35,008 nucleotides of DNA, from contig JAQVBP010000005.1 of the NCBI GenBank assembly GCA_028690255.1, positions 1 through 35,008 on the forward strand, written 5' to 3'. Made by a program: the position numbers and the translations under genes. The stretch's first letter is position 1. Each line of letters opens with the position of its first letter. The stretch is from Methanosarcinaceae archaeon (GTDB lineage: Archaea > Halobacteriota > Methanosarcinia > Methanosarcinales > Methanosarcinaceae). Below the pieces are notes generated by a model. The model was given only the letters and a program-made list of their open reading frames with translations. It had not been told where the DNA came from and did not search any database. This document shows, in pieces, positions 1-35,008 of the stretch.

Positions 1-159
1 TGAATCTCCATAGAGTAATAGAATCAAAGAATATTTTCAAATCGTTTGAATCAAAAAGACGGGGCAATAGCTGCAATGTCTACGAAAATTCGGCGAAAAA
101 ATTAAAGGGGGGTCGAAATGTAAATTTACTGCTCTTTTTTTCAGAAATTTTAAAATGGT

Positions 160-194
160 AAAATGTTATCGTTTTATTAAAACAATAACATTTT
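160..194. repeat. Imperfect 17-bp-arm palindrome aaaatgttatcgtttta-t-taaaacaataacatttt
   Basis: Read directly. The arms are reverse complements with one mismatch. AT-rich non-coding context. Confidence 0.8.
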
Positions 195-242
195 AGGATT
201 AATTACCCGTTTTTATTAGAAAGAGATAGGGGTTTAAGGTAT

Positions 243-279
243 AAAATGTTATTGTTTTACTATAAAACAATAATATAAT
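243..279. repeat. Second, more degenerate copy of the same palindrome (aaaatgttattgtttta-cta-taaaacaataat...)
   Basis: Core arms ttattgtttta (249-259) and taaaacaataa (263-273). Starts ~83 bp after palindrome 1. Confidence 0.7.
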
Positions 280-283
280 TTAT

Positions 284-349
284 TTATCAGATCTGTTTTT
301 TCTTTATTTTTCTTGTTTTCAAAAATAGATAGCAATTACTAATTATAAC
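284..349 (+). repeat. Dispersed copy of the iteron-like unit ttatcagatctgttttttctttatttttcttgttttcaa-aatagatagcaattactaattataac
   Basis: Near-identical to 503-568 (1 mismatch by eye). Confidence 0.85.
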
Positions 350-480
350 TCACATTTCGAATCTTGGCATTTATGTACAAATCCATGACACAAATATGCC
401 ATTTTATCTGATACACTATCACTAAAATGGCCAATATGCAGGAATTATTATCTCATATTGGCAGTGGGTCGAAATGTCGA

Positions 481-622
481 TTATAACAAAATTAGTAATT
501 CTTTATCAGATCTGTTTTTTCTTTATTTTTCTTGTTTTCAAGAATAGATAGCAATTACTAATTATAACAAAATTAGTAATTCTTTATCAGATCTGTTTTT
601 TCTTTATTTTTCTTGTTTTCAA
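481..622 (+). repeat. Tandem direct repeat, 82-bp unit, about 1.7 copies (481-562, then 563-622 truncated)
   Basis: ttataacaaaattagtaattctttatcagatctgttttttctttatttttcttgttttcaa occurs at both 481 and 563. The second copy breaks off into acctgcattccgcattt. Confidence 0.85.
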
Positions 623-880
623 ACCTGCATTCCGCATTTATATAAATTACTGCATGGTTAACCTCAGATCCATTTTATGACTTTTAGGAACTATTCAGCC
701 TATCAAAATTAGTTGATTGATATTGATTTTGACTAAACTGATGTGCTGATCATTTACTGAAGCAAAATAAAAAACGTGATCAATCCAACAATTAAAGAGA
801 ATCAATTCATAGAAATTTGTCCATTGAATCTTAATAAAGATGGCTATTGATGCAGGTTTGCCTTGGCTGAATATTTATGC

Positions 881-1732
881 TTATTTAATCAATAAATTAA
901 ATCCTGAATTATTTGATTCCCATCTATTAATTGAAGCATAAAGATCTGTTCCAGAAAAGCATAAAAAATCAAAGGAAAGTCTCAAATTTCTTGATACAAT
1001 ATCATTATCTATAAATTTACTTGTATGGTTCCCAAATATTTCTTTTAGGCCAATTGTCAATATTTCTATCAAATCGTGTCCTTGACAAATTTGCCAAGGG
1101 TTGTGTGTGGATTTAATTGAACAAATCATAGATTTAATCTTTTTATAATCCAAAGTATAATTTTTTGGATTCTTTTCCAAATTATATAATAAACTACTAC
1201 AGTCAACCATCAGATTATTTTTGTCAGTAAACTGGCAAAAATCAAGTTTTTTGAAATCTATATACATATTATATTTTGAAGAGACCCATCTGACATACCC
1301 TATTTTTATACCACTCTGTATTAATATTTCACGTATTGGTTTGCCAAGTCTAATTAGTTTATTTTCATTTGCATATTCAGAGAGCATCTTTTCAAGTGCA
1401 TCTGATGAAAGAATCATTGTGTCAGTATCATGCGTATCTGTTATCAGCAAGTTTTTACTATATTTTTCCGGTTTGACTCCATCAACATGCCAAAAATCTG
1501 CGTCGACAATTGCTAACACGCCACAAACACCACTATGTTCAAGAATTAAAAGCGCATCGATAGCAGACGTTTTACATTTTGCATAGACCACATTACAAGT
1601 ATTGTCATCAATAAAACATTTGTAAACTCTTGAGTCTGTACTACCTTCAACTATTAGTATAGCTTGAGTAGAGTCCCTCCTACTCATCCTAGCTTTGTTG
1701 GCAATCCGGTTGGGAGTAATGTATCTTTTCAT
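881..1732 (-). CDS. DUF4435/TOPRIM-like putative nuclease (PARIS AriB-like / OLD-nuclease-like)
   Basis: 283-aa ORF. TOPRIM-type acidic motifs ILIVEGSTDSRVY (E29) and LAIVDADF (DxD), then ITDTHDTD. Starts 6 nt after the stop of the upstream ATPase gene. Very AT-rich. Confidence 0.6.
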   Translation of the reverse strand: MKRYITPNRIANKARMSRRDSTQAILIVEGSTDSRVYKCFIDDNTCNVVYAKCKTSAIDALLILEHSGVCGVLAIVDADFWHVDGVKPEKYSKNLLITDTHDTDTMILSSDALEKMLSEYANENKLIRLGKPIREILIQSGIKIGYVRWVSSKYNMYIDFKKLDFCQFTDKNNLMVDCSSLLYNLEKNPKNYTLDYKKIKSMICSIKSTHNPWQICQGHDLIEILTIGLKEIFGNHTSKFIDNDIVSRNLRLSFDFLCFSGTDLYASINRWESNNSGFNLLIK

Positions 1733-1738
1733 AGAAGT

Positions 1739-3067
1739 TCACCTAAATGAAGTATCTAACTTAACTGTTAAGTCCCACCGATCTTCTATGATATCTGGAG
1801 AATGAGTTGCTATAAGGACGTCAAGGTCTACAAGTTCAAGAACTTTCTGTAGATCACTTAAAAAGTCTTTTTGCCATCCTATGTGCAAAGAAATTTCTGG
1901 CTCATCAATTAAGATTAATGATTTGTGTTTTATTCTAAACAATAATTCATAATACAAAATTAGTTCATGTTGTTCCCCTGAAGATAGATTTGTTGGTAGA
2001 ATTTTTTTATTGTTTGATGTGGTAAAAATAAACCCCGTATTTTTATTTATGGATATACTTTTGTTGGCAAATCTACTGTTAATTATATTAACAAAAAGAT
2101 ATATTTTATCTCTAAGTTCATTGAATACATCCAATTTTTTCTTTACATCTTCAATATAAACAGAAAGAACGTGAGCATTTTCCTCGGTCAATTCTTGAAA
2201 CTCTCTGAAGTTAATTTCTTTCTCTTCATCAAGAAGGCCTGTTTTAATCAAATTAGTTCTTCTTTCTTCAAGGCTTGATAAGTATTCTTTAAGCTTGTTG
2301 ATATTTACATCATCTTTTGTCTTGGCTAATCGAATAGGAAACGTTCTATCTAAGGATTGAGAGAGACTTGCATATTCAGCAAGCTTTTTTTGAATAGCAT
2401 CTGATAATTCCCTTGAATAATCCATAACCGTATTCTCAATGGGTGCACCTTTCGAATATTCAAAATCCCTTTTCAAGCGCTTAAATGTAAACAACCTTTG
2501 AGTTGTTATAAAGTTTATATTGATCGATTTTTTTATATTAATAAACCACTCCTTCATGTTCTTTTCATCAAAATTTAGACCAAATTTCCACATAATTTCA
2601 TCAGATGAATATATTTCATTTTCGGGATCATAAATCCACTTATCATCATCTATTCTTATAAGTCCTGGAACTGTTCTAATTAATGAAAAAATATCCTTTC
2701 TATCATCAATTCTTTTTTTAATTATTACATTTTTATTTTTATTGTTGCTGTGTGATAGTATAAGTGAAATTTCATTTTTTGGAGTGTCATGTTGAAAACA
2801 ATTATTTTCACTTGAACTCTTCTTATTAACAATCTTTTTTAAACAAATAGTATTTCCATCATCAAAACTCACGGAAAATTCATCAAATGGAATGTCATAG
2901 AATATTTTATAATCTAAACAAAAAAGAGATTTTATCATTTCTAAAATAATGGTTTTTCCAACCCCATTTTGACCATGAATAATTGTTATATGATTCTCCA
3001 TGTTTAAATTTATTTCATGATCGTAAAGTTCGAAAAGATTTTTAATATTTACCTTCTTAACTCTCAT
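1739..3067 (-). CDS. ABC/SMC-type ATPase (AAA_15/AAA_21-like, PARIS AriA-like)
   Basis: 442 aa. N-terminal IKNLFELY..., Walker A GQNGVGKT, Q-loop FITTQR, ABC signature LSSGEQ, Walker B LILIDEPEISLH, H-loop IATHSP. Charged coiled-coil-like insert between the two lobes. Confidence 0.8.
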   Translation of the reverse strand: MRVKKVNIKNLFELYDHEINLNMENHITIIHGQNGVGKTIILEMIKSLFCLDYKIFYDIPFDEFSVSFDDGNTICLKKIVNKKSSSENNCFQHDTPKNEISLILSHSNNKNKNVIIKKRIDDRKDIFSLIRTVPGLIRIDDDKWIYDPENEIYSSDEIMWKFGLNFDEKNMKEWFINIKKSININFITTQRLFTFKRLKRDFEYSKGAPIENTVMDYSRELSDAIQKKLAEYASLSQSLDRTFPIRLAKTKDDVNINKLKEYLSSLEERRTNLIKTGLLDEEKEINFREFQELTEENAHVLSVYIEDVKKKLDVFNELRDKIYLFVNIINSRFANKSISINKNTGFIFTTSNNKKILPTNLSSGEQHELILYYELLFRIKHKSLILIDEPEISLHIGWQKDFLSDLQKVLELVDLDVLIATHSPDIIEDRWDLTVKLDTSFR

Positions 3068-3413
3068 AATATTACCTAATCCTATAGATTCTGAATATAT
3101 GATATAAGTCTTTTCTTATGTATAATTAATACCAGTAGTGGAAATTATCAATATGAGTACGAGTTACGCACTTGAGATGTAAAACCAAGCACATTAGAGC
3201 TTGTAGTAAATATTGTGCTTTAGACAGTTTGATGATTCATGCTACTGGTTTTCTGTTCAACTGCGTAAGTCCTATATGAGATAATAAATTATTTTTAATT
3301 ATAATCCTGTATCTCCCTGTCGTCTCCTTCGGAATTAGCAGAGAGGGTTTTAAAAAGTTCATAGTCCTCATCTGTGAGAGGTAATTCTTATTTTTTTCAT
3401 GATTTCACCTATA

Positions 3414-4727
3414 TTAACATTGATAAGATAAATTAGAAGCGGCTCTAAAGATCATATCAATCTTTTCTTTTTCTTTCGGCTTATCCTTCGGTTTTGGCTT
3501 CAAAGCATTCTTAACCTTCAAATAGGCCCCTGCAAAGAAGGCTTTAGAGTCTGATCTGTTAGAATGCCTGTAGCCGGTAACTTTGCTTATTGTGCCTTTC
3601 AGGAAATGTTTTTTAGGGCGGTTCTCGTCGGGCTTTTCTTTTTTCGGTTGAAGAGATTGGGAGCAAGACCAATTATGAAAACCGAAGGCCCAAAACATGT
3701 AACCGGATTCAGAGGTCATGCTTTTTTCTAAGTATTTTCGGAGATAATCATAAGGAGGGGTTCCGGCTGCATCCTCGGGACAACTGCCGGACCAGATCCA
3801 GGAAGAGCCCTGACGCCTGATAGTGTGAATGTCCAGGATCTCACCGCCTCCGTACCCCCTCCAGGCGTATTGTATCACACTTTTGGGCATGAGCCAGTTA
3901 ATCCCGAAAAAGGTTATATGGAAATGGACCCGCCCGTTTTTCTGAAACTCCCGGACGGCGATATATTCGGCGTGGTCCGGGAGATGATAACGTATGTAAT
4001 CAAGGAATTTTTCAAGGGCTTCATTTGTTTTATAATTGCATTCAGCTAAGGAACCGTACCCATAGGGCCGGGCTGTGAGGGTAAGTTCAGAGGCTACGCA
4101 GTGCCTCCGACTGGCTGCACCCCAGGCAAACCGGAAGCCCTGTATATTGGCGTCTTGTCGGTCCCGAGCCGTAAAACGGGTTTTATATGGCATTGTGTAG
4201 TTTTCAGCAAAAACCGGGCTACCTGTGGGAGAATAAGCCATATCAAGGCGTTCTGTTTTGGCCCGCTTGCAATAGTTGTTATATTCGGTTATTACCTCTT
4301 CTTCTACGTTATTGTGCTTGATCCAGTCGGAGCCCTCATAATGACCAAAAGAGTTTATACGGTTGAGCTTTAGAAGGGCTTTAAGCCGTTCAGGGCCTGC
4401 CCGCTTAAGGTGACTTAATGGTTCATGCTGCCGCCCGCTTGCGTGTTCGGTTTTTTCGGAGTTTTGCTTATCACAGATCAAGTCTAGGGAAGAACCCGAA
4501 AAAAAAGAAGATTCTTGCCGGGGATTTGCACGGACCCACAAAATAGAATCTACGTTTTCAAAAAAATATTTAACTTTTACTTTAGAATCACGGAGATAAC
4601 GGCGTACCTTCTGATAGCCATTTCTTCCGATCAAGCCTAACCTATCCGCTATTTGTTGCATAGTTAAGGGAACGGATAAAGTCATATCCCAAATCTTAGC
4701 TTTTTGCTCTGCTGTAAGCCCTGCCAT
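3414..4727 (-). CDS. Rolling-circle replication initiator (HUH superfamily, two-Tyr type) with N-terminal HTH-like region
   Basis: 437 aa. Motif 1 ELTLTARP (aa ~214), motif 2 RVHFHITFF (HUH, aa 268-270), motif 3 YLRKYLEK (YxxKYxxK, aa 328-335). Spacing is typical of RCR Reps. Lys-rich C-terminal tail. Confidence 0.75.
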   Translation of the reverse strand: MAGLTAEQKAKIWDMTLSVPLTMQQIADRLGLIGRNGYQKVRRYLRDSKVKVKYFFENVDSILWVRANPRQESSFFSGSSLDLICDKQNSEKTEHASGRQHEPLSHLKRAGPERLKALLKLNRINSFGHYEGSDWIKHNNVEEEVITEYNNYCKRAKTERLDMAYSPTGSPVFAENYTMPYKTRFTARDRQDANIQGFRFAWGAASRRHCVASELTLTARPYGYGSLAECNYKTNEALEKFLDYIRYHLPDHAEYIAVREFQKNGRVHFHITFFGINWLMPKSVIQYAWRGYGGGEILDIHTIRRQGSSWIWSGSCPEDAAGTPPYDYLRKYLEKSMTSESGYMFWAFGFHNWSCSQSLQPKKEKPDENRPKKHFLKGTISKVTGYRHSNRSDSKAFFAGAYLKVKNALKPKPKDKPKEKEKIDMIFRAASNLSYQC

Positions 4728-4797
4728 AGAATAACCCCGTTAGGACGGTAGTAAACCCCGGTATTGTTCGGTTTTAAAAAAAATAAAAAAAATAGGC

Positions 4798-5235
4798 TTA
4801 TGCCAGGGTTCCCAGAGCTTCCGCTAAGGTGGTTTGTTTAAAATGCTTGCAGAGATCATCCAGAGAAGGACCTCTTAGCTTCCAGTATGACCATTCAAGG
4901 CCACAGTCAGGACAGGTGATAAAGACCCACTGAGGGAACGAAAAACCCCTTAGACGGTATCCGCTATCATGGTCAAAGGTCCCGAGCTCTCCGGCCAGGA
5001 GAGAAGCCCCGCAGGAACAGGTTTTAACGGGGGCTCTCTGGAGACGGTCCAGGATTTGATCTTTGATGTAAATTGCATCAAAAATGTTTTCGATACTGCT
5101 TTTTATTTTGAGGGGAGGACCTCGGGGGGGCTGGTTGTGCTGTACTTTTTTCCAGCATTCCGGACCGTACCCGCGTTGTTTGCTTAAACGGTCCTTTAAG
5201 GCCCGTCCGCATCGAAGGCAGCGATTATAAGCCAT
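4798..5235 (-). CDS. Zinc-binding protein, DUF6011-like N-terminus
   Basis: 145 aa. CLRCGRALKDRLSKQRGYGPEC matches the CxxCGRxL...S...G.GPxC pattern of DUF6011 as I recall it. Second Cys pair set CSCG...CPDC. Start overlaps the upstream stop by 1 nt (TAATG). Confidence 0.55.
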   Translation of the reverse strand: MAYNRCLRCGRALKDRLSKQRGYGPECWKKVQHNQPPRGPPLKIKSSIENIFDAIYIKDQILDRLQRAPVKTCSCGASLLAGELGTFDHDSGYRLRGFSFPQWVFITCPDCGLEWSYWKLRGPSLDDLCKHFKQTTLAEALGTLA

Positions 5236-5696
5236 TAGGCCACCCCCAGGAAATCAGAAGCCACATAGGCCCATACAACCGCCCCCCGTGGAAACTTGAA
5301 AGTAACAGGCTTGATTAATTGGATGTTTTCAAGGTCCCAGAAATAGGTTTTACCATCAACCCAATAGGAAGAGGGGGCATAATGGGACCCGGCCAGCCGG
5401 TTAAATTCAGAAGGGAAGGCGATATTATCACAGCCGCTTAATTCAGCGAATGCAATTATAGCCCCATGAACAAAACAGGAATCCGGAAGGCTAATGTTTT
5501 GACTTTTCAATACTGTTTTTACATGCCGAAGGTGTACCCTGTCCGGGTTTGTCAGGCTGGCATAGATAGCTATTTTTTGCCTTTCAAAACCTTGAGGATA
5601 GGGATAACGCCGGACCTCATACCCTTTCAGGTCCGCAGCTATAAGGCCCGCGAAGGGTTGCCGGACAGCCAGGACGGGTATTTTTTTTTCGGTCAT
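5235..5696 (-). CDS. ASCH (PUA-like) domain protein
   Basis: 153 aa. N-terminus IPVLAVRQPFAGLIAADLKGYEVRRYP resembles the ASCH beta-barrel signature (SIxQPWAxLIxxGxKxxExR). ATGA overlap with the upstream gene. Confidence 0.55.
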   Translation of the reverse strand: MTEKKIPVLAVRQPFAGLIAADLKGYEVRRYPYPQGFERQKIAIYASLTNPDRVHLRHVKTVLKSQNISLPDSCFVHGAIIAFAELSGCDNIAFPSEFNRLAGSHYAPSSYWVDGKTYFWDLENIQLIKPVTFKFPRGAVVWAYVASDFLGVA

Positions 5697-6004
5697 GCGA
5701 GAACCCCCCGGAGGGTTCCCAGGAAGGCCAGGACGAGATAAACGGAAAAGAGGACCGCCTGCCTTTGGGCTGCATGGGCTTCAATGAAAAGCTCTTTTTC
5801 TTTCAGGGACCGGGCCGCGTTGATATTTGCGAAGACTAAAATAAGGTTTCCAGGAAGCCAAACGAGATTAGCCAGGCCAGCCTTTCCGAAGGAGACGCAG
5901 GCCGCGCCAGCGATTCCCGCGAATACTGCCAGGTCCATAAAGCCCAGGCGGGGAAGGTGTAGCCGGACCGCCCGGAAGGAAGGGGATAAAGCCGGGTGAT
6001 TCAC
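5693..6004 (-). CDS. Small hydrophobic (membrane) protein
   Basis: 103 aa, GTG start, 2-3 hydrophobic stretches. GTGA/ATGA overlaps on both sides place it in the coupled operon. Confidence 0.45.
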   Translation of the reverse strand: MNHPALSPSFRAVRLHLPRLGFMDLAVFAGIAGAACVSFGKAGLANLVWLPGNLILVFANINAARSLKEKELFIEAHAAQRQAVLFSVYLVLAFLGTLRGVLA

Positions 6005-6162
6005 AGGAACAGACCCCCGCAGCTATAAATTTTTTCGAAAAATTCATCTACTTCAAAAAAGGGGGTTCTTGGGTGGCGTTTGTTGTAAGCCTTCATTGTT
6101 GCCTTAACCGCGTATTTATCATACTCGGAAAGGGTCGCATAGCTTGACGTTCGGGGGTTCAT
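6001..6162 (-). CDS. Small ORF (53 aa), below the ORF-track cutoff, hypothetical
   Basis: Hand translation: MNPRTSSYATLSEYDKYAVKATMKAYNKRHPRTPFFEVDEFFEKIYSCGGLFL. The ATG overlaps the upstream stop (ATGA at 6159-6162). Its TGA overlaps the GTG of the next gene. Confidence 0.4.
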   Translation of the reverse strand: MNPRTSSYATLSEYDKYAVKATMKAYNKRHPRTPFFEVDEFFEKIYSCGGLFL

Positions 6163-6446
6163 ACCTTCACCCCCTGCCTCTTTGAAGCAATTTTAAAGAA
6201 TTTGGGGTTTGCTCCCCCCCGGATACGAATAACTTTTTTTTCTGCCTGCTGGAACTGAGCCCCGCAGATCTCACAGCGATAACCGGGCTTTCTTGTCCTG
6301 TGACGAATCCGAACGGTTCCGCAGAAAGGGCAGCATTTTAAAGACCGGGTCTTTATCTCCAACATTGGCCTAAAAGAGCCTGAATTATTTAGAACATTTA
6401 TACAGCCCTGAGCAGAGCTAACGCTATTTGAAGTTGTGTTTCTCAT
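6159..6446 (-). CDS. Zinc-ribbon protein, first gene of the coupled operon
   Basis: 95 aa with CCPFCG...(13 aa)...CEICG, a four-Cys ribbon. Basic C-terminus. Confidence 0.45.
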   Translation of the reverse strand: MRNTTSNSVSSAQGCINVLNNSGSFRPMLEIKTRSLKCCPFCGTVRIRHRTRKPGYRCEICGAQFQQAEKKVIRIRGGANPKFFKIASKRQGVKV

Positions 6447-6725
6447 GTCGTTTAGTCCTATTCAATAACTGCCCGAAACCGGCAAAGTTTCAGACGTTAA
6501 AAAAAGGGATACTCTTCAACTATATAAAAGTTAAGAAAAGCAATGTTTATAAACAGAGACGTTTCATTAACATAATGACCTTTGTTAAGGCCGACGGCAA
6601 ACGGTTTGAGGTCGAAATCCGCGAGCGGGAAACTATTTTTAAACGTTTAGTCCGCCCCGTTCAAGATTGACACTTATCTTACAAGGTCAGTACCGTTCTA
6701 AGGGTTCGAACCCATAGAAATTAAC

Positions 6726-6750
6726 TCGGGTTCGAATCCCGGTCCGGGCG
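6726..6750 (+). other. tRNA 3' fragment (T-arm plus 3' acceptor strand), candidate att site / element boundary
   Basis: tcggg-TTCGAAT-cccgg followed by tccgggc-g. The matching 5' acceptor strand (gcccgga) is absent upstream. A second T-arm-like gggttcgaaccc sits at ~6702-6713. Confidence 0.5.
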
Positions 6751-6913
6751 CTTAATTTTTTTGAATTTTTAACTTTGTGAATATTTTTTACTGGTTTTGA
6801 GAAGTAATAAGCTTTAATTGAAGATTTCTTTGATTTGAGATTCCATATTATCTTTTTCAGGTTTATTTCGGGACAATAAGAACTTTATCCGTTAATGAGG
6901 GATATTACCCTTC

Positions 6914-8092
6914 ATGAATCAAACAGAACCCGGGATTAAAAAACCCCTGGAAGAGGCCGGAGCCGAAGCTTACCTGATGCTAGGGGACCTGCATTCGGCA
7001 GACATTTTTTACACAACCCGTTTCCTGGCCTCGGACTCTTTTGCATACCTTCAGACCGCTTCCGGAAAAGAGACGCTACTCATATCGGAAATGGAAAAAG
7101 GAAGGGCCGAAAAAGAGTCGAGATTGTCCGGGATTAAAACCATGAAAGACTTCGGCTACCGGGAAAAAGTAAAAGAAAAGAAAGATGCAGCGCTGGCTTA
7201 CGCGGCCTGCCTTTCGGATCTGCTCCTGGAAACCGGGGTAATAAAGGTTGCCGTACCTTACGATTTTCCAGTTTTTTATGCAAATTGCCTGACCGAAGCC
7301 GGGTTTTCCGTGCTGCCCTTAAAAAGCCCTTTTAAGAAGCTGAGGAGCGTAAAGGGGGCGGAAGAAGTAGAAGCCGTCAAATACGCCCAGAGAGCCGGAG
7401 AAGAGGCCATGAAAGCGGCAATAAAACTAATAGAACGAGCCGAAGAAAAAGACGGCATCCTCTGGCATGAAGGCTCGGAACTGACCGGAGAAAAAGTACT
7501 CTCCGTAATTGACCACACTCTCCTGGACTACGGCTGTGAAGCGGAAGAGACCATCGTCTCCTGCGGAGAGGACAGCTCAAACCCCCACGGGACAACAGCG
7601 GGCCCCCTCAGAGCAGACGCCCCTATCATCCTGGATATTTACCCCAGAAGCAAAAAGAAACGCTACTTTGCGGACATGACACGCACGGTAGTCCACGGAA
7701 AAGCTTCCGGGGAATTGAAAAAAATGTATTCAGCCGTACTGGAGGCCCAGGAAACAGGCCTCAAAATGGTAAAACCGGGAGTCACGGCCTCAGACATCCA
7801 TAATGCGGTCTGTGACCTGTTTGAAGCCCGGGGGTACGACACCTACCGGAGCGGGGCAGAGGTGGGCTTTACCCATTCCACAGGACACGGAGTCGGGCTT
7901 GACATCCACGAACTCCCGGGAGTGGGAGATAACGGGGCCGTACTTGAAGCAGGAAACATCATCACAATCGAGCCCGGACTCTATTACCCCAAAATAGGAG
8001 GAATCCGGCTGGAAGACCTGGTACTCGTAACAAAAAACGGATGCGAGAACCTGACAAAACTGGAGAAGAAATTTGAGTTGGGTGGGGAATAA
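6914..8092 (+). CDS. M24B family Xaa-Pro dipeptidase/aminopeptidase
   Basis: 392 aa. Pita-bread metal-ligand motifs DMTRT, HSTGHGVGLDIHE, EPGLY, IRLED. Confidence 0.9.
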   Translation: MNQTEPGIKKPLEEAGAEAYLMLGDLHSADIFYTTRFLASDSFAYLQTASGKETLLISEMEKGRAEKESRLSGIKTMKDFGYREKVKEKKDAALAYAACLSDLLLETGVIKVAVPYDFPVFYANCLTEAGFSVLPLKSPFKKLRSVKGAEEVEAVKYAQRAGEEAMKAAIKLIERAEEKDGILWHEGSELTGEKVLSVIDHTLLDYGCEAEETIVSCGEDSSNPHGTTAGPLRADAPIILDIYPRSKKKRYFADMTRTVVHGKASGELKKMYSAVLEAQETGLKMVKPGVTASDIHNAVCDLFEARGYDTYRSGAEVGFTHSTGHGVGLDIHELPGVGDNGAVLEAGNIITIEPGLYYPKIGGIRLEDLVLVTKNGCENLTKLEKKFELGGE

Positions 8093-8189
8093 GCTGGCCG
8101 GATTGGCCTTAATTTTTCCCGCATAATACCCAGAAATCAAAATTATTTAACTGATATAGTTATCATGTATTATTCATTCAGGAGTAAGT

Positions 8190-9080
8190 ATGACAGATAA
8201 CGTTCAAAACAGAGAAGAAATCGCTGAAAAATACAGAGAAGCAGGCAGAATCCTGACCCAGGTCCGGGCCGAGGCAAAAGACCTGGTCCGGGTCGGGGGC
8301 AGCCTTCTTAAAGTTGCGGACTTCGTGGAAACCCGGACCGTCGAACTCGGAGGGAAACCGGCTTTTCCCTGTAACATCTCAAGGAACGAGGAAGCGGCCC
8401 ACGCAACCCCGAAAACGGGAGACACGGACACCTTCGGAAAAGACATGATAAAGCTGGACCTCGGGGTCCATGTGGACGGCTACATCGCAGACTCGGCCCT
8501 GACTGTGGACCTCTCGGGAAACCCTGACATCGTAAAAGCCGCCGAAGAAGCACTCGCTGCGGCAATTGCCCTGGTAAGGCCCGGAGTCAGCACCGGAGAA
8601 CTGGGGGCCGCAATCGAAGAGACCATTCGGGGCTACGGGCTGCTCCCAATCGCAAACCTTACCGGGCACGGACTCGCCCGGTACATTGCCCATGACAACC
8701 CTGCTGTCCCGAACAGACATGTGGACGGAGGAGCGGTCCTGAAAGAAGGAGATGTAATTGCAATCGAGCCATTCGCAACAAACGGCATGGGCCTGGTCCA
8801 CGACGGAAGCTGGACCGAGATCTACAGTATTATCCGGAAAAAACCCGTCCGTGTACCTGCAATCCGGAAGGTCCTCAAACAGGCCGAGGAATACAAAGAG
8901 CTTCCCTTTGCAAAACGCTGGCTTTCCTCCGATAAACTGGACTTTGCAATGATTCAGCTTGAAAAAGCCGGAATCCTCCACGGCTATCCCGTCCTCCTGG
9001 AAAGCGCAGGCGGCCTGGTAGCACAGGCTGAGCACACGGTTATCGTAAACGAAGACGGGTGTGAGATTACTACGGAATAA
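8190..9080 (+). CDS. map: Type 2 (archaeal) methionine aminopeptidase
   Basis: 296 aa. FPCNIS..EAAHATP, DLGVHVDGYIADSA, TGHG, AIEPF, AQAEHTV. Confidence 0.92.
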   Translation: MTDNVQNREEIAEKYREAGRILTQVRAEAKDLVRVGGSLLKVADFVETRTVELGGKPAFPCNISRNEEAAHATPKTGDTDTFGKDMIKLDLGVHVDGYIADSALTVDLSGNPDIVKAAEEALAAAIALVRPGVSTGELGAAIEETIRGYGLLPIANLTGHGLARYIAHDNPAVPNRHVDGGAVLKEGDVIAIEPFATNGMGLVHDGSWTEIYSIIRKKPVRVPAIRKVLKQAEEYKELPFAKRWLSSDKLDFAMIQLEKAGILHGYPVLLESAGGLVAQAEHTVIVNEDGCEITTE

Positions 9081-9169
9081 AAGAGATAGATAGGGCAGGC
9101 GGATGAACAGATATAAAGTGTTAATGCGAAAAAACGCACATAAAAATCTTCGAATTACAGGTACAAAAA

Positions 9170-10006
9170 ATGAAAGTATACAGATACTTTCGTACCAAAA
9201 GAGAGGAGTTGAACAGCTTGAAACCTGAAAATTTTCTTCCGGCAACATGTATAATCCTCCTGCTTACAATCCTCCTGCTTTCTGGAACAGGAGCCGCTGC
9301 CTTCTCCTACTCCAATAGCATCACCTTAAACCCCGGGAACGCTACCTGGGGATACGAAGAATACGTAACAGGCAAAGAAGCTAGTTTTTCCAGGCAACTT
9401 ATAGACAATCAGGCCGGCAACAATGACAGCTTTGTCAATGTCTGGGAACTCATAAGCATGGAGCGGAGGTTCGGAGAAAGACTGCGTGAGTCCATCGAAA
9501 AAAAGCCGGACATAAAGTTTAACAATTCCTCGGAAACGGTAAAGGTCCTTGATGTTGAGTACCGTTTCTCGGAAGAGTCCCTCGGAAACGTCTTTAAAAC
9601 GAAAGCCCTGAAGAACCGGGCCTTTGTTAAATACAGCATTGATAAAGGAGCCCTGGCCCCAGGCACTGAAGCCTGGTTTAGGGGAACACCCGAATCAAAA
9701 GTAAGAGTCATACTGCCCCCGGGCCTTGACGTAAACGAAACAGGGGGGCTCGAAAACAGCACGGTCAGCTTTAAAAATGATCGGGCAGTCCTTGAGGGCA
9801 GATTTGACGAGAAAGGGGAAATGACACTCCGATTTTCGGAAAACAAAAGCTTTAATCCGAAGTCCTCCGAAGAGGCCTTAAACGTCAGTTCGGCAGAAGA
9901 AATGAATGTATCGGCCCCTGAAAAGCCTATCAAGGCCCAGGAGCCGGATATGTTTAATTATTTTGATGGTTTGAAGGATAAACTGGCCCGGAGCCTTGAA
10001 GTATGA
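9170..10006 (+). CDS. Hypothetical secreted/membrane-anchored protein
   Basis: 278 aa. N-terminal hydrophobic anchor CIILLLTILLLSGTGAAA. No recognisable catalytic motifs. Start uncertain. Confidence 0.55.
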   Translation: MKVYRYFRTKREELNSLKPENFLPATCIILLLTILLLSGTGAAAFSYSNSITLNPGNATWGYEEYVTGKEASFSRQLIDNQAGNNDSFVNVWELISMERRFGERLRESIEKKPDIKFNNSSETVKVLDVEYRFSEESLGNVFKTKALKNRAFVKYSIDKGALAPGTEAWFRGTPESKVRVILPPGLDVNETGGLENSTVSFKNDRAVLEGRFDEKGEMTLRFSENKSFNPKSSEEALNVSSAEEMNVSAPEKPIKAQEPDMFNYFDGLKDKLARSLEV

Positions 10007-10102
10007 GAACGCCTGCCTCCGACCCGGTTATAGGTCCCGAAAGCTGTACTTAAACCCAAAAACCTTTAATTAAACCCAAAAGTTTAATCTTAGTCCCGAC
10101 CC

Positions 10103-10402
10103 ATGCTAAAAGACATGCTTGTAAAACAGATAATCCTGGAAAAAGGGTGTGCCCTTGGCCTCTGCTTTCAAATGCAGGCCTATCCCCTGCTTGTCCTTCG
10201 GGCGGAGAAAGGTTTTTTAATGTGCGGCTACCTGGACACCCGGGCCGCAGAAAGGCTCGTCGACGCCGCAGCAAAGGTAACAGGTGTTAAGACCTTCGAA
10301 GACATGCTAAAAGCAAAAATTGTTGAGGCCACGCCCGCAGCCAGAGCTCTCGGCGTTGAACCCGGTATGACAGGGGAAGAAGCGCTCAACAAAATGTTTT
10401 AA
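10103..10402 (+). CDS. DUF1805 (YunC-like) domain protein
   Basis: 99 aa. LVLRAEKGFLMCGYLD...AAAKVTGVKTFEDMLKAKI matches the DUF1805 pattern as I recall it. Confidence 0.7.
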   Translation: MLKDMLVKQIILEKGCALGLCFQMQAYPLLVLRAEKGFLMCGYLDTRAAERLVDAAAKVTGVKTFEDMLKAKIVEATPAARALGVEPGMTGEEALNKMF

Positions 10403-10594
10403 TCAAATTGCCCCTACCTCCCGACCTCGAAAGCAGACCTTCACCGGAAAGGGGACCCCCTGACAGACAGTGGACCCCTGACGGGCAGAAGACTCTCCCC
10501 GGAAAGCGGGTCGCTCTGGCAGACCACACTCCCACAAATAATCCAAAATGATCCAGATTTACCCAAAAAAAGGACCAGTAATACGGGTTTACCA

Positions 10595-11638
10595 ATGTTA
10601 TACGCTTTTGAACTTTCAGGAGAACACGAACAACTACCCGCCGCCGAGGCCCTTGCCTGCCTTGAGACGGTGGGGCTTGAGTTTGTGACTCACGCCTTTT
10701 TTGAGCAGTGCCTCGTGGTGGATATCCGGGGTAGAAAAGAAACCGTTGAAGAAATACTAAGAGGTCGGGTAACGGAACGGCTCGCAATGACCCATCACAT
10801 CCTGAAAGTGGTGGGAATCACCGAAAGCCGGCCTGAAGAAATTCTCAGGTTTGCCGAAAATTTCGATCCTGAAGACTTTATCAGGGAAGGCGAAAGTTTT
10901 GTTGTCCGGGCAAAACGAATCGGGAAACACGTGGACTACCCCTGTGAGCCCCTTGAAAAAAAGATAGGAGGCTACATCTACAGGAAAGGTTTCAGGGCAA
11001 AGCTCAAAGCCCCGGACGTTAGTTTCCGCCTTATCCTGAGTGAGCGGACCGTTTTCGGAGTCCTGCTCTCGTCAGTTGACAGAAGCGACTATGAAGCCCG
11101 AACCCCGCAGAACAAACCCTTTTTCCACCCAGGAGTCCTCATGCCAAGGGTTGCCCGGGCCCTTGTAAACATCGCCCGGACAAAGGCCGGAGACCTTTTC
11201 CTCGACCCCTTCTGCGGGACAGGGGGCATCCTTGTGGAAGCCGGCCTCCTGAAAGCGAGGGTTCTGGGAATCGACGCCCAGGAAAAACTTGTGCTGGGAG
11301 CCCGCATAAACCTTAAGGCTTTCGGGGCGGACTACGTCCTTCTGGAAGGAGATGCCTGCAGAGTCCCCTTAAAAGCGGAAACCGTGGACGCGGTTGTAAC
11401 CGACCCCCCTTACGGACGCTCGGCGGCCATCCTAGCCGAGTCCCTGGAAAAACTCTATGCAGGGGCCTTTATGGAAATTTACCGCGTCCTGAAACCCGGG
11501 GGCCTTGCAGTCGTGGTCTCGGACAAACCGGCTTACGAATACGGAGAAAAAGCAGGGTTGGAAGTGCTTGATATCTATGCCCAGCGAGTCCACCGGAGCC
11601 TTACCAGGACGATAACGGTATTCCGAAAACTAAGGTAA
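10595..11638 (+). CDS. THUMP-domain tRNA (guanine-N2) methyltransferase (Trm-G10/Trm11-like)
   Basis: 347 aa. SAM motif I DPFCGTGGILVEAG, motif IV DPPYGRS. N-terminal ~160 aa has THUMP-like size and position. Confidence 0.85.
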   Translation: MLYAFELSGEHEQLPAAEALACLETVGLEFVTHAFFEQCLVVDIRGRKETVEEILRGRVTERLAMTHHILKVVGITESRPEEILRFAENFDPEDFIREGESFVVRAKRIGKHVDYPCEPLEKKIGGYIYRKGFRAKLKAPDVSFRLILSERTVFGVLLSSVDRSDYEARTPQNKPFFHPGVLMPRVARALVNIARTKAGDLFLDPFCGTGGILVEAGLLKARVLGIDAQEKLVLGARINLKAFGADYVLLEGDACRVPLKAETVDAVVTDPPYGRSAAILAESLEKLYAGAFMEIYRVLKPGGLAVVVSDKPAYEYGEKAGLEVLDIYAQRVHRSLTRTITVFRKLR

Positions 11639-11733
11639 TCTGTCCATCTGTGATGTCCGGGAAGAAGGGGGGGCCTGGAAAAAATAAAGAAGGTGCCGGA
11701 AAATAAAAATGAAGATATAAAACGATAAAATAC

Positions 11734-12543
11734 TCATTCCTTGAAAATCAATTCCTCAAGGACCTCGGCCATCACCCGGTGTTCCGGGATGCGCCTGTAA
11801 TTCAGATCCTCTGCCCTGCGGACCGAATAGGAATCCTCCACCCATTCCAGGGGGTCGGGATAATTGATTTCCATCAGGGTGAGCCCGTATGGGGGAGCAG
11901 GCTCCAGCCCTTCTTCATAGACTTCGGGGGAAAGCATCTGGATCAGCCAGTCCTCGTCCCTGACCCCGTTTCCGATCATGGAAAGGGCACTTACGATCTT
12001 TCGGACCATGTTCCAGAGGAAACTGTTCCCCACAACATCTATTTTTGTGAGTTCCCCGTCAACCCTGATATCGATCCTCTCAAGGGTCCGGACCGTTCCC
12101 TTGTCCCCGTCAGCCCGGGAAAAGTTCGCGAAATCATGGGTTCCGAGGAGGAGTTTGGAGGCTTCCCGGATCCTGGGGATATCATACGCTTCCCCGCACA
12201 TGACGTATCTGTACCTTCTGGAAACCGCCTGTCTTCGCGGATCGAAACCTCCGGAAACTTCCGCATGAGCCCAGGTCCAGATGGAGGACGGAAGTTCCGA
12301 GTTTATGACCCTTGGGATTGCCAGGTTAGGTTTATCGGTATCAAAGGAAACGACCTGTCCAAGAGCGTGCACGCCCGCATCGGTCCTGCCTGCGCAGACG
12401 TAATTGGCGGATTTGGGGCTTTCTATAATTCCGAGTTTTCGGAGAGCTTTGAAAAGTTCCCCTTCCACAGTCTCAACATTGGGCTGAATCTGGGAGCCGT
12501 GAAACTCGGTGCCTATGTAGGCAAGTTTTAGAGCGACTCTCAT
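11734..12543 (-). CDS. truA: tRNA pseudouridine(38-40) synthase
   Basis: 269 aa. Catalytic-Asp motif GRTDAGVHA. Also GTHDF.NF and SFLWNMVR. Confidence 0.93.
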   Translation of the reverse strand: MRVALKLAYIGTEFHGSQIQPNVETVEGELFKALRKLGIIESPKSANYVCAGRTDAGVHALGQVVSFDTDKPNLAIPRVINSELPSSIWTWAHAEVSGGFDPRRQAVSRRYRYVMCGEAYDIPRIREASKLLLGTHDFANFSRADGDKGTVRTLERIDIRVDGELTKIDVVGNSFLWNMVRKIVSALSMIGNGVRDEDWLIQMLSPEVYEEGLEPAPPYGLTLMEINYPDPLEWVEDSYSVRRAEDLNYRRIPEHRVMAEVLEELIFKE

Positions 12544-12556
12544 ATGAATTCCCTGA

Positions 12557-13837
12557 TTACATGGACTTTTTCTTATAATAGACTTCTCTTATGATCAAAA
12601 GGCATATGACAAAGAGACAACCGAAAAGAAACCAGACCCCCGGATGAACCAGAAGGGTATCGAAAAAGTGGGAGCCAGCTCCGGCCCCGGCCCCGAGCGT
12701 GCCCGGAGGGATGGAATCCAGGGCAGATGAGTCCATACCCTCCAGGAGCTCCGCCCCTTCCGCAGGCACGGCATTCTCTGCCAACACTGGGGCGGATTCC
12801 GGAGCGGATTCCGGAATTGCCGAAACTTCTTCTTCTGCAGGCATTCCCTCATCCAGGGGAATTTCGTCTATAGAGGAATCTGCTACGAGGGCGTCATCCA
12901 TGGAGATTTTATCCTCAAGAGCATATTCAGCACCTGATTCCTTTAATGCTCCATCAACAGAAGCCCCATCAACAGAAGCCCCATCAACAGAAGCCCCATC
13001 AACAGAAGCCCCATCAACAGAAGCCCCATCAACAGAAGCCCCATCAACAGGAGCTCCTTCAACAACGCCCCCTTCCATGGGAGCTTCCTGAGCAACCATA
13101 TCATTCTCAGAAATATCTACAACGTCCCCCGCAAAAGTGGCGTTCATAGCCCCATTCCCGGGAATGAACTCTTTATCAAAAACGTTATAATCTGCCCCAA
13201 GCCCGGGGGATTCGGCCATTTTAGGGCTCAGACCACCTTCACTCGCGTTTTCTGCCATATACATGGCCTCCGGGGCAGCGACAGTTTCCGGAGCAGTATA
13301 GTCGGTCGAAAATCCGGCTGGGTCCATGGGAAGAACTTTGAGAAATCTTCTGGCCCGCAGGTAAGCTGTAAGGTACTCGATTCCCGCAGCGGCAAAGAAA
13401 GCCCCCGCTATTACCCCGATGTACTGCTGCAGAATGCTCATTATGGAGATCTTGTCCGCAAAAGTTTTGCTCGGGACCAGCACGATCAGTTTTTCCATTG
13501 CCTCGTAAATCTTGACCTGCCGGCCTTTCCGGCTCCATTTGATCTGCTTGACCTGCACAAGCTCGGAGTCGACCAGGGAATCAAGGTTATACTTGACCGT
13601 GGTCAGGGGGATTTTGAGCTCCACGGCAATATCACTTGCAGAAAGGCCCTTCTTGCCCAGAAGTTCGAGAATCTTTAAAGAGGTCTCGTTCGAAAGGGTC
13701 TGAGTGATCTTTCTCGAATCCTCGTTTACGGGAATTACCAGCAGCTTTTCAGCATCGTCCCGGAGGCTTTTTGCACCTTCCCCTTCTTCGGGGCCGTTTA
13801 TACCCCCTATTTCAATCCTGCTCTCTATATTACTCAT
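12557..13837 (-). CDS. Membrane-associated ArsR-type winged-HTH protein with acidic repeat region
   Basis: 426 aa. N-terminal wHTH (SLKILELLGKKGLSASDIAVELKIPLTTVKYNLDSL), internal hydrophobic segment, (DGASV)x7 repeat, C-terminal hydrophobic helix plus KKK tail. Confidence 0.7.
   Translation of the reverse strand: MSNIESRIEIGGINGPEEGEGAKSLRDDAEKLLVIPVNEDSRKITQTLSNETSLKILELLGKKGLSASDIAVELKIPLTTVKYNLDSLVDSELVQVKQIKWSRKGRQVKIYEAMEKLIVLVPSKTFADKISIMSILQQYIGVIAGAFFAAAGIEYLTAYLRARRFLKVLPMDPAGFSTDYTAPETVAAPEAMYMAENASEGGLSPKMAESPGLGADYNVFDKEFIPGNGAMNATFAGDVVDISENDMVAQEAPMEGGVVEGAPVDGASVDGASVDGASVDGASVDGASVDGASVDGALKESGAEYALEDKISMDDALVADSSIDEIPLDEGMPAEEEVSAIPESAPESAPVLAENAVPAEGAELLEGMDSSALDSIPPGTLGAGAGAGSHFFDTLLVHPGVWFLFGCLFVICLLIIREVYYKKKSM
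12946..13070. repeat. 15-bp tandem repeat ccatcaacagaagcc, about 7 perfect copies plus degenerate flanks, in frame within a CDS
   Basis: Read directly. Encodes (DGASV)n on the minus strand. Confidence 0.95.
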
Positions 13838-14179
13838 GTTAATTTTCCTGAGTTAAAGGCCCGTAATAATGATAGAATTATTTTCCTGCGGGAATCTTAA
13901 CACATAAAACATTTCCAGATTATAAGGCTAGAAAAAGTATATTTTCTTTATTAACTAATATTTTAAAACTGTATAACCTTTTGCTCAATTCTTTTACTCA
14001 ATTTGTTTTTATTTAAGAAACGCCCAAATTAATAATTTATGATAAACTCACTTGATATAATTTTGATATATATTATACATATCTGGCTATAATTTAAATA
14101 TGATCCTTCCCCTAAAGTTAAATATAACATTGTGCATTCTAACCTAAATTTTTCCTAAATATTTCTGTTGGTAGCCACT

Positions 14180-15250
14180 ATGATAACTAAAGAGCAAGTT
14201 CTGGGTATTCTGAAAAACTATGATCTGGAAAACCTGACAATTGCAACGGTCTGTTCTCACTCAAGCCTTCAAATCTTTGACGGAGCAAGAAAAGAAGGTT
14301 TTAAAACACTGGGGATCTGTGTAGGCAAACCCCCTAAATTCTACGAAGCTTTTCCGAAGGGTAAGCCTGACGAGTACCTTGTTGTCGAGAGTTATGCAGA
14401 CATAATGAACAGGGCAGAGGAACTCCGGAAAAAAAACACGATTATCATCCCCCACGGCTCTTTTGTAGCCTATCTTGGCATCGAAAAATTCATGGAACTT
14501 GAAGTCCCGACCTTCGGGAACCGGGGTGTACTGGAATGGGAATCCGACAGGGACAAAGAAAGAGAATGGCTGCTCGGAGCAGGCATCCATATGCCCAGGC
14601 AAATCAATGACCCGAAAGATATCGATGGGCCAGTTATGGTCAAGTATAATGGGGCAAGGGGCGGAAAGGGCTTTTTTGTGGCAAAGACCTACGAAGAGTT
14701 CCAGGAACTCATAGACCCTACCCAAAAATTCACAATTCAGGAATTTATTACCGGGACCCGCTACTACCTGCATTACTTCTACTCACCCATACACGACGAC
14801 GGCTACACCCTCAGCAAAGGCAACCTCCAGCTCCTGAGCATGGACAGACGGGTTGAGTCAAACGCCGACGAAATCTTCAGGCTGGGCTCTCCGAGGGAAC
14901 TTCTGGAAGCCGGCATCCGGCCCACCTACGTTGTCACAGGAAACGTGCCCCTGGTTGCCAGAGAGTCCCTCCTCCCCCTGATCTTCTCCCTTGGAGAAAG
15001 AGTAGTTGAAGAGTCCCTGGGCCTTTTCGGAGGAATGATCGGGTCTTTCTGCCTTGAAACCGTGTTCACGGACGAACTGGAAATCAAAGTCTTTGAAATC
15101 TCGGCCAGGATCGTAGCAGGCACGAATCTCTACCCAACAGGTTCTCCCTATTCGGATCTGATCCAGGAAGACCTCTCTACCGGCAGGAGACTCGCTCAGG
15201 AAATCAAATACGCAGCAAAAACCGGAAAACTTGACGAAATAATTTCTTGA
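14180..15250 (+). CDS. purP: 5-formaminoimidazole-4-carboxamide ribonucleotide (FAICAR) synthetase PurP, ATP-grasp
   Basis: IATVCSHSSLQIFDGARKEGFKT N-terminal signature, ATP-grasp body. The ORF track starts at TTG 14168; ATG 14180 (MITKEQ) seems more likely. Confidence 0.88.
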   Translation: MITKEQVLGILKNYDLENLTIATVCSHSSLQIFDGARKEGFKTLGICVGKPPKFYEAFPKGKPDEYLVVESYADIMNRAEELRKKNTIIIPHGSFVAYLGIEKFMELEVPTFGNRGVLEWESDRDKEREWLLGAGIHMPRQINDPKDIDGPVMVKYNGARGGKGFFVAKTYEEFQELIDPTQKFTIQEFITGTRYYLHYFYSPIHDDGYTLSKGNLQLLSMDRRVESNADEIFRLGSPRELLEAGIRPTYVVTGNVPLVARESLLPLIFSLGERVVEESLGLFGGMIGSFCLETVFTDELEIKVFEISARIVAGTNLYPTGSPYSDLIQEDLSTGRRLAQEIKYAAKTGKLDEIIS

Positions 15251-15408
15251 AACGGCCTATAGCTTTGTCAAATCCCCCCGACTAAAAATCCGGGAGGGTT
15301 TTCTGTTAAGCTTAAGCTATCTTAAGCTACATGAAAATAAGATCGGGAGACTGAGCCGAAAGGAAAAGAGGGCTCCCGGTCTATTTATAATTCCTTTTGT
15401 CCGGATTT

Positions 15409-16233
15409 TTAAGGCCCGGACTCATCTGCAAGGACCCGGGCTCCGGAGACTTCTTCAGAGAGGTTCAGGTAATAAGCGAAAAGTTCTTTGCCCCATTCAA
15501 TCGCGCTTTCCTCAAAACTGATTAAGAACTTCTGATCGAGTTTACCTTTTTTGTCAAAAAGTAGCATGGACATGAAACGTTCGGTAACGGTAAAAGAAAG
15601 GATTCTTGGGGCCTGAGGGTAAACAAAGAGGCTTGAATTATCAGAATCCAGAAAAGTTTCATACACCTCCGAATAATCAGCCAGCATCCTTTCAAAAAAA
15701 ATATTTGAGATTACGAAAACGACCTTCCGATTTATTTTCAGATACTCGCTATAAACTGGAATCAGCGAAGGCTGAAAATAAGAAGAAAAATGCAGAACTT
15801 CCCTGGAGTTGAGCAGGTTTTCCTTAAACTCTGCATGAGGCTCGAAAATCCGACCCAAATCGGGTTCGATAACCCGATAGTCCCCGAGTTCTCCGAGCCT
15901 CCGGAGGAGAAATGCAGGAATTCCTTCCAGGGCCCGGTCTGTCCAGTAATCGTAGTTTTTTTCAAGCACCTGCAGAGTTCCCAGGAGAGGGACCATTTTT
16001 TCAGCCATAATCTTTCCAATACAGGAAAGGCTGTAGTATTTCCCTTTCTGGAGAACAAGGTGACTGTCTTTTAGTTTTTTAATCTGAGGGAGAATTGAAG
16101 TAGGAGGCGCAGCTAAGACATTCGCAATATCTCCAATATTTTTAGGCCCTTCCATAAGGAGGAAGATAACTTTCTTTCTTTTTTCAGAGCGAAGAAGCAG
16201 GTCTTCTAACGAAAGTTCTTGAGTAAGATCCAC
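15409..16233 (-). CDS. wHTH transcriptional regulator with DUF1724 (FilR1/Msr-type) C-terminal domain
   Basis: 274 aa. N-terminal RKKVIFLLMEGPKNIGDI...L.KLKDSHLV wHTH. Size and architecture match methanogen DUF1724 regulators. Confidence 0.65.
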   Translation of the reverse strand: MDLTQELSLEDLLLRSEKRKKVIFLLMEGPKNIGDIANVLAAPPTSILPQIKKLKDSHLVLQKGKYYSLSCIGKIMAEKMVPLLGTLQVLEKNYDYWTDRALEGIPAFLLRRLGELGDYRVIEPDLGRIFEPHAEFKENLLNSREVLHFSSYFQPSLIPVYSEYLKINRKVVFVISNIFFERMLADYSEVYETFLDSDNSSLFVYPQAPRILSFTVTERFMSMLLFDKKGKLDQKFLISFEESAIEWGKELFAYYLNLSEEVSGARVLADESGP

Positions 16234-16489
16234 GGCACCAACTTCAGAATAACTATAATGAATAACGGCTATAGATGGCGTTTTTATATTGTACCCATAA
16301 TCTCAATCCTATATACCCCATCATACCAGTACTGGTTATATACACAGACATATTTGAGCTAACACTATATAAAAATTTAGGAAATATTTCATAAAAATTA
16401 TAAGAAAACTGAGAAATATTCAGACCTTTTTTATCGAACCCATGCATAATAAAATATATTATATAGTTGATACCCCCGATTATTGAATA

Positions 16490-17923
16490 ATGATTGAAGG
16501 AAGTAAAAAGAATCCTGAAAGTTCATATCGGGCCACAGTCGCCGCAAAAGAGCGTGTGCTTGGAAACGATGAGAACCCCGGGGAAGGCCGGCTTTTTCTG
16601 GGAAACTATCTGGCCCTTGACCGCTCAAAAGGGGCCGCGGTTTTCCTGGACGCTCTCAAACCCCACGCGCTTTTGATCTGCGGGAAGCGGGGGTACGGGA
16701 AATCCTATACCATGGGCTGTATCCTGGAAGAGCTGGCCCTTCTGCCCCCTCATATAAGGAAAAACCTGGCGGCCCTGGTTATTGATACCATGGGGGTCTT
16801 CTGGACAATGAGGTATCCAGGCAGGGCGGAAAAGCAAAAACTTGAGGAATGGAAACTCTTCCCCGCAGGTTTCGAGCTTGAAGTCTTCGTCCCGGCCGGA
16901 AAGGCGGAAGAGTACGAAAAACGGGATATAAAAGTCCGACCCTTTTCGATATCCTTATCCGAACTCAGCGGAAGCCAGTGGTGCGGGCTCTTCAATATAG
17001 AGGAGGTCTCCCCCGTAGGGGTCCTTGTGGTAAGGACAATTGACCTTTTAAGGGAAAAAGAAGAGAGAACTGCCTCCTACTCCTTTGAAGACATCAGCGC
17101 CACACTCCTCAAAGATAAACGCTCCGGCGGTTCGGCAAAAGGAGCCGCTGAAAACTATTTCAGGGCCATGGCCTCCTGGGGCATATTTGCAAAAGAGGGG
17201 GTAAAACTGGAGGAACTGGTCAGAGGGGGAAGGGTCACGGTGCTTGACGTAAGCAGCTTTGCAGGAGAAAAAGTCTGTGCGGCCGTGGTCTCGATCCTTG
17301 CGGGAAAACTTTATGAAAAGCGGATCGAGGCCAGGAGAGCTTATGAGAAAAAGCTGATGGAAGCTTCTTCTTCTGTGCTCCGATCCAGAGAAAGGGAAAA
17401 TGGAGGAGAAAATGGAGAAAATGGAGAAGATGGAGAAGATGGAGAAGATGGAGAAAAATATGAGGAAGAATTCCCGATGCCCTGGCTCTGTATAGACGAG
17501 GCCCACCTTTTCCTGCCCGGGGAAGGAAAGAGCCTGGCCTCCGGGGTTTTGCTTAACAACTGTCTCAGGCAGGGCCGCCAGCCGGGCCTTTCCCTTGTCC
17601 TTGCAACCCAGCGCCCTTCCAGCCTGCACGGAGAGGTAATCTCCCAGAGTGACCTTATAATCTGCCACCGGCTGACCTCGGGAGAGGATATACAGGCCCT
17701 TGAGGCAGCAAGACCCCTTTACATGCAGGAGAGCATACGGACCTACATAAAAAAGATGGGAAGCGAAAAAGGAGTCGCCTTAATCGTGGACGATCATTCC
17801 GAATCGGTCCACCTGGTCCGCGTGCGCCCCCGGAAGAGCTGGCACGGGGGCGGGGAGCCCAGTGCCCTGACTCCGGAAAGGGAAGAAAATGGTAGACCGG
17901 AAGGGGGGCCGAAGAGAGTATGA
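16490..17923 (+). CDS. HerA/DUF87-like P-loop ATPase
   Basis: 477 aa. Walker A CGKRGYGKS, Walker B WLCIDEAHLF. Low-complexity GENGENGEDGEDGED insert. No NurA-like neighbour. Confidence 0.7.
   Translation: MIEGSKKNPESSYRATVAAKERVLGNDENPGEGRLFLGNYLALDRSKGAAVFLDALKPHALLICGKRGYGKSYTMGCILEELALLPPHIRKNLAALVIDTMGVFWTMRYPGRAEKQKLEEWKLFPAGFELEVFVPAGKAEEYEKRDIKVRPFSISLSELSGSQWCGLFNIEEVSPVGVLVVRTIDLLREKEERTASYSFEDISATLLKDKRSGGSAKGAAENYFRAMASWGIFAKEGVKLEELVRGGRVTVLDVSSFAGEKVCAAVVSILAGKLYEKRIEARRAYEKKLMEASSSVLRSRERENGGENGENGEDGEDGEDGEKYEEEFPMPWLCIDEAHLFLPGEGKSLASGVLLNNCLRQGRQPGLSLVLATQRPSSLHGEVISQSDLIICHRLTSGEDIQALEAARPLYMQESIRTYIKKMGSEKGVALIVDDHSESVHLVRVRPRKSWHGGGEPSALTPEREENGRPEGGPKRV
17394..17458. repeat. 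9-bp tandem repeat ggagaa(a/g)at, about 6 copies, in frame within a CDS
   Basis: Read directly. Encodes the GEN/GED repeats. Confidence 0.9.
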
Positions 17924-18128
17924 ACCCCTATTTTTAACCGGATTCAGGGAAAACGGGGGAGGTATTGTAAACCTTTTTTATAGGCAGCCAGAAAATAATT
18001 TAAGTATTAGTTATATCTACCATCAATCCAGGCTGTAATTAAGAGCCTGAGACCTGCGGCTTCGAGCCGCAATAAAAAACAGTCCATATTTCACATTTTC
18101 AATTGCATTAGACCACACTGGTGATCAT

Positions 18129-18620
18129 ATGAAAGGAAGAGCCTGGAAATTCGGAGACGACGTGGACACGGATGCAATCATTCCGGGTCGGTACCTCATC
18201 TTTAACACCCCGAAGGAACTCGCAAAATACACCTTCGAGGGCGTCCGCCCTGATTTTGCGAAAAATGTCCGGGAAAACGATATCGTTGTAGGAGGCAATA
18301 ATTTCGGCTGCGGGTCCTCAAGGGAACACGCCCCTCTGGCCCTTAGAGGGTCAAAGGTGAGCTGTGTTATCGCAAAGTCCTTTGCCCGGATCTTTTTCAG
18401 AAACTCCATCAACATCGGGATTCCGGTCCTGGAATGCCCGGACACGGACAGAATTGAAGACGGGGACGAGCTCGAGGTTGACCTCGCCACCGGAGTCATC
18501 GAAAACAAGACGAAAGCTGAGACCTACCAGGCAACCCCTCTGCCGGAATTCGTCCGCGATCTCGTGGACAAGGGCGGGCTTGTCGAGTACGCCAGAGACC
18601 TGGTCTCCAAAACGAATTAA
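18129..18620 (+). CDS. leuD: 3-isopropylmalate dehydratase small subunit (aconitase-family swivel domain)
   Basis: 163 aa. GxNFGCGSSREHAP motif. The hydrophobic substrate loop GRYLIF and adjacency to leuB favour LeuD over the homoaconitase small subunit. Confidence 0.85.
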   Translation: MKGRAWKFGDDVDTDAIIPGRYLIFNTPKELAKYTFEGVRPDFAKNVRENDIVVGGNNFGCGSSREHAPLALRGSKVSCVIAKSFARIFFRNSINIGIPVLECPDTDRIEDGDELEVDLATGVIENKTKAETYQATPLPEFVRDLVDKGGLVEYARDLVSKTN

Positions 18621-18624
18621 GGAT

Positions 18625-18722
18625 AATTCCATCAATCAAATTCCATTAATCTAATTCCATTAATCTAATTCCATTAATCTAATTCCATTAATCTAATTCC
18701 ATTAATCTAATTCCATTAATCT
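18625..18722. repeat. 14-bp tandem repeat aattccattaatct, 6 perfect copies plus 1 degenerate, intergenic between leuD and leuB
   Basis: Read directly. Begins 5 nt after the leuD stop. Confidence 0.95.
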
Positions 18723-18821
18723 AAAATCTCGGCCGGATGGTGCTGGTCAGGAAATGACTGCCGGAAAACGGCCGGAAACCCAGAAAAATTCAAAAAAAAT
18801 TCAAAATAAGGAGTAGTCAAC

Positions 18822-19949
18822 ATGACGCAGTATAAGGTTCCGGTTCTTCCCGGAGACGGAATAGGGCCGGAAATTATCGCCGAAGGCCGGAAAGTCGTAG
18901 ACGCCGCGGGCGAACGATTCGGATTTGACGTGGAATGGATCGAGTACCCCCATGGGGCAGACCACTACCTGGAAACGGGAGAGCTGATTTCCGAGGACAG
19001 CTTAAAGGAGTTGTCCGCATACCAGGCCATTTACCTGGGCTCCATCGGAGACCCGAGGATTGCTCCGGGCATTCTTGAGAAAGGGATCTTATTAACTGCA
19101 CGCTTCTACTTCGACCAGTACATTAACCTGCGGCCCGTAAAGCTTCTGGAAGGCGTCTGGACCCCTCTCAAGGACAAGACCTCAAAAGACATCGACTTCA
19201 CCGTTGTCCGGGAAAACACCGAGGACTTCTACATAGGAATCGGAGGCCGGGCAAAGACTGGTATAAGCAAGGACTTCCTCGAGGTTAAGCGGACCCTCTA
19301 CTCCGCCAAATTCGGGCTGGACATCGAGACCGACAGCGAGGAAATCGCCTACCAGATAGGCCTGATCTCCAAGGAAGGCACGAAACGGGTCATGGAATAC
19401 GCCTTTGACCTCGCCGAGAAGAGCAAAAAACACGTCTCATCCGTGGACAAGGCCAATGTCCTTTCCGACATCTACGGTTTCTGGAGAGAAGAGTTCGAAG
19501 CCGTTGCCGCAAAACACCCGGACGTTACAACGGACTTCAACTTCGTGGACGCCATCACCATGTGGTTTGTTAAAAACCCCGAATGGTTCGATATTGTCGT
19601 TACCCCGAACATGTTCGGAGACATCATTACCGACCTCGGAGCCATGATCCAGGGAGGCCTCGGGCTTGCCCCCGGCGGAAACATCAACCCGACCGGCACA
19701 AGCATGTTCGAGCCCATCCACGGCTCGGCCCCTAAGTACAAGGGCCTGAACAAGGTCAACCCGATTGCCACCATCTGGGCCGGGGCCCTTTTGATCGAAC
19801 AGCTCGGAGAAAAAGAGGCTGCTGATGAAATAGTGGCTGCAATCCAGCAAAACATCCTGGACGCCAAAATCAGGACCTACGACATGGGCGGCAGCAGCAG
19901 CACCTCCGATGTCGGGGATGAGATTGCAAGACTCGTACTGGAAGGGTAA
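18822..19949 (+). CDS. leuB: 3-isopropylmalate dehydrogenase
   Basis: 375 aa. [12 protein letters not shown]-terminus, [12 protein letters not shown] and GSAP motifs. GGAG Shine-Dalgarno-like sequence 8 nt upstream. Confidence 0.92.
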
Positions 19950-19982
19950 TTTACCTTTCCGATTTTTCTTTTTTATTGTTGT

Positions 19983-21113
19983 TCAGGAAAACCATAATTT
20001 ATTCGCATTTTCCCAGACAAGCTTTCTTGCCACGTCCGCGGGGAGCATTGAGACAAGGGTATTGTATCGGGCCATTGTCTTGCCGAGAGTGACTCTTTTT
20101 TTGCCATTGTTAAGATAGTTAAAATGCCCGCAGAGATCACTTCCTATCATAAACCGGTCCGGATATTTTGTGATCAGCTCCACCCAGACCTCTTTGGGAA
20201 TTTTGGAATTTTCTTTGCAAACAATATCATCATAAACGATCCAGGACAGGTCCACTTGCAGGTTCCGGTGGTTCTCCAGCATCCCGTCCACCATTTCCCA
20301 GTATTTTTTATGGATTACCCGCCTGGAAGCTCCGCAATGAGCCCAGACAAGTTTGAGTTTCCTGTAATGGTCCAGTACAGCTTCGATTTCATGCAAATAC
20401 TCAAAATCCTCATGGTTTCCGACGGACGTGCTGTTCTGGTGGATGTTTACAGGCAGCCTTTTTCTGGCACAAAACTTGAAAACTTCCTCCAGACCCGGGT
20501 GGTTGGACCTTGCGGTTTCTTCAAGCGTGAGGTTGGTCAGGTCATCGTGCCTGAGCAAAAGTTCTCCCACCCCTTTCCAGATATCGGATTTCTTGAACAT
20601 CGCCTTAACATAATCGATAGCGAATTTGTCCGTGGGATTGAACCCGCAGAGTGTGGGTGCGATTCGCTTTTTTTCGGCAGGGGAAAGCTTCTCGTAATCC
20701 TCGGCCACTACCCGGTCAGTCAGGGCGTAGTAGTAACACTTTGAATTGTCATCCAGGTAGTAGTGCGGCATGTTGGGTTCGAAATATTCCCATTTTTTCT
20801 TTACCGGCAGGCCGAACAGAACGGTTTTTGCAATATTTCCCCGGTCCATTTCACGGATCAGGGCCTTCATACCGTCCGTTTGCTGAAGAAAATCCACATA
20901 ATGAAGGTGCATATCAATGACGCCTTCGGGAACCAGAGCCTCCTTTTCAGGAGCAACTGCATCCCTATCTGCTTTTAAAATATTCGAAGGGCCTTTCTTA
21001 AACAGCCCTTCGGGAAGCTTAACTTCTGTTTCGGATTCGTCCAGGATTCTCTGTTCAAAAGCTTGACTGAAACTCATATTTTGTATCCCTTTCCTGTTCT
21101 GAAAAAATCCCAC
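19983..21113 (-). CDS. Metal-dependent amidohydrolase-fold (TIM barrel) protein
   Basis: 376 aa. HxH metal motif IDMHLHY near the N-terminus of the barrel, later H/D ligands (NIHQ, WAHCG, GSDL). Confidence 0.65.
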   Translation of the reverse strand: MGFFQNRKGIQNMSFSQAFEQRILDESETEVKLPEGLFKKGPSNILKADRDAVAPEKEALVPEGVIDMHLHYVDFLQQTDGMKALIREMDRGNIAKTVLFGLPVKKKWEYFEPNMPHYYLDDNSKCYYYALTDRVVAEDYEKLSPAEKKRIAPTLCGFNPTDKFAIDYVKAMFKKSDIWKGVGELLLRHDDLTNLTLEETARSNHPGLEEVFKFCARKRLPVNIHQNSTSVGNHEDFEYLHEIEAVLDHYRKLKLVWAHCGASRRVIHKKYWEMVDGMLENHRNLQVDLSWIVYDDIVCKENSKIPKEVWVELITKYPDRFMIGSDLCGHFNYLNNGKKRVTLGKTMARYNTLVSMLPADVARKLVWENANKLWFS

Positions 21114-21262
21114 TCCCGTTCTGAATTATCCAATCCCTATTCTGAATTATCCAATCCCTATTCTGAATTATCCAATCCCTGTTCTGAAATAATCCAATCC
21201 CTATTCTGAATTATCCAATCCCTGTTCTGAAATAATCCAATCCCTGTTCTGAAATTATCTTA
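21097..21262. repeat. 21/22-bp tandem repeat ttctgaa(t/a)ta(a)tccaatccct(a/g), about 7.5 copies
   Basis: Read directly. The first degenerate copy overlaps the amidohydrolase start codon (21113). The rest fills the spacer up to the upstream gene stop. Confidence 0.95.
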
Positions 21263-21285
21263 CTTTACATTAGAATAAGGCCTTC

Positions 21286-22725
21286 TTATTGTATTTCTTT
21301 TGCCTTGAAGAGAGTCCAGGGCTGAGAAGGTCTGTCTTTCAGGTACCCGTCAAGGTGCTTCCACTGGATATGTTCTTTCAGGAACTCTGAGGCCTCAAAA
21401 GGAATGCCGGAAGAATTGCCCCAGCGCCCCCAGAAAGCAAACTCCTTTGCAAGCCTGCTGTCCATCACTTTGCCGTCCACGGCTCCCCTGGGCTGGAAGG
21501 GAAGAGGTCTCCCCGGCTGGCTCATAGATTCCCTGGCATCCAGTTCATAGTGCCCGTCAACCGTGCGGGAACAGGGATTATTGCGCTTTTTCAGGTAGAC
21601 ATCGTAGTGGTCCGCAATAATTTTCTTAGCGCTTTCCACGTTTATTCTGCCCCTGTACTCTTCCATCAACTCCTCCAGTCGGACCTGCCTGGCCCCCTGG
21701 TGTCTCCTTATGTCGGCATATCCCGTGTTCGAACATTCCAGGTTCCGGATGCGAGGGTCCAGAGGAGCATTAAATCCTATGAAATACCCCTCCTTTTTCC
21801 TGGAAACATTGTTGTATTCAAGTCCGAGTTCAAAGCGCAGGATTTCCCCCGAATTTATATCCCCCAGGTACCAGGTATTCGCATACCCCCCGTTATTCCC
21901 CTGCTTCATGAATTCCACAAACCTGTCAGGGCTCTCCGAGTACTGCATTGCCTTTCTTACCCGGAAAAACTCCGGAAGCTGGTCAGGGTCGTAACAGTTA
22001 AACCCTCCGATGGTCGTTTCGGTGCCCATCAACCCTGCCCCGGTTACAAAAAAGTCGGTCATGCTATGGATATAGCCGGGATAGGCTTGCATGAAAATGC
22101 GCTGGCCCCGGGCAGGCTTGATGTCAAGAACCAGGTTGCAGAATTGTCCGGTTTCAAAATTGCTCCAGGTGTTGTGGGCCATGACGATTTCGGGCCCGTC
22201 CTTTTCTTCGGCCCTTTCCCCCCCTCTTCCTTCAGACCTTTCTCCGGCCGTCGCCCCGCCCGTATAAGGGGCCGTGGCAATGAAAGCACTGCAGTGGTCC
22301 TTTCTGTTCCGTATGGACTCCGAAAATTTACCCTCTTTCCGGAGCGGCCACCAGTAACCCGTAAGTTCTTCATATCCGTTCCAGGCCAGCACTTCCTCCC
22401 AGGTGATTTTCACTCCGGCTTCCCTTGCCCCGGCCGCAATTCCCTGCATTTCGGCAAGAAATTCCTCGTCGATTCCAGAACCCGAAGGAGAAAGCCATAA
22501 ATCCCTGGCGGCCTCAACAAAAAACTCCCATTTTTTCCCGGTGTCCCAGTAGGTAAGGTACTCAATACTCCTCATAATTTCTTTAATTTCCGGGGCCATA
22601 AGGTAGCCGTGCTGAAACCCTCTCTCATAAGGACCTCCTTCGATATGAAGGCAGACCCAACCATTTATTTCATCCCTGAAACCTTCTTTATAGGCTGTGA
22701 TAGGACAGATTGTAAGCCCTCCCAA
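21286..22725 (-). CDS. Ntn-hydrolase-like protein, tentatively peptidase C45 / acyltransferase family
   Basis: 479 aa. Candidate nucleophile context KDHCSAFIA. Gly/Glu/Arg low-complexity insert. TTG start lies exactly at the GC/AT composition break, with no ATG until codon 43. Confidence 0.5.
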   Translation of the reverse strand: MGGLTICPITAYKEGFRDEINGWVCLHIEGGPYERGFQHGYLMAPEIKEIMRSIEYLTYWDTGKKWEFFVEAARDLWLSPSGSGIDEEFLAEMQGIAAGAREAGVKITWEEVLAWNGYEELTGYWWPLRKEGKFSESIRNRKDHCSAFIATAPYTGGATAGERSEGRGGERAEEKDGPEIVMAHNTWSNFETGQFCNLVLDIKPARGQRIFMQAYPGYIHSMTDFFVTGAGLMGTETTIGGFNCYDPDQLPEFFRVRKAMQYSESPDRFVEFMKQGNNGGYANTWYLGDINSGEILRFELGLEYNNVSRKKEGYFIGFNAPLDPRIRNLECSNTGYADIRRHQGARQVRLEELMEEYRGRINVESAKKIIADHYDVYLKKRNNPCSRTVDGHYELDARESMSQPGRPLPFQPRGAVDGKVMDSRLAKEFAFWGRWGNSSGIPFEASEFLKEHIQWKHLDGYLKDRPSQPWTLFKAKEIQ

Positions 22726-22926
22726 TTATTCAAAATTTAGATATGTAACAGGGAATCTTAATATACAATACTACATAATTGTTTTCAAAAGTTATGTACA
22801 GAAATATATAATTTGGAACTTATATTGATTGAATGGTATCAATAAAATTATGTGAATAACAAAAACAAAAAATAAAAACCGATACAGTACATTAACGTTA
22901 AATAATTAGAGAGAAAGAGGATATTT

Positions 22927-23721
22927 ATGGGATATGGAAATCAACAATATATTTATCCAGATTTAAAAGATCGAATCACATCTGTATTAATTAGCAGCAA
23001 AGAACCTTACGAAGGATACTGGGAGGAAAGTGAAAACTTCATACTAGATTTAATAAAAAAGCACATCAGCAAAGATATAATAAATAAAGAAAAATCTCTA
23101 TTAGACGCTGGTTGTGGGGAAGGAAGATTAACAATTTACTTTAGTGACTATTTTGAACGAATACTTGCAATAGACCCTGATAGGTCTCGACTAGATATTG
23201 CTATAAAAGAAACAAAACGACTTAAAATATCTAATAAAATTGACTTTGACAGTGTTCCTATAGAAGAGATCAATGAAGACGAAAAATTTGACGTAATACT
23301 TTGCAGTCATGTATTCCAACATGTTCAGACATCTCTTATCCCAAAGATTATAGAGAAATTAAGCATATTGATGAAAAAACCAGGATTATTATTTGTAACT
23401 ACATGTCATTCCACAAAAGGAGATGACTACTTCGTAAAAAATTATTTAGATGATTTTAATTTTGTAGAAGAAACTATTGATCAAGATTCTTTTAATTCTC
23501 TTGTTTTTGGAGTTAATCAATTACCTACGCACCTCTTTTCCCGTGGAAGCATTGAAGAGCTTCTTAAAAAGTCAGGGTTTAAAATTATTGATTATAAAGT
23601 TTTTCATATAATTGAAGAAGATTTTGGAACAAAACAAAATAGAGATATAACAGTTAATCAATCCCCCTCATTACAAAATAAATATGGGAGAGATGTATTT
23701 ATTGCCGCAAAAAAAGAGTGA
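22927..23721 (+). CDS. Class I SAM-dependent methyltransferase (not of DNA-MTase type)
   Basis: 264 aa. Motif I LLDAGCGEGRLT, post-I ILAIDPD, motif III/IV region DVILCSHVFQHV. No (D/N)PP(Y/F/W) or PCQ motif. Confidence 0.8.
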   Translation: MGYGNQQYIYPDLKDRITSVLISSKEPYEGYWEESENFILDLIKKHISKDIINKEKSLLDAGCGEGRLTIYFSDYFERILAIDPDRSRLDIAIKETKRLKISNKIDFDSVPIEEINEDEKFDVILCSHVFQHVQTSLIPKIIEKLSILMKKPGLLFVTTCHSTKGDDYFVKNYLDDFNFVEETIDQDSFNSLVFGVNQLPTHLFSRGSIEELLKKSGFKIIDYKVFHIIEEDFGTKQNRDITVNQSPSLQNKYGRDVFIAAKKE

Positions 23722-25345
23722 TGATAACAAGTCAAAATCAATCGAAATAAAAGAGATTCTTGGAGATGAAATAGAAGAAAATATTTATTTTTCAGATGTA
23801 TATATAGGATTTTTGTACACATTCAATATAGAAATTAAAAACATTTTATCAAAAAAAGAAATACAGTGTTTGCTGAAGGATAAAGGAATAAATGCTGAAT
23901 GGAATGAGAATGAAGAATATACAAAAGTTTTTGAAAGTGCAGAAGTTTTTTTTAAAGCCCCAGTGAGTGTTTTTACAAAACCACTTCGATTTAAAATCGG
24001 TTATTTATATTTTAAATGTCCACATATAAAGTACAAAGAAAATATAGAATGTATGTTTGATAAGCCTACAAAAATCGAATTATTTTTAACAATATACCCA
24101 AAACTTAAAAAAGCGATTTTACTTTTCAATATAAAACTAGAAAGTTGTGACTCGAATGACATTATTTTTCTCCGACATTGTTTCATGGGAGATAGACAAG
24201 AATTAATCCTTGACATTGAGCGATCTAATCCAAAAATATGCAAAACCTGTAACAAATTTAAAATCGATTGTGGCATAAGCAAACACTATTATAAGGAATT
24301 TAAAATTGACTGTGATATATATAATTACAGTGAAGAATTCAAAATTTATTTAGATATATGCGAACATTATAAAAAATATAAAAGATATTGTGAGAGATAT
24401 AAAACCTGTAAAAAAGTTAAAATTGATTGTTATATAAATTTTATTAAATCAGCATTTAGTGAAGTGAACGAAGAAAAATCAGATCAATCCGAAAAAAAAA
24501 TAGATAAAACTGATACGGAAAAATCGGAAGAAGAAAACACCTCATGCCCCATTGTTGTAAAAACAAACATAATAGAAATTCGGAACATATCCAACTTAAA
24601 TTATTTAAACGTAGATAATTGTGAAGATGATTTATTAAGCAGATATCCCAGACAGATATACAGTCTTTTGGTGGGAGACGAAGGATGGAAGTTTGTTCCA
24701 CGGAAACTGGCAATATCCAGAATAAAAAAAAGATGGGGGACCAGAGGATTTTTTACTGTATTCACATTCAATAACTCAGTTCTAGTTTTCAATTTTACAA
24801 AAACGAACCATTATAAAATATATGGATATACTCAAAAAGAATTAAGCAAAAGATTCAGACAAAAAACCGACGAATATTTTACCTTATGTTATGAAATTGC
24901 AGGCCTTGAACATGGTCCACTAACGAACCTTGAAATTGCATCGGTTATTCGATGTTCTCTTGATACTCTTTTTGAAAAACTTGATGATAAAAAATCAGAG
25001 TTGAATTATGAAAATGAAGATAATATAGTAAAAAAATTTCGTTCATGCATTTTCAATCATAAAAAAATCGAAAACATTAACCGCATGAAAAACGCAGTAA
25101 ACACAACTCTACTTGACCTAAATAAAATGAACAAAATATGGGAATTGGGGGAGCTACTTAACATGTTTAGTGAAAGTCTGTCAATATCGAAAGACATACT
25201 CAAGCTTGAGAAGAAATCGAATTTCATAGAAACCAAAATAATGACAGAGTATCAGAAAAATAACAATCTGATTTTAAGTGTATTAACATTACTTACAGTT
25301 ATCCTAACCTTTTTAGGGATTATTTGTGCAGTATATGAAATATAG
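23684..25345 (+). CDS. Hypothetical 553-aa protein. It has a Cys-containing FKIDC repeats, a coiled-coil-like C-terminal region and a terminal TM helix. Possible CorA-superfamily-like membrane effector.
   Basis: Long AT-rich ORF overlapping the methyltransferase gene by 29-38 nt. C-terminus NLILSVLTLLTVILTFLGIICAVYEI. Ends in TAG. Confidence 0.7.
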   Translation: MGEMYLLPQKKSDDNKSKSIEIKEILGDEIEENIYFSDVYIGFLYTFNIEIKNILSKKEIQCLLKDKGINAEWNENEEYTKVFESAEVFFKAPVSVFTKPLRFKIGYLYFKCPHIKYKENIECMFDKPTKIELFLTIYPKLKKAILLFNIKLESCDSNDIIFLRHCFMGDRQELILDIERSNPKICKTCNKFKIDCGISKHYYKEFKIDCDIYNYSEEFKIYLDICEHYKKYKRYCERYKTCKKVKIDCYINFIKSAFSEVNEEKSDQSEKKIDKTDTEKSEEENTSCPIVVKTNIIEIRNISNLNYLNVDNCEDDLLSRYPRQIYSLLVGDEGWKFVPRKLAISRIKKRWGTRGFFTVFTFNNSVLVFNFTKTNHYKIYGYTQKELSKRFRQKTDEYFTLCYEIAGLEHGPLTNLEIASVIRCSLDTLFEKLDDKKSELNYENEDNIVKKFRSCIFNHKKIENINRMKNAVNTTLLDLNKMNKIWELGELLNMFSESLSISKDILKLEKKSNFIETKIMTEYQKNNNLILSVLTLLTVILTFLGIICAVYEI

Positions 25346-25425
25346 TCACGCTTGCATTCGATGCGACAAAAATTACATGATGGTTTATATTTTGTTGTCG
25401 CATTACTCATGCTCGTGACTATATT
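25340..25425. repeat. Long imperfect inverted repeat / stem-loop beginning at the TAG codon
   Basis: Outer arms atatagtcacg / cgtgactatat. Inner arms atgcgacaaaa / ttttgt(t)gtcgcat. The unpaired middle forms an internal loop. Confidence 0.7.
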
Positions 25426-25453
25426 ATTACCAAATATAGCAATAATTCACTGA
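25343..25453 (+). other. In-frame UAG plus a 35-codon extension encoding a second hydrophobic helix (readthrough/Pyl candidate, or a recent nonsense mutation)
   Basis: Hand translation after TAG: SRLHSMRQKLHDGLYFVVALLMLVTILLPNIAIIH, then TGA at 25451-25453. Confidence 0.4.
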
Positions 25454-25535
25454 TTCCGTGACAATTTAATATTTATTATACACCAATTTCTTTGAAAAAG
25501 AAACATAATCCAGTAGACTTCTCTTCTCTGCCCTC

Positions 25536-25721
25536 AGTTGCCTTTAAATGCCGGTACTTCCTACTATCCCCTGATCGACATGCCACGGAAAAAGCAATTT
25601 GAAAAACCCCTGCATGGGGACAAGGAAAGTTTGAGATTCGCAAGCCTGAGCCAATTACCCGCTACAGGGCCCGGCGTCTGAAATGCCGGACCTGGCCGAT
25701 ATAAGCTACGGGACCGGGGGC
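25536..25721 (+). pseudogene. Degenerate duplicate of the 5' end of the methyltransferase gene at 26675
   Basis: Hand alignment to 26673-26860 gives about a dozen substitutions and two 1-nt deletions, which shift the frame. ATG at 25580 corresponds to GTG at 26717. Confidence 0.8.
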
Positions 25722-25860
25722 GAATCAATGTGAAAAAAAATCAATGTGAGAAAAGACAAATTTCATTCTCTTCCGTTTCTCTTTTACGTTTCTCTTTTTG
25801 CTTTCTGGCTTTCTGGTTTTCTGCCCTTATTGAAATTCGCCAGGTCTTTATTTAGTATAG

Positions 25861-25895
25861 CCAATTATAATGTGCTATAGTAAGTTATAAATTGG
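25861..25895. promoter_or_regulatory. Imperfect palindrome ccaattataa-N14-ttataaattgg upstream of the antitoxin gene (candidate TA operator/promoter)
   Basis: Read directly. Lies 21 nt upstream of ATG 25916 and contains TATA-like ttataa. Confidence 0.35.
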
Positions 25896-25915
25896 TTCAA
25901 ATCTAATAGCTGTTT

Positions 25916-26140
25916 ATGGCTGAAACGACGACCATTCAGGTAAAACAGAGCACAAAAGAAGCTCTTGAGAGAATGAAAATCTTCTCTAGAGAAACTTACA
26001 ATGATGTCCTGGAAAGGCTGATGGAAGAGGTTCAGGAAATAAACGAAGAGACAAAAAAAGAGATCGAATGTGCCCGTCAGGAGATTGAAGAAGGCAAATA
26101 CGTTACCCACGAAGATCTAAAGAAAGAAATGGGATTCTGA
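25916..26140 (+). CDS. Antitoxin (ribbon-helix-helix-like) of a RelE/ParE-type module
   Basis: 74 aa, acidic. N-terminal TTIQVKQSTKEALERMK (beta strand plus helix). Stop overlaps the toxin start (TGATG). Confidence 0.7.
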   Translation: MAETTTIQVKQSTKEALERMKIFSRETYNDVLERLMEEVQEINEETKKEIECARQEIEEGKYVTHEDLKKEMGF

Positions 26141-26409
26141 TGCGTTTTCAAATTATCTGGTCCGAATCAGCAGCTTCCCAACTAAAAAAACTGGACCATT
26201 CCGTTGCAAAGCGCATTTATCGGAAAGTCTCCGAACTTGAGGAGAATCCTTACCGTTACGTGACAAAACTTGTAGGGGATTCCAGTTACAGGCTGCGAGT
26301 TGGAGATTATAGAGTGATTCTGGATATTCAGGGCAACCACCTATCGGTTCTTGTGCTTAAAATCGGGCACAGAAAAGACATTTATAAAACCATAGCAGAA
26401 AACCCCTGA
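26140..26409 (+). CDS. RelE/ParE-family type II toxin
   Basis: 89 aa. YRLRVGDYRVILDI...VLVLKIGHRKDIY is the hallmark C-terminal pattern of RelE/StbE toxins. Confidence 0.85.
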   Translation: MRFQIIWSESAASQLKKLDHSVAKRIYRKVSELEENPYRYVTKLVGDSSYRLRVGDYRVILDIQGNHLSVLVLKIGHRKDIYKTIAENP

Positions 26410-26674
26410 GTCTTTAGCTCAGTGGCCGTTCACTTCTCGACTTCTTTTTGTCTCTGTATTTTCTTTCCTTACCTGCATTCCGCATTTTTAGGCGCATAAA
26501 GGTCTTTAGCTATTGAATTATATGCTTAAAATATAAGCACATGGTTTTTTTGGACTGGCTTTTAAAATCAGCATCAATTGAGATCATATGTTAGTAATAA
26601 TGCCTATATATGCGCTTAAAATTTGGAAACTAAAATTATAAACAAGAAAAGTTTTCTTTCCCCTGACCAGGTAG

Positions 26675-27757
26675 TTGCCTTTAAATGCCGGTACTCCCTA
26701 CTATTCCCTGATCGATGTGCCAAGGAAAAAGCAATTTGAAAAACCCCTGCATGGGGACAAGGAAAGTTTGAGATTCGCAACGCCCGAGCCAATTGCCCGC
26801 TACAGGGCCCAGCGCCTGAAATGCCGGACTCTGGCCGATATAAGCTGCGGAATCGGGGGCCAGACCATCTTTTTTGCCCAGCAGTGCGAGTCCGTCTACG
26901 CTGTGGAAATCGACCCGAAGAAAATCGAATACGCAAAACAGAACTGTGAGATGTACGGGCTCGAGAACGTGACTTTCATCTGCGGAGATGCCCTCGACCC
27001 GGAAGTCATAGCGCAGATCCCTAAAGTCGATATAGTGTTTTCGGACCCGGCCCGGCCGGCCGAAGAGGACGAGAGGCAGGTCTCAAGTATCGAGCCCGGA
27101 ATCCCGAACGTGCTTGAAGCCTATGCGGAAAAGACCCGGAACTTCGCCTTTGAGGCTCCGCCTCAGATGCCCCCCGAAAGGATTCCCTTTGACTGCGAAA
27201 AAGAGTACATCTCCCTCGACGGGCAGCTCAACCGCCTGACCCTCTACTTCGGAGCCCTCAGGCAGTTTGAAAGGCTGGCAGTCGCCCTCCCTGCGGGAGA
27301 GGGGCTTGTCGCAAAGGAAAACCCGATTTCCCAGGTCCGGGAAACCGATAAAATGAAACTCTATGCCTACGAACCCGAGCCCTCGGTCGTGGCAGCGGAA
27401 CTTTTGCCTGAGCTCATCGACTCCATGATCGACATCGTAGGGCCCCTTGTCGGAGGGTTTGAACTCTTCCGTGTAGATAAAAAAAGGATCCTGCTTACGA
27501 CAGATGCCCTTGCCAAACAGTCCATGGTCAAGAACAACTACCTCGTACTCGGGACCAGGCCTTTCGAGCCGAAGGAAATAAACGAATTTTTGAAGAACAG
27601 AAACGTCGGAAGCGTCGTCCTCAGAGCCGGGGTGAAACCCGAAGCCTACTGGGACGTCAGAAATGAAATCGAAGAAGGCCTGGAAGGAAAAAAGACCGTG
27701 CACCTCTTTGTGAAAGGGGATACCGCAATTCTCTGTGAAGTGCTTTTCAAGGATTGA
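26675..27757 (+). CDS. Class I SAM-dependent methyltransferase (RNA-methylase/Tgs-like N-domain plus a C-terminal domain of unknown function)
   Basis: Motif I LADISCGIGGQTIFFA, motif IV-like VFSDPARP. The track start is TTG 26675. In-frame GTG 26717 is the likelier start because the duplicated copy has ATG there. Confidence 0.8.
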   Translation: MPLNAGTPYYSLIDVPRKKQFEKPLHGDKESLRFATPEPIARYRAQRLKCRTLADISCGIGGQTIFFAQQCESVYAVEIDPKKIEYAKQNCEMYGLENVTFICGDALDPEVIAQIPKVDIVFSDPARPAEEDERQVSSIEPGIPNVLEAYAEKTRNFAFEAPPQMPPERIPFDCEKEYISLDGQLNRLTLYFGALRQFERLAVALPAGEGLVAKENPISQVRETDKMKLYAYEPEPSVVAAELLPELIDSMIDIVGPLVGGFELFRVDKKRILLTTDALAKQSMVKNNYLVLGTRPFEPKEINEFLKNRNVGSVVLRAGVKPEAYWDVRNEIEEGLEGKKTVHLFVKGDTAILCEVLFKD

Positions 27758-27876
27758 AGATTGAAGTTCAGAAACTAAATTTCAGGAAAAAATAAAAGAA
27801 ATGCTGCCCGGGTTTTCCGGGTAGCTTACTGTTTTTGTGCCTTATCAGCTGATGACCAACCAATCAGCCAAATACT

Positions 27877-27928
27877 AAACGAATTAGCTAAACGAATTAG
27901 CTAAACGAATTAGCTAAACGAATTGGCT
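27877..27928. repeat. 13-bp tandem repeat aaacgaattagct x4 (last copy has 1 mismatch) in a convergent intergenic spacer
   Basis: Read directly. Confidence 0.9.
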
Positions 27929-27967
27929 GGCCAGCTAATCGATTTTCAAATTAGCTTTTTTATCAGC

Positions 27968-30751
27968 TTATTCGGATTTTCCAGCGCAGGCTTCCTGTAC
28001 AAGCTCAAGCCCGCGGGCCAGGGCAACTTCGATCTTTGAGGGGTCGGTCCCTCCGCCCATGGCAAGGCCCGGCTTTCCACCGCCGCCGCCCCCGACGATT
28101 ATTGACATTTCTCTGACAAGGTCCCCGGCTTTGACCCCGCGGGCCACGGCCGTTTTGCCTGCCGCTGCCACGAGTTTGACTCCCCCTACCTCGCTTGCAA
28201 GAAGGGTTACCACGTCCCCGGCCTTTATGAGTTCGGTTGCGATCTTGTGGAGTTCCTGGGAATCCGCACCTGCAATGAGTTCCGAGACCACTTTCAGGCC
28301 GTCGATTTCTTTTGCATTTTCGAGCAATTGATAAACCCTTGCCCGGGCCAGTTCTTCCTTAAGACGCTCGTTTTCTTTCTTGAGGTCCTTCCATTCTCCG
28401 AAGAAACGCTCCACACTTGCAGGGAGCTGGTCCTGGGGAATACTGAGGGTCTTTGAGGCTTCAACCAGGAGGGCTTCCGTCTTCTGCATGGCAAAGACCG
28501 CCGCGTCTCCTGCCGCAAATTCAAGCCTCTCCACCCCGTCCTGAATCCTCTCTGTCCTCAGGATTTTGATGGGGCCCACAATGCCCGTGCTCGTGCAGTG
28601 CGTCCCGGCACAGGCTTCCACATCGTCGCCCACCTTGACGACCCTGATGAGGTTTCCTGGAGGAACTCCGCCCTGGTAGAGCCCGAAACCGTATTCCTGC
28701 TCGGCTTCGGTTCTCGGCATCCATTCGGTCAGGACCCGCCTGTTTTCCATGACCGTCCGGTTGGCAAGAAGCTCGATCTGCCTGAGTTCGTCAGGGGAGA
28801 TGTGCTTGTAATGGGAAAGGTCCAGCCTTGAATGGTCTTCAAACTTCTGGGCCCCTGCCTGCCAGATATGGTTTCCGAGGACTTTCCTGGCGGCGTCGTT
28901 TACGATGTGGGTTGCGGTATGATGTCTTGCAAGGGCCATCCTGCGCTCCACGTCCACCTTGCCCACAATCATGTCGCCTTTGCTAATCTCCAGCTCGCCT
29001 TCTGAAAGTTCCACTTTGTGCATGATTACCCCGGCATGGACCTGGACGTCCTTTACCCGGTAAACCGCATCCCCGGAACTGATGGTCCCGGTGTCTGCAG
29101 GCTGGCCCCCGCCTTCCGCATAGAAGAAGGTGCTGTCAAGCACGATGTTCCTGTCAAAAACGTCAAGGACAACGGCCTCGAACTCCATGCGGGTGGGCTC
29201 GTCGTAGAAGAGGCGTTTGGTCTTCGGAAGATGAGTGAGTCGTTCTGCATAGGGGAATTCCTCGACTTCCTTTTCCTCGGCCTTGTTCTGTCTTTCTCCG
29301 ATAAGGGAATAAAAGTTGTCCGGGAACTCGACTTCCACCCCGAGCTCGGCCGCGACGTCCTTTGCGGTCTCGGGAGGGATTCCGTGACTGTCGTAGAGTT
29401 CGGTTAACTGAGAGAGGGGGATCTTTCCGCCGCTTTCCTTGAAATGCTTTGCGGATTTCTGGATGATTCTCCGGCCCCGCTCAAGGGTGGTGTTGAACTT
29501 CTCTTCTTCCGACAGAAGGATGTCCTGTATAACAGGGAAGTTTTCCCTGAACTCCGGATACTCGGGCATGTTTTTGATGTGTATGTCCACGATTTCCGAA
29601 AGGGGGGTCCGGATGTCCAGGTCCTTCATCATGCGCATGGTCCTTCTCAGGACCAGCCGGGCAAGATATCCGCCTTTGACATTTGAGGGAATGACCCCGT
29701 CGGCCAGCATGAAGGTCAGGCAACGGGTATGATCCGTGATTGCATAGACCTTTTCAACGGGCTCCATGATGGAGGAGAGTTTGTCCACGGTCATGCCGAT
29801 GCTCGAAGCCACCTGTTTTCTGAGGCCAAAGAGGTTGGCCTTTTCGCTAACGTCCATAAGTCCCGAAAGTCTTGCGTTCTGGGCCAGGATGTTTGCATAT
29901 TCGGGATCGTCGAGTTCGTGTTCGAGCCCTGCAAGCCCCATGAGTTCGTTTACGATTTCAGGGAAGATTGCATCGTAGATCGTGGGTGAGCCTTTTGAGG
30001 CCCAGACGAAACGCTCAAGCCCGTAGCCCGTATCCACGATGTAGTTGTCCATTCTGGAGTAGTTTTCACCCTTGATCGGGATGTCCCCGTTTTTGTCCTG
30101 TTTCAGGTTCATGAAAACAAGAGTTGCGAGTTCAAGCCCGTTTACGATAGTCTCGACGCACGCACCTGCGTTTCCTCCGCCTGCCCAGGGCTCTTCCTTG
30201 TAAGTTACGGCAAAGGGGTCGAGTTTGAGGGAATTGAGGAGCTCGTCACAGAGTTCAAGGGTTCTGTCCTTCCAGTAGATCTCTTTACCTTTGTTGTTGA
30301 AGGCGTGGTGAGCCATCATCTCAAAGGTTGTCAGGTGTCTGCCACTCCTTCCTACCGAGTCAAGGTCATTTAAGCGGATACAGGGCTGAGAGATTGTGAG
30401 GGGGTTGGCCGGAGGTGGGACCTGTCCCGAGGTTACAAAAGGCTGGAAGTCCGCAATGGAGGCAATTGTAAGGTAAATATCGTCCCTCCAGCGAGCAATC
30501 ACCGGGTAGCGGTCGATTCTGGTGTGATCATGGGCCTCGAAAAAGGAAAGGTAATACTCACGCATTTCTGCTATATTGAATTCCCGGGAAAAAGCCGGGT
30601 TTCCAATAAAAGAATAGGGGTCGCATGGAGCGTCTCCGCAGGTCTCTCGGTCAAGATCCCGGGTCCAGAAGAATGCACCACACTTGGAGCACTGCTTCCG
30701 GACAAAACCGTTATCTTTGAAAAAATCAATTTGATACTCGTCTTGAAGCAT
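27968..30751 (-). CDS. alaS: Alanine--tRNA ligase (archaeal type)
   Basis: 927 aa. N-terminal zinc-knuckle-like CSKCG...CGDAPC, class II core, editing-domain HHTATH and CAGTHC motifs, C-terminal GGGGGGKP (DHHA1). Confidence 0.97.
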   Translation of the reverse strand: MLQDEYQIDFFKDNGFVRKQCSKCGAFFWTRDLDRETCGDAPCDPYSFIGNPAFSREFNIAEMREYYLSFFEAHDHTRIDRYPVIARWRDDIYLTIASIADFQPFVTSGQVPPPANPLTISQPCIRLNDLDSVGRSGRHLTTFEMMAHHAFNNKGKEIYWKDRTLELCDELLNSLKLDPFAVTYKEEPWAGGGNAGACVETIVNGLELATLVFMNLKQDKNGDIPIKGENYSRMDNYIVDTGYGLERFVWASKGSPTIYDAIFPEIVNELMGLAGLEHELDDPEYANILAQNARLSGLMDVSEKANLFGLRKQVASSIGMTVDKLSSIMEPVEKVYAITDHTRCLTFMLADGVIPSNVKGGYLARLVLRRTMRMMKDLDIRTPLSEIVDIHIKNMPEYPEFRENFPVIQDILLSEEEKFNTTLERGRRIIQKSAKHFKESGGKIPLSQLTELYDSHGIPPETAKDVAAELGVEVEFPDNFYSLIGERQNKAEEKEVEEFPYAERLTHLPKTKRLFYDEPTRMEFEAVVLDVFDRNIVLDSTFFYAEGGGQPADTGTISSGDAVYRVKDVQVHAGVIMHKVELSEGELEISKGDMIVGKVDVERRMALARHHTATHIVNDAARKVLGNHIWQAGAQKFEDHSRLDLSHYKHISPDELRQIELLANRTVMENRRVLTEWMPRTEAEQEYGFGLYQGGVPPGNLIRVVKVGDDVEACAGTHCTSTGIVGPIKILRTERIQDGVERLEFAAGDAAVFAMQKTEALLVEASKTLSIPQDQLPASVERFFGEWKDLKKENERLKEELARARVYQLLENAKEIDGLKVVSELIAGADSQELHKIATELIKAGDVVTLLASEVGGVKLVAAAGKTAVARGVKAGDLVREMSIIVGGGGGGKPGLAMGGGTDPSKIEVALARGLELVQEACAGKSE

Positions 30752-31278
30752 AATTATCTCTCCGGATGCGTGGGGGCGGACTCTGCCTGATTTTCAGAGA
30801 AAAGAAAAAGAAAGCAGAAAACCCCCGCTCAACCGTTATATGGGTTTACTTAGATAGAGCATATACAAATTCATCAAGTGCAATCATTGAGTTTAACATT
30901 AAATCCAGTCATTAAGCCTGTTTAAATACAGTGAATAGTCTTAGACATTATGAACATAAAATGAATTATATAAGGTGTTGCATTGGAAAAGTGCTGACAA
31001 AACAAGATTTTGCAGCAATAACAAATTAAAGCGGACTTTAAAATATAAAGATTATTCTGTGAACCGCACCCCCATATCAGCCTTTGGCTGCGGAGGAATT
31101 GCTGTTTGAAATCAAATGATTCTATAGAAAAACCTAATTCTATTTTAAAAGGCTATTTTTTGACTGGATTTTTCAATACTGCATAAATTTAGATGTAAAT
31201 TTCCAACTTTTTCGACATTACCTGATTATAAAAACCATACATTATAAATTTATTGTAAAAATCGCAAATTAAAAAAAG

Positions 31279-31306
31279 GAAATTCCTTCAACTGGAAGGA
31301 AATTTC
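31279..31306 (-). terminator. Candidate stem-loop terminator flanked by A7/A8 runs (T-runs on the minus strand)
   Basis: gaaattccttc-aactg-gaagga(a)atttc, an 11-bp stem with one bulge. Downstream of the YhbY-like gene on the minus strand. Archaeal termination mainly needs T-tracts, so this is tentative. Confidence 0.3.
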
Positions 31307-31421
31307 AAAAAAAAGTTACAATAAAAGGAGAAAGGCGCCATCATACCCCTGTTTTCACTTTATAGTGCCACCACCTCTCAGCCAGAAGGAACACCCAAGA
31401 AAATTCCCTGGAAAAGCCGGG

Positions 31422-31493
31422 AAAAACATGAAAAACATGAAAAACATGAAAAACATGAAAAACATGAAAAACATGAAAAACATGAAAAACATG
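31422..31493. repeat. 9-bp tandem repeat aaaaacatg x8, intergenic
   Basis: Read directly. Generates the artefactual HVF/NMK repeat ORFs on both strands. Confidence 0.95.
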
Positions 31494-31524
31494 CTGAGTG
31501 CGAGGGGAAGGGGCCCCCGGAAAA

Positions 31525-31803
31525 TTATCTGTAAAGGACCACAGTCCTGCCCCGGGTCTCAATAAGGGTAGACTTTGTTTCCTCTGCAAGTTCTTCTGCT
31601 ATACCTTTCAGGTCCTTCTCCGCTTCCGCACTCTTCAGCACCTTTACTTTCACAAGCCTGCTGGCCTTTATGTGCTTTTTCAGTTCCTCTATTACGGAAT
31701 CAGTAACTCCGTTCTTTCCTATATTTATGATAGGACTGAGTTTGCTTGCCTCTGCCTTTAAACTGTAGATTTTATCCTTTTCCATAAGCATTCTCACGGT
31801 CAA
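31525..31803 (-). CDS. YhbY/CRS1 (CRM) family RNA-binding protein
   Basis: 92 aa. LKAEASKLSPIINIGKNGVTDSVIEELKKHIKASRLVKVKV...RGRTVVLYR matches the YhbY pattern. The true start may be an internal Met. Confidence 0.82.
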   Translation of the reverse strand: MTVRMLMEKDKIYSLKAEASKLSPIINIGKNGVTDSVIEELKKHIKASRLVKVKVLKSAEAEKDLKGIAEELAEETKSTLIETRGRTVVLYR

Positions 31804-32053
31804 CCGTATAATTAAGTTTTCCGTTCAAAAAGCATAATCTCCACCTGAAGAGCTATTGATCCAATTCCAAAAGTACATTCACAAACCCGGACTTTCAGGA
31901 TTGATCCATTGATCAAAGAATTGCCCATTATAGGCAGATACCAAAATTCCTCTCAGTCCCCCTCAAACTACCTGACATACTATCAAAACCTGTGGAATAA
32001 TCCGACACCCTGATTTTAGAGAGTTTTGAAGTTAACGGCGTTAGCATTAAATA

Positions 32054-32100
32054 TTAGGGCGACCTAAATCGCAGATAAGCAATATATTAGGCAACCCTAA
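32054..32100. promoter_or_regulatory. Two 14-bp palindromes TTAGG-N4-CCTAA (32054-32067, 32087-32100) just upstream of feoB, candidate metalloregulator operator
   Basis: ttagggcgacctaa and ttaggcaaccctaa, each preceded by atatta. Centres are 33 bp apart. The second ends 17 nt before the feoB ATG. Confidence 0.4.
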
Positions 32101-32117
32101 AAATAAAAAGGTAGAAT

Positions 32118-34238
32118 ATGAAACTTCCGTCCATAAATATAAAAAAACATAATTGCTGCAGCAGCAAACCATGCCCCTCCGGTGAGTTACAAAAAATAAT
32201 TCTGGTCGGGAACCCGAACGTAGGCAAAAGCAGCCTGTTCAACTCTCTTTCAGAAAGTTATGCAATGGTCTCCAATTATCCCGGCACCTCTGTGGAAATT
32301 AGCAGAGGAAAAGGAAAAATTGGAAACCGGGAATACGAAATAGTGGACACTCCCGGGATGTATTCCCTGCTCCCGGTAAGTGAAGAAGAAAAGGTCAGCA
32401 GGGACCTCCTTTTCGAAGATAAACCCCTGGTTTACCTGCACGTGGTAGACGCCAAAAACCTCCGGCGTATGCTCCCCCTCACACTGCAACTCCTTGAAGC
32501 AGGCCTCCCCGTTATCCTTGTCCTGAACATGATGGATGAAGCCGGGGAAAGGGGTATAATAATCGACTTTGAAAAACTCAGCCTGCTTCTGAAAATCCCG
32601 GTTGTCCCCACGGTTTCAAGCGAAGGGAAAGGCATTGAAGAGCTCAGAGAGACGATTAAAATTTTCAGGCCCGTTGAAGATTATGAAAGTTCAGGAGCAT
32701 TAACAGATTACAGCCTGGAAATTGAAGAAGCCCTTAAGGAAATTGAAAGCCGGCTGGAAGAAGAAGAAGAAGGTTTTTCAAAAAGAGCAATGGCACTTCT
32801 CCTCCTCCAACAGGACAGCCAGACCCTTGAAAAGGTAAAAACTGGGGACAAAGCTGAAGAAATAAAGGCCATGTCGGAGGAACTACGGAAAAAAAGCGAC
32901 CAGCCTTTCCAGTACCTTATTACTTTGCAGCGTCAGGAATCCGTAAACAGAATTTTAGACCGGGTTGTGGAAAGCCTGCCGGAAAACCCTGAAGCCGGAA
33001 AGGAGAAAAACGGAAAGGAAAAGAATACGGAAAAGGCGAAAAAACCCGGGATCTTTTTAAAGCAGAGGAAAAAAGCGGACCTGACCGGGAAAAAAATTGC
33101 GTTTGCGGAAAAGCTCGATTCCGTCCTCACCCATCCGGTCCTGGGAATCCCGGTGCTTTTTCTGGTCCTGTACTTCGGGCTCTACCGTTTTGTTGGAGTC
33201 TTTGCAGCCGGGACCGTGGTGGACTTTCTTGAAAACGTGGTCTTTGGGGAAACTATCAACCCCTGGGTCAGCACACAGTTCAGTACCCTCGTGCCCTATC
33301 CGATCATACAGGACCTTTTTGTGGGAGAATACGGAATTTTCACCCAGGCCGTGACATACGCCATCGCCCTGATCCTGCCCATAGTCGGGGCCTTTTTTCT
33401 GGTATTTTCCATCATCGAAGATACAGGATATCTGCCCCGGCTGGGGATGCTCATCGATAGCTCCTTTAAAAAGATAGGACTTTCCGGACGGGCGGTTATT
33501 CCTATGGTTTTAGGCTTTGGCTGCTCCACGATGGCAACAATGGTCACCCGGACCCTGGAGACCCGGAGGGAAAGGCTCATTGCAACCATCCTACTGGCAC
33601 TTGCCATCCCCTGTTCGGCACAGCTCGGAATCATCCTCTCTATCCTTTCGGTAACTCCCAAAGGCCTCCTGATCTGGGCTGGCGTAATCTGTCTGGAATT
33701 TGCCTTTGTGGGCTTTCTCGCAGCAAAACTGCTCCCGGGAAAAGAGCCGAGTTTCTTCATGGAACTTCCCCCACTTCGCAGACCCAGGCTTTCGAACATA
33801 GCCATAAAGACCTATTCAAGGATGCACTGGTACTTCCTGGAAGTCTTGCCCCTCTTCGTCCTGGCAAGCGTCCTGATCTGGATCGGAAGGCTTACCGGAC
33901 TTTTCGGGCTGGCTTTGAAAGTAATGGAATACCCCGCAGGCTGGATAGGGCTTCCCCAGGATACGGCTGTCGTTTTCCTATTCGGCTTTTTCAGACGGGA
34001 CTTCGGGGCGGCCGGACTTTATGATATGTATGACACAGGCCTCCTTTCAGGGGTGCAGCTTGTGGTTGCTGCGGTTACTCTTACTCTCTTTATGCCCTGC
34101 ATTGCCCAGTTCATGATGACCGTAAAGGAAAGAGGGCTTAAAACGGCTCTCGCAATCTCGGGCTTCATCTTCCCCGCAGCCTTCCTGGCAGGCTTCGTTG
34201 TCAATACCGTGCTCAGCGTTCTCAAGGTGGTCATATGA
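32118..34238 (+). CDS. feoB: Ferrous iron transporter FeoB (G-domain plus membrane domain)
   Basis: 706 aa. G1 GNPNVGKSS, G3 DTPG, G4 NMMD. Polytopic C-terminal domain. Lys/Glu-rich linker insert (EKNGKEKNTEKAKK). Confidence 0.95.
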   Translation: MKLPSINIKKHNCCSSKPCPSGELQKIILVGNPNVGKSSLFNSLSESYAMVSNYPGTSVEISRGKGKIGNREYEIVDTPGMYSLLPVSEEEKVSRDLLFEDKPLVYLHVVDAKNLRRMLPLTLQLLEAGLPVILVLNMMDEAGERGIIIDFEKLSLLLKIPVVPTVSSEGKGIEELRETIKIFRPVEDYESSGALTDYSLEIEEALKEIESRLEEEEEGFSKRAMALLLLQQDSQTLEKVKTGDKAEEIKAMSEELRKKSDQPFQYLITLQRQESVNRILDRVVESLPENPEAGKEKNGKEKNTEKAKKPGIFLKQRKKADLTGKKIAFAEKLDSVLTHPVLGIPVLFLVLYFGLYRFVGVFAAGTVVDFLENVVFGETINPWVSTQFSTLVPYPIIQDLFVGEYGIFTQAVTYAIALILPIVGAFFLVFSIIEDTGYLPRLGMLIDSSFKKIGLSGRAVIPMVLGFGCSTMATMVTRTLETRRERLIATILLALAIPCSAQLGIILSILSVTPKGLLIWAGVICLEFAFVGFLAAKLLPGKEPSFFMELPPLRRPRLSNIAIKTYSRMHWYFLEVLPLFVLASVLIWIGRLTGLFGLALKVMEYPAGWIGLPQDTAVVFLFGFFRRDFGAAGLYDMYDTGLLSGVQLVVAAVTLTLFMPCIAQFMMTVKERGLKTALAISGFIFPAAFLAGFVVNTVLSVLKVVI

Positions 34239-34399
34239 AGTGCCCTCTCTGTGGTTGCGAGTTCGAAAAACCCGACGAAAGGACCTGTGCAGGCTGCGGA
34301 AAAATGCGACACTGCAATAAACACTGCTGTCCAAATTGCGGATATGAGCTGGTAAAGGAAACAAAATTAGTGCGCTTCATAAGGAGATTATTCGGATGA
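34235..34399 (+). CDS. Small Cys-rich zinc-ribbon protein (54 aa), below the ORF-track cutoff
   Basis: Hand translation MKCPLCGCEFEKPDERTCAGCGKMRHCNKHCCPNCGYELVKETKLVRFIRRLFG (10 Cys). ATGA overlaps with the feoB stop and the feoA start. Confidence 0.55.
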   Translation: MKCPLCGCEFEKPDERTCAGCGKMRHCNKHCCPNCGYELVKETKLVRFIRRLFG

Positions 34400-34752
34400 T
34401 AAAAAGAATTTTGAGGAAAATAAAGAGCGGGAAAGGAAGCAAAGAAAACAAAGAAAGCAAAGAAAGCAAAGGAAGCAAAGGAAGCAAAGGAAGCAATGAA
34501 TGCAGCGGGATCAAAGAAGTAACAGGAGGAAAGGGAACGCCTCTTCCCCTCATAAAACCTGGAAAAAAAGCAAAAATTTCCCACCTCGAAACAAAGGACC
34601 TGAAAGTTCTGCAAAAACTTATGGCAATGGGGGTTCTGCCCGGGATGCCCGTGACCCTTATAAGAAAATCTCCATCCTATGTTTTCGAGCTGGACCAGAC
34701 CAGATATGCCGTGGACAGGAACATCGCGGCCCATATATATGTGAGCTACTGA
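34396..34752 (+). CDS. feoA: FeoA-domain protein with a Lys/Ser/Glu repeat N-terminal extension
   Basis: 118 aa. The C-terminal ~75 aa (LQKLMAMGVLPGMPVTLIRKSPSYVFELDQTRYAVDRNIAAHIYV) is a FeoA SH3-like domain. Confidence 0.85.
   Translation: MIKRILRKIKSGKGSKENKESKESKGSKGSKGSNECSGIKEVTGGKGTPLPLIKPGKKAKISHLETKDLKVLQKLMAMGVLPGMPVTLIRKSPSYVFELDQTRYAVDRNIAAHIYVSY
34435..34497. repeat. 9-bp tandem repeat g(g/a)aa(g/a)caaa x7, in frame within feoA
   Basis: Read directly. Encodes KENKESKESKGSKGSKGS. Confidence 0.9.
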
Positions 34753-34874
34753 GGCCCAGGGAGTTTGAGACATTTTCTTTTCTCTCTACCTTTCCCCATT
34801 CTGCATTAGAAAACCTCTGCAAAACTCAGCAGACCTCACTCCATCTCATCTATCCACCCTTCTCACTCCCCCGC

Positions 34875-35008
34875 TCATTCTCCAACGTGCCTGACAATGT
34901 GCCCGGCCTCGGGGATTATGATTTCCCTCAGGGCCAGCCTTACGGCATTTGGAGAACCCGGAAGACAGAAGACGGCTTTTCCTTTCACAACTCCTGCGGC
35001 CGCCCGGG
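34875..35008 (-). CDS. moaB: C-terminal fragment of a MoaB/MogA-family molybdenum cofactor biosynthesis protein (runs off the window)
   Basis: Hand translation of the minus strand: RAAAGVVKGKAVFCLPGSPNAVRLALREIIIPEAGHIVRHVGE-stop. LPGSPxAV is the family C-terminal signature. Confidence 0.7.
   Translation of the reverse strand, partial: RAAAGVVKGKAVFCLPGSPNAVRLALREIIIPEAGHIVRHVGE

What the first reader, a model, noticed from the sequence alone, without database searches (positions are those of the whole stretch)
881..3067. PARIS-like two-gene module (ABC ATPase plus DUF4435/TOPRIM protein) as cargo of an archaeal mobile element
Two tightly linked minus-strand genes are separated by a 6-nt spacer.
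- The 442-aa protein has the full ABC/SMC motif set: GQNGVGKT, TTQR, LSSGEQ, LILIDEPE, ATHSP. A coiled-coil-like insert splits the two lobes.
- The 283-aa protein has TOPRIM-type acidic motifs: IVEGSTD, and IVDAD.

This pairing and these sizes match the AriA/AriB architecture of PARIS. PARIS is described in E. coli satellite and prophage hotspots, where an ABC ATPase scaffold sequesters a DUF4435 TOPRIM nuclease until a phage anti-restriction protein triggers its release.

Here the module sits directly downstream of a rolling-circle Rep on an integrated element in a methanogen-type genome. It is far more AT-rich than its surroundings. An archaeal, element-borne version would be unusual, and its trigger and target are unknown.
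Basis: partly seen in the sequence, partly recalled or inferred. Interest (0 to 1): 0.75.

Follow-up and report, generated by a model that had tools for sequence, protein, structure and literature searches.

The report
PARIS defence pair in methanogen element
Two adjacent genes in a Methanosarcina-family archaeon are a genuine but distant relative of the bacterial PARIS anti-virus system (an ATPase that holds a tRNA-cutting nuclease in check), carried next to the replication gene of an integrated mobile element; this is a correct identification, but of a kind already catalogued in archaea.

Summary
Two minus-strand ORFs (1739-3067, 442 aa; 881-1732, 283 aa) lie 6 nt apart in a 29% GC block within a ~49% GC Methanosarcinaceae chromosome.

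- **ATPase:** it matches solved E. coli AriA end to end (E 1.3e-14), and AriA is its best PADLOC hit.
- **Small protein:** it misses Pfam DUF4435 itself, but 31 of 36 relatives hit it. PADLOC AriB is its only hit (5.9e-19). A pLDDT 93.5 model matches only the AriB chains of the two PARIS cryo-EM complexes. All five published AriB Toprim acidic residues have acidic counterparts.
- **Pairing:** the pair is conserved in order and strand in 81 of 81 loci and co-evolves (r = 0.92). The window copy is sister to Methanolobus pairs in a mostly archaeal subclade.
- **Element:** the flanking element core (3312-6752) is 95% identical to another copy. Homology stops at a tRNA-like att fragment and just past Rep, where that copy carries different cargo.

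The PARIS-like cargo reading is supported. It is not unusual, though: PARIS was already reported in archaeal genomes and in an archaeal provirus. I rate it a new member of a known kind, with modest interest. Its trigger and RNA target in archaea remain untested.

The parts
1739..3067 (-). ariA-like ABC/SMC-type ATPase, 442 aa. Walker A is at 32-39 (K38), Q-loop at 188-191, signature at 361-366, Walker B at 384-391 (D388, E389) and H-loop at 420-424.
   Evidence: Pfam AAA_15 5.8e-20 over the full length and AAA_21 7.1e-13. PADLOC AriA 4.8e-25, plus a full-length AriA model at 3.3e-20. PDB AriA 8ux9_B/8v45_A at 1.3e-14, aligned 5-438 against 8-440; the next best is PtuA at 6e-6.
881..1732 (-). 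ariB-like DUF4435/Toprim nuclease, 283 aa. Predicted catalytic residues are E29, D33, D77, D79 and D104, with a conserved C-terminal GHD motif at 218-220.
   Evidence: PADLOC AriB is the only hit, at 5.9e-19, covering 3-231 of 236 profile positions. 31 of 36 subfamily members hit Pfam DUF4435. The AF2 model has pLDDT 93.5. Foldseek finds only AriB chains 8ux9_A and 8v46_D as significant. Invariant residues are and the residue mapping.
1739..1744 (-). Shine-Dalgarno-like AGGTGA overlapping the ariA stop codon, 6 nt before the ariB ATG. This suggests likely translational coupling.
   Evidence: Read directly from the sequence. Its function is inferred.
3068..3311 (-). AT-rich region upstream of ariA (28.7% GC), the presumed promoter region. 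It contains a TATA-like stretch ~27-40 nt before the ATG and one arm (3271-3287) of a 17-nt inverted repeat.
   Evidence: Sequence; GC; inverted repeat. The promoter role is inferred only.
3312..6752 (-). Core of an integrated rolling-circle-Rep element. It holds Rep (3414-4727), a DUF6011 protein (4798-5235), small ORFs of 153, 103 and 53 aa, and a 95-aa zinc-ribbon ORF (6159-6446).
   Evidence: 95.4% nucleotide identity to L085 over exactly these coordinates. Rep homologs occur in Methanosarcina chromosomes, one with an integrase ~9 kb downstream of Rep. Rep also resembles Thermococcus plasmid and pleolipovirus Reps.
6728..6751 (+). tRNA 3'-half-like sequence (T-arm plus acceptor strand) at the element border, a probable att remnant.
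   Evidence: Sequence. The same 24-mer sits at the homology border in L085 (792-815). There is no intact tRNA in the window and no Rfam hit, so the tRNA origin is inferred from the sequence pattern.
1..880 (.). AT-rich (27.5% GC) region downstream of ariB with no ORF of 50 aa or more. It contains 87-nt direct repeats and a MITE-like block (347-482). It continues the low-GC block to the window edge.

Best explanation
This is a functional-looking PARIS (AriA-AriB) abortive-infection module of a distant, mostly archaeal subclade. It was acquired horizontally and sits in the variable region just downstream of the rolling-circle Rep gene of an integrated element in a Methanosarcinaceae chromosome.

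The mechanism is inferred by homology with E. coli PARIS:
1. AriA, an ABC ATPase with a coiled-coil middle, forms an oligomeric scaffold that holds AriB monomers inactive.
2. A protein from an invading virus binds AriA in an ATP-dependent way and releases AriB.
3. AriB dimerises, and its Toprim site (E29, D33, D77, D79, D104) cuts a host tRNA.
4. Translation stops and the infection aborts.

Shown here: homology of both proteins to AriA and AriB, conserved catalytic motifs, strict gene pairing and co-evolution, and the mobile-element context. Inferred: complex formation, the trigger, the RNA target and the defence phenotype.
For: **AriA**
- It aligns end to end with solved AriA at 1.3e-14, far ahead of PtuA.
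- It passes the published PARIS cut-offs for AAA_15 (72.7 bits against 32) and AAA_21 (49.7 against 27).
- K38 and E389 align with the essential K39 and E393.

**AriB**
- PADLOC AriB is its only hit.
- 31 of 36 relatives carry DUF4435.
- A pLDDT 93.5 model matches only AriB chains, at E 1.5e-4 and 8.8e-4, prob 1.00, full length.
- E26, D30, D88, E90 and E122 of E. coli AriB align with E29, D33, D77, D79 and D104. The first four are invariant in the subfamily.

**Pair**
- The same order and strand, nearly abutting, in 81 of 81 loci.
- A-B distance correlation r = 0.92, and matching tree positions.
- An SD-like AGGTGA overlaps the ariA stop.

**Mobility and defence context**
- The pair has lower GC than its flanks in 62 of 76 loci.
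- It is scattered between unrelated housekeeping genes in other archaea.
- A homologous pair sits between cI and int of a P2-like Yersinia phage.
- In the window it replaces other cargo present in a 95% identical element.
Against: - The window protein itself gets no Pfam DUF4435 hit, even at E<=10.
- Neither it nor its family profile reaches PDB AriB by sequence.
- The profile-profile match to E. coli-type AriB is weak (E 0.01, Toprim core only).
- The structural TM-score is 0.45-0.48 with rmsd 8.3 A, so the relationship is distant.
- The AriB residues that salt-bridge to AriA in E. coli (R28, R31) are not conserved (S31, S34).
- 29% GC in a 49% GC host may limit expression.
- No archaeal PARIS has been tested experimentally.
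- An archaeal OLD-family ATPase (Cran1) has a non-defence role.
Confidence: 0.8

Rival explanations
1. The pair acts mainly as a toxin-antitoxin-type addiction module that stabilises the integrated Rep element, with AriB as toxin and AriA as antitoxin, rather than as an antiviral sensor.
For: One group that solved PARIS structures describes it as a toxin-antitoxin system, and AriA is deposited as 'AriA antitoxin'. The module lies inside or next to a mobile element. No viral trigger is known for archaea.
Against: In other archaea the same pair stands alone between housekeeping genes with no element to stabilise. A 95% identical element persists without it. The two roles are also not mutually exclusive.
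Confidence: 0.1
2. The pair belongs to a different ABC-ATPase/nuclease system (Septu PtuAB, Gabija, class 1-3 OLD, an RloB-type system) or to a housekeeping RecF/RecN/Rad50-like repair function.
For: The ATPase also scores against many PtuA models (3.6e-21 and weaker), GajA, and weakly Rad50 and RecF. Four of 36 relatives of the small protein weakly touch OLD-like_TOPRIM.
Against: - AriA is the top hit in both PADLOC and the PDB, and the only one aligned end to end.
- The partner has no HNH (PtuB) or helicase (GajB) features. Its only PADLOC hit is AriB, with no RloB hit.
- The fold search returns AriB only.
- ATPase and Toprim are on separate adjacent genes, which defines class 4 OLD, i.e. 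PARIS.
- The distribution is sporadic and AT-skewed, unlike a housekeeping gene.
Confidence: 0.04
3. The module is a decaying or silent remnant: freshly transferred AT-rich DNA that is not expressed or not functional in this host.
For: There is an extreme GC mismatch (29% against 49%). The adjacent 100-aa ORF of the element is truncated at the junction. The downstream 880 nt are repeat-rich and ORF-free.
Against: Both ORFs are intact and full length relative to their homologs. All catalytic and ATP-binding residues are kept. The SD-like site is intact. An identical protein pair was assembled independently from run SRR22315505.
Confidence: 0.06

Closest known systems
PARIS (AriA/AriB) of E. coli B185 P4-like satellite; class 4 OLD-family system; PDB 8UX9, 8V45-8V49
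   Same: - A two-gene ariA-then-ariB operon of similar sizes (442 and 283 aa against 464 and ~310 aa).
- AriA aligns end to end, with conserved Walker A, Walker B, signature and H-loop motifs.
- AriB has the same overall fold and all five Toprim acidic positions.
- It is carried on a mobile element and has lower GC than its host.
   Different: - AriB has no detectable pairwise sequence similarity (13-15% identity in the structural alignment), and TM is only ~0.45-0.48.
- The AriA-contact arginines R28 and R31 are not conserved.
- The host is an archaeon, so the Ocr trigger and the E. coli tRNA-Lys target cannot be assumed.
- The carrier is a rolling-circle-Rep integrative element, not a P4 or P2 hotspot.
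DUF4435 + AAA_15 pairs of Methanolobus, Methanococcoides, ANME-2 and filamentous cyanobacteria (annotated 'DUF4435 domain-containing protein')
   Same: Same subfamily: 37-54% identity for AriB and 38-52% for AriA. Gene order and spacing are identical. The window copy is sister to the Methanolobus pairs.
   Different: Those copies sit between housekeeping genes rather than next to a Rep gene. The window copy is far more AT-rich (29% against 35-46%).
ATPase + 292-aa partner between cI and int of Yersinia P2-like phage vB_YenM_31.17
   Same: A homologous pair (AriA 39.5% identity, AriB 24% at E 6e-21) carried as accessory cargo of a temperate mobile element.
   Different: The host is bacterial and the carrier is a tailed phage. 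The genes overlap rather than being 6 nt apart.
Septu (PtuA/PtuB) and Gabija (GajA/GajB)
   Same: They have related AAA_15/21 ABC ATPases.
   Different: The partner proteins are an HNH nuclease or a UvrD helicase, and GajA fuses the Toprim domain to the ATPase. None of this is seen here.

Membership tests
PARIS (AriA/AriB) | ATPase gene passing Pfam AAA_15 (>=32 bits) or AAA_21 (>=27 bits), the published detection rule (Rousset 2022) | tested here: met
   AAA_15 72.7 bits and AAA_21 49.7 bits. The rule is quoted.
PARIS (AriA/AriB) | Adjacent partner passing Pfam DUF4435 (PF14491, >=27 bits) | tested here: inconclusive
   The window protein has no PF14491 hit, even at E<=10. However, 31 of 36 subfamily members at 36-64% identity do hit it (best 5.7e-22), and the PADLOC AriB model scores 67.1 bits at 5.9e-19.
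PARIS (AriA/AriB) | The two genes are adjacent, co-oriented, ariA first, and co-evolve | tested here: met
   6-nt spacer. 81 of 81 loci keep the arrangement. Distance correlation r = 0.92 and matching NJ placement.
PARIS (AriA/AriB) | AriA homologous to solved AriA over its whole length, with an intact Walker A lysine and Walker B glutamate (K39, E393) | tested here: met
   8ux9_B at 1.3e-14, aligned 5-438 against 8-440. K38 and E389 align with K39 and E393.
PARIS (AriA/AriB) | AriB fold (Toprim plus DUF4435 helical domain) | tested here: met
   The pLDDT 93.5 model has only two significant PDB matches, both AriB chains (E 1.5e-4 and 8.8e-4, prob 1.00, 314-325 aligned columns). TM is modest at 0.45-0.48.
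PARIS (AriA/AriB) | Toprim metal-binding acidic residues (E26, D30, D88, E90, E122 in E. coli AriB) | tested here: met
   They align with E29, D33, D77, D79 and D104. E29, D33, D77 and D79 are invariant in 36 sequences. Position 104 is D here, and an acidic E in the family consensus printed. The underlying profile alignment is weak (E 0.01).
PARIS (AriA/AriB) | AriA hexamer sequesters AriB, and a viral trigger releases it in an ATP-dependent way | not testable with these tools
   No complex prediction tool was available. The single-sequence AriA model failed (pLDDT 34).
PARIS (AriA/AriB) | Released AriB cleaves host tRNA and arrests translation, giving an antiviral phenotype | not testable with these tools
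   This needs experiments.
Septu / Gabija / RloB-type / class 1-3 OLD | Partner is an HNH nuclease (PtuB), a UvrD helicase (GajB) or RloB, or the Toprim domain is fused to the ATPase | tested here: not met
   The small protein hits only AriB in PADLOC and nothing in Pfam. The ATPase ORF ends at the H-loop region with no Toprim domain.
tRNA-integrating archaeal integrative element with rolling-circle Rep | Rep of the HUH/RCR type, a defined border at a tRNA-derived att site, a second copy elsewhere, and an integrase | tested here: inconclusive
   Rep hits PF23343 at 1.1e-10 and resembles pTP2 and pleolipovirus Reps. The border with a tRNA-like 24-mer is shared with a 95% identical copy. There is no integrase in the window: a relative has one ~9 kb past Rep, beyond the window edge. 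No intact tRNA was found.

The most novel reading that the evidence does not exclude
This mostly archaeal PARIS subclade (Methanosarcinales, ANME-2, Thermoplasmata) has diverged so far from E. coli PARIS that its AriA senses a different class of archaeal-virus protein. The AriB-AriA contact residues are changed and Pfam DUF4435 no longer detects this copy. Its AriB may cut a different RNA, for example an archaeal tRNA with archaea-specific modifications, or rRNA. That would make it the first abortive-infection RNase system testable in genetically tractable Methanosarcina. A further possibility is that the cassette moves with help from the flanking MITE-like sequence.
Probability: 0.2. Interest if true: 0.55.

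Novelty: new member of a known kind. Interest (0 to 1): 0.3.

Why it matters
PARIS has been dissected only in E. coli. Nothing is known about what triggers it or what it cuts in archaea, whose viruses and tRNA modifications differ. This locus gives a compact, intact archaeal PARIS from the Methanosarcina family, where genetics exists, sitting on a defined mobile element with a near-identical PARIS-free sister copy as a natural control.

It also shows a practical point. The current Pfam DUF4435 model misses this protein and its closest Methanolobus relatives, so Pfam-only censuses undercount archaeal PARIS. Beyond that it does not change the picture: archaeal and provirus-borne PARIS systems are already recorded.

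Tried and rejected
- **Direct Pfam DUF4435 hit for the 283-aa protein:** none, even at E<=10. This was resolved through relatives, PADLOC and structure.
- **Sequence and profile searches of the PDB for AriB:** no AriB hit, only a faint RNase M5 Toprim match at E 0.36.
- **hhalign of the family against E. coli-type AriB:** weak (E 0.01-0.019). I used it only for motif mapping.
- **Single-sequence AlphaFold of AriA:** unusable at pLDDT 34, so the coiled-coil insert is not shown structurally.
- **'Defence hotspot downstream of Rep' idea:** the same slot in related elements has no PADLOC hits except an orphan methyltransferase. The slot is variable but not a demonstrated defence hotspot.
- **'17-nt inverted repeats are cassette recombination sites' idea:** the repeat exceeds chance (0 of 300 shuffles). 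However, one arm lies inside an independently mobile MITE-like block, so the cassette-site reading is unproven.
- **Viral origin of the subfamily:** only one weak hit in IMG/VR.
- **Rfam and tRNA scans:** nothing, so the att/tRNA fragment rests on sequence pattern and border position.
- **Exact-match look-up of the neighbouring aminopeptidase,** to find an empty site: not on record.
Full report
**Observation**

The two ORFs exist exactly where stated: 1739..3067 (-, 442 aa) and 881..1732 (-, 283 aa). The ariA stop is TGA at 1741-1739, followed by a 6-nt spacer and the ariB ATG at 1732. AriA's last codons plus its stop read AGGTGA, a Shine-Dalgarno-like sequence.

All quoted motifs are present:
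- ATPase: GQNGVGKT 32-39, TTQR 188-191, LSSGEQ 361-366, LILIDEPE 384-391, ATHSP 420-424.
- Small protein: IVEGSTD 27-33 and IVDAD 75-79.

The pair is 29.2% GC, and the low-GC block runs from position 1 to ~3311. The adjacent element core is 46.7% GC and the chromosome to its right is 49.2%.

**The ATPase**

- Pfam AAA_15 matches the full length (5.8e-20, 72.7 bits), and AAA_21 matches at 7.1e-13.
- In PADLOC the best family is AriA (4.8e-25). A second AriA model matches end to end at 3.3e-20, with many PtuA models close behind.
- Against the PDB, the best hits are the E. coli AriA chains of the PARIS structures (8ux9_B, 8v45_A; 1.3e-14), aligned 5-438 against 8-440. The next family, PtuA, reaches only 6e-6 over ~50 residues.
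- In that alignment the Walker A lysine and Walker B glutamate (K38, E389) coincide with K39 and E393, which are required for PARIS function.

**The small protein**

Sequence evidence:
- It has no Pfam hit, even at E<=10, and no sequence match to PDB AriB alone or as a family profile.
- Its only PADLOC hit is AriB (5.9e-19, residues 24-237 on profile positions 3-231 of 236).
- It has 306 homologs in the 90% clusters and 2,495 clusters at 50% identity. Nearly all listed homologs carry PF14491, and 31 of 36 aligned members hit DUF4435 when scanned (best 5.7e-22).

Structural evidence:
- An AlphaFold model built from that alignment is confident (pLDDT 93.5, pTM 0.90).
- Foldseek against 350,542 PDB chains returns only two significant matches, both AriB chains of the PARIS complexes: 8ux9_A (E 1.5e-4) and 8v46_D (8.8e-4). 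Both have prob 1.00 and are aligned over the full length, with TM 0.45-0.48.
- Small Toprim proteins (2fcj) follow, below significance.

Residue mapping:
- I recovered an E. coli-type AriB from a Pseudoalteromonas plasmid locus. It matches PDB AriB at 6e-70.
- That match displays the E. coli AriB sequence. In it I confirmed the published Toprim residues E26, D30, D88, E90 and E122.
- hhalign of the family against E. coli-type AriB is weak (E 0.01, Toprim core only). It aligns those residues with E29, D33, D77, D79 and D104.
- E29, D33, D77 and D79 are invariant across the 36 sequences. D99, H101, D102, G218 and the nearly invariant H219 and D220 are also conserved.
- The protein is therefore a DUF4435/Toprim protein of the AriB type, but from a clade far from the E. 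coli prototype.

**The pair as a unit**

- A scan of one genome per species found 270 genomes with a relative.
- In all 80 loci fetched, plus an independent assembly of the same pair, an AriA homolog lies immediately upstream on the same strand (81 of 81).
- AriA and AriB pairwise distances correlate (Pearson 0.92).
- Both NJ trees put the window copy next to three Methanolobus pairs. All 14 archaeal sequences (Methanolobus, Methanococcoides, Methanosarcinales, ANME-2 'Methanogaster', Thermoplasmata and other MAGs) fall in one clade with a few bacterial ones. Cyanobacterial and other bacterial pairs lie outside.
- This matches the co-evolution described for PARIS clades.
- A homologous pair occurs between cI and int of a P2-like Yersinia phage.
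- The pair has lower GC than its flanks in 62 of 76 loci (mean -7.4 points).
- In other archaea it sits between unrelated housekeeping genes: mutS, leuB/nrpR, gyrA/cdc6. This is the pattern of a horizontally moving accessory cassette.

**Host and element**

Host:
- The window encodes PurP-type DUF1246/DUF1297, FilR1, AlaRS, FeoB and HerA.
- AlaRS is 82% identical to that of Methanosarcina mazei, so the host is a Methanosarcinaceae methanogen.

Rep:
- Rep (3414-4727) hits REP_ORF2-G2P.
- It has homologs annotated as rolling-circle proteins in Methanosarcina chromosomes.
- It resembles the Reps of Thermococcus plasmid pTP2 and of pleolipoviruses HRPV-1, -2 and -6.

Second copy and borders:
- Window 3312-6752 is 95.4% identical to a contig of another assembly (L085).
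- Homology stops at 6752, right after a tRNA 3'-half-like 24-mer (6728-6751) that also sits at the border in L085.
- Homology also stops at 3312, inside a 100-aa ORF that is intact in L085 but truncated here.
- Beyond that point L085 carries different AT-rich cargo.
- A relative in M. acetivorans C2A has an integrase ~9 kb past Rep. The window, which ends 3.4 kb past Rep, probably lacks the distal end of the element.
- PARIS therefore occupies a variable region next to Rep. Whether it is internal cargo or an island that replaced the distal part cannot be decided from the window.
- The same slot in relatives holds no recognisable defence genes apart from an orphan methyltransferase. I do not call it a defence hotspot.

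**Mechanism**

By homology with E. coli PARIS, the expected sequence is:
1. AriA assembles into a scaffold that keeps AriB monomeric and inactive.
2. A viral protein binds AriA in an ATP-dependent way and frees AriB.
3. AriB dimerises and cleaves tRNA, which stops translation.

Only the homology, motifs and gene pairing are shown here. Assembly, trigger, target and phenotype are inferred. The AriB arginines that contact AriA in E. coli (R28, R31) are S31 and S34 here, so interface details may differ.

**Rivals**

- A mainly addictive toxin-antitoxin role for the element is possible and not exclusive of defence.
- Membership of Septu, Gabija, RloB or housekeeping SMC-like systems is contradicted.
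- A silent remnant is unlikely given the intact ORFs and motifs and an identical pair in run SRR22315505.

**Novelty**

- Rousset et al. [quoted passage not shown]
- A 2024 survey reports PARIS in an archaeal provirus.
- NCBI already names the Methanolobus homologs as DUF4435 proteins.
- The finding is therefore a correct call of a new member of a known kind.
- Points of modest interest: the current Pfam model misses this copy; the subclade is mostly archaeal; and the host family is genetically tractable, with a PARIS-free sister element available as a control.

Noticed in passing
window 347-482 (also L085 5184-5315; L093 709-844): A ~134-nt block with perfect 9-nt terminal inverted repeats (ACATTTCGA / TCGAAATGT) and a strong hairpin fold (-34 to -37 kcal/mol). 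It occurs at 91-98% identity in three unrelated contexts and in both orientations. One copy is inserted within a 9-nt tandem-repeat tract between host genes on a metagenome contig. It behaves like a MITE-like mini-element or a small structured RNA gene, and it has no Rfam match.
   Followed up: partly
window 445-461 and 3271-3287: A 17-nt inverted repeat, TTATTATCTCATAT[T/A]GG (16/17 matched), brackets the PARIS block near both homology breakpoints. None of 300 shuffles reached this match, and the motif occurs nowhere else in the window. One arm lies inside the MITE-like block. It may be a recombination scar or a fragment of a second MITE copy.
   Followed up: partly
window 263-349, 482-568, 563-649: Three copies of an ~87-nt direct repeat (71-91% identical) lie in the ORF-free AT-rich region downstream of ariB. 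The MITE-like block splits the array. Their function (iterons, terminator duplications or other) is unknown.
   Followed up: no
window 3312-3400 (-): The 100-aa ORF that follows Rep in the sister element L085 (4159-4461, cysteine-rich C-terminus) is frameshifted and truncated here after ~10 codons, at the junction with the AT-rich PARIS block.
   Followed up: partly
window 6696-6719 and 6728-6751: A T-arm-like palindrome (GGGTTCGAACCC) lies just before the tRNA 3'-half-like att fragment. This may be two stacked tRNA remnants from successive integrations. There is no intact tRNA anywhere in the 35-kb window.
   Followed up: partly
window 22500-25500: A second strongly AT-rich island (26-31% GC). 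It encodes a SAM-dependent methyltransferase (22927-23721) overlapping a 553-aa protein (23684-25345) that has no Pfam or PADLOC hit. This is probably another horizontally acquired block.
   Followed up: partly
window 6159-6446 (-): A 95-aa zinc-ribbon ORF at the att-proximal end of the element has a sub-threshold match to the Lar restriction-alleviation family (5.5e-5, 23.8 bits against a cut-off of 28.6). If real, the element would carry both an anti-restriction gene and PARIS, a system that in E. coli senses anti-restriction proteins.
   Followed up: no
window 30500-32000: A third low-GC stretch (~37% GC) lies between AlaRS and FeoB. It was not examined.
   Followed up: no
L086, L087, L088: More distant relatives of the Rep element carry a resolvase, an N6/N4 DNA methyltransferase and large Laminin_G_3 or CarboxypepD_reg proteins. 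Together with Rep's similarity to pleolipovirus Reps, this hints that some members are proviruses rather than plasmids.
   Followed up: no

Follow-up and report, generated by a model that had tools for sequence, protein, structure and literature searches.

A HUH rolling-circle replication initiator in a putative tRNA-Asp-integrated element of a Methanosarcinaceae archaeon

The rolling-circle plasmid pTP2 carries an origin that supports the replication of plasmids in T. kodakarensis (PMC5988781), and a "pTP2-like" cluster of HUH proteins is recognized (Kazlauskas et al. 2019, PMC6668415). Proteins that are 30–35% identical to its initiator, RepTP2, are encoded in methanogen chromosomes, where they were guessed to sit in integrated elements, and no synteny was seen around these homologues in that earlier study (PMC5988781). 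Pleolipovirus-like proviruses have also been described in the integrated state, with a tRNA att site and genes for an RCR endonuclease and an integrase (PMC10599561 S9 Fig; PMC10919331); in the literature consulted, those of methanogens were reported only in Methanonatronarchaeales and Methanomassiliicoccales (PMC10919331).

Here, we analyzed a stretch of 35,008 nucleotides (the window; contig JAQVBP010000005.1, referred to as C146) from the assembly of a Methanosarcinaceae archaeon (GCA_028690255.1). An original prediction, made from the letters of this DNA, had placed in it a complete HUH initiator on a chromosomally integrated element without visible integrase, and had proposed either an integrase located past the left edge of the window or mobilization of the element by the HUH protein itself. 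In our analysis, rep is quite likely the initiator of a single mobile element integrated at tRNA-Asp, with its integrase located off the contig at an assembly break.

The replication module and its neighborhood

The features found at the left end of the window are given below.

110–650: AT-rich non-coding block containing palindromes and 87-nt direct repeats, adjoining the contig end
881–3067, minus strand: PARIS-like cargo, with AriA at 1739–3067 (PADLOC, E 5e-25) and AriB at 881–1732 (PADLOC, E 6e-19)
3290–3403, minus strand: remnant of a small gene, ribbon-helix-helix-like and frameshifted, located immediately past rep, with a stop after 10 codons
3414–4727, minus strand: rep, 437 aa with an ATG start, HUH rolling-circle initiator (PF23343, motifs, AF2 model, hhalign)
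4798–5235, minus strand: DUF6011 and zinc-ribbon protein, 145 aa (PF19474, E 2e-11)
5235–5696, minus strand: 153-aa protein conserved in the replication module (phrog_3193, E 6.5e-11; 35% identical to p163 of the Methanosarcina sp. T3 elements)
5693–6004, minus strand: 103-aa hydrophobic protein (ORF with overlapping stop/start codons; weak homologue in locus L047)
6001–6162, minus strand: 53-aa conserved small protein (51–53% identical to the same-position ORF in loci L005/L006)
6159–6446, minus strand: opening gene of the module, encoding a Lar-like zinc-ribbon protein of 95 aa (PF14354 at E 5.5e-5, which is below cut-off)
6724–6751, plus strand: attR, a 27–28-nt copy of the tRNA-Asp(GTC) 3′ end (T-arm and acceptor strand), right boundary of the insertion

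The replication module spans 3.3 kb (3392–6723), abuts the tRNA-Asp 3′-end copy, and comprises six same-strand genes, of which the five upstream ones have overlapping junctions and are followed by a 70-nt gap and the terminal rep. Parts of this arrangement recur in relatives: the DUF6011 gene is always found immediately upstream of rep, its product being 51% identical to that of the same-position gene of the T3 elements, and homologues of the Lar-like protein occupy the same position in L003, L038–L041, L043, and L047. A conserved non-coding motif or origin hairpin was sought upstream of the module and after rep, and none was found.

The slot downstream of rep is variable, containing PARIS here and C5 methylases, resolvases, or other genes in relatives. 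The PARIS-like cargo has a G+C content of 27–32% as compared to 46–51% in the rep module. The ribbon-helix-helix label of the remnant between the two was read by eye from the peptide; the same start context is found in the metagenome locus L035, with the N-terminus intact, and the frameshift in this small gene may signal some decay. No match to a tyrosine or serine recombinase was obtained for any of the eight ORFs tested in the first 6.7 kb, as had been originally predicted, and the AT-rich repeat block at 110–650 probably contributes to the assembly break at the contig end.

Identity of the Rep protein

The domain organization of Rep is as follows.

Rep (3414–4727, minus strand): N-terminal winged helix (residues about 4–79), middle domain, HUH nuclease (about 197–340), and basic C-terminal tail

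The Pfam family PF23343 (REP_ORF2-G2P) matched residues 215–336 with 42.1 bits (E 1.1e-10), which exceeds its curated gathering threshold of 27.8 bits, and PHROG 3419 ("rolling circle DNA replication initiation") matched at E 5e-5. All three motifs are present in order, with a spacing of about 50 and then about 60 aa: ELTLT at 214–218 (LTLT at 215–218; motif 1), located in strand 211–219 of the AF2 model, HFHI at 268–271 (H268-F-H270-I; motif 2), and YLRKYLEK at 328–335 (motif 3), located in helix 325–335. HMMER retrieved 313 homologues at E ≤ 1e-3, and motif conservation was computed over 173 aligned family domains (179 for the motif-2 His). In these, T218 was kept in 100% and T216 in 91% of the domains, H268 and H270 in about 100% each, and K335, Y332, and Y328 in about 99%, 96%, and 82%, respectively. 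The two-tyrosine YxxKYxxK form claimed for motif 3 is real and shared with the rolling-circle endonuclease ORF1 of Halorubrum pleomorphic virus 1 (HRPV-1), but its first tyrosine is not a fixed feature, many Methanosarcina relatives having H, F, L, or M at this position; as Y328 is substituted in about 18% of the relatives, the alignment indicates that the family as a whole does not require it.

Few sequences in the plasmid and phage collections resembled Rep. A tblastn search of 72,556 plasmids gave pTP2 as the sole match (E 1e-23, 31% identity over residues 182–379), with no match to pC2A, and among 50,697 phage records, only ORF1 of HRPV-1, -2, and -6 was retrieved (E 5e-6, 26% identity). 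The hhalign comparison with HRPV-1 ORF1 aligned all three motifs (probability 99.7%, E 6e-26, 27% identity). Judged by these similarities, Rep belongs with the pTP2-like RCR endonuclease cluster (pTP2, HRPV-1 ORF1). The closest match overall was a protein with 90% identity encoded on a 5.4-kb NCBI contig. Pfam searches at E ≤ 1 returned PF23343 and a weak RepSA match only, with neither Y2_Tnp nor any other transposase family. Rep_trans (PF02486) and Rep-Arvir (DUF7845; TBP-like fold) were rejected as candidate families, since no such Pfam match was present and the fold of Rep is of the HUH type; Rep-Arvir is a different, non-HUH family (PMC13107129).

The AF2 model of Rep (pLDDT 81) was compared with known structures. 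Residues 197–340 aligned with the SIRV1 ORF119 Rep (2x3g; Z 7.6, rmsd 3.0, 114/116 residues covered) and, in the structural alignment of the model, with the HUH domain of a Helitron transposase (7lcc; Z 7.0), while the N-terminal domain aligned with a wHTH (Z 8.8). Foldseek gave no match in the PDB at E ≤ 1e-3, its top hits being weak matches to HUH proteins (E about 7e-3), and in BFVD the best structural match was HRPV-1 protein 1 (E 4e-15, 391 columns), followed by microvirus initiators. At the sequence level, the search against solved structures produced only a sub-threshold motif-2 match to geminivirus Rep.

The ORF at 3414–4727 encodes a genuine HUH initiator of rolling-circle replication from a family already known in archaeal plasmids and viruses, and the complete 437-aa protein with three ordered motifs that had been predicted was confirmed by PF23343, PHROG 3419, motif conservation, and fold; the family match lies above its cut-off and the motifs are conserved in homologues. 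Rep is a further member of an already known Rep family, carried by a methanogen element.

Insertion site, assembly gap, and relatives

Positions 6724–6750 of the window are identical to positions 1–27 of C157, a different contig from this assembly, at whose starting edge ARAGORN detected a whole tRNA-Asp, i.e., the matching att/tRNA copy that the original prediction had recommended looking for. The 5′ half of tRNA-Asp is absent at attR; ARAGORN detected no complete tRNA in the window and Rfam no partial tRNA model at this site, and the identification relies on identity to the intact tRNA-Asp. In a genome from a related genus (G007, contig C59), the pepQ/metAP flank continues into the C157 flank with only tRNA-Asp and one 224-aa ORF between them, and the element is therefore a site-specific insertion between tRNA-Asp(GTC) and pepQ in this Methanosarcinaceae genome. 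In a same-genus relative (G001), the tRNA-Asp/pepQ neighborhood is not kept. The 27–28-nt duplicated tRNA 3′ end is a signature of integrase-mediated site-specific recombination. Chromosomal integration, as originally proposed, is supported by the attR copy, the tRNA-Asp on C157, and the contiguous flanks in the related genus.

The expected layout of such an element can be read from relatives. Methanosarcina sp. T3 has two elements colinear with that of the window, in the order small ORFs, DUF6011, Rep, cargo, p102, p123, a 678-aa secreted protein, membrane proteins, ATPase, p86, and tyrosine integrase, the integrase (414–424 aa) lying at the far end, 12–23 kb downstream of rep; neither flanking direct repeats of at least 12 nt nor a nearby tRNA were found for these elements. 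A metagenome contig (L043/L044) has the rep module joined to the spike/ATPase module in the order of the T3 elements, while in L041 the ATPase-p86 end is joined directly to the Lar-like 95-aa gene and the genes up to Rep, a circularly permuted order. Rep, ATPase, and p102 are found together on an IMG/VR contig (L015), and in L045 an integrase lies next to rep. Among distant relatives, there are small circular forms (3.3 and 7.0 kb). Methanosarcina sp. T3 has three rep loci in addition to short rep 3′-end remnants flanking cargo genes, its two copies lose nucleotide similarity about 10 nt past rep, and degraded rep copies are present elsewhere (e.g., L002, L007, L009).

A probable part of the missing segment is contig C167 (6475 bp), which corresponds exactly to the p123-to-p86 block and stops where the integrase would begin. 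It encodes a secreted spike-like protein, membrane proteins, an AAA-type ATPase (77% identical to the T3 ATPase), and p86, all as intact ORFs save two cut by contig ends. This contig could belong to a second element. We infer that C167 is the membrane-protein/ATPase module of the window element and that C146, C167, and C157 are physically linked; no contig-end overlaps were found linking these three or any other contig, and rep is present only once in the assembly. The size of the element is estimated at roughly 15 kb or more.

The assembly (95% complete) contains no integrase detectable by PF00589 or by tblastn with the T3 integrases. Since the ends of C157 and C167 stop exactly at the expected borders of the integrase segment, an assembly gap is indicated rather than a deletion, and the integrase is most likely located in this gap, its presence being expected solely by analogy with the relatives. 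The original prediction had looked to the sequence upstream of the window, which the contig does not hold, the left edge being base 1 of C146; its suggestion of an integrase beyond that edge is nevertheless favored by the contig break, the tRNA-Asp on C157, C167, and the colinear integrase-bearing relatives.

The complete element would consist of att, the six-gene module ending in rep, the variable cargo slot (PARIS), the C167 module, the integrase, and the intact tRNA-Asp on C157. A tyrosine integrase would recombine the two 27–28-nt att copies, releasing a circular element that would then undergo rolling-circle replication. Rep may bind the origin through its N-terminal winged helix, H268 and H270 would hold a divalent metal, and Y332, possibly alternating with Y328, would nick one strand and remain linked to the 5′ end, after which the host replisome would extend the 3′-OH. 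The nicking chemistry of Rep and the position of the origin are likewise predictions.

Alternative readings and comparison with known systems

A decaying remnant, which truly lost its integrase and became fixed in the chromosome with rep as a relic or co-opted gene, would also explain why no integrase is found in the assembly, and the frameshifted small gene after rep, the foreign low-GC PARIS cargo beside it, and the degraded rep copies in other loci point in the same direction. We consider this unlikely, as rep and the five genes upstream of it are intact with their overlapping upstream junctions, the C167 genes are intact apart from the two cut by contig ends, over 27 nt the att copy still matches the tRNA without a mismatch, and the two contig ends coincide with the borders of the integrase segment.

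The rep module (3392–6723) could instead be a separate small integrated plasmid of the pTP2/pC2A type, placed in tandem with unrelated islands and having no connection to C167. The G+C difference between the module and the region to its left, the small circular forms among the distant relatives, and the similarity of the two T3 copies that stops about 10 nt past rep agree with such a structure; however, the rep and spike/ATPase modules are contiguous in the T3 elements, in L043/L044, and (permuted) in L041, Rep, ATPase, and p102 share one contig in L015, and the module is without a recombinase of its own, which makes a separate plasmid very unlikely.

Mobilization by the HUH protein itself through IS91/Helitron-like rolling-circle transposition, for which an integrase would be unneeded, is hardly credible: it could draw on the lack of a recombinase in window and assembly, on the Helitron alignment (Z 7.0), and on the three T3 rep loci with rep 3′-end remnants beside cargo, readable as mis-termination products, but the boundary is an exact 27–28-nt tRNA 3′-end copy with the intact tRNA on the other side, no Y2_Tnp or other transposase family is matched in Pfam even at E ≤ 1, the closest characterized relatives of Rep are plasmid and virus replication initiators, intact relatives have a tyrosine integrase, and the Helitron match reflects only the generic HUH fold, tying with the Reps of SIRV1, parvovirus, and circovirus. 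To our knowledge, rolling-circle transposons do not leave a tRNA 3′-end duplication at their boundary.

With integration at tRNA-Asp and an off-contig integrase as the preferred reading, the recombinase-less integrated rolling-circle element would be an artifact of assembly fragmentation and not a new transposition mechanism. The methanogen RepTP2 homologues, unexplained in 2018, gain a genomic context, as they belong to colinear elements of about 15–27 kb with a pleolipovirus-like layout that are integrase-bearing where the far end is visible. Cultured Methanosarcina sp. T3, with two intact copies, is where induction, virion production, and Rep biochemistry are testable, and the PARIS pair directly after rep is an example of defense systems carried among methanogens by such elements. 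The window element with C167, the two T3 copies, L041, and L043 might even represent temperate, pleolipovirus-like viruses that infect Methanosarcinales and form a lineage undescribed so far, with an HRPV-1/pTP2-type Rep, their own envelope module, and a hot spot of defense/anti-defense exchange downstream of rep (PARIS, C5 methylases, recombinases), the T3 rep 3′-end remnants marking recombination at or near the origin; we offer this as a possible but still somewhat doubtful interpretation. The element may be virion-making (pleolipovirus-like) or an integrative plasmid.

Among the known HUH systems, the initiators of the phiX174 gpA/microvirus and P2 gpA type likewise have two tyrosines spaced by three residues with a lysine after each, and some Rep relatives carry a precomputed PF05840 Phage_GPA match, while the window Rep itself had no direct match to the phiX174/P2 gpA-type Pfam families. 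The Y2 transposases of IS91, ISCR, and Helitron have the HUH fold and a tyrosine motif in common with Rep, which differs from them in being without a helicase domain and in having a winged helix at the N-terminus where the zinc-binding domain would be. RepTP2 of Thermococcus prieurii (pTP2, 2038 bp, NC_021208) shares the HUH core with its three motifs, but pTP2 is a free 2-kb hyperthermophile plasmid without an accessory module, whereas the window Rep is a longer protein with a winged helix at its N-terminus and is carried by a large element integrated at a tRNA gene.

ORF1 of HRPV-1 (and that of the alphapleolipoviruses HRPV-2 and HRPV-6) has the Y-L-x-K-Y-L-x-K motif in common with the window Rep, and a comparison of HRPV-1 with T3 elements A and B, L043, L041, and C167 revealed a shared gene order: Rep, small (membrane) proteins, secreted spike-like protein, membrane proteins, and ATPase. 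The 707-aa spike-like protein of C167, equipped with a signal peptide and a C-terminal helix (anchor), showed no detectable similarity to HRPV-1 VP4 (hhalign probability 0.1%), and gave a poor AF2 model (pLDDT 58) with generic beta-sandwich matches only in BFVD. The 365-aa P-loop ATPase aligned with VP8 only in the Walker A region (hhalign probability 3%), and neither protein had a match in the phage collection; "pleolipovirus-like" would here refer to Rep homology and gene order only. Unlike HRPV-1, the window element has a methanogen and not a haloarchaeon as host and is known from genes alone, not from virions, and its PARIS cargo is not known from pleolipoviruses.

Chromosomal genes for a "rolling circle replication-associated protein" are also present in M. 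acetivorans C2A, M. horonobensis, M. siciliae, and Methanosarcina sp. T3; they are of the same family (38–64% identity over the full length), have the same DUF6011 gene upstream, and are already named rolling-circle Reps in NCBI/UniRef. The window Rep differs from these in belonging to another Methanosarcinaceae genus and in being accompanied by PARIS cargo, whereas the Methanosarcina copies are accompanied by C5 methylases or resolvases.

The rolling-circle initiator and its family

3414-4727, minus strand: rep, 437 aa, ATG start

The original prediction of an HUH rolling-circle initiator in this reading frame was confirmed. Rep matched PF23343 (REP_ORF2-G2P) with 42.1 bits in the Pfam search (gathering cut-off 27.8 bits). 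RepSA was the sole further match, below threshold, and none of Rep_1, Rep_2, Rep_trans, Y2_Tnp and Phage_GPA was matched even at E ≤ 1. The family is already known and annotated: PHROGs labels the protein "rolling circle DNA replication initiation", and some of the 36 close homologues retrieved by word-indexed search (nearly all in Methanosarcina chromosomes or MAGs) bear the NCBI name "rolling circle replication-associated protein". An exhaustive HMMER search recovered 313 homologous proteins at E ≤ 1e−3. Residues of motif 1 (T216, L217, T218), motif 2 (H268, H270) and motif 3 (Y332, L333, K335) were among those invariant in a 25-sequence alignment. Across 173 aligned family domains, conservation was about 100% for H268 and H270, 100% for T218, 96% for Y332 and 82% for Y328, the first tyrosine of motif 3, which many Methanosarcina relatives replace by H, F, L or M. 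The two-tyrosine form YxxKYxxK is thus genuine, and also present in ORF1 of Halorubrum pleomorphic virus 1 (HRPV-1); it is the majority state of the family, near-universal only for the second tyrosine.

AlphaFold2 modelling from the alignment (mean pLDDT 81) predicts that residues 4–79 form a winged helix-turn-helix of the ArsR/SmtB type (Z 8.8) and that residues 197–340 resemble the HUH Rep ORF119 of SIRV1 (2x3g; Z 7.6, 114 of 116 residues covered). The Helitron transposase HUH domain gave Z 7.0, and Foldseek against the PDB again listed SIRV1/Helitron-type HUH proteins, but weakly. Among predicted viral structures, HRPV-1 protein 1 was by far the top match (E 4e−15, 391 columns), followed by microvirus initiators. 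With tblastn, the only matches in 50,697 phage and archaeal-virus records were ORF1 of HRPV-1, HRPV-2 and HRPV-6, and the only match in 72,556 plasmids was pTP2 of Thermococcus prieurii (E 1e−23), whose origin replicates in T. kodakarensis (Catchpole et al., PMC5988781). As profile comparison with HRPV-1 ORF1 (probability 99.7%) also brought all three motifs into register, Rep was placed in the "pTP2-like" HUH initiator cluster common to alphapleolipoviruses and archaeal plasmids (PMC6668415, PMC10599561). Distant relatives (about 30% identity) were seen on two metagenome contigs of 6956 and 3300 bp (L075 and L089) with terminal direct repeats of 127 and 123 nt, respectively; such repeats indicate circles, and each contig probably represents an entire small circular replicon with a Rep of this family.

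Insertion at tRNA-Asp and the probable position of the integrase

6724-6751: T-arm and 3' acceptor strand of a tRNA (att copy)
6696-6719: 24-nt imperfect palindrome directly inward of the att copy; its core resembles a T-arm
110-650: AT-rich non-coding block beside the contig end; an 87-nt repeat occurs in it three times, together with two related palindromes

ARAGORN found no tRNA in the window. On contig C157 of the same assembly it located a whole tRNA-Asp(GTC), with which the contig terminates at the tRNA's 3' end; the same 27 nt as in the att copy stand at the very start of C157. A genome from a different genus of the family (G007) has the genes on the pepQ/metAP side of att and those of C157 together on one contig (C59), separated only by tRNA-Asp and a single 224-aa ORF; the whole stretch left of 6724 has therefore been inserted between tRNA-Asp and pepQ. 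The neighbourhood is rearranged, and thus uninformative, in a genome of the same genus (G001). The host is a member of the Methanosarcinaceae, and its MetAP shares no more than 81% identity with any named Methanosarcina protein. The insertion is bounded by a duplicated tRNA 3' end, which is the trace that integrase-mediated site-specific recombination leaves. The palindrome at 6696–6719 may serve as an arm site for the integrase or be left over from an earlier integration.

Two colinear elements, about 17 and 27 kb long, are present in the complete Methanosarcina sp. T3 chromosome.

Gene order of the two T3 elements
1. small ORFs
2. phrog_3193 protein
3. DUF6011 protein
4. Rep
5. variable cargo (C5 methylases and others)
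6. p102, p123
7. 678-aa secreted protein
8. membrane proteins
9. P-loop ATPase
10. p86
11. tyrosine integrase, 414-424 aa, opposite strand, 12-23 kb from rep

An integrase beyond the left edge, the first explanation originally offered, is supported by these relatives. The window starts at base 1 of its contig (C146), so the assembly holds nothing further upstream to inspect, and another of its contigs, C167 (6475 bp), is exactly the p123-to-p86 block (ATPase 77% identical to that of T3) and ends just where, by the T3 order, the integrase would begin. Neither PF00589 (tyrosine recombinase), not even as a XerA-type gene, nor the relatives' integrases used as queries found a match in the whole 95%-complete, 251-contig MAG; the PF00589 search was positive in 14 of 14 control genomes, and contigs with tyrosine recombinase genes were probably lost in binning. 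The rep gene is single-copy in the MAG. In the most economical layout, tRNA-Asp (C157) is followed by an integrase missing from the assembly, then by C167 and, across a short gap, by C146 1–6723 (AT-rich repeats, AriB, AriA, rep and five upstream genes), attR and pepQ; no sequence overlaps prove the joins. The contig breaks may plausibly have been caused by the repeats at 110–650 and by the duplicated att sequence; the block may instead be a cis element.

True loss of the integrase is the less likely reading: the other genes are all intact, and its expected position is flanked by contig ends. The other mechanism proposed at first, IS91/Helitron-like mobilisation by the HUH protein itself, is contradicted by the att/tRNA duplication at the insertion border, the lack of any transposase-family match for Rep and the integrase in intact relatives.

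Variable cargo after rep

The slot immediately after rep varies among relatives, holding the PARIS pair AriA/AriB in the window, C5 methylases in T3 and, in relatives from metagenomes, either resolvases or a small tyrosine recombinase. G+C is 27–32% in the PARIS cargo versus 46–51% in the rep module.

3290-3403, minus strand: small gene that follows rep directly, with a frameshift about 10 codons in

Its start resembles a ribbon-helix-helix-like ORF that is intact in a metagenome locus (L035), and it may have been damaged on arrival of the PARIS cassette. In T3, short rep 3'-end remnants lie downstream of intact or degraded rep genes and flank cargo genes (L006:11973-12029, L006:20647-20864, L005:12753-12928 and L002:12331-12445); some resemble the Rep of the window more than the copy that resides beside them. 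This pattern points to recurrent recombination, or to insertions in series, at the 3' end of rep. Many relatives (L038, L039, L040, L047, L003, L035) have, within a few kb on the downstream side of rep, a serine recombinase of the resolvase/invertase type that reaches 60% identity to the one of T3 element B, echoing the "Rep plus recombinase" pairing reported for Methanosarcina plasmid pC2A.

Element architecture and comparison with pleolipoviruses

A metagenome locus (L041) without integrase shows a circularly permuted order, from the spike-like protein through ATPase and p86, then from the Lar-like ORF through Rep; together with the order Rep, cargo, p102, p123, spike-like protein in L043 and L044, this gives a circular map. 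Rep, ATPase and p102 also co-occur on one IMG/VR contig. L045 has an arrangement unlike the T3 elements: a tyrosine integrase (7223-8359), 52% identical to theirs, lies about 1.7 kb upstream of rep (10082-11152) on the same strand.

Methanogen chromosomes encode proteins 30–35% identical to RepTP2, which were guessed to lie in integrated elements, with no synteny found around them (Catchpole et al., PMC5988781). As a side result, these homologues sit in colinear elements of pleolipovirus-like layout that encode a tyrosine integrase in the cases where their far end can be seen. No similarity was detectable between the spike-like protein and VP4 or between the ATPase and VP8, and the predicted model of the former was unusable; "pleolipovirus-like provirus" is thus unproven as a label, though a reasonable one, and the alternative is an integrative plasmid. 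The gene order of these elements mirrors that of HRPV-1 (Rep, ORF2, VP3, VP4, ORF5-7, VP8).

Follow-up and report, generated by a model that had tools for sequence, protein, structure and literature searches.

A conserved gene pair of a SAM methyltransferase and a remotely CorA-like membrane protein, recently inserted in a Methanosarcinaceae archaeon

Do the two overlapping genes in an AT-rich island of a Methanosarcinaceae contig form a system of their own, and what could such a system do? The stretch of DNA analyzed here (the window) comprises 35,008 nucleotides. The island, first noticed by eye, is real both by its GC profile and by its codon composition. Calculated over 400-nt windows, GC is 0.25-0.33 from about 22600 to 25600, while it is 0.43-0.60 on either side. 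The island interval as first described has a GC of 0.283 compared with 0.465 for the remainder of the window. The GC3 values of the two island genes are 0.20 and 0.25, while those of the flanking genes are 0.55-0.70.

The limits of the island were determined by BLASTN and junction alignment with three related loci (L120, L121 and L058). A discrete insert of 2,716 nt with 28.8% GC (22843-25558) is missing from these strains, although their flanks are 98-100% identical, and it replaces the 21-nt stretch AAGATAAAAATCAAAGAACCA of the relatives. The gene pair is a strain-variable accessory insertion at a hotspot. The empty sites and the foreign GC3 show that the window copy is a recent, strain-specific gain acquired horizontally, as the sequence-only reading had supposed. 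That reading also placed the island directly against the first codon of the C45-like gene. However, the AT-rich region 22726-22842 upstream of C45 is native and lies outside the insert, since it is shared with the insert-free relatives at 89-100% identity. The C45 ORF does start with TTG after an in-frame TAA, but it is not truncated at its 5' end, because homologues of 59-63% identity align with it from residues 1-6.

The insert junctions displayed neither a target-site duplication nor a terminal inverted repeat, and no integrase, transposase or other recombinase gene was identified within the insert. Insertion by a transposon or an integrase was therefore rejected. Downstream lies the duplicated 5' end of the neighboring methyltransferase gene that had been described earlier (25536-25721, forward strand), which is a copy of 26673-26860 with about 93% identity, as seen from DNA repeat families and the junction comparison. 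The first 23 nt of this duplication fall within the insert, suggesting that the insert entered by homologous recombination.

Both genes are located on the forward strand (22927-23721 and 23684-25345), and the 29-38 nt overlap reported before was found again: it is 38 nt if the second ORF starts at ATG 23684 and 29 nt if it starts at ATG 23693. The latter is likely the true start, since it is preferred by the alignment with homologues. The first gene is preceded by a putative operon leader (22843-22926, forward strand), in which a Shine-Dalgarno-like AGAGGA (22916-22921) lies 5 nt upstream of the start codon ATG. A hairpin was predicted straight after the stop codon of the second gene (25340-25424, forward strand; MFE -30.5 kcal/mol, z = -5.59, with 0 of 200 shuffles folding as well) and is likely the 3' end or a stabilizer of the operon transcript. 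Neither the hairpin nor the region 20900-27000 matched Rfam, and the whole window was free of tRNA genes.

The first gene (22927-23721) encodes a class I SAM-dependent methyltransferase of 264 aa, matching Methyltransf_23 with E = 1.8e-18 (67.2 bits, cut-off 27). Motif I, LLDAGCGEGRL, is intact and no DNA-methylase family was matched, in agreement with the original description. No named NCBIfam equivalog was reached, every match being far below its cut-off. The best similarity was to UbiG (7.7e-16; 58.1 bits vs. 102.95), while CpaM obtained 49.7 bits (cut-off 180) and TehB TIGR00477 33.7 bits (cut-off 219.5). The TehB-type PF03848 was matched at 3.2e-9, and the closest solved structures were small-molecule N-methyltransferases, TehB (PDB 2xva and 3m70) and a thiol methyltransferase. 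A match to PADLOC mad2 (6.1e-18) is uninformative, since the housekeeping methyltransferase encoded next door scored better (1e-21); membership in MADS was rejected, as only the generic methyltransferase core was matched. D60, G62, G64 and G66 are invariant over 24 partner methyltransferases. The window protein, which has 17 close homologues, carries all 22 subfamily-invariant residues, many of which lie outside the SAM site. Judged by its residues, it is a member of a distinct, well-conserved and partner-specific subfamily.

The second gene (23684-25345) encodes a 553-aa protein predicted to be a tail-anchored membrane protein with a CorA fold, as indicated by an AF2 model, Foldseek and remote homologues. 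Pfam, NCBIfam and PADLOC all returned no match. The architecture read from the letters, with a Cys repeat block, an acidic linker, a helix-rich C-terminal third and a terminal membrane helix, was recovered in full. The Cys-rich block is an insertion of KxCxKFKIDC-type units (aa 185-249; 24236-24430, forward strand), seen in the alignment and as 37-nt DNA repeats and modeled with pLDDT 48-63; it is specific to the window protein, lies within a variable linker and is conserved in no homologue. The family comprises about 177 remote homologue representatives or sequence clusters sharing a conserved core of roughly 415 aa, and the 530-aa partner protein of L004 was matched at 2e-34. In an alignment of 86 members, two residues (D332 and R354) never vary, and at least 90% of the members share E333, G334, H410, G411 and E417. 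D332, E333 and G334 lie in a signature motif of the family, YSLLVGDEGWKFVP (aa 326-339; 24659-24700, forward strand), and the conserved cytoplasmic signature of the family reads GDEGW...RW.SR.F...AG..HG. Both proteins of the pair carry invariant residues that are active-site-like. A single C-terminal membrane helix (aa 529-547; 25268-25324, forward strand) was predicted by a hydropathy census and by alignments to the M. jannaschii and E. coli CorA. Among 136 complete members, 106 have one such helix, 25 have two and five have three.

The likeness to CorA was examined by structure and by sequence. The AF2 model based on the 86-sequence alignment reached pLDDT 82.9 and pTM 0.84 (an alignment of four sequences gave pLDDT 33). 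Every one of the top 46 Foldseek matches in the PDB was a CorA or a ZntB, aligned over some 300 columns and with soluble-domain-only structures among them; the best had E = 0.016, probability 0.85 and a TM-score of about 0.24, with none at E <= 1e-3. The CorA matches of a sequence profile against the PDB were non-significant (E about 3). The hhalign probability was 6.5% against a thin CorA profile of two sequences; the 1.35 Mb of surveyed loci yielded only one further CorA. Two CorA-like PADLOC profiles of the CRISPR-CorA type (PDLC01043 and PDLC01174) weakly matched the tails of 14-15 of the 86 members, confined to the last ~100 residues in the two members with coordinates shown; the window protein itself matched neither. 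The statistical support for a CorA relationship is weak. The CorA-like tail proposed earlier gained support from these profile matches, from the Foldseek ranking and from the alignments of the tail, in which Y-x4-N-x5-LT before the membrane helix is in register with the CorA TM1 entry.

In comparison with canonical CorA/ZntB proteins (PF01544; T. maritima, M. jannaschii, E. coli), the stalk and the TM1 entry motif N-x5-LT share the same register, and the structural matches cover both groups. However, the window protein did not match PF01544 (one of the 86 members did, at 4.4e-4) and has no GMN motif, G[MVI]N being present in one of 136 members. It ends with ...AVYEI, at the position where Tyr precedes GMN in CorA. 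Further differences are that 106 of 136 members lack a second membrane helix and that the family has a cytoplasmic signature of its own. With one C-terminal helix and no GMN motif, the modeled protein looks like a CorA that stops where TM1 ends, and the CorA fold may persist with the pore-lining helix alone. For the same reasons a pore is not assured, and helix 529-547 could be a mere anchor.

The two genes are a conserved system, as judged by the co-occurrence of their homologues elsewhere. The refuting case named beforehand, a lack of such co-occurrence, clearly does not hold. A methyltransferase of the same subfamily is present at 28 of 37 determinable loci, adjacent in 18 and fused in 10; L022 and L030, which have no clean ORF for the family gene, were excluded from the locus counts. 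Among 32 reference-genome loci, 10 were fused, nine had the methyltransferase upstream on the same strand and one was divergent. At least 10 representatives are N-terminal fusions to the same methyltransferase subfamily, with E values down to 1.8e-46 among those listed; L020 6726-8762 is one natural fusion. At L001, L002/3, L004/5, L006, L007, L122 and L123, the two genes are again found together and either overlap slightly or are separated by a short gap. Side by side or fused into one polypeptide, the pair is conserved in bacteria as well as archaea, many of them anaerobic. The family of the large protein spans Clostridia, Actinomycetes, Thermoplasmatales and methanogens, with a patchy phyletic spread in a genome scan using the 26 closest sequences. 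Nine of the 37 loci lack the methyltransferase, indicating that the large protein can work without it. The pairing of a methyltransferase with CorA was not described in the literature searched.

We propose, with a probability of about 0.5, that the insert is a self-contained two-gene operon encoding one functional, SAM-coupled membrane unit. In this unit, a dedicated class I SAM methyltransferase would be attached to a CorA-fold membrane protein through the cytoplasmic domain of the latter. Of the CorA architecture, the membrane protein would have kept the soluble domain, the stalk and the first helix, which lines the pore, and lost GMN and the second helix. The methyltransferase may dock on a CorA-like oligomer, and SAM binding or methyl transfer, onto a small ligand or onto the partner, may be coupled to the state of the membrane module, which could be a pore or a membrane platform. 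The logic would be that of the CRISPR-associated CorA and its obligatory, sometimes fused SAM-AMP-degrading enzyme, in a setting without CRISPR.

The CorA effectors of type III CRISPR systems, as in Bacteroides fragilis and Clostridium botulinum, are accompanied by NrN, DEDD or a SAM-AMP lyase, and a methyltransferase partner is not mentioned in this literature (PMC10600005, PMC12255297, PMC11229360). The likeness lies in the membrane protein, which is of a divergent CorA type and has a large soluble domain at its N-terminus, and in an obligate partner, sometimes fused, that handles a SAM-derived molecule and may be likened to the methyltransferase here; the weak tail matches to the CRISPR-CorA profiles point in the same direction. 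However, no cas10 or CRISPR was found in the window or in the immediate neighbors of the 35 surveyed loci, and no cas family occurred among the window ORFs scanned or the families listed for 119 neighbors. The partner is a methyltransferase instead of a phosphodiesterase or lyase, the window protein has no profile match and most members have one membrane helix. The best reading by analogy is that the pair may work in the manner of the CRISPR CorA/SAM-AMP enzyme pairs while standing outside their family. A closer kinship, in which the pair is a CRISPR-independent relative of the SAM-AMP/CorA axis with a truncated CorA effector gated by a SAM-derived molecule set by the methyltransferase, is unlikely; in one version, the pair would act as a guard triggered by viral depletion of SAM.

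If the two proteins act as a unit, they represent an undescribed family of about 177 clusters without a Pfam or NCBIfam model that joins SAM chemistry to a CorA-type module. SAM-linked control of a CorA-like protein has been characterized in a single case, the recently found SAM-AMP pathway of type III CRISPR, where there is still no explanation of why a ligand-degrading partner is strictly required. A simpler pair without CRISPR, in which natural fusions hold the two proteins together, could make this question testable. If gating by a SAM-derived molecule were true, SAM-linked CorA control would extend beyond type III CRISPR to the Clostridia, Actinomycetes, Thermoplasmatales and methanogens.

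What purpose such a unit would serve was considered from 119 neighboring genes at 35 loci, of which the 25 most frequent families were listed, so that single occurrences may be missed. The recurrent families were pcrA/ligA, GH13, glutamine synthetase, and rpoA with ribosomal protein L17. The layout had been taken for that of an abortive-infection system. In such a system, the methyltransferase would sense or consume a SAM-type signal, perhaps as a guard of the SAM pool against SAM lyases of viruses, and upon infection it would release the CorA-like protein, which would permeabilize the membrane. Several observations speak for this: strains that are 98-100% identical differ in whether they carry the pair, the hotspot concerned also houses a toxin-antitoxin module, the foreign GC equals that of a PARIS-like defence pair in the window, and the spread is patchy. 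The same holds for the fast divergence of the pair (62-65% identity, compared with 94-95% for its neighbors) and for its remote kinship with the toxic, SAM-AMP-gated CRISPR CorA effector. The comparative data did not bear it out. The pair matched no catalogued system of PADLOC-DB v2.0.0 except for the generic mad2 core, which the housekeeping methyltransferase next door matches better, and no defence enrichment was detected among the listed neighbor families, the GajB matches being housekeeping PcrA then LigA. No carriers were found in IMG/VR, INPHARED phages or PLSDB plasmids, and a BFVD fold search returned nothing. The bacterial copies are compositionally native in GC, and seven bacterial loci occupy a conserved position upstream of pcrA-ligA. 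Antiviral defence as a whole is a tentative option, and this abortive-infection mechanism is rather doubtful.

An accessory, physiological role in ion, solute or stress homeostasis is about an even bet. In a more specific form, a small solute (a compatible-solute precursor, a metalloid or a thiol) would be methylated and this reaction would be coupled to, or regulated by, a CorA-like ion-sensing protein. The native and syntenic bacterial copies agree with this form. An analogue is the tellurite-resistance operon TehA/TehB, in which two genes likewise encode a membrane protein and a SAM methyltransferase of class I. TehA is a channel of the ten-helix TehA/SLAC1 type, while the membrane partner here is CorA-like with a single helix, and the weak TehB similarity (PF03848, PDB 2xva and 3m70) stays far below the TehB equivalog cut-offs. 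The nearest solved relatives of the methyltransferase, all of the small-molecule, TehB or thiol type, fit this form, and so do several neighbors: in four of five Methanosarcina-type loci the gene directly upstream encodes a trehalose-synthase homologue (E = 1.7e-82), which in M. siciliae shares the low GC of the island, a GH13 gene lies directly downstream in four of five Bacteroidales loci, and five surveyed neighbors match glutamine synthetase families. However, the Methanosarcina-type and Bacteroidales enzymes differ in subfamily, with 27% identity over 88 aa, so that one shared GH13 third component was rejected, and the window insert holds no GH13 gene. The methyltransferase also reaches neither the TehB nor the UbiG cut-off, and neither GMN nor a second helix indicates a selective ion path. 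We regard this specific form as possible at best. It is quite improbable that the large protein is a tail-anchored scaffold which, with no pore and no gating, brings the methyltransferase to a lipid or envelope substrate. The 106 members whose single helix ends at the C-terminus without an external loop, the similarity to the quinone methylase UbiG and the fusion proteins, which would tether the enzyme to the membrane, are consistent with such a scaffold. Yet it would need neither the conserved cytoplasmic domain of about 380 aa with its invariant or near-invariant charged D332, E333, R354, H410 and E417, nor the retained CorA TM1 entry motif, and at nine loci the large protein is retained although the methyltransferase is absent.

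The locus documents a clean, recent gain of 2.7 kb at a recombination hotspot in a Methanosarcinaceae population. The toxin-antitoxin module noted next door is present as a DUF7557/ParE pair, but it is not tied to the gene pair: in L121 and L058 it occurs at the same junction without the gene pair, as an independent occupant of the hotspot.

The two genes of the AT-rich island, encoding a 264-aa methyltransferase (22927-23721, + strand) and a 553-aa large protein (23684-25345, + strand), form a conserved unit that is translationally coupled or fused. Their ORFs share 38 nt, reduced to 29 nt if the large protein starts at the second ATG (23693), its probable start according to the homologue alignment. 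A word-indexed search with the large protein detected only three homologues, and in every context retrieved for them a homologous methyltransferase was located upstream with an overlap of 29-41 nt. A more distant clade encodes a 266-aa methyltransferase and a 530-aa partner overlapping by 4 nt, and this partner matched the large protein at 2e-34. An exhaustive phmmer search extended the family to 177 representatives sharing residues ~290-550, and 10 among the representatives listed carried a methyltransferase of the same subfamily as an N-terminal fusion (E down to 1.8e-46). Among the 32 reference-genome loci, 10 were fused, nine carried the methyltransferase upstream on the same strand, one was divergent and nine had no methyltransferase; the other three could not be determined and are outside the following count. 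Together with eight distinct archaeal or metagenome loci, the methyltransferase was adjacent or fused in 28 of 37 determinable loci. The two-gene system of overlapping same-strand genes (29-38 nt) proposed in the sequence-only reading is thus a real one.

In L002, a comparison locus, the large protein also has a 471-aa paralogue without the membrane helix, encoded 4.6 kb from a complete pair. Upstream of it in the same stretch (3213-6179, - strand), in the position of the methyltransferase, a 482-aa protein without a family match is encoded.

The assignment of the 264-aa protein to the class I SAM methyltransferases was supported by Methyltransf_23 (1.8e-18) and motif I LLDAGCGEGRL. Twenty-two residues were invariant among the partner methyltransferases, and many of them (Y8, Y10, D12, T18, W32, E36, H128, Q131, H132, P200 and H227) are located beyond the SAM site. 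Such conservation argues for an active enzyme with a single conserved substrate.

The large protein, already described as lacking an assignable motif, had no match in Pfam, NCBIfam or PADLOC, and no Pfam or NCBIfam model covers it. Its AlphaFold model (86 homologues; mean pLDDT 82.9, pTM 0.84) consists of an alpha/beta cytoplasmic domain, long helices and a terminal membrane helix. In the window copy, the cytoplasmic domain is interrupted at about residues 171-290, where some 120 aa of low model confidence contain Cys-rich repeats and an acidic linker; the Cys-rich block was found in none of the aligned homologues. The conserved signature is located in the cytoplasmic domain, with D332 and R354 as invariant residues and conservation of at least 90% at E333, G334, H410, G411 and E417.

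The CorA-like tail suspected earlier is supported by structure, profile and alignment comparisons. The best 46 Foldseek matches in the PDB were all CorA or ZntB, some of them soluble-domain-only structures, over ~300 columns and with weak statistics (best E = 0.016, with a probability of 0.85 and a TM-score of about 0.24). The PADLOC CRISPR-type "CorA-like" profiles matched 14-15 of 86 family members, the match being limited to the last ~100 residues in the two members with displayed coordinates. In the family profile, Y-x4-N-x5-LT is in register with N-Q-I-M-K-I-L-T of Methanocaldococcus jannaschii CorA, and the hhalign alignment with Escherichia coli CorA stops at the Tyr preceding the GMN motif (P = 0.0056, probability 6.5%). 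Unlike CorA, the family has a single helix at the C-terminal end in 106 of 136 complete members and GMN in only one of the 136. We read the large protein as a putative CorA-fold protein cut off after TM1; it is not a member of PF01544.

In this Methanosarcinaceae archaeon, which is represented by metagenome assemblies, the GC scan gave 0.25-0.33 at about 22600-25600 and 0.43-0.60 on either side, and the interval originally assigned to the island had a GC of 0.283 compared with 0.465 in the remainder of the window. Junction alignment with relatives corrected the boundaries to 22843-25558, where a 21-nt stretch of the relatives (AAGATAAAAATCAAAGAACCA) is replaced by 2,716 nt (GC 28.8%); the preceding 117 nt (22726-22842) are native sequence upstream of C45, the gene to the left. 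C45 had been suspected of 5'-truncation, which was refuted because its homologues align from residues 1-6. Target-site duplication, terminal inverted repeat and recombinase gene were all absent from the insert. Its last 23 nt extend the homology with the beginning of the neighbouring methyltransferase gene (26675-27757), which suggests that the insert entered a hotspot through homologous recombination. A strong hairpin (ΔG -30.5 kcal/mol, z = -5.6) directly follows the stop codon of the large protein. For the neighbouring RNA-type methyltransferase ORF, GTG 26717 (346 aa, as in L120) is a more probable start than TTG 26675 (360 aa), and the 42 nt upstream of this GTG are not conserved in L120.

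The horizontal acquisition postulated for the island is confirmed by empty sites in relatives and by its GC3 (0.20-0.25, compared with 0.55-0.70 in flanking genes). In L120 (about 88-89% nucleotide identity), C45 and the neighbouring methyltransferase gene are back to back with ~160 bp between them, without island or toxin-antitoxin (TA) module. In L121 (98% identity) and L058 (100%/97.6%), the DUF7557/ParE TA module adjoins C45 and the AT-rich pair is absent. In the window the pair is a recent strain-specific gain. On either side of the TA genes (25916-26409) lies one copy of a direct repeat (25536-25721 and 26673-26860; roughly 165-190 nt) that corresponds to the beginning of the next methyltransferase gene. 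The TA module is present in L121 and L058 and absent from L120, and L121 and window sequences part ways right of 26471. The intergenic region between C45 and this methyltransferase gene is therefore a multi-event recombination hotspot.

Family carriers included Methanosarcinaceae, Thermoplasmatales, many Clostridia, Anaerolineales, Armatimonadota, Actinomycetes and Bacteroidales, and none was found in viral, phage or plasmid records. The archaeal copies are compositionally foreign (GC3 0.32-0.42 in L004 and L006, flanks 0.63-0.74), whereas bacterial copies have the composition of their flanks. The pair proteins of L004 and L006 are 62-65% identical, compared with 94-95% for adjacent housekeeping proteins. 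In this higher-GC archaeal clade (L004, L006 and L123) the pair occupies one syntenic position, downstream of proteasome, aCPSF1 and DUF63 genes (L004, L006) and upstream of radical SAM/SPASM and polyprenyl synthase genes (L004, L123). Despite this synteny, the L004 and L006 pairs are 16-19 GC points below their flanks and diverge far faster.

In seven Clostridia loci the fused gene is immediately 5' of pcrA, which is followed by ligA in six; the L013 contig ends inside pcrA. A trehalose-synthase (TreS) homologue (PDB 5x7u, 1.7e-82) is directly upstream of the pair in four of five Methanosarcina-type loci (L001 7079-9046, L002 7024-8877, L007 1575-3485, L122 58-1698), having the low GC of the island in M. 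siciliae; it is absent from the window insert. Four Bacteroidales loci (L035, L036, L037, L039) encode members of 487-583 aa without the methyltransferase. Next to each comes a downstream GH13 gene (363-376 aa) different from the TreS homologue, either slightly overlapping or separated by no more than 2 nt. The L037 GH13, the sole one examined, is neopullulanase/amylase-like, and the L037 tail gave the strongest displayed CRISPR-type CorA profile match (5.5e-6). Recurrent families among 119 neighbours were pcrA/ligA, GH13, glutamine synthetase and rpoA with ribosomal protein L17; the 25 PADLOC neighbour families listed were without exception UvrD-helicase models, matched by the seven PcrA proteins.

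This genomic context favours physiological homeostasis over defence as the role of the pair, and we give homeostasis a probability of about 0.5. The polymorphism at the hotspot, the foreign composition and the rapid divergence keep defence, which we consider rather unlikely, among the candidate roles; of the earlier interpretation, the system, its horizontal transfer and the CorA-like tail stand, and the abortive-infection role is unproven. In contrast to the methyltransferase/CorA-like pair, a PARIS-type AriA/AriB pair is plainly recognised in a second AT-rich block (881-3067). We classify the two proteins as a CorA-type membrane module whose partner handles SAM; in the literature found, no methyltransferase-CorA pairing is described. 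The methyltransferase may dock on an oligomeric membrane module through the cytoplasmic domain of the latter, and SAM turnover would be linked to the state of the module. Such a mode of action would parallel CRISPR-associated CorA, but the pair lacks a cas10 context and a profile match, has another partner enzyme, and was rejected as a member of that system.

The PARIS-type AriA (442-aa AAA_15/AAA_21 ATPase, 4.8e-25) and AriB (283 aa, 5.9e-19) adjoin a rolling-circle Rep gene (REP_ORF2-G2P, 1.1e-10) in a block at 881-4727 (- strand, GC 0.28-0.31), which is probably what is left of a plasmid or virus that had integrated. A 477-aa HerA-like ATPase (16490-17923; DUF87, 8.5e-12) matched the PADLOC HerA and mad8 profiles with values as low as 8.5e-17. 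Tandem 21/22-nt repeats (TTCTGAATTATCCAATCCCTA, about 7-9 copies) at 21084-21277, between the amidohydrolase and C45 genes, gave multiple offset BLAST matches with L121 and L044, and a 13-nt tandem repeat (CTAAACGAATTAG, 4.2 copies) is located at 27875-27928 between the methyltransferase and AlaRS genes.

Follow-up and report, generated by a model that had tools for sequence, protein, structure and literature searches.

In archaea carrying pyl genes, UAG is both a stop and a sense codon (PMC2933860, PMC9499178), and in Pyl-decoding Methanosarcinaceae a competition between release factor and Pyl-tRNA is expected at UAG (PMC2933860, PMC9499178). In M. acetivorans, an amber codon in a reporter was read through at 20-30%, and PYLIS was not needed (PMC2933860, PMC9499178). 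A CorA-type membrane effector is known from the type III-B CRISPR system of Bacteroides fragilis, where it is activated by SAM-AMP (PMC10600005). This CRISPR-associated effector combines a divergent soluble N-terminal domain with a CorA-related C-terminal membrane region (PMC10600005).

Here, we analyzed a 35,008-nt stretch of archaeal DNA (the window) in which one gene, hereafter the target gene, ends in TAG. In the sequence-only reading of the window, this TAG was taken to interrupt a CorA-like tail. Our analysis leans towards a simpler account, in which the TAG is the normal end of a complete single-helix CorA-like protein whose gene is located on a foreign low-GC island, and in which most members of the protein family have kept only the first of the two membrane helices of CorA and reach no further than the outer face of the membrane. 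The answer to the TAG question is then mostly deflationary. What is worth keeping is that the target gene exposes a large unnamed family of proteins that look like CorA, stripped to one membrane helix.

Stop codons and host

The target CDS (23684..25345, + strand), which was assigned to an unannotated CorA-like family from the ORF call, profile search, AF2, and Foldseek, encodes 553 aa with the C-terminus ...FLGIICAVYEI-TAG, and its TAG at 25343-25345 (+ strand) is where it had been reported. The window has 25 non-overlapping ORFs that reach 100 aa or more, of which 13 end in TAA, 11 in TGA, and one, the target gene, in TAG. The small plausible genes likewise end in TAA or TGA, and the sole other TAG in the window terminates a doubtful 64-aa ORF (16253..16447), so the target TAG does stand alone among the credible stops, as first noticed. 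No further credible case of a gene interrupted by an in-frame TAG was seen within the window; an in-frame run-on past the TGA of the ORF at 1739..3067 is simply the next gene in the same frame. The scarcity of TAG had also been linked to pyrrolysine, which does not mark out the target TAG: one TAG in 25 stops fits a Pyl user at the TAG-stop rate of 3-5% assumed for Methanosarcina, and that TAG falls in the one clearly foreign island of the window.

The proposed Methanosarcinales host was borne out. The host AlaRS is 82% identical to AlaRS from M. mazei and mates in the 90%-identity clusters are labelled Methanosarcinaceae archaeon, which places the host close to Methanosarcina. The 35-kb contig contains no tRNA genes. 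From this placement and the literature (PMC9499178), the host is presumed to carry pylT, pylS, and pylBCD. Since UAG is read in part as pyrrolysine in Methanosarcina, to which the host is close, some 589-aa read-through by-product is plausible.

A low-GC module with a methyltransferase

The composition profile shows a low-GC island at 22850..25480 (approximate boundaries) with 28-30% GC, compared with ~45-55% around it. The GC content of the whole window is 45%, and mostly 44-58% outside the low-GC islands. Only two long ORFs are present in the island, and no transposase or integrase was recognized there. One is the target gene, and the other (22927..23721, + strand, 264 aa, TGA stop) encodes a class I SAM-dependent methyltransferase with Pfam matches to Methyltransf_23 (1.8e-18), Methyltransf_31, Methyltransf_25, Methyltransf_11, and TehB, and shares its last 38 nt with the start of the target gene. 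The two genes have GC contents of 0.299 and 0.282, and this two-gene module is low in GC in every other host examined as well. The simplest reason for a TAG stop in an otherwise TAG-avoiding host is that the gene is foreign.

The overlapping methyltransferase arrangement is repeated at four homologues (P0002, P0003, P0013, and P0015). The neighbors of the target gene are the class I methyltransferase, a phospholipase-B-like protein, an amidohydrolase, and a ParE pair, while those of the homologues are the methyltransferase, an alpha-amylase, or a radical SAM enzyme. No type III cas10 with NrN or SAM-AMP lyase was found around the target gene or its homologues. Because a known CorA-type effector is gated by a SAM-derived signal, the methyltransferase-linked CorA-like gene pair is a candidate conflict or defence module. 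In one clade, every family gene is coupled to a SAM methyltransferase gene of the small-molecule type that overlaps it, and the pairs are located on low-GC islands. The right boundary of the island lies in a rearranged hotspot, which includes a duplicated start of a gene as well as a ParE cassette.

Most family members end after one helix

The profile search returned a family of 196 representatives (at least 196 clusters at 50% identity), with a conserved core corresponding to residues ~300-553 of the 553-aa protein. None of Pfam, NCBIfam, and PADLOC has a model for this family, and searches of Pfam, NCBIfam, PADLOC, and PDB sequences with the 553-aa protein and the subfamily profile gave no assignment. 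A search with a 67-sequence alignment recovered only the four proteins already known, a scan of the genome contig collection gave no relatives, and the sole addition from the metagenome collection was a near-copy of P0013. The 553-aa protein scores 6e-236 against the subfamily profile, the alignment of which included the protein itself. It contains the core YGLLxGDEGW[RK]FVP...R...W.[ST]R.F, the Y-x4-N-x5-LT anchor, and a C-terminal membrane helix, and carries D332, R354, Y523, N528, L534, and T535.

The signature Y523-x4-N528-x5-L534-T535 (25250..25288, + strand) marks the entry to the membrane helix and is conserved in an alignment of 150 representatives, with Y, N, L, and T present in 111, 112, 104, and 95 of them, respectively. 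The anchor was found in 140 of the 150, and the tail beyond it has a median length of 20.5 residues. In 85 of these 140 the tail comprises 10-24 residues, and with 18 residues the 553-aa protein belongs here. Approximately 60% of the family thus ends where the 553-aa protein ends, after one C-terminal helix, and the proposed interruption of the family's tail is not what the relatives show. P0013 and L011 have TAA at the identical column and no hydrophobic extension, the M. siciliae homologue P0003 has TGA three residues earlier than the target TAG, and P0015 stops with TAA. These stops largely amount to the outcome that the sequence-only reading had itself named as refuting an interrupted tail. 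For a TAG on a foreign gene, in a presumably Pyl-using methanogen and at the usual end position of the family, no special mechanism is needed.

Genuine helix1-loop-helix2 tails occur in about a quarter of the family and comprise 47-70 residues; the read-through tail would have 54. K/R residues follow helix 2 in 23 of 26 two-helix members, with a mean net charge of +4.8 there vs. +0.1 in the loop. Of the close homologues, only P0002 runs past the position of the target stop; it has another hydrophobic segment there as well as a basic tail, and its AF2 model shows this tail as a single continuous helix. P0002 is the nearest relative of the 553-aa protein in 182 of 200 bootstraps, which counts against the TAG being a plain stop. 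The M. siciliae homologue has a short hydrophobic in-frame run past its TGA, ISIILILLTFCRCLIT. Conserved coding sequence past an in-frame UAG was not found in the homologues, as only P0002 continues and the similarity is not significant.

Domain architecture and remote CorA character

In the 553-aa protein, a cytoplasmic domain of the alpha/beta type, an insertion rich in Cys, and a stalk of helices are predicted to precede the single membrane helix at the C-terminus. The Cys-rich insertion (residues ~185-250; 24242..24437, + strand) contains a repeated K(F/V)KIDC motif (DNA repeat family D2) and is specific to the 553-aa protein, the homologues being gapped in this region, where pLDDT is ~50. 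In the AF2 model (pLDDT 83, pTM 0.83), residues 501-552 form one continuous helix. Membrane helix 1, predicted by hydropathy scan and AF2, comprises residues 527-553 (25262..25342, + strand), ...LILSVLTLLTVILTFLGIICAVYEI, and forms the C-terminus of the protein.

Several weak but repeated links suggest that the C-terminus has a real but remote CorA-like character. In Foldseek searches against the PDB, the top 31 matches of the 553-aa model and the top 25 of the P0002 model were all CorA, ZntB, or Mrs2, although the matches were weak (best E ~8e-3, probability at most 0.84, and TM-score ~0.2). The PADLOC "CorA-like" models PDLC01043 and PDLC01174 matched 16 and 13 of 67 family members, respectively, with a best E of 8e-6. 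These matches cover the coiled coil/stalk and the first helix (profile positions ~315-410 of 446-457), from which it follows that the members stop at the end of the first helix of the model. Pfam CorA (PF01544) matched one of the 67 members (4.4e-4). The CorA-like tail of the sequence-only reading is therefore upheld as a remote family character, but the 553-aa protein itself matches no CorA model. PADLOC gave no match for it at E up to 1, and Pfam, PF01544 included, gave none for the 553-aa and 589-aa forms at the same cutoff. Its single helix also differs from a CorA-type C-terminus with two helices, a short loop, and a basic tail. The E-I-UAG at the end of helix 1 had been seen as a replacement of GMN. 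The protein ends in ...AVYEI-UAG, and a G[MVI]N motif was observed at the end of helix 1 in none of the 150 representatives.

The hairpin spanning the UAG

The proposed stem-loop of ~86 nt at the UAG is a real feature and far stronger than expected by chance. It is a nested inverted repeat of 86-87 nt (25339..25425, + strand) with 12/12 bp in the outer stem (25339-25350/25414-25425) and 11/12 bp in the inner stem (25361-25372/25392-25403), and the TAG is enclosed in the outer stem, paired with CUA at 25419-25421. The fold of 25340-25425 has a free energy of -30.5 kcal/mol, compared with -15.1 +/- 3.0 kcal/mol in shuffles (z = -5.1; 0 of 200 shuffles as good), and only 0.05% of low-GC 86-nt windows fold equally well. 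The whole window contains only five inverted repeats that reach 12 bp or more within 120 nt, this hairpin among them.

The suggested resemblance to PYLIS was not recovered. The hairpin had no Rfam match at the gathering threshold, and the matches obtained with E up to 10 were chance-level hits to hairpins of miRNA precursors, without PYLIS (RF01982) among them. At the 3' ends of homologues the hairpin is absent (z = -1.4, -0.5, and -0.3), and we accordingly rejected it as a conserved feature of the family or a conserved recoding signal. It was also rejected as a repeated element, as no second copy was found within the window and no exact-arm copies in the genome and metagenome contig collections.

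The open frame after the TAG

After the TAG, the frame reads on as SRLHSMRQKLHDGLYFVVALLMLVTILLPNIAIIH to a TGA at 25451-25453. This in-frame extension (25346..25453, + strand) of 35 codons plus TGA, which agrees with the continuation first described, consists of a basic loop SRLHSMRQKLHDG followed by the hydrophobic stretch LYFVVALLMLVTILLPNIAII, and the hidden second helix is a real feature of the sequence. An alternative ORF of 30 aa (25361..25453, + strand), MRQKLHDG followed by a membrane helix, starts at an ATG 15 nt past the UAG that pairs with CAT at 25401-25403 as part of the inner stem.

An open extension of 35 codons by itself has a probability of ~5% at the local composition. Open frames of at least 30 codons with a helix-like 17-mer were seen in 2.5e-4 of simulations under a Markov model of the island, and the same kind of frame (at least 27 codons) in 3.8e-4 of simulations with the hairpin imposed, giving an overall range of 2.5e-4 to 4e-4. 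Among short open non-coding frames in low-GC DNA, ~2.4% are as hydrophobic as the extension. The extension is, or was, probably coding, which counts against the TAG being a plain stop. The idea that the hydrophobic frame is a by-product of the T-rich hairpin arm was dropped as a main explanation, because the frame stays rare (3.8e-4) among simulated hairpins with the identical pairing pattern.

The codon usage of the extension is ambiguous, with a log-likelihood ratio of -0.09 compared with 6.6 +/- 3.5 for in-frame windows of the target gene (1st percentile). The extension has three K/R in the loop and none after helix 2, the reverse of the charge pattern in 23 of 26 genuine two-helix family members. 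Alignment against shuffles showed no significant similarity to the P0002 tail (P ~0.08-0.10), and homology to real second helices was rejected, the scores against shuffles being at the level of composition. No homologue of the extension was detectable.

Alternative explanations

The hydrophobic frame might be inherited. An ancestor shared with P0002 would have had helix 1, loop, and helix 2, a recent nonsense change would have made the TAG, possibly in a template-switch event that perfected the palindrome and inside the resulting 12-bp stem, and the second helix would now be a decaying untranslated remnant. Since most of the family is one-helix, the truncated protein would probably still be functional. 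Such a history agrees with the bootstrap position of P0002 (182/200) and its extension beyond the target stop, the chance frequency of only ~3e-4 for a helix-like open frame, the occurrence of both architectures in the family, the hydrophobic run after the TGA of the M. siciliae homologue, and the location of the TAG within a perfect 12-bp arm. We nevertheless consider it unlikely, as the basic tail present after helix 2 in 23/26 members is missing and the positive charges are in the loop, the similarity to the P0002 tail is not significant, AF2 gives that tail as a continuous helix and not a hairpin, the stop column is identical to that of the one-helix relative P0013, and a coding remnant leaves the 86-nt hairpin unexplained. 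Selected recoding, in which pyrrolysine insertion or stem-loop-aided read-through at the UAG deliberately yields one-helix 553-aa and two-helix 589-aa isoforms, and in which the isoform ratio could follow pyrrolysine availability, e.g., during growth on methylamines, would make use of the strong hairpin. With the UAG in the A site, the outer stem would be melted and the inner stem, starting 9-15 nt downstream, would be at the mRNA entrance. As a close relative of Methanosarcina, the host belongs with organisms in which UAG has an ambiguous meaning (PMC2933860); the 54-residue read-through tail is within the range of genuine two-helix members, and the helix-like frame is improbable by chance. 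However, homologues stop here with TAA or TGA and without a hairpin, there is no PYLIS match and PYLIS itself is dispensable (PMC2933860), the charge topology is the reverse of that in two-helix members, and codon usage remains ambiguous. The target gene is, moreover, a recent foreign low-GC acquisition, so that evolution of the TAG in a pyrrolysine context need not be assumed, and we judge deliberate recoding to be very unlikely.

Hairpin and hydrophobic frame would be accounted for together by a small peptide of 30 aa from the ATG at 25361 (33 aa from a TTG at 25352), with MRQKLHDG preceding the membrane helix. The start, locked in the inner stem by pairing of the ATG with CAT at 25401-25403, would be released when a ribosome ending at the UAG, 15 nt before, melts the hairpin, i.e., by coupling of termination and reinitiation. 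A basic N-terminus followed by a membrane helix would agree with the positive-inside rule much more closely than the topology after read-through. Still, no SD-like sequence is seen ahead of either start, the codon-usage score is not gene-like, the peptide is without a homologue, and none of the homologues examined has a comparable hydrophobic ORF downstream, so that this peptide appears as improbable as deliberate recoding. To our knowledge, hairpin-gated small toxin-like ORFs are not established in Methanosarcinales. That the palindrome acts at the DNA level, as an insertion scar, a REP-/MITE-like element, or a site of recombination at the island's right end, with the stop codon and T-rich arm being incidental, fits its position 30-110 nt from the right boundary of the island, in a rearranged hotspot, its absence from homologues, and the break within the hairpin in a Logan assembly of the same gene. 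This we regard as the most doubtful proposal, since the window holds no second copy and the genome and metagenome collections no exact-arm copies, the island has no recognized transposase or integrase, and the helix-like frame remains unlikely even with the hairpin imposed. There is also a slim chance that the UAG in its stem-loop is a switch, where termination gives the one-helix protein, while Pyl insertion or read-through adds the second helix or reinitiation gives the 30-aa peptide. If true, the switch would tune the membrane topology or activity of a methyltransferase-linked mobile effector by the pyrrolysine status of the host or by translation of the upstream gene.

Proposed model

In the explanation we favor, the TAG at 25343-25345 would be the true terminus of a complete 553-aa protein that follows the presumed family plan, in which a cytoplasmic alpha/beta domain is combined with long stalk helices and the final stalk helix extends directly into the membrane. 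The target gene and the overlapping methyltransferase gene would form a two-gene module, probably translationally coupled, carried by a low-GC island that was presumably acquired horizontally by a Methanosarcina-like archaeon, with a ParE toxin-antitoxin pair next to it. The 553-aa protein may oligomerize via its stalk and membrane helices, and its cytoplasmic domain may control a change of membrane permeability or signalling by the protein, with the methyltransferase supplying, modifying, or removing the controlling ligand or partner. The stem-loop would be a 3'-UTR structure of this gene copy and may act in forming the 3' end of the transcript or in its stability. In a host that makes pyrrolysyl-tRNA, pyrrolysine would be inserted at the UAG by a minority of ribosomes, which would then continue for 35 codons to the TGA and yield the 589-aa by-product, in line with general descriptions of UAG in methanogens with pyl genes.

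Comparison with known systems

The hairpin resembles PYLIS of mtmB (RF01982) in being a stem-loop of ~85-100 nt at or just past a UAG. It differs in beginning 3-4 nt ahead of the UAG and not after it, in having no covariance-model match and not being kept in homologues, and in belonging to a gene that does not encode a methylamine methyltransferase. Genes of Pyl-decoding Methanosarcinaceae that are terminated by UAG (e.g., pylB in M. mazei and M. acetivorans), a codon read there partly as stop and partly as pyrrolysine, share with the target gene the TAG stop and a back-up TGA downstream, but the back-up stop of the target gene is 35 codons off and not close, the target gene is foreign, and its extension would add a hydrophobic helix. 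Read-through of the target UAG would thus give a membrane protein an extra hydrophobic helix, and the locus represents a compact natural test of ambiguous UAG decoding on horizontally acquired genes.

CorA, ZntB, and Mrs2, the sole consistent structural matches of two family models, resemble the predicted plan of the family in their N-terminal cytoplasmic alpha/beta domain and in a last long helix that continues as the first membrane helix, and an N...LT motif at the entry of this helix is shared. The C-terminus of CorA is basic, and the two-helix family members also finish in a basic tail. In contrast to CorA, GMN is present in 0/150 members, the second helix is missing in most, the 553-aa protein included, PF01544 is matched by 1/67 members, and the structural matches have E ~1e-2 and TM-scores of ~0.2. 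With no GMN, mostly no second helix, and weak matches, a function as Mg2+ channel is not expected. Compared with the CRISPR CorA effectors, cas10, NrN, and SAM-AMP lyase genes are missing near the target gene, the partner is a class I methyltransferase and not a nuclease or lyase, the 553-aa protein itself is below the PADLOC threshold, and the PADLOC CorA-like models run ~40-50 positions beyond the family matches, which stop at the first helix. On the other hand, the family too appears to pair a divergent soluble N-terminal domain with a CorA-related membrane region, 16 and 13 of 67 members match the effector models over the stalk and first helix, the genes are located on putatively mobile or defence-type islands, and a link to SAM chemistry is shared, here via the adjoining SAM methyltransferase.

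Stop codon of the target gene

The ORF at 23684..25345 (+) encodes a protein of 553 aa with the C-terminus ...NLILSVLTLLTVILTFLGIICAVYEI, followed by TAG at 25343-25345, past which the frame stays open for 35 codons (SRLHSMRQKLHDGLYFVVALLMLVTILLPNIAIIH) up to TGA at 25451-25453; this arrangement, first described in a sequence-only reading, was reproduced in all its coordinates. That reading also took the TAG to be the only one ending a gene in the window. Greedy selection of non-overlapping ORFs with a 100-aa minimum bears this out: the 25 chosen have 13 TAA, 11 TGA and the one TAG of the target gene, and the small plausible genes are likewise closed by TAA or TGA. TAG ends ~3-5% of genes in Methanosarcina, a pyrrolysine user. 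Assuming this rate, the probability of at least one TAG among 25 genes is 0.53-0.72, and one in 25 is unremarkable if the rate holds. The lone TAG is located on the one obviously imported module. Three K(F/V)KIDC / CxxC-like repeats mark a Cys-rich insertion in the protein (residues ~185-250, window 24242-24437) that is missing from all homologues and modeled at low confidence by AF2; it may be a metal-binding module peculiar to the window copy.

Protein family and position of its C-terminus

Neither the 553-aa form nor the 589-aa read-through form matched Pfam, including CorA (PF01544), NCBIfam, PADLOC or PDB sequences. A word-indexed search brought up P0002, P0004 and a Methanosarcina siciliae protein, P0003, as relatives, and a full profile search gave 196 representatives (E up to 1e-3), typically of 400-450 aa. 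The conserved core of the family corresponds to window residues ~300-553 and includes the common motif GDEGW[RK]FVP...R...W.[ST]R.F and a Y-x4-N-x5-L-T anchor (Y523, N528, L534 and T535) preceding the C-terminal hydrophobic helix. Two PADLOC 'CorA-like' models were matched by 16/67 and 13/67 members (best E 8e-6) over profile positions ~315-410 of 446-457, which cover the stalk and first helix, and Pfam CorA was matched by one family member (4.4e-4). In the confident AF2 model of the target protein (pLDDT 83, pTM 0.83), residues 501-552 form a single unbroken helix into the membrane. The top 31 PDB matches of this model were exclusively CorA or ZntB, and the top 25 of an independent P0002 model were CorA, ZntB or Mrs2, all of them weak (E 8e-3 or weaker, TM-score ~0.2). 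The evidence across models and structures is weak but consistent, and no family member contains the GMN motif; we therefore class the family as CorA-like in architecture, outside PF01544 and probably not a Mg2+ channel. The CorA link proposed earlier survives in the PADLOC and structure matches, but not as a GMN-type protein or as a direct model match. P0004 (L002 1-628 (-)), a 471-aa paralogue on the contig carrying P0002, no longer has any C-terminal membrane helix, which makes it a soluble form or else a copy in decay.

Past the LT anchor, the tail has a median length of 20.5 residues, and in 85 of 140 representatives the chain stops 10-24 residues beyond it, where a single helix finishes; the window tail of 18 falls in the modal bin. 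Of the closest subfamily members, P0013 stops with TAA at the position identical to that of the window, as does its variant L011, and in both the frame then extends by 2 codons (DK and GK); the M. siciliae protein ends with TGA three residues earlier, and the stop of P0015 is TAA. Relatives ending at or near the same point with TAA or TGA go most of the way against the interrupted tail envisaged in the sequence-only reading, and comparison within the family indicates that TAG does not interrupt the protein. Genuine helix1-loop-helix2 tails of 47-70 residues occur in about a quarter of the family and the read-through tail has 54 residues, so the idea of read-through is not absurd. The TGA of the M. 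siciliae gene (L001 7861-7911, CP009508) is followed by 16 in-frame codons with a hydrophobic run (ISIILILLTFCRCLIT), which hints at more than one truncation of hydrophobic tails within the subfamily.

Genomic setting and host

Upstream of the target gene lies a gene for a class I SAM methyltransferase of 264 aa (22927..23721; Methyltransf_23, 1.8e-18), overlapping it by 38 nt. Together they form an island of 28-30% GC in a contig otherwise mostly of 44-58% GC. To its right, a 186-nt duplication was found (25536-25721 matching 26673-26860), a direct repeat of 90-95% identity. It copies the 5' end of the methyltransferase gene 26675..27757, start included, and has the look of a scar left by insertion or duplication at a hotspot for integration. 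The repeat copies flank ~950 nt with genes for a 74-aa DUF7557 protein (25916-26140 (+), 4e-05) and an 89-aa ParE-family toxin (26140-26409 (+), 5.8e-13), joined by an ATGA overlap and probably forming a type II toxin-antitoxin pair directly adjoining the island.

A second low-GC island (27-32% GC; 881-4727 (-)) at the left end of the contig encodes a 442-aa AAA_15/AAA_21 ATPase, a 283-aa partner, unannotated and in frame with the ATPase right past its TGA, and a 437-aa Rep protein with a REP_ORF2-G2P replication domain, which suggests an integrated plasmid or virus with a defence-type ATPase. At the AT-rich contig start (150-280), densely clustered inverted and direct copies of TAAAATGTTATTGTTTTA could be a binding-site set or origin-like region of this neighbouring element. 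In the intergenic stretch at 27800-27930, where 26675..27757 and the AlaRS gene converge, a GC-rich hairpin (GCUGCCCGGGUUUUCCGGGUAGC) precedes a T-run and then four tandem 13-nt repeats (GCTAAACGAATTA).

Judged by its housekeeping genes, the host belongs to Methanosarcinaceae and is a neighbour of Methanosarcina: AlaRS shares 82% identity with that of M. mazei, and cluster mates at 90% identity are labelled 'Methanosarcinaceae archaeon'. A FilR1-type methanogenesis regulator (15409-16233 (-); FilR1_middle, 1.4e-31) fits a methanogen host. No tRNA genes, pyl genes or Rfam families were found in the window.

Stem-loop and open frame downstream of the UAG

The long hairpin described at the UAG was confirmed: the stem-loop at 25340-25425 folds at -30.5 kcal/mol, compared with -15.1 +/- 3.0 in shuffles (z = -5.1), and beats 99.95% of 86-nt low-GC windows in the contig. 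Such inverted repeats number five in the 35 kb, this one included. The TAG is part of the outer stem (25339-25350 / 25414-25425), whose 12 bp are all paired, and an inner stem (25361-25372 / 25392-25403; 11/12 paired) is nested within the outer one. The suggested likeness to PYLIS failed, since neither RF01982 nor any other Rfam model matched the hairpin up to E 10, and no such hairpin was present at the 3' ends of three tested homologues (z = -1.4, -0.5 and -0.3).

In two-helix members, K/R are placed after helix 2 in 23 of 26 cases (mean net +4.8, with a near-neutral loop of +0.1), a charge placement resembled by the basic C-terminus of CorA. This is reversed in the extension, where three K/R, together with two His, lie in the loop and none follow the helix. 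Its codon-usage score is -0.09, compared with 6.6 +/- 3.5 for in-frame 35-codon windows of the gene and 3.3 for the first-helix region, and its similarity to the P0002 tail or to most two-helix tails was not significant. In simulated random sequence at the composition of the island, a stop was followed by 30 or more open codons that included an equally hydrophobic 17-mer in 2.5e-4 of trials, a rate that rose only to 3.8e-4 once the same hairpin pairing pattern was imposed; among the short non-coding frames open in low-GC DNA, the observed share of equally hydrophobic ones is 2.4%. The extension is thus not easily dismissed as mere noise. P0002, the nearest relative of the target protein in 182/200 bootstraps, is the sole close homologue running past the window stop, adding another hydrophobic segment and a basic tail; AF2 draws this tail as a single 67-residue helix with falling confidence, and a MAFFT alternative places a 9-residue insertion inside the first helix.

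Interpretation of the UAG

The most likely reading, in our view somewhat more probable than not, is that the TAG truly ends a complete CorA-like protein with the single helix typical of its family, encoded on a foreign island linked to a methyltransferase; the hairpin would be a 3' UTR feature of the window copy, and pyrrolysine read-through, if any, would yield a by-product. The genes pylTSBCD are normally present in the host lineage (PMC9499178). In pyl archaea UAG is globally ambiguous: in M. acetivorans an amber codon put into a reporter is read as pyrrolysine at ~20-30%, the PYLIS element can be dispensed with and shows poor conservation, and TAG ends genes such as pylB (PMC2933860). Because of this ambiguity and reporter read-through, some 589-aa by-product is expected whenever Pyl-tRNA is present, with no special signal needed, and would be already-known biology.

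The rarity of the open hydrophobic frame and the kinship with P0002 therefore keep three further explanations in play, which are not mutually exclusive. The extension may be the relic second helix of a two-helix ancestor, as the tail of P0002 would allow; its reversed charges speak against this, and we regard it as unlikely. Selected recoding at the UAG, which the strong hairpin and the 54-residue tail would fit, is distinctly improbable. The same low probability is given to a coupled small ORF encoding a separate 30-aa peptide (MRQKLHDG plus helix) from ATG 25361: this codon lies 15 nt past the UAG, paired inside the inner stem, which suits termination-reinitiation coupling, and the peptide topology obeys the positive-inside rule, but no SD-like sequence was seen and none of the homologues has a counterpart beside it. 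Least likely, and very improbable in our view, is an element acting at the DNA level; exact-arm searches found no further copies of the palindrome, so that it is single-copy as far as such searches tell.

Methyltransferase pairing and proposed mechanism

The pairing with a methyltransferase is kept for P0001, P0002, P0003, P0013 and P0015 and is not general across the whole family. A GH13 alpha-amylase gene precedes the pair in three Methanosarcinales-type contigs (L001, L002 and L005) and a B12-binding radical SAM gene in L006; the window copy is preceded by neither. For the single-helix protein, the analogy with CorA and the known SAM-AMP-gated CRISPR-associated CorA (PMC10600005) leads us to propose an oligomer whose stalk and membrane helices would change the permeability of the membrane. 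The cytoplasmic domain would control this change, and the methyltransferase translated along with the protein would target the ligand or partner that exerts control.
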